This document shows positions 1 through 24,000 of a stretch of 24,000 bases of DNA, one piece after another; the first letter of the stretch is position 1; each line of letters opens with the position of its first letter. The stretch is taken from assembly GCF_000620105.1 (NCBI RefSeq), contig NZ_KK211072.1, positions 28,275 to 52,274 on the forward strand, read 5' to 3'. Source of the DNA: Microvirgula aerodenitrificans DSM 15089. Lineage in GTDB: Bacteria > Pseudomonadota > Gammaproteobacteria > Burkholderiales > Aquaspirillaceae. A program made the position numbers and the translations under genes. The notes beneath the pieces were generated by a model, which worked only from the letters and a program-made list of their open reading frames with translations, was not told the DNA's origin and ran no database searches.

Positions 1-593
1 TCCAGTGTGGCCAGATGCACGTCGCCGGCCTGGTCCGGGCCGTCATGGGTCAGCAGGCCGGGCTTGTCGGCAAGAAAAGTCAGGGTTTCGGTGGCGGCCA
101 CGGCGCAGCCGGTCACCTGGCCGCTCCAGGCGTCGAGTCCGGACGGCACATCGAGCGCCAGCCGGTGGCCGGAGATGCCGTTCAGCCAGTCGATGGCCGC
201 ACAGGCGGCCGCGTCGGGCGCGCGGCGCAGACCGATGCCGAACAGGCCGTCCAGTGCCAGCGCCGGTGCGGTGCGTGGCGCGACAACCAGGGTGACGCCG
301 GCGGCCAGAGCCTGGGCATGGGCACGCCGCGCGTCGTCGGTTGCCGGCTCGCCCAGTGGCAGCCAGGCATCGACGCGATGGCCGCGTGCGGCCAGCCGGG
401 CGGCGGCCAGCAGGGCATCGCCGCCATTGTTGCCGCGTCCGGCCAGCGCCAGGATCGGCTCACCGCGCACGATCCGCTGCTCGACCCGGTCGGCGATGGC
501 GCCGGCCGCACGATCCATCAGCGGCATGCCGGCCTGCCCGGCGAGGGTTTCGATATGGCGCAGCGTGGCAAGCGTGTGGATCGGGCGGTTCAT
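1..593 (-). CDS. nnr: NAD(P)H-hydrate epimerase/dehydratase Nnr (YjeF family), N-terminal part only; the gene runs off the left edge
   Basis: My own minus-strand translation from the ATG at 593-591 gives MNRPIHTLATLRHIETLAGQAGMPLMDRAAGAIADRVEQRIVRGEPILALAGRGNNGGDALLAAARLAARGHRV. This contains the YjeF_N G-x-G-N-N-G-G-D motif. It is absent from the ORF track because there is no stop inside the window. It starts 1 nt after the ubiX stop. Confidence 0.8.
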   Translation of the reverse strand, partial: MNRPIHTLATLRHIETLAGQAGMPLMDRAAGAIADRVEQRIVRGEPILALAGRGNNGGDALLAAARLAARGHRVDAWLPLGEPATDDARRAHAQALAAGVTLVVAPRTAPALALDGLFGIGLRRAPDAAACAAIDWLNGISGHRLALDVPSGLDAWSGQVTGCAVAATETLTFLADKPGLLTHDGPDQAGDVHLATL

Positions 594-594
594 G

Positions 595-1239
595 TCAGTC
601 TCCGGGGGCAGGCGGTGTTGCGGCAGGATCGGCCTCGCCCCAGCGCGCATGCAGCTGGTGCGGCACGCGCAACTGGTCGAGGATGCGGGCGACCACGAAG
701 TCGACCAGGTCGTCGACCGTCTGCGGATGGGTGTAAAAGCCCGGCGATGGCGGCAGGATGATCGCGCCGGCGCGGGCCAGGCTCAGCATGTTTTCCAGAT
801 GGATGACCGAGAACGGCGTTTCGCGCGGCACCAGGATCAGCGGGCGGCGCTCTTTCAGGCTGACGTCGGCGGCGCGTTCGATCAGGTTGTCGGACAGCCC
901 GTGGGCGATGGCTGCCAGCGTGCCCATCGAGCACGGGCAGACCACCATCGCATCGGACGGATTCGAGCCGCTGGCGACCGGGGCGAACCATTCGTCGCGA
1001 CCATAGACCGCCAGCTGGCCGTCTGCGGCGTGAAAGCGGGCGGCAAGGTCGCGCTGGACCCCGGCCGGGCGGGACGGCAGGGTCCAGCCCATTTCCTGCC
1101 GGGCGACGATCTGTGCCGCCTGTGAATACAGCAGCCGGACGTGGACGCCAGCCTGCAGCAGGGTGTCGAGCAGGCGCAGCCCGTACGGCAGGCCGGAGGC
1201 ACCGGTCAGGGCCAGAGTAACAGTGGCGGGAGGGGTCAT
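595..1239 (-). CDS. ubiX: Flavin prenyltransferase UbiX
   Basis: 214-aa ORF. The N-terminal LALTGASG flavoprotein fold motif, the PCSMGTLAAIAHG motif and the length are typical of UbiX/Pad1. The ATG overlaps the upstream gene's stop (ATGA). Confidence 0.92.
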   Translation of the reverse strand: MTPPATVTLALTGASGLPYGLRLLDTLLQAGVHVRLLYSQAAQIVARQEMGWTLPSRPAGVQRDLAARFHAADGQLAVYGRDEWFAPVASGSNPSDAMVVCPCSMGTLAAIAHGLSDNLIERAADVSLKERRPLILVPRETPFSVIHLENMLSLARAGAIILPPSPGFYTHPQTVDDLVDFVVARILDQLRVPHQLHARWGEADPAATPPAPGD

Positions 1240-1757
1240 TGGGGGCGTGAAGCGAGCAGTCGGGTGGTCATGATACCGTTCAGCGTGCCGGTGACGAAGG
1301 CGGCGGCGGCAAACAGCGGGACGAAATAGCCGAGGCCGTTGCTCGGAATCAGCCAGAGTCTGGCCAGCAGCAGCTGGCCGCCGATATGGCAGAACGCGGC
1401 AATCAGCGACAGGGTGACCGGGCCGAACAGGCGGCGGGGCAGGCGATGGGCGAGCGCCAGCCCGAGCAGGCTGGCCGCCCCCCCGGCCGCGCTGAGGAAG
1501 AAGCCCGGGGTGAACAGACTGCCGAGCAGCAGCGCGGCAGCGAAAATGCGCAGGACGCTGACAGCGATGGCGGCGCGCAGGCCGAGCCGTTCCAGTGCCA
1601 GCAGGGTGACAATATTGGCAAAACCGGGCTTGATGCCGGGCAGCGGCGTCGGAATGCCGGCGTCGAACAGCGCCAGCACGATGGCCAGCGCGGCCAGCCG
1701 CGCCAGACGACGATCGGCCGGCAGGGCGTGCAGCTCGATGACGCGCTCAGTAGCCAA
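1236..1757 (-). CDS. Gx transporter family membrane protein (PF07456-like, formerly 'heptaprenyl diphosphate synthase component I')
   Basis: Polytopic hydrophobic protein containing ...IPTPLPGIKPGFANIVTLLALERLG.... It is paired with a NusG-II-domain gene, as is usual for this family. The track ORF (1236..1931) is open upstream, but that part overlaps the NusG-II gene. I place the start at the TTG at 1757, which lies 10 nt after an AGGAG. The start codon remains uncertain. Confidence 0.7.
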   Translation of the reverse strand: MATERVIELHALPADRRLARLAALAIVLALFDAGIPTPLPGIKPGFANIVTLLALERLGLRAAIAVSVLRIFAAALLLGSLFTPGFFLSAAGGAASLLGLALAHRLPRRLFGPVTLSLIAAFCHIGGQLLLARLWLIPSNGLGYFVPLFAAAAFVTGTLNGIMTTRLLASRPQ

Positions 1758-2112
1758 GGCTGTCGTACTCCTGTTGCCGGCGCAGGACTTCGATGCTGGT
1801 CCGGTTCGGCAGGCAGATCGCCATTTCGCCGGGGCGGGACAGCCAGCCGTGGCGCACGCAGTACTGGCGCGGGCTGGGATCGGTGGCGATACGGGCACGC
1901 CCGTTGCGGACTTCGACCACGGTGGTGCCAAGCGGGCCGGGCACTGACAGGGTGCGGTTCAGCCGCAACGGCAGGTCTTCGACCACCCGGCCATCGGCGC
2001 GCACGCGCAGGGTCTCGCCGATGCCGTCACGCCAGAAGTGCAGGGCGCTGGCGACGACCAGCGCAGCGCCGAGCAGCAGCGCAAGCGCGTCGCCGGCGCG
2101 GAGTGGAATCAT
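1747..2112 (-). CDS. NusG domain II-containing protein (DUF1312)
   Basis: 121-aa ORF with an N-terminal signal/anchor helix (ALALLLGAALVVASAL) followed by a beta-rich domain. It ends with ...CVRHGWLSRPGEMAICLPNRTSIEV, which resembles the conserved C-x(4)-G-W...C-L-P-N segment of this family. Its ATG overlaps the rapZ stop (ATGA). Confidence 0.7.
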   Translation of the reverse strand: MIPLRAGDALALLLGAALVVASALHFWRDGIGETLRVRADGRVVEDLPLRLNRTLSVPGPLGTTVVEVRNGRARIATDPSPRQYCVRHGWLSRPGEMAICLPNRTSIEVLRRQQEYDSLGY

Positions 2113-2954
2113 GCTTCGTCGAGTTCGCGATGGCGGACCAGTACCGTCTGCTCGCCCTGGCGCAGGCGGGCGGCGAGGCGTTCGCCGAGATAGACCGAGC
2201 GGTGCTGGCCGCCGGTGCAGCCGATGGCGACGGTCAGGTAATTGCGGTTGTCGAGACGGAAGGCCGGCAGCCAGCGTTCGATCAGCCCGGCGATGTCGTC
2301 CTCCATCTGGCCGACTTGCGGCTCGGCGGCAAGAAAGGCAGCTATCGGGGCATCGCGGCCGGTCATCGGCCGCAGCTCCGGGTCGTAGTACGGGTTTGGC
2401 AGACAGCGGGTATCGAACACGAAATCGGCGTCGAGCGGCACGCCATGCTTGAAGCCGAACGACTGGATGATCAGCACCAGCGAGCCGATGTCGAGCGACA
2501 CGAAGGTACGCACATAACGGCGCAGCTGGTTGGCGGACAGGTCGCTGGTGTCGATGCGATGGCCGAGCTCGGCGACATCGCCCAGCATCTGCCGCTCCTG
2601 GGCCACGGATTCGGGAATGGTCAGCGCGCAGCCGGACAGCGGGTGGCGGCGGCGGGTTTCGGAAAAGCGGCGGATCAGGGTATCGGTCTGCGCGTCGAGG
2701 AACAGCACGCGGACGTCGTCACCGCTGGCGCGCAGCGTGTCCAGCGCCGCCGGCAGCGCACCGAGTGCGGCCGCGGAGCGGGTATCGACGCTGATGGCGA
2801 CATGGTCGTAGCCGAACGGGCGCACCTGCTCGACCACGCTGGTCAGCAGGCTGGCCGGCAGGTTGTCGATGCAATAGAAACCGCTGTCCTCGAGCATGCG
2901 CAAGGCGATGCTCTTGCCCGAGCCGGACAGTCCGCTAATCAGGATCAGCTGCAT
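2109..2954 (-). CDS. rapZ: RNase adapter protein RapZ (YhbJ)
   Basis: 281 aa with an N-terminal Walker A ([33 protein letters not shown]) and the C-terminal CTGGQHRS motif. It sits in the conserved position after hprK/ptsN. Confidence 0.93.
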
Positions 2955-3891
2955 TTTCCTGCTCCCTCAACATGCGCGTCTGCCGTTCGATGAAGTCGCG
3001 CGTGCTGTCGATGCCCCTGAGCTGGAGAATGTAATTGCGAACGGCGGTTTCGACCAGCACGCCCAGGTTGCGACCGGCAGCCACCGGAATGGTGACCTTG
3101 CGGATTTTGACGTTCAGGACTTCCTGCGTTTCCGACTGGATGGCCAGCCGGTCGATGTCCTGCATGATCTGGTCGGTGGCCTTGACCAGATGGATGATCA
3201 GTTTGAGGATCTTTTTCGGCCGGATGGCGGTTTCGCCAAACACCGTGCGGATATTGAGGATGCCGAGGCCGCGCACTTCAAGGAAGTCGCGCAGCATGTC
3301 CGGGCAGCGTCCTTCCAGGGTTTCCGGGCCGATGCGGAACAGGTCGACCGCGTCGTCGGCCACCAGGCCGTGGCCGCGGGAAATCAGTTCCAGTGCCAGT
3401 TCGCTCTTGCCCATCGCGCTGTCGCCGGTAATCAGCACGCCGACCTCGAGCACGTCGAGGAACACGCCGTGCAGCACGGTGGACACCGCCAGGACTCGCG
3501 CCAGGTAGATGCGCATCACGTCCATCAGGTACGGCGAGGCCTGGCTCGAGGCGATCAGCGGCACGCGCTGGTGTTCGCAGGCGGCCTTCAGTGCGGCCGG
3601 AACCGGCTGGCCGTTGGCGACGATGATGGCCGACATCGGCAGCCGGAACAGCTGCTCCAGCGCTTCGCGGGCCGCGTCCTGTCCCAGCTGGTTCAGGTAG
3701 TCGCATTCGGCGACGCCGAGCACCTGCAGGCTGTTCGGGTGGATCAGGTTCAGGTGGCCGACCAGGGCCAGGGTTGGCCGCTGGTCGTCGGTGCCGATCA
3801 GGTTGTCGATGCCGGACGAGCCGGCGACCCAGTTCAGATTGAGTTTCTGCCGGTTGTCCTGATAAAGCTTCCTGACCGTGATGCTAGGCAT
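2935..3891 (-). CDS. hprK: HPr kinase/phosphorylase
   Basis: 318 aa with the Walker [20 protein letters not shown] and the HprK signature region [11 protein letters not shown]. It overlaps ptsN by 8 nt and rapZ by 20 nt. Confidence 0.93.
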
Positions 3892-4351
3892 GGCTGTCCT
3901 GCTGGGTGGTCAGAAGCTGGAACAGGGTCTGGGCATCCGGTGCGGCGGCCAGCGCTTCGCGCAGCTGGCGGCGGCTGAACATCTGTGCGAGTTCCGACAG
4001 TACCTGCAGATGCAGGTCGGTTGCCTGCTCGGGCACCAGCAGCACGAACAGCAGGCTGACCGGCTTGCCATCGGGCGAGTCGAACGGAATCGGGGATTTC
4101 AGGCGGATGAAGCAGCCGGCGACGTCCTTGAGCCCCTTGGCGCGACCGTGCGGGATGGCAACCCCGTGACCGAGTCCGGTGGAGCCGAGTTTTTCCCGGG
4201 CGAACAGGCTGTCGAAAACGGTGCTGCGGGCAATGCCGTAGGCGTTCTCGAACAGGATGCCGACATGCTCGAACACGCGTTTCTTGCTGCTGACGTCGAG
4301 ATCGACGAGCAGGTGGTCGGTGCTGGGCAGGATCTTTGCGATCAGACTCAT
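3884..4351 (-). CDS. ptsN: Nitrogen-PTS enzyme IIA (PtsN, EIIA-Ntr)
   Basis: PTS EIIA type-2 domain with the phosphorylatable His context [13 protein letters not shown] place the start at the ATG at 4351. The track's start at 4360 is a TTG three codons upstream and is the alternative. Confidence 0.9.
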
Positions 4352-4518
4352 GGTCGTCAACGAGTACGAGTAATCAAAACGGGGCCATTCTAGCCGGTTA
4401 CGGCGGGAGCGTCTGCCGCATTAGTGGGCACCCCGGCCGGTCTGCACCAGCAAAGGGCAGACCGGCAGCGGAATGCCTGTGCCGGCACCCCTCCGGGCGC
4501 GAGGGCCCGCAATCAAAC

Positions 4519-4548
4519 GGGGGGACTGCCGTTTCCGGCAGTCCCCCC
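4519..4548 (-). terminator. GC-rich hairpin downstream of hpf (candidate intrinsic terminator)
   Basis: Perfect 12-13 bp stem (ggggggactgcc / ggcagtcccccc) around a 4-6 nt loop, about 70 nt after the hpf stop. On the minus strand it is followed by GTTTGATT, which is a weak U-tract. Confidence 0.5.
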
Positions 4549-4616
4549 CTTTCAGTCAGGCCTGAGCCAGCGGCACGACGACCGCGGGCGCTTGCCCTTG
4601 TGAGTCTTCTTCAGGC

Positions 4617-4955
4617 TCAGGCTTCGGAGCCGGCGGACAGCTCCTGTGCCTTGTGCGCCTTGTCCGAGAAGTGATCCGTACTCTTCTCCTTGTGCTTCAG
4701 CACCTGTCTGTCCAGCTTGTCGGCAACCAGGTCAATGGCCGCATACATGTCGGCTGCGACTTCCTCGACGTGGATGTCCTTGCCCTTCAGGTGAACGTCG
4801 ACCGTCACTTTCTGGTCGAGTTTCTCGACCGAGAGGGCGACGTTGACGGCAATGACGTTATCGACGTGGCGGGTGATGCGGTCGATTTTTTCCGACAGGT
4901 AGTCGCGCAGGCTCGGAGTGACTTCGAGATGGACGCCGGTGATGTTCAGGTTCAT
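4617..4955 (-). CDS. hpf: Ribosome hibernation promoting factor (sigma-54 modulation protein family)
   Basis: 112 aa starting MNLNITGVHLEVTPSLRDYLSEKIDRITRH..., typical of HPF/YhbH. A GAAGGAG Shine-Dalgarno lies upstream. The gene sits immediately downstream of rpoN. Confidence 0.93.
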   Translation of the reverse strand: MNLNITGVHLEVTPSLRDYLSEKIDRITRHVDNVIAVNVALSVEKLDQKVTVDVHLKGKDIHVEEVAADMYAAIDLVADKLDRQVLKHKEKSTDHFSDKAHKAQELSAGSEA

Positions 4956-5025
4956 ACCCTAACTCCTTCTGGTGGGCTGGCGTATCCATGTTGCTGGATA
5001 CGCAGGGGGCGCGCCTTGACGCGCG

Positions 5026-6471
5026 TTAAATCGTTTTCCGCTGGTTTACCGGTGGTATCAGCAATGCCTCGCGATACTTGGCGACGGTGCGGCGGGCAAC
5101 CTGGATGCCCTCGTCACCGAGCCGTTCGGCCAGCACGCTGTCCGACAGCGGTTTGTGCGGGTCTTCGTCGGCAATCAGCTTGCGCAACCGCGCCTTGATG
5201 GCGGTAGCCGAGCATTCGCCGCCGGAATCGGTGTCCAGCGCCGTGCCGAAGAAGTACTTGAGTTCGAACACGCCACGCGGACAGATCAGATACTTGCTGC
5301 TGGTCACGCGGGAGATGGTCGACTCGTGCAATCCCAATTCGTCGGCGACGTCGCGCAGCACCATGGGGCGCATTGCGACTTCACCCTGATCAAAGAACGC
5401 CTGCTGTCGCTCGACGATGACCTGCGACACTCTGAGTATAGTGTCGGCCCGCTGTTCGATGTTGCGGATCAGCCACTTGGCTTCCTGCAGCCGGCCGGAC
5501 AATTGTCCGGCCTCGCCGCGGTGCCGGCTGAGCATCTGCGCGTACAGCTGATTTACTTTCAATTTGGGCTGAGTCGCAGGATTCAAGAGGGGCAGCCAGA
5601 TTCCGTTGCGATCGCGACGGACCAGCACGTCGGCCATCACGTAGTGGGTGTCGCCGCTGCCGAAACCGGCGGCCGGACGCGGGTTCAGCGAGGCGATCAG
5701 CGCCTGGGCCTGCCGGATCGATTCGTCGTCGGCGCCGGTGGCGCGGCGCAGCCGGGTGAAGTCGCGGTTGGCGAGCAGCGGCAGGTGGTGGCGGACGATG
5801 TCCTGCGCCAGCGGCCTGGCCGGCGACTCGGGCCGGGCCGCCAGTTGCAGCAGCAGCGATTCGGTCAGATCGCGCGAGGCGACACCGGCCGGCTCGAACT
5901 GCTGGACCAGGGTCAGCGCCACGGTCAGCTCGTCGGGATCGATCTCCAGTTCCGCCGGCAGATGGACGGCAAGCTCTTCCAGCGGGCAGGGCAGGTAGCC
6001 GTCGTCGTCCAGTTCCTCGATGATGACCATCGCCATTGCCCGGTCGCGGACCGACAGCGGCAGCTCGGCCAGTTGCGCCAGCAGATGCTCGCGCAGCGTG
6101 GTGGCCCGGGTCAGGTTCTGGTGCGGGTCCCAGTCGTCGTCTTCGTCGCTGCCGTTGCGGCCGTAGCTGGACCAGTCGTTGACCAGGTTCAGGTCGGTGG
6201 CGCTGTCGTCGTTGCCGCCGGCCCCGTCCTGCTGCTGCGGTGGCTCACGCGGCTCGTCATGGCCGTTGATGGCAATCTCGCCGGCATCGCTGACTTCCGC
6301 GCCGTTTTCGTCACGGCCCTCGTCGCGCTCCAGCAGCGGATTGTCGGCGATGAACTGTTCCACTTCCTGTTGCAAGTCCAGCGTCGAGAGCTGCAGCAGC
6401 CGGATCGACTGTTGCAGTTGGGGCGTAAGGGTCAGTTGCTGACCCAGCTTGAGCTGGAGGCTTTGCTTCAT
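5026..6471 (-). CDS. rpoN: RNA polymerase sigma-54 factor RpoN
   Basis: 481 aa. It has the N-terminal region I (MKQSLQLKLGQQLTLTPQLQQSIRLLQLSTLDLQQEV), an acidic region II, and the C-terminal RpoN box ARRTVAKYRE. Confidence 0.97.
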   Translation of the reverse strand: MKQSLQLKLGQQLTLTPQLQQSIRLLQLSTLDLQQEVEQFIADNPLLERDEGRDENGAEVSDAGEIAINGHDEPREPPQQQDGAGGNDDSATDLNLVNDWSSYGRNGSDEDDDWDPHQNLTRATTLREHLLAQLAELPLSVRDRAMAMVIIEELDDDGYLPCPLEELAVHLPAELEIDPDELTVALTLVQQFEPAGVASRDLTESLLLQLAARPESPARPLAQDIVRHHLPLLANRDFTRLRRATGADDESIRQAQALIASLNPRPAAGFGSGDTHYVMADVLVRRDRNGIWLPLLNPATQPKLKVNQLYAQMLSRHRGEAGQLSGRLQEAKWLIRNIEQRADTILRVSQVIVERQQAFFDQGEVAMRPMVLRDVADELGLHESTISRVTSSKYLICPRGVFELKYFFGTALDTDSGGECSATAIKARLRKLIADEDPHKPLSDSVLAERLGDEGIQVARRTVAKYREALLIPPVNQRKTI

Positions 6472-6480
6472 GGCCGCTGT

Positions 6481-7215
6481 CTAGAGGTGGAAATGCTCGC
6501 CCAGGTAGACGCGGCGGACATTTTCGTCCTCGACCAGCGCCTGGGGCTTGCCGGCGGCAAGTACGCTGCCGGCATTGATAATGTAAGCCCGATCGCAGAT
6601 GCGCAGGGTTTCGCGAACATTGTGATCGGTGATCAGTACGCCGATGCCGCGCTCCTTCAGGTAGGAGATGATCTTCTGGATATCGATGACGGCAATCGGG
6701 TCAACGCCGGCAAACGGTTCGTCCAGCAGGATGAAACGCGGGCGCATGGCCAGCGCGCGGGCGATTTCCACCCGGCGGCGCTCGCCGCCGGACAGCGACA
6801 GCGCCGGGTTGTCGCGCAGGTGGGCGATGTTCAGATCGTCGAGCAGCAGCTCCAGTTCTTCCTGGATCTTCGCCCCTTTCAGTCCGGTCAGCTCGAGCAC
6901 GGCGAGAATGTTTTCCTCAACCGTGAGCTTGCGGAAGATCGAGGCTTCCTGCGGCAGATAGCCGATGCCGAGCCGGGCACGCTGGTGGATGGCCAGATGG
7001 CTGGCATCGATATCGTCGATATGGATGTCGCCGGCATCGGCCGGCACCAGGCCGACGATCATGTAGAAACTGGTTGTCTTGCCGGCACCATTCGGACCGA
7101 GCAGACCGACGACCTCACCGCTGTTGATTTCCAGCGAGACATCCTGGACCACCGTGCGCTTCTTGTAGCGCTTCTGCAGGTGGCGGACGCTGAGGCGACT
7201 GGTGGCTTGCGTCAT
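6481..7215 (-). CDS. lptB: LPS export ABC transporter ATP-binding protein LptB
   Basis: 244 aa with Walker A (GPNGAGKTT), the ABC signature (LSGGERRR) and Walker B (ILLDEP). It lies between lptA and rpoN as in other proteobacteria. Confidence 0.97.
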
Positions 7216-7781
7216 TTATTGGCGCCTTCCTTCTTTTCACGCGGCTGGATCACCACGGTGACACGGCCCTTGCCGCCCTTCATTGCCTGGCCATGGGCAT
7301 CGCTGCGGGTGCCGGTGGCCTGGAATTGCTGGGTCTTGCCGTCGTAGATGATCACATTGCCGGTGACGACGTCGCCACCGCGCTGAACTCTGCCGTTGTC
7401 ATAGATTGTAACCAGTTGCTTGGCGTTGTCGTAGTCAATGCGCTGGCCCTTGCCGTTGATCCACTCGACCTTGCCGTCGCTGTCAGGGTCGAGGCGCTGG
7501 CGGAAGGTGGCCGGGTTGCCGATGGCGGTGCCGTACTGGTTGCCGGCCTTGTCCTGGTTCACCGTCAGTTTGGCGGCGGTCAGCTTCGATGTGCCCTGGG
7601 TCAGGATCACATTGCCTTCGTAGACGGTCACGCCCTTCTGCTGGTCGAGACTGGCCTGGTCGGCTTCGATATTGATCGGTTTGCTGCGGTCGGCCTTTTC
7701 GGCATGGGCGGCGAGGGCGCTGCAGACGATCAGGGCACCTGCGGCGAGGCGGAAGGAATTATTCGGATTTCGGCGGAGCAT
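7212..7781 (-). CDS. lptA: LPS transport periplasmic protein LptA
   Basis: 189 aa with a signal peptide ([12 protein letters not shown]) and an OstA-like repeated beta-jellyroll sequence ([28 protein letters not shown]). Its stop overlaps the lptB start. Confidence 0.9.
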
Positions 7782-8346
7782 AAGTCATCCTGACGCGCGA
7801 TTTGAGTTTGTATTGTTGGGTGGCATCGGCGTAGTGGAAACCCACCGAGTCAATGCGGTTGCCGCCTTCGACGTAGATTGCCGGCGCCAGGGTGTCGGCG
7901 GTGCGCTTGCGCGTATCGACGGTCAAGCGGGTGGTGTCCAGCGTGGCCGGCAGCGGATGCTGCGCCGAAGGCTCTCGCCGGGCGCGGACCTTGCCGTCGA
8001 GGAAGGCGATGCCGGTATCGTTGTTGTACAGGCCGCTGGTGGTAAAGATCGACAGATCCTTCCGTCCCAGGCTGTACTGTTCCAGCGTCGAGTCGGTAAA
8101 GAATACCCGCTTGTCTTCCGGATATTGCCACATGGATTTGCCGAAGGCGTGGCGGTCGATGCGGCCATTGGCGTCGAAGCTGGTGCCGACAAAGTCGGAC
8201 GCCATGTACTCGACCGTACCGCGGTTGACCGGGTCGCGGCCGGCCGGCAGCATCGACAGCAGGTATTCCAGCCACAGCGTCAGCAGGATCAGGATCACGG
8301 CCAGCAGCAGCGGGAACAGGCGCGAGGCATTGCGGAGTGCGAACAT
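7759..8346 (-). CDS. lptC: LPS export system protein LptC
   Basis: 195 aa with a single N-terminal membrane anchor (LFPLLLAVILILLTLWL) followed by a periplasmic domain. It holds the conserved kdsC-lptC-lptA position. Confidence 0.85.
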   Translation of the reverse strand: MFALRNASRLFPLLLAVILILLTLWLEYLLSMLPAGRDPVNRGTVEYMASDFVGTSFDANGRIDRHAFGKSMWQYPEDKRVFFTDSTLEQYSLGRKDLSIFTTSGLYNNDTGIAFLDGKVRARREPSAQHPLPATLDTTRLTVDTRKRTADTLAPAIYVEGGNRIDSVGFHYADATQQYKLKSRVRMTYAPPKSE

Positions 8347-8349
8347 GGC

Positions 8350-8901
8350 TCAGTCTTCCAGGTACGGCGCGAGCGCCGCGTCCAGCGTGCCCTGGGCCTG
8401 CATGATCAGTTCACAGACTTCGCGCACCGCGCCGTGGCCGCCATGGCGACCGGTCACGTAGTGGGCGTGGCTGCGCACGATATCGGGCGCGGCCGGCACC
8501 GCGACGGCGAAGCCGACCTGGCGCATGACCGGCAGGTCGACCACGTCGTCACCGACATAGGCACAGGCGGCCGCGTCGAGCCCGGTTCTGGCCAGCAGAT
8601 CGGCGAATGCGGCGCGCTTGCCTTCCGACCCCATGTACAGGTGATCGATGCCGAGCGCGCGCGCGCGATGCTCGGTGGCGCCGGAGGCGCGGCCGGTGAT
8701 GATGGCAAGGGCGACGCCGCTTTTCTGCAGCATCTTCAGGCCGTGGCCGTCGAGGGTGTTGAATGCCTTGATTTCCTCGCCGGCCGGCGTGAAATACAGC
8801 TGGCCGTCGGTCAGGACGCCGTCGACGTCGAGGATCAGCAGGCGGACGGGAACTGCGAGTGCATGGACAGTGTGCATAGTCAGTATCGTGTTACACCACA
8901 C
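8350..8901 (-). CDS. kdsC: 3-deoxy-D-manno-octulosonate 8-phosphate phosphatase KdsC
   Basis: HAD motif I (LLILDVDGVLTDG) plus GDDVVDLPVM and GGHGAVREVCELI. The track start at 8901 is a GTG that overlaps kdsD by 11 nt. The ATG at 8877 (MHTVHAL...) is an equally plausible start. Confidence 0.9.
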   Translation of the reverse strand: MWCNTILTMHTVHALAVPVRLLILDVDGVLTDGQLYFTPAGEEIKAFNTLDGHGLKMLQKSGVALAIITGRASGATEHRARALGIDHLYMGSEGKRAAFADLLARTGLDAAACAYVGDDVVDLPVMRQVGFAVAVPAAPDIVRSHAHYVTGRHGGHGAVREVCELIMQAQGTLDAALAPYLED

Positions 8902-9874
8902 CGGCGCGGAACAGATCGTGCATGTTCAGCGCGCCAGCCAGTTTGCCGTTCGTGTCGAGCACGAGCAGGCCGTTGATCTTGTTAGCCTCCATGACCTTGA
9001 CCGCTTCGGCCGCGAGCCGGTCGGCAGCAATGGTCTTGGCGGCCGGCTGCATGACCGTGCCGACCGGGGTGGCGAGGAAATCCGCCTGACCGGCATCGAT
9101 CAGCCGGCGCAGGTCGCCGTCGGTAAAGATGCCGCGCAGCGTGCCGTCCGCGTCGGCGATGGCTGTCATGCCCAGCCCCTTGCGGCTGATTTCCAGCAGC
9201 GCATCGCGCAGGCTGGCGTCCGGTGCGACCACGGGCAGCGCATCACCGCCGTGCATCACGTCCGAAACATGGACCAGCAAACGCCGGCCCAGGCTGCCGC
9301 CCGGATGCGACAGCGCAAAATCCTCGGCACGGAAATTCCGCGCATCGAGCAGCGTCAGTGCCAGCGCGTCGCCGAGCGCCAGCGCGGCGGTGGTGCTGGC
9401 GGTCGGTGCCAGACCGAGCGGTCCGGCCTCGTGTTCAATGGCCGCGTCCAGATGGATGTCCGATTCGCGGGCCAGCGTCGACGTGTCGCGGCCGGTCATG
9501 CCGATCAGGGTGACGCCCTTGCGGCGGATGGCCGGCAGCAGGGCGATCAGCTCACCGGATTCGCCCGAATAGGACAGGGCGATCACCACGTCGCCGGCGG
9601 CAATCATGCCGAGGTCGCCGTGGGCGGCTTCGGCCGGGTGGACGAAGAATGCCGGCGTGCCGGTCGATGCCAGCGTGGCGGCAATCTTGCGCGCGATATG
9701 GCCGGACTTGCCCATGCCGGTCACGATGACCCGGCCACGGCAGGCGAGCACCGCGTCGACGGCGGCAAGAAAGCTGCCGTTCAGGCGTGCGGACACGCCC
9801 TCGATGGCTTGAGCTTCGGTGGCGAGAACATCGCGGGCAAGGGCGAGGCGATGGGCGGACAGGGATGCATTCAT
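8891..9874 (-). CDS. kdsD: Arabinose-5-phosphate isomerase KdsD (SIS + tandem CBS domains)
   Basis: SIS motif VTGMGKSGHIARKIAATLASTGTPAFFVHPAEAAHGDLGM and C-terminal CBS pairs. I use the ATG at 9874, which gives 327 aa, close to my recollection of the E. coli KdsD length. The track's upstream GTG at 9898 is the alternative. Confidence 0.93.
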   Translation of the reverse strand: MNASLSAHRLALARDVLATEAQAIEGVSARLNGSFLAAVDAVLACRGRVIVTGMGKSGHIARKIAATLASTGTPAFFVHPAEAAHGDLGMIAAGDVVIALSYSGESGELIALLPAIRRKGVTLIGMTGRDTSTLARESDIHLDAAIEHEAGPLGLAPTASTTAALALGDALALTLLDARNFRAEDFALSHPGGSLGRRLLVHVSDVMHGGDALPVVAPDASLRDALLEISRKGLGMTAIADADGTLRGIFTDGDLRRLIDAGQADFLATPVGTVMQPAAKTIAADRLAAEAVKVMEANKINGLLVLDTNGKLAGALNMHDLFRAGVV

Positions 9875-9986
9875 GTCAGGTCGGGAGGGCGCTGTCACCC
9901 TCCGTCAAAAGATGTCGTAGTGGGGGAGTATACCAAGCGTTAAACTCGCGGCGTTTCCGATACTTCATGCCACTGTCGATTTCCTG

Positions 9987-11957
9987 ATGCATTCATTAGC
10001 ACCTGTCGTTGCCATCCTGTTCGCCGCCGTCGGGGTCATCACCCTGTGCCGGGCGGTCAAAGTCCCCGCCATGCTCGGTTACCTGCTGGTGGGATTCATT
10101 GTTGGCCCGGGCGGGTTCGCGCTGATTGCGGGGACTGACCAGTCCCAGTTTCTGGGTGAAATCGGCATTGTTTTCATGATGTTCACCATCGGTCTTGAAT
10201 TCAGTCTGCCGAAACTGCGGGCGATGCGGCGCATCGTGTTCGGGCTTGGCGCCGGCCAGGTGGTGGTGACCCTGCTGGCAGTCATGGTGCTGTTCATCGC
10301 GCTGGGCGGGCGGCCGCTTACCGGCTTTACGCTTGGCGCGGTGGCGGCCCTGTCGTCGACCGCGATCGTGTCCAAGCTGCTGACCGAGCGGCTGGAACTC
10401 AATGCGCCGCACGGGCAGATGTCGATCGGCGTGCTGCTGTTCCAGGATCTGGCGGTGGTGCCGATGCTGATTCTGCTGCCGGCGCTGGCCGGCAATGCCG
10501 AAACGCTGGCACTGGATCTGGCGATCGCCTTCCTGAAGGTCGTGCTGGTGATGGTGCTGCTGTTCACCGTGGGTCAGAAGCTGCTGCGGCCGTGGTTCCA
10601 TGTGGTCGCCCGGCAGCGCTCGGGCGAACTGTTCATGATCAATGTGCTGCTGATCACGCTGTCGATTTCGTGGCTGACCGAACTGGCCGGGCTGAGTCTG
10701 GCACTGGGGGCTTTCGTCGCCGGCATGTTGATCGCCGAAACCGAATATCGCTACCAGGTCGAGGAAGACATCCGGCCGTTCCGCGACATTCTGCTCGGCT
10801 TCTTTTTCATCACCATCGGCATGCGGCTCGATCTCGCCGCGCTGGCCGAGCGTTTCTGGCTGGTATTCGCCTTTGTGGCCGTGCTGGTACCGGGCAAGGC
10901 CATCGTCATGTTCGCGGTGGCGCGAACCTTCCGCTATCGGGCCAATGACGCACTGCGAACCGCACTGGCGCTGGCACAGGGGGGTGAGTTCGGTTTCGTG
11001 CTGATCGCGCTGGCCGGCAACCTGGGACTGGTGGCGCCGGCGATCGAACAGGCGGCGATCACCTCGGTGCTGATCTCGATGCTGATGTCGCCATTCCTGA
11101 TCCAGCAGACGCCGCGGCTGGTGCGCCTGCTGATCCGTTCGGACTGGGTCAGCCAGGCGGCCGATCTGCACCAGATCCTGGTGTCGAGCATGATGCGCAA
11201 CGAGCACGCGATCATCTGTGGTTACGGTCGCAGCGGCCAGGCGCTGGCGCGGCTGCTGGAAAAAGAGGACATGAGCCTGTTCGCGCTCGATCTCGATCCG
11301 GAGCGGGTGCGCGAGGCGGCGGCGGCCGGCGATGCAGTGGTATTTGGCGATGCCGGCAAGCGGGAAGTGCTGCTGGCTGCCGGCCTGATGCGGGCCAAGG
11401 TGCTGGTGATTACCTTCGCCGATACCCATGCCAGCATGCAGATCCTGCGCGTGGCGCAGACGTTGCGGCCAGACCTGCCGATTATCGTGCGCACCGTCGA
11501 CGACAGCGATATCGACCTGCTGCGCGAGGGCGGGGCGGACGAAGTGGTGGCCGAGGTCATGGAAGGCAGCCTGATGCTGGCCAGCCATGCGCTGATGGCG
11601 ATGGGGGTGCCGATGAACCGGGTACTGCGCCGCATCCGCTCGGTGCGCGAGGAGCGCTACAGCCTGTTCCGCGGCTTCTTCCGCGGCATTACCGACGACA
11701 CGCTGGCACTGGACGACTCCAAGCAGTCACGGCTGGGAACGGTGCTGCTGGCGCCGGGCGCGGCATCGATCGGCCAGTGTCTGGGCGAACTGGACCTCGG
11801 TGCACTGCATGTACAGGTGCGGGCGGTCAAGCGCAAGCAGGGTCGGGTGATCGGTCCGGACGATGCCTTCGTGCTGCAGGCCGACGACGTGCTGGTGCTG
11901 CTGGGTTCGGCCGAACACCTGGCGGCGGCCGAGCTGCTGCTGCTGGAAGGCGTCTGA
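9987..11957 (+). CDS. Monovalent cation:proton antiporter-2 (CPA2) family K+ efflux protein, Kef/YbaL-like, with C-terminal TrkA-N and TrkA-C domains
   Basis: 656 aa. About 390 aa form a polytopic Na_H_Exchanger-type domain. This is followed by a Rossmann motif (IICGYGRSGQALARLL) and a C-terminal RCK_C-like segment. Confidence 0.9.
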   Translation: MHSLAPVVAILFAAVGVITLCRAVKVPAMLGYLLVGFIVGPGGFALIAGTDQSQFLGEIGIVFMMFTIGLEFSLPKLRAMRRIVFGLGAGQVVVTLLAVMVLFIALGGRPLTGFTLGAVAALSSTAIVSKLLTERLELNAPHGQMSIGVLLFQDLAVVPMLILLPALAGNAETLALDLAIAFLKVVLVMVLLFTVGQKLLRPWFHVVARQRSGELFMINVLLITLSISWLTELAGLSLALGAFVAGMLIAETEYRYQVEEDIRPFRDILLGFFFITIGMRLDLAALAERFWLVFAFVAVLVPGKAIVMFAVARTFRYRANDALRTALALAQGGEFGFVLIALAGNLGLVAPAIEQAAITSVLISMLMSPFLIQQTPRLVRLLIRSDWVSQAADLHQILVSSMMRNEHAIICGYGRSGQALARLLEKEDMSLFALDLDPERVREAAAAGDAVVFGDAGKREVLLAAGLMRAKVLVITFADTHASMQILRVAQTLRPDLPIIVRTVDDSDIDLLREGGADEVVAEVMEGSLMLASHALMAMGVPMNRVLRRIRSVREERYSLFRGFFRGITDDTLALDDSKQSRLGTVLLAPGAASIGQCLGELDLGALHVQVRAVKRKQGRVIGPDDAFVLQADDVLVLLGSAEHLAAAELLLLEGV

Positions 11958-12021
11958 GTCGCGGGTATGATTGGACATCATCAGGTCGGCGCCGGTCAGG
12001 CGCCGGGGGAGGAAAATCGTC

Positions 12022-12660
12022 ATGAAAAGCATTGCCGACATCCGCAAGGATTACGCCAGCCGCGAGCTGAATGAAACCGACTGTCTGGCCGACCCGGTCA
12101 GGCAGTTTGAAATCTGGATGGACGAGGCCATTACCGCCGAACTGGTCGAACCGACGGCAGTACTGGTGTCGACCGTCAGCCCCGAGGGCCGGCCGGCGGC
12201 ACGGGTGGTGCTGCTGAAGGGGGTCGAGAACGGCCGGTTCGTGTTCTTCACCAACTACCAGTCGCGCAAGGGGCGGCACCTGGAAGCCAACCCGGTCATC
12301 GCCCTGACCTTTTTCTGGCCGGGGCTGGAGCGCCAGGTCAATATCGAGGGCGTGGTCGAGCGCCTGCCGTCCGCCGCATCGGACAGCTATTTCGACAGCC
12401 GGCCTTACAAGAGCCGGGTCGGCGCCTGGGCCAGCGAGCAGAGCCAGCCGATTGCCGGTCGCCATGTGGTGATGGCGCGGTTTGCGCAGTACGCGGCCAA
12501 GTACGCGCTGCATGTTCCGCGTCCGCCGCACTGGGGCGGCTTTGCGGTGATTCCGGAGCGGATCGAGTTCTGGCAGGGGCGTCCGTCCCGCCTGCACGAT
12601 CGCGTGCTGTACCAGTTGCAGGCCGACGGCAGCTGGAGCCGCGACCGGCTGGCGCCATGA
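12022..12660 (+). CDS. pdxH: Pyridoxamine 5'-phosphate oxidase PdxH
   Basis: Collinear with E. coli PdxH over the whole length, e.g. ...LERQVNIEG..., [28 protein letters not shown] and the ending DRLAP. I chose the ATG at 12022, which follows GGGAGGAAAATCGTC, over the track's upstream start at 11971. Confidence 0.95.
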
Positions 12661-12691
12661 TGATGGCGGCGCCAGCGCTGGTCTGATTCAT

Positions 12692-13006
12692 TCACGACGC
12701 CATTTTCAGCCCGAGAATGCCGGCCACGATCAGGCCGATGCAGACCAGCCGCGCCGCCGTGGCCGGGTCGTTGAACAGCACGATACCGAGGGCGGCGGTG
12801 CCGACGGCGCCGATGCCGGTCCAGACGGCATAGGCGGTGCCGATCGGCAGGTCGCGCAGCGCCAGCCCGAGCAGGACGATGCTGAACAGCATCGAGATGC
12901 CGGTCAGCACTGACGGCAGCAACCGGGTGAAGCCCTCGGTGTATTTCAGGCCGATGGCCCAGCCGATTTCAAACAGACCCGCGATAAACAGCATGAGCCA
13001 GGCCAT
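12692..13006 (-). CDS. sugE: SMR-family small multidrug-resistance protein, SugE/Gdx subtype (guanidinium/quaternary ammonium exporter)
   Basis: 104 aa with four TM helices. [26 protein letters not shown] carries the membrane-embedded Glu typical of SugE. Confidence 0.9.
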
Positions 13007-13008
13007 GG

Positions 13009-13578
13009 TCAGTCCTTTCCTTGTGCGGGGAGCGAAGTCTCCCGCGTGAGTGTCAGCAGGCGTTCGATCACCGCTGTCCGCGTGACCGGGTCCAGCGGTT
13101 CGATACCGAACGCTTCATTCATCCAGATGCCGTCCACGGCCAGCCGCACGATGTGGGCCAGCAGCGGGTCGGCCACGTCTGCGGCGATCTGCGCCTGCCA
13201 GTCGCGCTGGCGGTCGGCATAGCGGGCGACCTGCTCCGGCCGGGTGCCGAGCGCGGCGATCAGCGAGGCTTCGCGCCGGGCAACGGTTTCGCTGTCGAGA
13301 TCAGGCGGCAGCGCGGCCAGCAGGTAGGCGCGGACGCCAGCGCCGTGGCTGGGGTCAGCCTGCCGGTAGGCGTCCATGCGGGCATCGACCGCCCGGGTCA
13401 GCCGGGCGATCAGGGCCGCCACCAGTGCATACTTGCCGGCATAGTGGTACAGCAGGCCGCCTTTGCTGACGCCGGCCCGTGCCGCCACGCTGTCCAGAGT
13501 CAGATTGGCGACGCCGTGTTCCATTACGCAATGTTCGGCCGCATCGAGAATGCGGTTCTGGGTGTCCGTTGTCGTCAT
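13009..13578 (-). CDS. TetR/AcrR family transcriptional regulator
   Basis: 189 aa with an N-terminal TetR HTH ([37 protein letters not shown]). Its stop lies 2 nt before the sugE ATG, so the two are probably co-transcribed. Confidence 0.88.
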
Positions 13579-13592
13579 GGCACCGAATGTAA

Positions 13593-13606
13593 ACCGTCCG
13601 GACGGT
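13593..13606. promoter_or_regulatory. Perfect 14-bp palindrome, candidate TetR operator
   Basis: ACCGTCCGGACGGT lies 15 bp upstream of the tetR start codon, in the 98-bp divergent spacer between tetR and the RluA-family gene. Its size and position fit TetR autoregulatory operators. No experimental or comparative support is available here. Confidence 0.4.
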
Positions 13607-13676
13607 ACAGTAAAGTGCCGGGCGCGATGGCGGGCGTGCTGCTAGGCTGTGCGCCCCTGCCAGAAACCCGCCTGCC

Positions 13677-14378
13677 ATGTACCGACTGATCGACCGCCAG
13701 CCCGACTTCATCATTATCGACAAGGCACCGGGCGTTGCCGTGCATCGCGACCAGGAAGCGCAGGGCCTGCTTGATGTCCTGCGCGCGGATCTGGGGTGCG
13801 ACAGCCTGCATCTGGTACATCGTCTCGATGCGATCACCTCCGGCCTGATGGTGCTGGCGACGCATCGCGATGCCGCGCGTACGCTGTCGCAGGCGTTTCA
13901 TGACCACCAGGTCGACAAGTTCTATCTGGCGCTGTCCGATCGCAAGCCGGCGCGCAAGCAGGGCTGGGTGACCGGCGACATGGACCGCGGCCGCCGCGGC
14001 AGCTGGCGCCTGTTGCCGACCCGGGTCAATCCGGCCATTACCCGGTTCTTCTCCGTCTCGGTCGAACCCGGCGTGCGCGCCTTTCTGCTGCGGCCGTGTA
14101 CCGGCCGCACCCATCAGTTGCGCGTGGCACTGAAAAGCCTCGGCAGCCCCCTGCTGGGCGATCCGCTGTATCACGCGGCCGATGCGGCGAATGCGGCGGC
14201 CGATCGCGCCTACCTGCATCACTACGCGTTCGCCTTCGAGCTGGGCGGGCGCCGCTGGCGCTATGTCCAGCCGCCGACGACCGGTACGCATTTCCTGGCG
14301 GCGCCGTTTGCGGCAGCGCTCGGCCGTTTTGATGATCCCTGGGCGCTGGATTGGCCGGAATCATGTCTAACTCGTTGA
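13677..14378 (+). CDS. RluA-family pseudouridine synthase (short form without S4 domain, YqcB/TruC-like)
   Basis: 233 aa with the catalytic motif HRLDAITSGLMVLA and the conserved GRTHQLRVAL. Confidence 0.88.
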   Translation: MYRLIDRQPDFIIIDKAPGVAVHRDQEAQGLLDVLRADLGCDSLHLVHRLDAITSGLMVLATHRDAARTLSQAFHDHQVDKFYLALSDRKPARKQGWVTGDMDRGRRGSWRLLPTRVNPAITRFFSVSVEPGVRAFLLRPCTGRTHQLRVALKSLGSPLLGDPLYHAADAANAAADRAYLHHYAFAFELGGRRWRYVQPPTTGTHFLAAPFAAALGRFDDPWALDWPESCLTR

Positions 14379-14449
14379 TTTTAAATTTGATTGTTGAATG
14401 GCTACTGTCTGGCGAGGCCGGGCTTTCCAATGCAAGCCAATGATTTTGT

Positions 14450-14477
14450 TTGATAAAATGTCGCCGCGCGCTACATT
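14450..14477 (+). promoter_or_regulatory. Candidate sigma-70 promoter (TTGATA-16 nt-TACATT)
   Basis: Hexamers read directly at 14450-14455 and 14472-14477, downstream of an AT-rich tract (14378-14400) with repeated TTGATT. This is sequence resemblance only. Confidence 0.3.
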
Positions 14478-14530
14478 CGATAGCCGAGCGGGGCATTTGC
14501 GGCTAGAATCGCGTCTATAGATAGCGATGC

Positions 14531-14565
14531 AACGGGTTGCCCTGGCCGGCAGCCCGTTTTGCTTG
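14531..14565 (+). terminator. Intrinsic-terminator-like hairpin in the rnk upstream region (terminator of the RluA-family gene, an attenuator, or the 3' end of a small RNA)
   Basis: 11-bp stem (AACGGGTTGCC / GGCAGCCCGTT, one G-U pair) with a 6-nt loop, followed by TTTTGCTTG. Confidence 0.5.
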
Positions 14566-14739
14566 ATCGGCCCGCGCAGCGAGCCCGAAGGCATCTGTGG
14601 CAGCATGCAGGCGGAGACGCCGGAACGGATACCGAGTCGGGTAGCCGGACCCGGCGTCTGTCGCCGTTGGCGATTTCGCCGGCCTGCGCGGATCGACACG
14701 GGCACGCCCGGCACGGGCGAGTTTCCGTCGGAGCACACC

Positions 14740-15147
14740 ATGCAACAGCCTGTCATCACCGTATCCACCCTCGATCTCGACCGATTGGAGGCCCTGCTGG
14801 AGAATATCGACAGCAAGGCTTTCCCCGCAGCCGGGCAACTGGCCCGCGAACTCGATCGTGCCGAAGTGGCCGAGCCCGCCGACATGCCTGCCGGCGTTGT
14901 GACGATGAATTCGCGCGTGCGTTTTGCCGCCGACAATGGCGAAATCCGCGAATACACACTGGTTTACCCGAAAGACATGAACGGCAACCCGGACCGGCTG
15001 TCGGTGCTGGCGCCGGTTGGCGCGGCGCTGCTCGGCCTGTCGGTCGGGCAGACGATCGAATGGCCGATGCCGGACGGCGCGACGCTGCGCCTGACCGTGC
15101 ATGAAGTGATCTGGCAGCCGGAAGCCGCAGGCGAGCTGCACCGCTGA
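14740..15147 (+). CDS. rnk: Regulator of nucleoside diphosphate kinase Rnk (GreA/GreB-family secondary-channel protein)
   Basis: 135 aa from the ATG at 14740, with GGAG 7 nt upstream. It is collinear with my recollection of E. coli Rnk (~136 aa): [36 protein letters not shown], and PEAAG near the end. The track's longer in-frame ORF from 14527 is GC-rich leader sequence. Confidence 0.9.
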
Positions 15148-15170
15148 TTCGCGCGAAACCGACGGCCCGC

Positions 15171-15803
15171 ATGAGCACACTGACCGATCTGAAGTACCTG
15201 AAGACCGTGATCGAGACCGCATTGCTGGTCGCGACCGAGCCGCTGTCGGTCCATGACCTGAAGCGGCTGTTCACCGAATCGCTGCAGTCGGGCCTGATCT
15301 ACGAAATGGTGGAGGAAATCCAGAACGAATGGCGGGGTCGGGGCATCGAACTCGTCAAGCTGGCCAGCGGCTGGCGCTTTCGCGCCCGGGCCGAATTCAA
15401 GCCTTACCTGGAACGACTGAGCCCGGAGAAACCGCCGCGCTATTCGCGCGCGGTGATGGAAACCATCGCCATCGTTGCCTACCGGCAGCCGGTGACGCGC
15501 GGGGACATCGAGTCCATTCGTGGCGTCTCGGTTTCCAGCCATGTGATGCAGACCCTGTCCGAACGGGGTTGGATCGAAGTCATCGGCCACAAGGACGTGC
15601 CGGGACGTCCCGGTCTGTACGCCACGACCCGCAAGTTTCTCGACGATCTCGGCATGAAGTCGCTGAAGGACCTGCCACCGCTCGCCGATATCGGCGCGCT
15701 GGTCATACCCGAAATACCGAATGACGACGCGGGCGCAAAAGACGCCGCGTCGGCGCAAGCATTGAACGAAAGCCCAGAAGATGTCGAAACCGAAGCCCAG
15801 TAA
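15171..15803 (+). CDS. scpB: Segregation and condensation protein B (ScpB)
   Basis: 210 aa with tandem winged-helix motifs: ...[11 protein letters not shown]..., [42 protein letters not shown] and [18 protein letters not shown]-type. Confidence 0.93.
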
Positions 15804-18381
15804 CCAGCGCACTGCCCGCCAGCCGGCCGCGCGAACGCACCGCGACCAGCCGAAGGCGCCGTACTCCGCGCCGCGTGGTGGCAACCAGAAGCCGTTTGGC
15901 CGCCCGGAAGGGGAAGCGGGCCGTGGCGCGCCGCGCCAGGGCGGAGATCGCCCGGCCTACGGCGGCTCGCGTGATGACGACCGTCGTCCGTCCGGCCCGC
16001 GTGGCGAGGGCGGCTTCAGCCGTGGCCCGAAGCCGTTTGGCGACCGTGCGCCGCGCCAGGGCGGGGATCGTCCGGCCTATGGTGGCCCGCGCCAGGGGGG
16101 AGACCGTCCGGCGTTCGGTGGCCCGCGTGACGGCGGTGACCGTCGTCCGTCCGGCCCGCGTGGCGAGGGCGGCTTCAGCCGTGGCCCGAAGCCGTTTGGC
16201 GACCGTGCGCCGCGCCAGGGCGGGGATCGTCCGGCCTATGGTGGCCCGCGCCAGGGGGGAGACCGTCCGGCGTTCGGTGGCCCGCGTGACGGCGGTGACC
16301 GTCGTCCGTCCGGCCCGCGTGGCGAGGGCGGCTTCAGCCGCGGCCCGAAGCCGTTTGGCGACCGCGCACCGCGTCAGGGCAGTGACCGCCCGGCCTATGG
16401 CGGCCCGCGCGGTGATGGTGATTTCAACCGTGGTCCGAAGCCGTATGGCGACCGTCCGCCGCGTCAGGGCGGTGACCGCCCGGCCTATGGTGGCCCGCGT
16501 GACGGCGGCGACCGCCGTCCGTCCGGCCCGCGTGGCGACAGTGATTTCAACCGGGGTCCGAAGCCGTATGGCGACCGTCCGCCGCGTCAGGGCGGTGACC
16601 GCCCGGCCTATGGTGGTCCGCGTGACGGCGGCGACCGTCGCCCGTCCGGCCCGCGCAGCGACAGCGGCTTCAGCCGTGGCCCGAAGCCGTATGGTGATCG
16701 TCCGCCGCGTCAGGGCGGCGACCGTCCGGCGTTCGGTGCTCCGCGTGACGGCGGCGACCGCCGTCCGTCCGGCCCGCGTGGCGACAGTGATTTCAACCGT
16801 GGTCCGAAGCCGTATGGCGATCGTCCGCCGCGTCAGGGCGGCGACCGTCCGGCGTTCGGTGCTCCGCGTGACGGCGGCGACCGCCGTCCGTCCGGCCCGC
16901 GCAGCGACAGCGGTTTCGGCCGTGGTCCGAAGCCGTTCGGTGACCGTGCACCGCGTCAGGGCGGGGATCGCCCGGCGTATGGTGGCCCGCGCGACGGCGG
17001 CGACCGCCGTCCGTCCGGCCCGCGTGGCGACAGTGATTTCAGCCGGGGTCCGAAGCCGTATGGCGATCGTCCGCCGCGTCAGGGCGGTGACCGCCCGGCC
17101 TATGCTGGTCCGCGTGATGGCGGCGACCGCCGTCCGTCCGGCCCGCGTGGCGACAGCGATTTCAACCGCGGTCCGAAGCCGTATGGCGACCGTCCGCCGC
17201 GTCAGGGCGGGGATCGCCCGGCCTATGCTGGCCCGCGTGACGGCGGCGACCGCCGTCCGTCCGGTCCACGTGGCGACAGTGATTTCAACCGCGGTCCGAA
17301 GCCGTATGGCGATCGTCCGCCGCGCCAGGGCGGCGACCGCCCGGCCTATGCTGGTCCGCGTGATGGCGGTGACCGCCGTCCGTCCGGCCCGCGCGACGGT
17401 GGCGACCGTCGCCCGTCCGGCCCGAAGCCGTTCGGTGGCGAAGGCAATGCCTATCGTGGCCCGAAGGCAGGCAATGGCGGACCGGCGGCAAGCCGCCCGG
17501 GCAGCTATCTGCCGGTGCTTCGTGCCAAGAAAATGCCGCAGCGCCATCTGTCGGGCAAGCTTGAGCAGAAAATGCTGAAGCTGCGCGAAACACGTATCGA
17601 CCCGAACAAGGGGCTGCACGAAATGCGCCTGCAGAAGGCGCTGGCACTGATGGGGCTGGGCTCGCGTCGCGACATGGACGAGATGATCACCCAGGGCCGC
17701 GTCAGCGTGAATGGCGAAGTGGCCGAACCGGGCACGCGCGTCGTGCCGGGTGACAAGGTGCGCGTCGATGGTCGCCAACTGGCCATCCGCTGGCCGGACC
17801 GCCTGCCGCGCGTCATTGTCTACCACAAGCAGGAAGGCGAAATCGTCACCCGTGACGACCCGGAAGGCCGGGTCACGGTGTTCGAGCGTCTGCCGCAGAC
17901 GCGCTCCAGCAAGTGGGTCGCCGTTGGCCGCCTCGACGTCAACACTTCCGGGCTGCTGATTTTCACCACCTCGGGTGAGCTGGCGAACCGGATGACGCAC
18001 CCGAGCTTTGAAGTCGATCGTGAATACGCCGTGCGCACACTGGGCGCGCTGACGCCGGATCAGATGAAGGAATCGACCCGGGACATCGAACTCGAGGACG
18101 GACCGGCGCGCTTCCAGTTCATCCGCGAGGAAGACGACAAGGAAGAAAGTGCGAACCACTGGTACCGTGTCGGCCTGCGCGAAGGGCGCAATCGTGAAGT
18201 CCGTCGTCTGTTCGAACACTTCGGCCTGACCGTCAGCCGCCTGATTCGTGTCCGCTTCGGCATCGTCACGCTGCCGTCGCGGCTCAAGCGCGGGCAGTTC
18301 TACGAACTCAATGAACTGGAAGTCGCCAAGCTGGTGCAGTGGGCCGGCCTGACGCTGGCCGGAACCAGCGACGACGCCTGA
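15781..18381 (+). CDS. rluB: 23S rRNA pseudouridine synthase RluB with a ~610-aa repeat-rich N-terminal extension
   Basis: The C-terminal ~250 aa form a canonical S4 domain ([31 protein letters not shown], from 17623) plus an RsuA/RluB catalytic domain ([29 protein letters not shown]). The ORF stays open in the same frame back to the ATG at 15781, which overlaps the scpB end by 23 nt. If the extension is not translated, the alternative starts are 17533 or 17623. Confidence 0.85.
15943..17436 (+). repeat. In-frame tandem repeat array inside rluB (12 units of 120, 159, 159, 90, 7 x 123 and 105 bp)
   Basis: Consensus 41-aa unit: [41 protein letters not shown]. Two 53-aa units carry one extra 12-aa GDRPAxGGPRxG module. 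Every unit length is a multiple of 3. I found no mismatch by eye between 16021-16179 and 16180-16338. Confidence 0.95.
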
Positions 18382-18387
18382 TCGTCT

Positions 18388-18420
18388 GCAGCGCCGCCGC
18401 GAGGGGGCGCTGCGTCTTTA
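18388..18420 (+). terminator. Candidate intrinsic terminator after rluB
   Basis: 8-bp stem (GCAGCGCC / GGCGCTGC) with a 10-nt loop, followed by GTCTTTAT. It begins 7 nt after the rluB stop. Confidence 0.45.
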
Positions 18421-18439
18421 TCCCTGGAGGAACAAGCCC

Positions 18440-18898
18440 ATGAACCGGTCCCGATGGATCGTTGCCGTCATGGCCTCGCTGCTTAGCGGTTTGCTGGTCG
18501 CCTGCGGTGGCAGTCCCGCGCAGGCGGAACCGGCTGCCGATACGGCGGCACTGCCGGCGCAGATCGCCGATACTGTGGATGTGGATGTGCTGAAGCAGGC
18601 GATGGTTGGCCGTTTCCGTGGCGAGTTGCCGTGCGCGGACTGCAGCGGCATCGACACCGACCTGACGCTGAATGCCGACATGAGCTACCAGCTGAGCGAA
18701 ACCTATCTCGGCAAGGGCAAGCCGTTCGTGTCGACCGGCAAGTGGAATGTGGTCGATGGCACGCGCAAGATCGAGATCGACTACGACAAGCCGGGTCAGG
18801 GCCGCTATTTCCAGCTGGCCGGCAAGCACTTGCAGATGCTGGACAGTGACGGCAATCCGGTCGACAGCAAGCTGAATTACACGTTGACGCGACAGTAA
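18440..18898 (+). CDS. Lipoprotein with an NlpE (CutF) N-terminal-like domain
   Basis: 152 aa with a signal peptide and lipobox (LLSGLLVAC-G). It has the LPCADCSGI C-x-x-C motif followed by a lipocalin-like beta region, as in the NlpE N-terminal domain. GGAGGA Shine-Dalgarno upstream. Confidence 0.8.
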   Translation: MNRSRWIVAVMASLLSGLLVACGGSPAQAEPAADTAALPAQIADTVDVDVLKQAMVGRFRGELPCADCSGIDTDLTLNADMSYQLSETYLGKGKPFVSTGKWNVVDGTRKIEIDYDKPGQGRYFQLAGKHLQMLDSDGNPVDSKLNYTLTRQ

Positions 18899-18911
18899 GC
18901 ACTGGCGCGTC

Positions 18912-18942
18912 CCGCCGCCTGCGTGCCGCTGGCGGCGGTTTT
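18912..18942 (+). terminator. Intrinsic terminator after the NlpE-like gene
   Basis: Stem CCGCCGCC / GGCGGCGG with an 11-nt loop, followed directly by TTTT. It lies 14 nt after the stop codon. Confidence 0.6.
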
Positions 18943-18982
18943 CCGCGTCGCCACGGCACGGGCCTTTCCCCCGGGTTCCGCC

Positions 18983-19543
18983 ATGAACAAAGCCTTTACC
19001 CAGGAAGATGACAACGAACAGGACGACGACCTGCCGGTCGAGCGTCAGTTGCCGCGTTCGGGCAAGAATTACATGACGCCAGGTGGCTGGCAGCGCATGA
19101 AGGACGAGCTGTACCACCTGGTACATCGGGAACGGCCGGAAGTCACCCAGATCGTCAACTGGGCGGCCGGCAATGGCGACCGTTCGGAGAATGGCGACTA
19201 CCTGTATGGCAAGCGCCGGCTGCGGGAAATCGACCGTCGCATCCGTTTTCTGACCAAACGGCTGGAAGTGGCCGAGGTGGTCGATCCGGAACGGCGCGAG
19301 CCGACCGACCAGATTTTCTTCGGCGCGACCGTCGTCATGCTGCGCGGCAACGGGCAGGAACAGACGGTCAGCATTGTCGGCGTCGACGAGATCGACGTGG
19401 CACGCGGCCATATCAGCTGGGTGTCACCGATTGCCCGGGCCCTGATCCAGGCACGCGAGGGAGACGAAATCCTGTTTCGCGGCCCTGACGGCGATGAGCA
19501 GATCGAGATCCTGGAAGTGCGCTACCAGCGCGTGGACCCCTGA
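18983..19543 (+). CDS. greB: Transcription elongation factor GreB
   Basis: 186 aa from the ATG at 18983. It has an acidic N-terminal tail, then a Gre coiled coil (NYMTPGGWQRMKDELYHL...ENGDYLYGKRRLREIDRRIRFL) and a C-terminal domain (ISWVSPIARALIQAREGDEI). The track's upstream start at 18923 adds only GC-rich leader. Confidence 0.9.
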   Translation: MNKAFTQEDDNEQDDDLPVERQLPRSGKNYMTPGGWQRMKDELYHLVHRERPEVTQIVNWAAGNGDRSENGDYLYGKRRLREIDRRIRFLTKRLEVAEVVDPERREPTDQIFFGATVVMLRGNGQEQTVSIVGVDEIDVARGHISWVSPIARALIQAREGDEILFRGPDGDEQIEILEVRYQRVDP

Positions 19544-19614
19544 GTTCATTGCGCGTAACCATCGTGCAGCGTCGCGTTCCGAAATGTAGTACCGGGGTTT
19601 TGGGTCAATTTTTG

Positions 19615-19623
19615 TGACATAAT
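19615..19623 (+). promoter_or_regulatory. Candidate extended -10 promoter element (TGaCATAAT) upstream of acyP
   Basis: Read directly. No good -35 hexamer. It would give a leader of about 195 nt before acyP. Confidence 0.25.
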
Positions 19624-19825
19624 TGCGCCCAGTGATGACCGTTGGACGGTCCGCGGACCGGTTCCGCTCCGCCCTGTCCAGATTGCCCCGTGCCTGCCCG
19701 TATCCGCTGTGTGCCCTGTCTCGCCCGTCGACGCGTTCCGCGACGGCGGGCTTTCGTGCGCCCGGACCCTGCCGGTCAGGGGCAACTGGCGGTTGTCCAA
19801 TGACAACCTCAGAGGAAATCGAAAA

Positions 19826-20104
19826 ATGAACTCCAAGTTGCTGCGCATCCACGGCAAGGTCCAGGGGGTGTACTACCGGGACAATGCGGTGGCCCAGGCG
19901 GGCGAGCTCGGTGTCACGGGCTGGGTGCGCAATCGGCATGACGGCACGGTCGAAGCGCTGGTTTGCGGCGCGACCGAAGCGGTCGAGGCATTCATCAACT
20001 GGGCGCACAGCGGTCCCGCCGACGCCCGGGTCGACAAGATCGAACTGACCGACGGCAGCCAGCACGGCATGCCGCTGGCGTTCGAGCGCTGGCCGACGCG
20101 CTGA
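19826..20104 (+). CDS. acyP: Acylphosphatase
   Basis: 92 aa from the ATG at 19826, with AGAGGA upstream. IHGKVQGVYYRDNAVAQAGELGVTGWVRNRHDGTVEA matches the acylphosphatase signatures (V-x-G-x-V-Q-G-V-x-F/Y-R and G-W-V-x-N). Confidence 0.9.
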   Translation: MNSKLLRIHGKVQGVYYRDNAVAQAGELGVTGWVRNRHDGTVEALVCGATEAVEAFINWAHSGPADARVDKIELTDGSQHGMPLAFERWPTR

Positions 20105-20202
20105 CACGCATTCTTCAGGTATTGCATCCGGTTTGATCTCCTTTTATGACGTACGCTTGTGTTGCATCGCTGATGAATATGGATTGGGCGCTTAAGCTTG
20201 GC

Positions 20203-20231
20203 TTGAGAATTCAACAGGGATGCCGAATATT
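20203..20231 (+). promoter_or_regulatory. Candidate sigma-70 promoter (TTGAGA-17 nt-AATATT)
   Basis: Hexamers at 20203-20208 and 20226-20231 with 17-nt spacing, inside a lower-GC spacer that has no convincing ORF. This is sequence resemblance only. Confidence 0.3.
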
Positions 20232-20393
20232 GTGACCGTCCAGGGGATCAGCTGGAATGGCAGTGATGTCACGGTGCCGCACCGGGTGAGAACATGGTGC
20301 ACGAGCGGATGCGCCCAGGTCATTGATAAATCTGCCGTATCGAGTGCTGGCACCACCCGGCGAAATACGGTACGGGAGTCATCGTGAAACAGC

Positions 20394-20428
20394 AAACCGG
20401 CGGCATGACTCCGCCGGTTTGTGTTTTT
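20394..20428. terminator. Strong hairpin terminator between acyP and the UPF0016 gene (bidirectional geometry, better on the + strand)
   Basis: 10-bp stem (AAACCGGCGG / CCGCCGGTTT) with a 7-nt loop. On the + strand it is followed by GTGTTTTT. On the - strand it lies 19 nt after the UPF0016 stop and is followed by GCTGTTTC. Confidence 0.7.
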
Positions 20429-20438
20429 CCGCAGCAGA

Positions 20439-21008
20439 TCAGGCCGCCGCCATCCCCATGGCCGCCGCAATGCCGAGTCCCGCGAACAGACAGGCCGAGA
20501 CGATGTGCACGGCGCGGGTCGGCAGGACATTGGCTGCCTTGTGGCCGATCCAGACCGCCGGCGCATTGGCCAGCATCATGCCGACCGTGGTGCCGGCGAC
20601 GACGGCGAACAGCGCGTCGTACTTGGCGGCCAGCATCACCGTCGCGATCTGGGTCTTGTCACCCATTTCGGCCATGAAGAAGGCGATCACGGTCGCGGTA
20701 AACACGCCGGCGCCATCACGGATGCGGATTTCGTCCTCGTCGATCTTGTCGGGAATCAGCATCCAGACGGCCATGCCGACAAACGACGCGACCAGTACCC
20801 AGCGCAGGACGTCCGGGGAAACCAGCGTGACCAGCCACGCGCCCAGACTGCCGGCGATGGCGTGATTGACAATGGTGGCGACAAAGATGCCGGCGACGAT
20901 AGGCAGCGGTTTGCGGAAACGGGCGGCGAGCAGCAAGGCCAGCAACTGGGTCTTGTCACCGATTTCGGCCAGCGCGACGACGCCAGTGGAGATGAAGAAT
21001 GCGGACAT
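20439..21008 (-). CDS. UPF0016 / GDT1-TMEM165 family cation (probable Mn2+/Ca2+) transporter
   Basis: 189 aa with six TM segments. The family's E-x-G-D-K-T motif occurs twice (LAEIGDKTQLLAL and MAEMGDKTQIATV). Confidence 0.9.
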   Translation of the reverse strand: MSAFFISTGVVALAEIGDKTQLLALLLAARFRKPLPIVAGIFVATIVNHAIAGSLGAWLVTLVSPDVLRWVLVASFVGMAVWMLIPDKIDEDEIRIRDGAGVFTATVIAFFMAEMGDKTQIATVMLAAKYDALFAVVAGTTVGMMLANAPAVWIGHKAANVLPTRAVHIVSACLFAGLGIAAAMGMAAA

Positions 21009-21077
21009 GTGGAGTTCCCGAGGCTCGATACGACACCATGATCGCGCGTCGCCCGAGCCTCGAAAGAGAGCGGACGG

Positions 21078-21200
21078 CGATCATGGGTCTTGCCGCGAAA
21101 AGTCTGTGCTTTCCGTCGCGTGCCACGGCCTGTCGGCCAAGTCTGTTGACACGCGCCCCCGCTGTGCTGCCGCGGGCCGGCTACTCCCCCAGGACTGGGT
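21078..21200 (-). promoter_or_regulatory. yybP-ykoY (Mn2+-sensing) riboswitch aptamer in the 5' leader of the UPF0016 transporter gene
   Basis: The minus strand reads ...CCUGGGGGAGUAGCC...GUGUCAACAGAC...CGCGGCAAGACCCAUGA. The class-defining GGGGAGUAG (21189-21181), GUCAAC-A-AC (21150-21141) and CAAGACC (21092-21086) motifs occur in the correct order and spacing. UGGG/CCCA closes P1. UPF0016 genes are, as I recall, a documented downstream gene class for this riboswitch. No covariance-model score could be computed. Confidence 0.75.
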
Positions 21201-21230
21201 GCCCGGCAGAACCGGGCGAGAAGAGCGCGC

Positions 21231-21260
21231 ATTCTAGCGGCAGGGTGCGGGCGGCGTAAA
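21231..21260 (-). promoter_or_regulatory. Candidate sigma-70 promoter for the riboswitch/UPF0016 transcript (TTTACG-18 nt-TAGAAT)
   Basis: Hexamers on the minus strand at 21260-21255 and 21236-21231. The predicted start is about 30 nt upstream of the aptamer. Confidence 0.4.
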
Positions 21261-21288
21261 GCCCCCGGCCGGCGATGCCGCGCGAAGC

Positions 21289-21319
21289 TTGCCGGGCGTG
21301 GCTGCCGCATGCCTATAAT
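21289..21319 (+). promoter_or_regulatory. Candidate serA promoter (TTGCCG-19 nt-TATAAT)
   Basis: Perfect TATAAT at 21314-21319. The -35 is weak and over-spaced. Confidence 0.35.
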
Positions 21320-21364
21320 CCCGAGTAAATAAGTCGGAATTCATTGCACAGGAGTTCATGCGTC

Positions 21365-22594
21365 ATGGCCAGATATTCGCTCGACAAAGACAAGATCCGC
21401 ATCGTCCTGCTCGAAGGCGTGCACCAGAACGCGGTCGACGCGTTGCTGGCGGATGGCTACACCAATATCGTGCGTCATGCCAAGTCGCTGTCCGGCGACG
21501 CGCTGGCGGAAGCGGTCGCCGATGCACACATGGTCGGCATCCGTTCGCGTACCCAGCTGACCGACGCCGTTTTCGGTTCGGCGAAAAAGCTGATGGCGGT
21601 TGGCTGCTTCTGCATCGGCACCAACCAGGTCGATCTGGACGCCGCCGCCAGGCGTGGTGTCCCGGTGTTCAATGCCCCGTTCTCCAACACCCGCTCGGTG
21701 GCGGAACTGGTGATCGCGGAAACCATCATGCTGATGCGCGGCATTCCCGAGCGCAGCGCGCTGGCGCATCGCGGCGGCTGGCTGAAATCGGCCGATGGCA
21801 GTTACGAGGTGCGCGGCAAGACGCTGGGCATCATCGGCTACGGCCATATCGGCACCCAGACCGGCATCCTGGCCGAGAGCCTCGGCATGCGGGTGATCTA
21901 CCATGATGTCGAAACCAAGCTGCCGCTGGGCAATGCGCAGCCGGCTGCATCGCTGGCGGCACTGCTGGCGGCGGCCGACGTGGTCACGCTGCACGTGCCG
22001 GAAACCCGCGAAACGCAGAACATGATCGGTGCGCCCGAACTGGCGGCGATGAAGGCCGGCGCCAAGCTGATCAATGCCTCGCGCGGCACGGTAGTCGACA
22101 TCGATGCGCTGGCGGCGGCACTCAATGCCGGTCACCTGTCCGGTGCGGCGATCGATGTGTTCCCGGCCGAGCCGAAGGGCAATGACGACGAATTCCTCAG
22201 TCCGCTGCGCGGACTCGACAACGTGATCCTGACTCCGCATATCGGCGGCAGCACGGTCGAGGCGCAGGCCAATATCGGCGCCGAAGTTGCTGCCAAGCTG
22301 ATCCGCTACTCGAACAACGGCTCGACGCTGAGCGCGGTGAACTTCCCGGAGGCATCGCTGCCGGCGCATCCGGGCACCGCGCGGCTGCTGCATATCCACG
22401 AGAACCAGCCCGGCGTGCTGGCCGCCATCAACGAGACCTTCGGCCGGCTGGGCATCAATATCTCGGCCCAGTACCTGCAAACCACGCCGACGCTCGGCTA
22501 TGTCGTCATCGACACCGACAGCCCGGCGCCGGAAGCGGCGGTCGAGGCACTGTCGGCGGTGCCGGGCACCATCCGCTGCCGGGTGGTGTACTGA
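21365..22594 (+). CDS. serA: D-3-phosphoglycerate dehydrogenase SerA (with C-terminal ACT domain)
   Basis: 409 aa from the ATG at 21365. MARYSLDKDKIRIVLLEGVHQNAVDAL... aligns from residue 1 with my recollection of E. coli SerA (MAKVSLEKDKIKFLLVEGVHQ...). It also has CFCIGTNQVDLDAAARRGVPVFNAPFSNTRSVAELV and the NAD motif GIIGYGHIG. The track's TTG start at 21344 adds 7 unsupported residues. Confidence 0.95.
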   Translation: MARYSLDKDKIRIVLLEGVHQNAVDALLADGYTNIVRHAKSLSGDALAEAVADAHMVGIRSRTQLTDAVFGSAKKLMAVGCFCIGTNQVDLDAAARRGVPVFNAPFSNTRSVAELVIAETIMLMRGIPERSALAHRGGWLKSADGSYEVRGKTLGIIGYGHIGTQTGILAESLGMRVIYHDVETKLPLGNAQPAASLAALLAAADVVTLHVPETRETQNMIGAPELAAMKAGAKLINASRGTVVDIDALAAALNAGHLSGAAIDVFPAEPKGNDDEFLSPLRGLDNVILTPHIGGSTVEAQANIGAEVAAKLIRYSNNGSTLSAVNFPEASLPAHPGTARLLHIHENQPGVLAAINETFGRLGINISAQYLQTTPTLGYVVIDTDSPAPEAAVEALSAVPGTIRCRVVY

Positions 22595-22617
22595 CCGCGT
22601 CGTGACCGGTGCATGAA

Positions 22618-22649
22618 CAGACGCCCCCGTGATGAACGGGGGCGTTCTG
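22618..22649 (+). terminator. Hairpin immediately after serA (candidate terminator)
   Basis: 10-bp stem (ACGCCCCCGT / ACGGGGGCGT) with a 5-nt loop, starting about 25 nt after the serA stop. It is followed by only TTCTGG, a poor U-tract. Confidence 0.45.
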
Positions 22650-22663
22650 GACTGACCATCACC

Positions 22664-22817
22664 CCTTGCCTGAGAAGACCGGACGAGCGAAGCGAGGTTT
22701 CCCCGCGGCGGCGGGGACGGAAGGGGCAGGGCTCAATCAGGCAGACTGCCGTGCCCATGACGGATTCTGTCAGTCGGGCGTGCACCGACGCCACTGCAAC
22801 CGTCGGTGCCCACCTTT
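22664..22817 (+). repeat. Structured intergenic element, copy 1 of a tandem pair (period 179 bp)
   Basis: 22680-22817 is identical base for base to 22859-22996 (138 bp). The 16 bp to the left match 12/16. Internal hairpins: CCCCGC-ggcg-GCGGGG (22701-22716), GGCA-gac-UGCC, and GCACCGACG-10 nt-CGTCGGTGC (22782-22809) followed by CCACCTTT. Confidence 0.9.
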
Positions 22818-22842
22818 AATCAGCAGTCAGACCGTCCATAGA

Positions 22843-22996
22843 CCTTGCCCGCAAAGAACGGACGAGCGAAGCGAGGTTTCCCCGCGGCGGCGGGGACGGA
22901 AGGGGCAGGGCTCAATCAGGCAGACTGCCGTGCCCATGACGGATTCTGTCAGTCGGGCGTGCACCGACGCCACTGCAACCGTCGGTGCCCACCTTT
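22843..22996 (+). repeat. Structured intergenic element, copy 2
   Basis: See copy 1. Its terminal hairpin (22961-22988) ends 21 nt from the hslO stop codon on the opposite strand. Confidence 0.9.
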
Positions 22997-23009
22997 GCCT
23001 GCAGTCTGC

Positions 23010-23894
23010 TCAGTGCCGGGTCGGGCTGGCCGGCTCGATCGGGTCCTGCGGACCGGCGAACAGCTCGGCGGCATCGTCTTCGTCGAACACGTATTTCTGC
23101 TGACAGAATTCGCAGGCGATCTCGACGCTGCCCTGTTCGGACAGGATGCTCTCGACCTCGTCGCGGCCGATCATGCGCAGCATGCCGCCGACGCGCTCGC
23201 GACTGCAGCTGCACTGGAAGGCCACGCTTTCGGCGTCGAAGGCGCGGATGACTTCCTGGTGGAACAGGCGATACAGGATGTCATCGGCCGACAGCGTCAG
23301 CAGTTCTTCCTGTTTCAGCGTGGCGGCCAGTTCGCGCGCACGCGGCCAGTCATCCTCGTCACCGCTGCTGCCCGGCAGTTTCTGCAGCAGCATGCCGGCG
23401 GCGCAATCACCGTCGGCAGCCAGCATGATCAGCGTGTCGAGCTGTTCCGAGCGTTCCATGTAGTGCGTCAGCAGGCTGGCGACGCTGCCGCCTTCCAGTG
23501 CGACAATGCCCTGGTAAGGCTCGGCGCCGGCCTGTTTCGGATCGAGGGTGATCACGCACTGCCCCTGGCCGGTCAGGGTGGCGAGGTCGGCATCGGCCGG
23601 CAACTCGCCATCCCAGCGTGCGGTCGCGCGCAGGGTGCGCGTGGCCGCATTGACTTCCACCACCAGCAGTCGCAGTGCTCCCTGACCCTGGATCTGCAGG
23701 ATCAGCTGGCCGTCGAATTTCAGGTTGGCGGCCAGCAGGATGCCGGCGGCGGCCAGTTCGCCCAGGCGGTCGCGCAGCACCGGCGGGTAGTCGTGGCGGG
23801 CGTTGATCTCGCGCCAGCTGTCGTCCAGGCGCACCAGTGCGCCCCGGACCGGTGCCTCGTCGAACAGGAAGCGTTGCAGCGTGTCTTTTTTCAT
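23010..23894 (-). CDS. hslO: Redox-regulated chaperone Hsp33 (HslO)
   Basis: 294 aa starting MKKDTLQRFLFDEAPVRGALVRL. The C-terminal zinc/redox switch cysteines are present: C-x-C (FQCSCSRERV) and C-x-x-C (IACEFCQQKY). Confidence 0.95.
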   Translation of the reverse strand: MKKDTLQRFLFDEAPVRGALVRLDDSWREINARHDYPPVLRDRLGELAAAGILLAANLKFDGQLILQIQGQGALRLLVVEVNAATRTLRATARWDGELPADADLATLTGQGQCVITLDPKQAGAEPYQGIVALEGGSVASLLTHYMERSEQLDTLIMLAADGDCAAGMLLQKLPGSSGDEDDWPRARELAATLKQEELLTLSADDILYRLFHQEVIRAFDAESVAFQCSCSRERVGGMLRMIGRDEVESILSEQGSVEIACEFCQQKYVFDEDDAAELFAGPQDPIEPASPTRH

Positions 23895-24000
23895 GTCGGA
23901 ATCGTCTCCGTTTCGGTGTCGGTACCGGTGCTCAGCCGGGCGGTATAGAGGGTCATCGGCAGTGCCGAGCCGACGTCGAATTCGCAGCCGGCCCTGACGC
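23891..24000 (-). CDS. 3' end of an unidentified CDS running in from the right edge
   Basis: My own translation of the minus strand gives ...VRAGCEFDVGSALPMTLYTARLSTGTDTETETIPT*. Third codon positions are high in GC. Its TGA overlaps the hslO ATG (ATGA), suggesting translational coupling. Too short to assign a family. Confidence 0.4.
   Translation of the reverse strand, partial: VRAGCEFDVGSALPMTLYTARLSTGTDTETETIPT

Follow-up and report, generated by a model that had tools for sequence, protein, structure and literature searches.

The rluB locus of Microvirgula aerodenitrificans DSM 15089 raises the question whether 1.84 kb of largely repetitive DNA in front of a conserved pseudouridine synthase core is translated as part of the enzyme and, if so, what a tail of this size could do there. 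In E. coli, RluB is the 23S rRNA pseudouridine-2605 synthase; in line with the original prediction it has 291 aa and opens with the S4 domain, and its basic tail is disordered and poorly conserved (PMC3919597). E. coli can do without the enzyme, which also fails to restore assembly in the delta-10 strain (PMC11194073), and RluB co-purifies with pre-50S particles alongside DeaD, SrmB and RhlE (PMC11194073, PMC11912913). We analyzed the locus in a window of 24 000 nt (contig NZ_KK211072.1), to which all positions given below refer.

Gene context and domain organization of rluB

The rluB reading frame spans 15781..18381 on the + strand and encodes, including the N-terminal tail, a 23S rRNA pseudouridine synthase of the RluB type with 866 aa. 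It begins at the earliest possible start codon of its frame, an ATG that lies, as predicted, in the stop region of scpB (15171..15803, +; Pfam SMC_ScpB, E = 1.4e-50; exact protein match to Microvirgula ScpB). The two genes overlap by 23 nt, a probable case of translational coupling, and we found no promoter-like or terminator-like site between them. The Rfam search gave no match in the rluB region. The enzyme core consists of the S4 RNA-binding domain (17623..17760, +; aa 615-660; Pfam PF01479, E = 1.7e-11; pLDDT 76-94) and the pseudouridine synthase catalytic domain (17812..18219, +; aa 678-813; PseudoU_synth_2, PF00849, E = 2.3e-19). This is the domain architecture of RluB within the RsuA family, and AlphaFold models the core confidently (pLDDT 76-96). 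With the S4 domain beginning at residue 615, the extension ahead of the core (15781-17622) comprises 614 aa, in agreement with the predicted length of about 610 aa.

Within the catalytic domain we observed the motifs GRLD (G716-R717-L718-D719) and REY (R747-E748-Y749), which are invariant in an alignment of 44 sequences. The D719 and Y749 motifs also align to E. coli RluB (PDB 4LAB/4LGT), which has the same S4 and catalytic core with the Asp in GRLD and the Tyr in REY; its catalytic residues are Asp110 and Tyr140 (PMC3919597). In a PDB search E. coli RluB (4lab) was matched over residues 614-846 with E = 3.6e-75 and 257 bits, compared to 84 bits for RluF. The best NCBIfam match is the RluB equivalog NF007976 with 279.4 bits, while RluF and RsuA reach 96 and 85 bits; the curated cutoff of 290 is missed because model positions 245-291, corresponding to the C-tail, are absent and the match covers positions 4-244 of 291. 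Judged by these scores the protein appears clearly closest to RluB, yet it stays just below the trusted cutoff. The E. coli tail comprises 40 residues, is C-terminal and non-repetitive, and is not needed to bind or modify a stem-loop substrate (PMC3919597), whereas the RluB of the window has no C-tail and instead 614 residues at the N-terminus.

Architecture of the extension

The extension would be best described by three parts, namely a conserved basic leader, a hypervariable repeat centre and a conserved basic linker in front of the S4 domain. The leader (15781..15939, +; aa 1-53) was delimited by an alignment of 24 orthologues, in which its first ~20 residues align with the MSKGQRNxARQPVxR of other Neisseriales RluBs, and it is identical across 8 Microvirgula assemblies. 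Because of this conservation we place the start codon at 15781. The tandem-repeat array (15940..17424, +; aa 54-548; modules of 40/41, 30 and 12 aa) is followed by a non-repetitive G/P/A-rich spacer of low pLDDT (17425..17520, +; aa 549-580) and by the pre-S4 linker (17521..17622, +; aa 581-614), which contains an internal ATG at 17533 and, according to AlphaFold, a short helix at 592-603. Its pattern [RK]AK[KR][LM]xxRxxxQ...LRExRxD is conserved in the 24 Neisseriales orthologues, with the Met being Leu in most of them.

Using Tandem Repeats Finder we observed a period of 123 nt with 10.6 copies (16087-17393, score 1523), a period of 159 nt with 3.0 copies (15931-16410, score 813) and further periods of 36, 90 and 33 nt. 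The combined repeats cover 15931-17424, i.e. 1494 nt or 498 aa, so that both the predicted 498-aa Arg/Gly/Asp/Pro array and its hierarchy of 36, 123 and 159 bp were recovered. Parsing the array at PRQ|G yields, after the leader of 53 aa, modules of 40, 12, 41, 12, 41, 30 and seven times 41 aa and finally a decayed terminal unit. The predicted number of 12 units was therefore close, the actual parse giving 10 full units of 40/41 aa plus truncated ones (about 495 aa in modules). The consensus begins with GGDRPA[YF] and ends with [YF]GDRPPRQ, and the length of every module in nt is a multiple of 3, as had been stated. The copies of the 159-nt super-repeat are nearly identical, the first three units being almost the same in DNA, and synonymous divergence is seen among the 123-nt units farther downstream.

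Coding frame and selection

At this locus an open frame could not serve as coding evidence, since two further frames are open: an Ala/Arg/Val-rich ORF of 567 aa in the +1 frame of the array (15875..17578, +) and an antisense ORF of 838 aa running across the array (15703..18219, -). GC3 and frame plots were rejected as well because they are dominated by amino-acid composition: GC3 is 0.70 in the true frame, about 0.80 in neighbouring genes and 0.84 in the +1 frame, which thus mimics genuine genes and misleads gene callers. As the open frame was uninformative, we calculated dN/dS between units for each frame. The annotated frame gave 0.13, far from a value near 1, compared to 2.8-5.4 in all other stop-free frames, and we regard the +1 ORF (4.7) and the antisense ORF (5.4) as spurious. 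Nine 123-nt units differ in 36 columns, distributed over codon positions 1, 2 and 3 as 4, 6 and 26, which corroborates the synonymous third-position changes that had been noticed between units. Taken with a between-unit pS of 0.33, the dN/dS of 0.13 suggests that the units are old enough for their synonymous sites to have become saturated, the peptide being kept throughout. In the comparison with a second strain we counted 46 mismatches, of which 38 are at third positions and 37 are synonymous (9 are not), and three indels of 195, 369 and 69 nt. These in-frame indels were discounted as independent coding evidence, because an indel that comprises whole modules necessarily has a length divisible by 3.

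In each of the 8 Microvirgula assemblies without gaps, the frame stays open from the same start codon to the core. Among them module number ranges from 7 to 13 and protein length from 655 to 866 aa, a variation that may in part reflect collapse of the array in short-read assembly. Some public Microvirgula contigs seem to contain an interrupted array frame. These cases were rejected, since they trace to 100-N scaffold gaps, which lie within the array in three public assemblies, to a contig end or to splits made by the gene caller. They bear on the possibility that the repeat is not translated at all, i.e. that RluB starts at 17533 (Met585) or 17623 (Met615) behind a satellite or 5' leader, or that the +1 or antisense ORF is the real gene. 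Such a reading can draw on the GC3 values, on an AAGGGG 9 nt upstream of 17623 and on public annotation, in which a 282-aa RluB from the Met585 equivalent appears in four assemblies and the +1 frame is called in three (L204, L206 and L210). However, we consider it very improbable. The short calls coincide with 100-N gaps in L202 and L205, where the 282-aa gene is the sole rluB call, and in L204, where an alternative-frame ORF and a 293-aa core gene were called, whereas L206 and L210 retain an unbroken true frame (773 and 690 aa) that the gene caller split into an alternative-frame ORF and the 282-aa form. Besides the dN/dS values of the alternative frames, neither Met585 nor Met615 is conserved, being replaced by Leu, Val or Glu in other genera in which the MSK start is retained. 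Moreover, the interval from scpB to the core is occupied by an intact ORF at every sampled Neisseriales locus where scpB was found, and our search revealed no promoter-like site inside or just upstream of the array and no internal terminator near it.

Taken together, the periods, the dN/dS values and the retention of the frame identify the array, as far as sequence comparison can tell, as a coding tandem repeat rather than a non-coding satellite. The frame-specific dN/dS, the frame kept in strains and the conserved leader uphold the original prediction that it is part of RluB and indicate that the 1.84 kb upstream of the core are translated under purifying selection on the peptide. A practical lesson is that assemblers break or collapse this array and that gene callers often choose a false frame or cut RluB down to 282 aa. 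Because of broken assemblies, wrong-frame or truncated calls and the missed NCBIfam equivalog cutoff, databases under-report the tail.

Composition and predicted disorder

The array contains 97 R and 12 K against 64 D and 4 E, resulting in a net charge of +41 and a pI of 11.2, which contradicts its description as a balanced polyampholyte. The fraction of charged residues (FCR) is 0.35, the net charge per residue (NCPR) about +0.08 to +0.09 and kappa 0.08. Not a single I, L, V, M, C or W occurs among 507 array residues, and the hydropathy of 0.295 compares with a Uversky boundary of 0.442. The aromatic residues follow a strict 20/7/14 spacing, so that the fixed Y/F spacing proposed at the outset is real. 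The RG/RGG-like motifs proposed along with it were wrong in detail: the 507 aa contain no RGG triplet, 21 RG and 1 GR, next to 35 GDR, 35 PR and 33 RP. AlphaFold assigns residues 1-590 a pLDDT below 50 without secondary structure. On model confidence and composition, the N-terminal tail of ~65 kDa is thus predicted to be intrinsically disordered.

RluB tails in other lineages

Next, we compared RluB orthologues of related genera. All sampled Neisseriales RluBs carry a tail, which is N-terminal throughout, measures 51-347 aa outside Microvirgula and often contains an independent in-frame tandem array. The periods in other genera are 63, 84, 96, 105, 114, 156, 51 and 33 nt, each a multiple of 3, and long arrays have arisen independently in Crenobacter, Craterilacuibacter, Laribacter and Microvirgula. 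The net charge per residue of the tail is positive in 48 of 48 Neisseriales (NCPR 0.056-0.20). In Vogesella and Aquitalea the tails have no tandem arrays, and in these two genera and Silvimonas they lack a motif of the KP[FY]GDR type and keep composition and charge alone. What appears to be conserved across the tails, judging from the aligned proteins, is therefore a 'grammar' of charge density and missing aliphatic residues that outlasts the turnover of the sequence.

Tails of 100-500 aa that are R/G/P/D-rich and of low complexity were also found on RluB of Pseudomonas, Xanthomonadales and Burkholderiales. The position of the appendage would accordingly differ between lineages. In Neisseriales it is N-terminal and in Burkholderiales it occupies both termini, and a C-terminal location is seen in Pseudomonas (208-233 aa), in Xanthomonadales (about 250-340 aa) and, in a much shorter form, in E. 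coli. The Pseudomonas C-terminal tail carries GDRPARAPRDAGDRPARGPR, with comparable stretches in the C-tail of Arenimonas and in the array of the window. The tails of Pseudomonas, Xanthomonadales (Arenimonas, Lysobacteraceae) and Burkholderiales have GDRP, KP[FY]GDR and PRxxG elements in common with this array, but they are C-terminal or at both ends, shorter and less regular than its 123-nt repeat. A mutation hot spot described for P. aeruginosa RluB is its 'disordered C-terminus' (PMC8662654). The tail had been expected to be unusual for a ribosome-assembly enzyme, which applies to its size, the 614 aa of Microvirgula being the largest example found in this analysis, but not to its presence. 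A search of the available literature revealed no description of KPFGDR-like motif strings, RluB extensions or RluB repeats.

Is the length itself of importance? The repeat centre could expand and contract by in-frame unequal recombination or slippage among modules of 36, 90 and 123 nt. As module number varies from 7 to 13 between strains and tail length from 51 to 614 aa between genera, constraint on length seems to be weak, and some of the length may be neutral. Carried further, this becomes a tolerated runaway expansion, in which a short basic tail is functional or harmless, recombination or slippage between repeats added some 500 residues almost neutrally, and selection acts solely against stops, frameshifts and aggregation-prone residues. 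The spread of 655-866 aa among conspecific Microvirgula assemblies is consistent with such an expansion, as are the RluB proteins of Laribacter hongkongensis (513 to 703 aa), the sufficiency of 51-347 aa in other Neisseriales, the array-free tails of Vogesella and Aquitalea, and the near-identical first three units, which imply recent duplication. However, the dN/dS and pS between units point to long persistence of a maintained peptide, both the charge density and the lack of aliphatic residues are retained across genera, and long arrays arose independently in four of them. We therefore regard runaway expansion as rather unlikely, though a serious alternative, which agrees with our preferred explanation on the existence of the tail and disputes only the importance of its length.

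Putative function of the tail

Our preferred explanation as a whole, which we hold to be somewhat better than an even bet, is that a translated three-part disordered tail, the local version of a lineage-wide RluB appendage, serves as a multivalent RNA-binding arm. By analogy to other RNA enzymes, its most likely function is that of a non-specific RNA-binding or co-condensing arm that raises the avidity of RluB for nascent 23S rRNA. In each 41-aa unit, about 9 Arg/Lys and 3 Tyr/Phe would touch phosphates and unpaired bases in a sequence-nonspecific manner, and the Asp, Pro and Gly in between would keep the chain expanded, soluble and fast-exchanging. The outcome would be higher avidity and local concentration of the enzyme on nascent, protein-poor 23S rRNA or pre-50S particles, possibly by way of RNA-dependent co-condensation, while specificity for the U2605 stem-loop would come from the S4 and catalytic domains.

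The closest known systems are the tails of bacterial RNA helicases, a likeness that had been proposed from the sequence and that the literature supports (PMC11260450; bioRxiv 10.64898/2026.03.23.713837). Experiments have shown that helicase tails increase the affinity for RNA, activate the core and bring about RNA-dependent phase separation (PMC11260450; bioRxiv 10.64898/2026.03.23.713837). The isolated C-terminal extensions of P. aeruginosa RhlE1 and RhlE2 bind RNA and promote phase separation (PMC11260450), and in P. aeruginosa RhlB a disordered N-terminal region of 111 aa drives the formation of RNA-dependent droplets (bioRxiv 10.64898/2026.03.23.713837). Like the tails of these DEAD-box helicases (RhlE1/RhlE2, Type II RhlB), which are position-independent, the RluB tail of the window combines predicted disorder and net positive charge with an RNA-acting core. 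The helicase tails differ in having another catalytic core, a length of about 100-250 aa and no long regular tandem arrays.

A second comparison is offered by the GAR/RGG domains of the eukaryotic rRNA-modification machinery (fibrillarin, GAR1) and the Arg-rich segments of RNase E, which bind RNA and promote condensates (PMC9957100, PMC12951762). GAR/RGG domains and the array are both Arg/Gly-rich, punctuated by aromatic residues, disordered and located on rRNA-modifying enzymes, a likeness of composition only; the array lacks RGG, is high in Asp and Pro and has no sequence homology to them. It contains neither the clustered RGG nor the close RG repeats by which GAR/RGG domains are defined. 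With ~13% acidic residues and no RGG, it is less like the classical RNA-binding members. The tail may thus act like a GAR domain without being one.

The same motif on other ribosome-related proteins

To see which proteins carry similar tails, we used four units as a phmmer query against 1.84 billion representatives. Because of the bias correction this yielded only 10 matches, which are informative on carrier domains but are no census. Tails were found on a SpoU rRNA methylase, an RsmB-type protein and a NusB-domain protein, and also on two S4+PseudoU synthases, one S4-only protein and one protein of the tetrapyrrole-methylase family (TP_methylase), which we read as RsmI-like. A motif-only scan of metagenomes, in which ORFs were clustered with the repeats masked, since unmasked repeats join unrelated proteins, returned IF-2 (55 ORFs), DEAD-box helicases, some of them bearing KPFGDR repeats, RluB-like enzymes, SpoU and RsmB; this census is small and seeded with one motif, and in three of the families it recovered no domain could be recognised. 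A word-indexed homology search with the repeat alone gave one irrelevant match and missed the conspecific protein, and was set aside as unsuitable for low complexity.

The recurrence of a short motif across phyla in otherwise unrelated tails, together with the strict aromatic spacing, could also mean that KP[FY]GDR and GDRPA[YF] are docking motifs for a specific protein partner, such as a ribosomal protein, an assembly GTPase, an RNA helicase or RNase E, and recruit RluB to a complex rather than to RNA directly. A precedent exists in the disordered tail of RhlE2, which binds RNase E (PMC11260450). We judge docking to be quite unlikely, as many Neisseriales tails (Vogesella, Aquitalea, Silvimonas) lack the motif, as the sequence points to no partner and as the carrier proteins have RNA in common but no known common protein partner. 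The occurrence of this repeat type on IF-2, DEAD-box helicases and rRNA methyltransferases lends indirect support to a role in RNA binding, stimulation of the core or RNA-dependent phase separation. By analogy, the type of tail that recurs on bacterial ribosome and RNA enzymes probably helps to hold RNA. For the tail of Microvirgula RluB, RNA binding, condensation and any benefit of the extra length are inferred.

Implications

That disordered tails of bacterial RNA enzymes control RNA affinity, activity and condensates has become known recently, and for helicases and RNase E only. New here are an rRNA-modifying enzyme whose tail outweighs its catalytic core more than twofold, a tail that appears to have switched termini between lineages and to have repeatedly re-evolved as in-frame tandem arrays, and a motif grammar common to IF-2, helicases and rRNA methyltransferases of distant phyla. 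A far-reaching and rather doubtful extension is that polyampholyte repeats of the KP[FY]GDR/GDRP type may be a bacterial counterpart of eukaryotic GAR domains, i.e. a portable, convergent module that concentrates factors of ribosome biogenesis and translation start on nascent rRNA. If true, the module would effectively form a nucleolus-like condensate in which array length tunes the partitioning of each factor, and the carriers seen in this analysis include RluB, methyltransferases of the SpoU type (RlmB-like), RsmB type and TP_methylase type (RsmI-like), DEAD-box helicases and IF-2. Microvirgula RluB, with its 7-13 modules between strains, would then be a natural allelic series. The locus thereby offers a length-polymorphic natural system in which to ask whether multivalent disordered tails organise bacterial ribosome biogenesis.

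The rluB gene and its N-terminal tail

The rluB open reading frame (15781-18381) encodes 866 aa and begins at the earliest possible start codon in its frame, an ATG within a 23-nt overlap with scpB. The gene order is pseudouridine synthase, rnk, scpB (15171-15803), rluB, nlpE and greB. The ScpB and NlpE on either side of RluB match exactly proteins named from Microvirgula aerodenitrificans (Betaproteobacteria, Neisseriales, Aquaspirillaceae), the source of the window. The synthase gene (13677-14378, plus strand, 233 aa) shares the orientation of rluB and starts off a stretch of 1.4 kb before it; its product matches PseudoU_synth_2 only, with neither S4 domain nor tail. Two GreA/GreB-fold genes flank rluB, namely rnk (nucleoside diphosphate kinase regulator, 14740-15147, upstream of scpB) and greB (18983-19543, downstream of nlpE), and this bracketing is kept in all Microvirgula contigs examined. 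In RluB, Pfam matches mark an S4 domain (residues 615-660) and the catalytic domain (678-813). This core matched E. coli RluB (PDB 4LAB) with E=3.6e-75, compared to 5e-23 for RluF, and the catalytic residues are invariant (GRLD Asp, D719; REY Tyr, Y749). The NCBIfam RluB equivalog NF007976 scored 279.4 bits, below its trusted cutoff of 290, because the final 47 model positions, which represent the E. coli C-terminal tail, have no counterpart here. This probably explains why databases name the relatives merely ‘pseudouridine synthase’.

The tail consists of a basic leader (53 aa), the repeat modules (40, 12, 41, 12, 41, 30 and seven times 41 aa, then a decayed unit), a G/P/A spacer (32 aa) and a conserved basic linker (34 aa) directly N-terminal to the S4 domain. 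The module consensus starts with GGDRPA[YF] and ends with [YF]GDRPPRQ. Tandem Repeats Finder reported periods of 123 nt (10.6 copies, 16087-17393) and 159 nt (3 copies, 15931-16410), and also of 36, 90 and 33 nt. The original prediction was essentially right in its coordinates, unit consensus and hierarchical periods. Array residues 54-560 comprise 97 R, 12 K, 64 D and 4 E (net charge +41, pI 11.2) besides 129 G and 92 P, and contain 38 Tyr/Phe in strict 20/7/14 spacing; Ile, Leu, Val, Met, Cys and Trp do not occur among them, nor does any RGG triplet. Charges are well mixed in this segment (kappa 0.08) and its hydropathy is far under the Uversky order/disorder boundary. In an AlphaFold2 model built from a 44-sequence alignment, residues 1-590 stay under pLDDT 50 and form no secondary structure, 592-603 is predicted as a weak helix, and the core is modelled with confidence. 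Codon choice in the array (15940-17424) is extreme: CCG makes up 99% of Pro codons, CGT 65% of Arg codons compared to 22% in neighbouring genes, with CGA, AGA and AGG absent, and TAT 94% of Tyr codons, where neighbouring genes favour TAC. Candidate explanations of this bias are translational selection, G/C-run avoidance and hitch-hiking by duplication.

Evidence for translation of the tail

We rejected an open frame as proof of coding, since two further frames are equally open across the array, the +1 frame over 567 aa and one antisense frame over 838 aa. GC3 was likewise discarded as a misleading frame guide, being higher in the +1 frame (0.84) than in the true one (0.70). We regard the evolutionary evidence as decisive. 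Among nine 123-nt units the variable columns are distributed 4/6/26 over codon positions 1/2/3, and the annotated frame has a between-unit dN/dS (Nei-Gojobori) of 0.13 (pS 0.33, pN 0.054), compared to 2.8-5.4 for all other stop-free frames of the array. Compared with a conspecific contig, the window shows 46 mismatches, 38 of them at third positions (37 synonymous, 9 non-synonymous changes overall), and three indels of 195, 369 and 69 nt. The same ATG reads through to the core in all eight gap-free Microvirgula assemblies, with RluB lengths of 655, 690, 732, 773, 802, 813, 826 and 866 aa that reflect varied arrangements of 41-, 30- and 12-aa modules. Across 24 Neisseriales orthologues conservation extends to the start MSK...ARQP[VA]xR but not to the internal Met585 or Met615, and the rluB ORF occupies the scpB-to-core interval in every Neisseriales locus in which scpB was located. 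No promoter-like site was found inside or just upstream of the array. The codon-level pattern and the intact frame thus bear out the earlier claim that the array is coding, and judged from these comparisons the tail is very probably translated. That it is untranslated, or that one of the other open frames is the real one, appears extremely improbable.

Mishandling of the locus in public data

Public assemblies and annotations mishandle Microvirgula rluB. Three public contigs carry 100-N scaffold gaps within the array, and frame interruptions in public contigs were only apparent, being either such gaps or a contig end. In two gap-free public contigs (L206 and L210) the gene caller chose an Ala/Arg/Val-rich +1-frame ORF, equivalent to 15875-17578, plus a truncated RluB of 282 aa starting at the equivalent of 17533; the true frame is intact in both (773 and 690 aa, respectively). 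The exact 866-aa RluB is absent from a collection of 15 billion proteins, which does contain the adjacent ScpB and NlpE. Long spurious opposite-strand ORFs are typical of this high-GC genome, e.g. 5155-7347 (730 aa).

RluB tails in other lineages

For comparison we sampled one genome per species; because the core alone served as query, the sample is unbiased as to tails. All sampled Neisseriales RluBs are extended at the N-terminus by 51-347 aa and practically lack a C-tail. In Gallionellaceae, Sideroxydans and Methylophilaceae the N-extension is all but absent and the C-tail is short and basic. In Laribacter hongkongensis, the closest named relative (core identity 83%), N-tails of 258-448 aa vary in length among isolates. 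The middle of the Neisseriales tail is hypervariable. In-frame tandem arrays of independent origin occur in Crenobacter oryzisoli (period 63 nt, 8.8 copies), C. caeni (114 nt, 5.2), C. luteus (84 nt, 2.3), Craterilacuibacter (96 nt, 5.9), Gulbenkiania (105 nt, 2.5) and Paludibacterium (51 nt, 2.9; 33 nt, 2.0); Vogesella and Aquitalea tails are low-complexity and non-repetitive. Even with this sequence turnover, all 48 loci have a variable region with positive net charge per residue (0.056-0.20). RluBs outside Neisseriales, chosen by word sharing with the query, have R/G/P/D-rich tails as well: C-terminal ones in Pseudomonas (208-233 aa) and Xanthomonadales (about 250-340 aa), and tails at both ends in Burkholderiales. 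Motifs in Arenimonas and Pseudomonas (‘GDRPARAPRDAGDRPARGPR’ in the latter) are strikingly like those of the window array. The window tail is therefore not unusual for RluB; it stands out by being the longest seen here, by its regularity and by combining this motif set with an N-terminal position.

Further RNA and ribosome proteins with the motif

With four units as query, phmmer run without filters gave only 10 significant matches. Of the nine outside Laribacter, eight are RNA-modification-type proteins in which KP[FY]GDR / GDRAPRPYGDR repeats make up a tail at the N- or the C-terminus: a SpoU rRNA methylase, an RsmB-type protein (NusB and Methyltr_RsmB-F domains), one protein with the NusB domain alone matched, one tetrapyrrole-methylase-family protein (TP_methylase), which we take to be RsmI-like, two S4+PseudoU synthases, one protein with the S4 domain alone matched and one class-I methyltransferase. 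We also scanned metagenome contigs with a back-translated double KP[FY]GDR motif as sole query and obtained 117 ORFs in 23 clusters. Carriers were IF-2 (55 ORFs, gut metagenome contigs), DEAD-box helicases (5 ORFs and fragments), RluB-like synthases with C-tails (5 ORFs), SpoU, RsmB and a 2-thiouracil desulfurase, as well as three families without Pfam domain (19, 9 and 6 ORFs; representative contigs L153, L176 and L104). In this small, motif-seeded sample, all clusters with a recognisable domain except the desulfurase act on rRNA or the ribosome.

Possible function of the tail

On the best-supported reading, the tail is a net-basic, disordered arm that binds RNA multivalently. Arg/Lys and the regularly spaced Tyr/Phe would make many weak contacts to phosphate and unpaired bases, and Asp, Pro and Gly would keep the chain expanded, soluble and exchangeable. 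Such an arm would give RluB greater avidity for pre-50S particles or nascent 23S rRNA, possibly through RNA-dependent co-condensation, with the S4 and catalytic domains providing specificity for the U2605 stem-loop. This reading has direct precedents: Type II RhlB undergoes RNA-dependent phase separation driven by its 111-aa extension at the N-terminus (bioRxiv 10.64898/2026.03.23.713837), and stalled pre-50S particles contain RluB with DeaD, SrmB and RhlE (PMC11194073, PMC11912913). Against an RNA-binding arm, E. coli RluB binds the stem-loop without requiring its C-tail (PMC3919597) and is itself dispensable (PMC11194073). Since array length is polymorphic, much of it may be nearly neutral; this polymorphism also favours neutral runaway expansion as the explanation of tail length, which we consider possible, if rather unlikely. 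That the array instead represents protein-docking motifs seems doubtful, and less probable still.

Other features of the window

A manganese (yybP-ykoY) riboswitch (21064-21201, minus strand, 48.8 bits, gathering score 45) directly precedes a GDT1-family gene on that strand (20439-21008), whose product is probably a Mn/Ca transporter. Two 154-nt copies (22664-22817 and 22843-22996; 97% identical, 179 nt apart) sit between the Hsp33 gene and a 2-hydroxyacid dehydrogenase gene, presumably serA-like; on neither strand did they fold better than shuffled controls (z about -0.5). Within 1-9950, Pfam matches on the minus strand indicate RapZ-, HPr-kinase- and PTS-EIIA-type genes. The ORFs beyond these are, judging by position, probably rpoN and lptB, and past them Pfam matches identify LptA/LptC and a hydrolase and SIS/CBS pair (kdsC/kdsD-like).

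Novelty and significance

Disordered tails on bacterial RNA enzymes are known as a kind. That of E. coli RluB has been mentioned in passing (PMC3919597), as has tail disorder in P. aeruginosa RluB, the C-terminus of which is a mutation hot spot (PMC8662654). Our literature search found no description of N-terminal RluB repeat tails or of the KP[FY]GDR motif. What is new is a 65-kDa tandem-repeat polyampholyte on an rRNA pseudouridine synthase, with length polymorphism within the species, termini swapped between lineages and a motif grammar common to tails of IF-2, helicases and rRNA methyltransferases. The feature originally predicted is real and its coding status well supported, while its exceptionality is lower than first thought. 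The RluB tail points to a broader, undescribed and experimentally tractable pattern.

Follow-up and report, generated by a model that had tools for sequence, protein, structure and literature searches.

A small gene-less element that duplicates terminator hairpins very probably accounts for the tandem repeat between serA and hslO in Microvirgula aerodenitrificans

Introduction

Among the described systems, IS1630 and YPAL (Yersinia palindromic sequences) are the closest precedents for the element analysed here. De Gregorio and colleagues reportedly found in 2006 that YPAL inserts close 3' of stop codons, into targets overlapping rho-independent terminator-like sequences, that it is co-transcribed into 3' UTRs and that YPAL-positive transcripts accumulate to higher levels. 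Effects exerted from the 3' UTR (mRNA stabilisation, termination) have been reported for YPAL, REP and ERIC sequences. YPAL is ~168 nt long and occurs in tens of copies (PMC2267715). IS1630, an IS30-family element of Mycoplasma fermentans, duplicates a hairpin in a structure-directed insertion, with long, variable duplications of 19-26 bp (PMC2853133).

New insertions of IS1272 (IS1182 family) are found on 22-30-bp inverted-repeat structures, two of three downstream of genes (PMC5678879); the target is picked by structure and not by sequence, and the inverted repeat is replaced, leaving no target duplication (Wan et al. 2017, PMC5678879). Target duplications of 16-28 bp are described for the IS1202 group (PMC10132070) and of 8-514 bp for IS1549/IS1634 (PMC2266710). 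Elements that duplicate terminators are absent from a 2024 review of prokaryotic MITEs (PMC10969869).

We analysed a stretch of 24,000 nucleotides of M. aerodenitrificans DSM 15089 (the window), in which two repeat units lie between a serA-like gene and hslO. We suggest that the pair is very probably formed by two adjacent copies of a ~181-nt, gene-less, non-autonomous MITE-like transposon that targets terminators and duplicates their hairpins. The element goes beyond an ordinary MITE in its structure-defined footprint, in having no visible transposase and in its order-wide covarying core, found in arrays 3' of genes.

The likeness to IS1630 is in the long, variable hairpin duplications, 19-26 bp there and 17-25 nt here; IS1630, however, is autonomous, has an IS30-type transposase and belongs to a mollicute, whereas the present unit is gene-less, 181 nt long and resides in a betaproteobacterium whose genome has no IS30-family transposase. 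YPAL, a miniature insertion of similar size and copy number, is the nearest functional analogue, but there is no sequence similarity, and YPAL is one long palindrome whereas our element consists of several separate hairpins. To our knowledge, neither tandem arrays nor an order-wide conserved core are known for YPAL. IS1272 likewise uses structure-chosen inverted-repeat targets downstream of genes, but it replaces the hairpin, which is cleanly duplicated here, in a genome with no IS1182-family transposase. The IS1202 group and IS1549/IS1634 resemble the element in their unusually long target duplications; IS1202-family ends are TGT...ACA, with no hairpin target reported, whereas the ends here are CAG...CTG.

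The tandem pair in the serA-hslO spacer

The features of the window are listed below; a window coordinate is the coordinate on contig C6 of the draft genome minus 28274.

4501..4609, + strand: degenerate relic of the element family, right half only (nhmmer match C6:32775-32883, E = 9e-10, model positions 67-173)
21365..22594, + strand: serA-like gene (D-3-phosphoglycerate dehydrogenase family), open reading frame, 3' end toward the element
22621..22645, no strand assigned: GC-rich stem-loop A-CGCCCCCG-tgatgaa-CGGGGGCG-T, placed 2 nt to the left of copy 1
22648..22830, + strand: element copy 1, ~182 nt (nhmmer match C6:50937-51103, projected 50923-51104)
22648-22654 and 22824-22830, + strand: ends of copy 1, left TGGACTG and right CAGTCAG
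22683..22801, + strand: conserved ~120-nt core of copy 1 (covariance model R1 match C6:50957-51075, 92 bits), with the parts CGAGCGAAGCGAGG, hairpin A (22700-22717), G-rich tract, TCAATCAGG and hairpin C
22773-22777 and 22785-22789: hairpin C of copy 1, GTCGG / CCGAC
22828..23008, + strand: element copy 2, 181 nt (sequence and nhmmer match)
22828-22834 and 23002-23008, + strand: ends of copy 2, left CAGACCG and right CAGTCTG
22862..22980, + strand: conserved ~120-nt core of copy 2 (covariance model R1 match C6:51136-51254, 92 bits)
23010..23894, - strand: hslO (Hsp33), open reading frame, stop codon 23010-23012

An earlier reading of this DNA by a model, made from the sequence only, had described a tandem pair with identical 138-nt cores between serA and hslO, and the re-read sequence agrees. 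A direct repeat of 154 nt (22664-22817 and 22843-22996) has 97% identity and a spacing of 179 nt, and within it the cores 22680-22817 and 22859-22996 are identical and head-to-tail. The 9-bp stem reported there, GCACCGACG/CGTCGGTGC, was found in both copies, and the description of the element as noncoding holds as well, the period being no multiple of 3 and the copies varying by indels. The unit length of ~154 bp is too short. Alignment of 33 genomic copies with their flanks sets the left end at CAGACTGTCCAT... and the right end at ...ATGAGCAGTCTG; conservation reaches past the 154 nt, and the full unit is ~181 nt, the tandem period. The left margins and the 25-bp spacer that had been described as diverged are, with a unit of this length, arms of the element itself. 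Terminal inverted repeats, none of which had been seen, are present: 7-12 nt, CAGACTGYYCAT / ATGRGCAGTCTG (CAGACTG...CAGTCTG), or CAGACTG(YYCAT) on the left and (ATGAG)CAGTCTG on the right.

Copies 1 and 2 overlap by 3 nt where their ends join (CAGTC-AGACCG), and the CAGTCTG end of copy 2 is 1 nt off the hslO stop codon. The hslO gene points toward this end, so that a transcript from it would run into the two copies in the direction opposite to the + strand of the sequence-only reading. The stem-loop at 22621-22645 is locus-specific, kept in all strains and the sole terminator-like hairpin at the locus; no second copy of it was seen between copy 2 and hslO, and since there is one hairpin only, a target duplication cannot be shown at this site. 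In other strains the serA-like orthologue has 409 aa with the Pfam domains 2-Hacid_dh, 2-Hacid_dh_C and ACT, and the hslO product is an identical protein of 294 aa with Pfam HSP33.

Each unit contains the word GACTG four times. Two occurrences mark the ends, the one on the right being inverted, and two are internal, one in GGCAGACTGCC and an inverted one in GTCAGTCGG. The internal pair ranks among the most invariant columns of the element alignment and could be bound by the mobilising enzyme.

Strain variation and identity of the two cores

The serA-hslO spacer carries one copy of the element in two strains, two copies in four strains (window included) and three copies in one. The one-copy allele joins the left margin of copy 1 to the right margin of copy 2, and in the three-copy allele the same junction occurs repeatedly; unequal crossover would be expected to yield both forms. 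Within a strain, the cores differ at 0-2 of ~131 positions in the window, in L047 and in L042 (copies 2 and 3), and at 4-6 of ~131 positions in L043 and L046, while orthologous copies differ at 2-10 positions from strain to strain. The perfect identity of the cores is therefore the outcome of recent, strain-specific homogenisation and not of conservation, probably by gene conversion or unequal crossover. The one-copy allele L044 has a 15-nt internal tandem duplication (GGGGCAGGGCTCAAT twice) in the G-rich tract of the element.

A dispersed family in the draft genome

The genome is a 4.04-Mb draft of 58 contigs with 64% GC. BLAST of the unit against it gave 52 matches, iterated nhmmer with a core model gave 64 (33 on the + and 31 on the - strand), and nhmmer with the arms included in the model gave 81 matches, ~35 of them nearly complete, which represent 72 loci and both strands. 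The sequence-only reading had offered, as its second choice, a genome-wide intergenic repeat that landed twice in this spacer. These counts make that alternative essentially right, with three refinements: the repeat is a mobile element with inverted repeats and hairpin-length duplications, it recurs in tandem arrays, and the identity of the two cores arises via homogenisation. Deletion derivatives of 69-138 nt retain both ends. Tandem arrays of 2-3 units were detected at six further loci of the genome, with periods of 151-179 nt and varied junctions.

Genomic context was assigned with crude GC3-based gene calls. At least one gene 3' end adjoins 34 of the 37 loci. At 25 of 34 loci the gene located no more than 200 nt away is read into the CAGACTGCTCAT end, which is on the right in the orientation of the sequence-only reading; this bias (25:9) is strong, not absolute. 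T-runs are found on the distal side only at 12 loci and A-runs on the proximal side only at three. An open reading frame between two inverted element copies on C1 matched no Pfam family. At C17:32517-32714, a 22-nt piece of the element's left end, CAGACTGTCCACAAGCGTCGCG, is located beyond the right-hand hairpin copy, which suggests a former second copy or a duplication running past the hairpin.

Duplicated terminator hairpins at the insertion sites

At least 11 solo copies are abutted at both ends by locus-specific direct repeats of 17-32 nt, each of which is a stem-loop. The six strictly bounded copies have duplications of 17, 22, 24, 24, 24 and 25 nt; in all six, RNAfold pairs the first base with the last, and a T-run follows five of the six, on one side only. 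The duplication is therefore a locus-specific inverted repeat that varies in length and in sequence.

The site 3' of an M48 peptidase gene provides empty and filled alleles. The empty site, present in six independent assemblies of other strains, reads ...ATGAAA-GCAGCCACGGGCAACCGTGGCTGT-TTCTTTTGCC and contains a single intrinsic terminator. The filled allele, in the genome of the window and in one other strain, consists of the hairpin, the element as CAGACTGCTGAT...(181 nt)...AACAACCTG, the same hairpin and TTCTTTTGCC, the tract after this second hairpin reading TTCTTTT there. Filled and empty alleles differ by 205 nt, equal to 181 + 24, with unambiguous boundaries. The target duplication is thus the whole 24-nt stem-loop; the T-tract is not duplicated and stays with the distal copy. 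The polymorphism at M48 could be a recent gain, or a precise loss instead. Among the five solo loci checked in other strains, M48 was the one that is polymorphic, and the other four were filled in every strain seen, so that most insertions are old or fixed. Insertion takes place at the stem-loops of intrinsic terminators, shortly 3' of genes. Taken together, the element has a length under ~300 nt, carries no gene, is present in many copies and shows inverted repeats and target duplication with an empty site, as MITEs do.

Proposed mechanism

We propose that a transposase acting in trans, not encoded in this assembly, recognises the CAGRCTG ends. The footprints suggest that the target, extruded as a hairpin or cruciform, would be cut at its two feet, after which gap repair would leave the hairpin on each side of the element. 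After insertion the proximal hairpin is left with no T-tract, so that read-through from upstream is expected; transcripts of the upstream gene probably continue across the element and stop at the distal hairpin. Carried along in the 3' UTR, the element would for most copies be transcribed as the strand complementary to the + strand of the sequence-only reading, and the same would apply at the serA-hslO locus if hslO is the source. Array copy number probably shifts by unequal crossover, and gene conversion may have made the cores in the window identical.

Searches for an autonomous partner

Self-BLAST of the 58-contig draft, in all but one contig of 1,677 nt, revealed no autonomous partner. Neither this search nor two scans of the draft genome, one for CAGACTG...CAGTCTG pairs bordered by repeats and one for hairpin duplicates at distances of 80-4000 nt, returned anything but the ~181-nt elements; two apparent matches in the inverted-repeat and duplicated-hairpin scans were coding repeats. 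A paired 12-mer end scan for a partner gave too much noise. Family searches found no IS1182, IS30, DDE_Tnp_1 or Y1 transposases in the draft genome; the IS30 profile NF033563 had one sub-threshold match of 22 bits, to an IS3-type gene. Matches to the rve domain were considered as partners, and those assigned to a family belong to the IS3 and IS481 types, which differ from the element in their ends and duplications. Ten of the 13 readable contigs under 3.3 kb were examined and contained no transposase. A distant search of plasmids found no related element or partner, and two exact patterns had no match in 185,000 species genomes.

Relatives of the core across the order

BLAST against the 48 closest relatives gave no match. 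Among 400 genomes of the order, BLAST detected eight genomes in four other genera, matching only element positions ~31-97. The module shared with these genera is built from CGAGCGNAGCGAGG, a GC hairpin whose loop is GGCG, and a tract rich in G, and occurs in tens to more than 100 copies per matching genome. Very often 2-5 units follow one another head-to-tail at periods of 148-182 nt; the units of one array are alike, and different arrays have in common just the module and a second hairpin. The right-hand gene reads toward the module at 13 of 15 loci, at a distance of 14-68 nt, the same bias as in Microvirgula.

We aligned 28 sequences of the core (alignment A2). The two hairpins are paired in 93.6% of cells, against 79% in shuffled alignments and at most 60% when the pairing is slid, and eight of the 14 pairs have changes on both sides, with 55 doubly changed cells and two wobble cells. 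The covariance model R1 of the 120-nt core matched over its full length in 12 of the 151 genomes sampled, representing 10 of the 97 genera (~10%), including all three sampled genomes in each of two families of the order. A core with two covarying hairpins that is common to other genera is likely to be the part needed by the mobility machinery or by a host factor.

In one genus (G089) what is dispersed is the core on its own, sharply delimited and lacking a visible duplication, and solo copies in G089, G249 and G173 showed no hairpin repeats at their flanks. A genome from another family of the order (G142) has a ~174-nt element, two copies of which lie in perfect locus-specific stem-loop direct repeats of 20 and 21 nt; it ends in ...CAGCAGCCTG, CAGRCTG-like and resembling the right end in Microvirgula. 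Hairpin-duplicating insertion and CAGRCTG termini are thus common to at least two families of the order. A literature search for the module sequence gave no relevant record. At the loci in other genera (L110-L144), hairpin A is followed on the + strand, in most of the genera, by four closely spaced G-runs, for example GGGCGGGGCGTAGGGGTGGGG; they are a possible G-quadruplex motif, weaker in Microvirgula.

Alternative explanations

The element may be mobile and its ~120-nt core nevertheless kept for what it does in cis to the transcript, as a 3'-UTR module for mRNA stabilisation or termination. We regard this as possible, though on balance unlikely. The copies lie 0-70 nt past stop codons with the same orientation bias here and in the other genera (25 of 34 and 13 of 15 loci), the insertion removes the T-tract of the proximal hairpin so that read-through is expected, and the two hairpins of the core covary across genera (93.6% of cells paired against 79% shuffled, 55 doubly changed cells). 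The higher transcript accumulation reported for YPAL is a precedent. However, the changes between genera are nearly all from one Watson-Crick pair to another (55 cells, against two wobble cells), a pattern that constraint on DNA, for instance on a hairpin or a site bound by protein, would explain no less well than constraint on RNA. The element spacers, moreover, diverge about as fast as synonymous sites or faster at three of four loci, with small counts. The constraint on the core may reflect either mobility (DNA level) or a 3'-UTR role (RNA level).

The Microvirgula element might also be one branch of an order-wide, undescribed family of ~120 nt with two hairpins, the partner enzyme being supplied in single copy by the host or from elsewhere (REPIN/RAYT-like, with different chemistry), or the core being a functional 3'-UTR RNA or DNA module; we put this forward as a speculative proposal, rather unlikely in our judgement.

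It is very improbable that the family is a REP/BIME-type repeat, spread by a single-copy RAYT or kept as a host-protein binding site, and no classical MITE. Such repeats are also intergenic and GC-rich with conserved hairpins; the clusters or arrays, the lack of a partner insertion sequence in our searches and the persistence across several families of the order would agree with them. But the genome has no Y1/RAYT transposase (PF01797, no match), the 181-nt unit has inverted repeats and target duplications, which REP/REPIN elements lack, and the arrays are head-to-tail and not alternating.

The sequence-only reading had preferred tandem sibling sRNA genes of the PrrF1/2 or neisserial type, each with its own promoter and terminator and acting in trans on mRNAs. 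Like the neisserial and pseudomonad sibling sRNAs, the pair is made of tandem, near-identical, structured ~150-nt units in an intergenic spacer, head-to-tail with identical cores, and MITE-derived sRNAs are known in other bacteria (PMC10969869). Structure was evaluated in several ways. Folding of single sequences did not beat shuffled controls on either strand (z = -0.8 and -0.9), and RNAalifold on 35 genomic copies gave a poor consensus except at hairpin A. In 30 genomic copies, three short hairpins are paired in 93% of cells, with six doubly changed pairs against 1.0 in shuffles, and one-sided changes favour G-U on the + strand, 33 to 15; these counts in the genomic copies would suit an RNA, but they are of related copies and not of independent events, and for this reason we give the hairpin and wobble statistics little weight.

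A simple scan of 22450-23150 found no sigma-70-like promoter, in agreement with the sequence-only reading, and no terminator-like site. The statement that the sequence is no known Rfam family is supported (best E = 3.6 in the window region), and eight loci in other genera had no Rfam match at E <= 0.1. The sibling sRNA reading is extremely unlikely, since such sRNAs are confined to one or two loci that are dedicated to them and equipped with promoters and terminators of their own, whereas here ~80 mobile copies are dispersed on both strands over 72 loci (dozens of copies in both orientations being what the reading itself had named as pointing to a REP/MITE-type family), copy number at serA-hslO varies from 1 to 3 among strains, the core identity comes from homogenisation, and most copies are placed so that the neighbouring gene would transcribe the opposite strand.

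Significance of the hairpin-duplicating element

For annotation, the units of the mobile element should be treated as a repeat or mobile-element family and not as sRNA genes. The element accounts for the length polymorphism of intergenic spacers among strains, and it explains assembly breaks, because Logan contigs end inside it. Its footprint is unusually clean, the duplication being exactly the stem-loop, of any length or sequence, and it adds a high-copy proteobacterial case to the few known examples in which DNA shape decides the target. With filled and empty alleles occurring naturally, the effects of such insertions on termination and mRNA stability can be tested. The covarying 120-nt core, present in several families, absent from Rfam and accompanied by no visible transposase, is a lead to a new enzyme-repeat partnership or to a cis-acting module.

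Other repeats in the genome

A link to the neisserial DNA uptake sequence was considered for the CAGTCTGAA end, which resembles GCCGTCTGAA; CAGACTG occurs only 604 times in the genome, a count judged close to chance, and the idea was therefore dropped. A repeat family of ~1.65 kb from the self-BLAST, examined as a partner, turned out to be methyl-accepting chemotaxis protein paralogues of 80-91% identity:

C6:14335-15992
C49
C14:42770-44411
C16:54225-55865
C16:77055-78706

The paralogue at C16:77055 directly abuts the element copy C16:76930-77063. At C1:11063-11187, 125 nt between CAGACTG-like words are flanked by a perfect 32-nt direct repeat, CAAAGGAGAAATAGAGGAGAAACTACATCGAA; the segment has no match to the element family and is probably an unrelated tandem duplication. 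The duplicated-hairpin scan additionally detected CRISPR arrays with the repeat GTGTTCCCCGCG(T/G)ACGCGGGGATGAACCG at ~61-nt spacing (C6:91440-92566, C6:100779-105648 and C3:184120-184269). The window itself contains GC-rich direct repeats at 16453-17264 (C6:44727-45538) with a 123-nt period and hairpin-like words inside.
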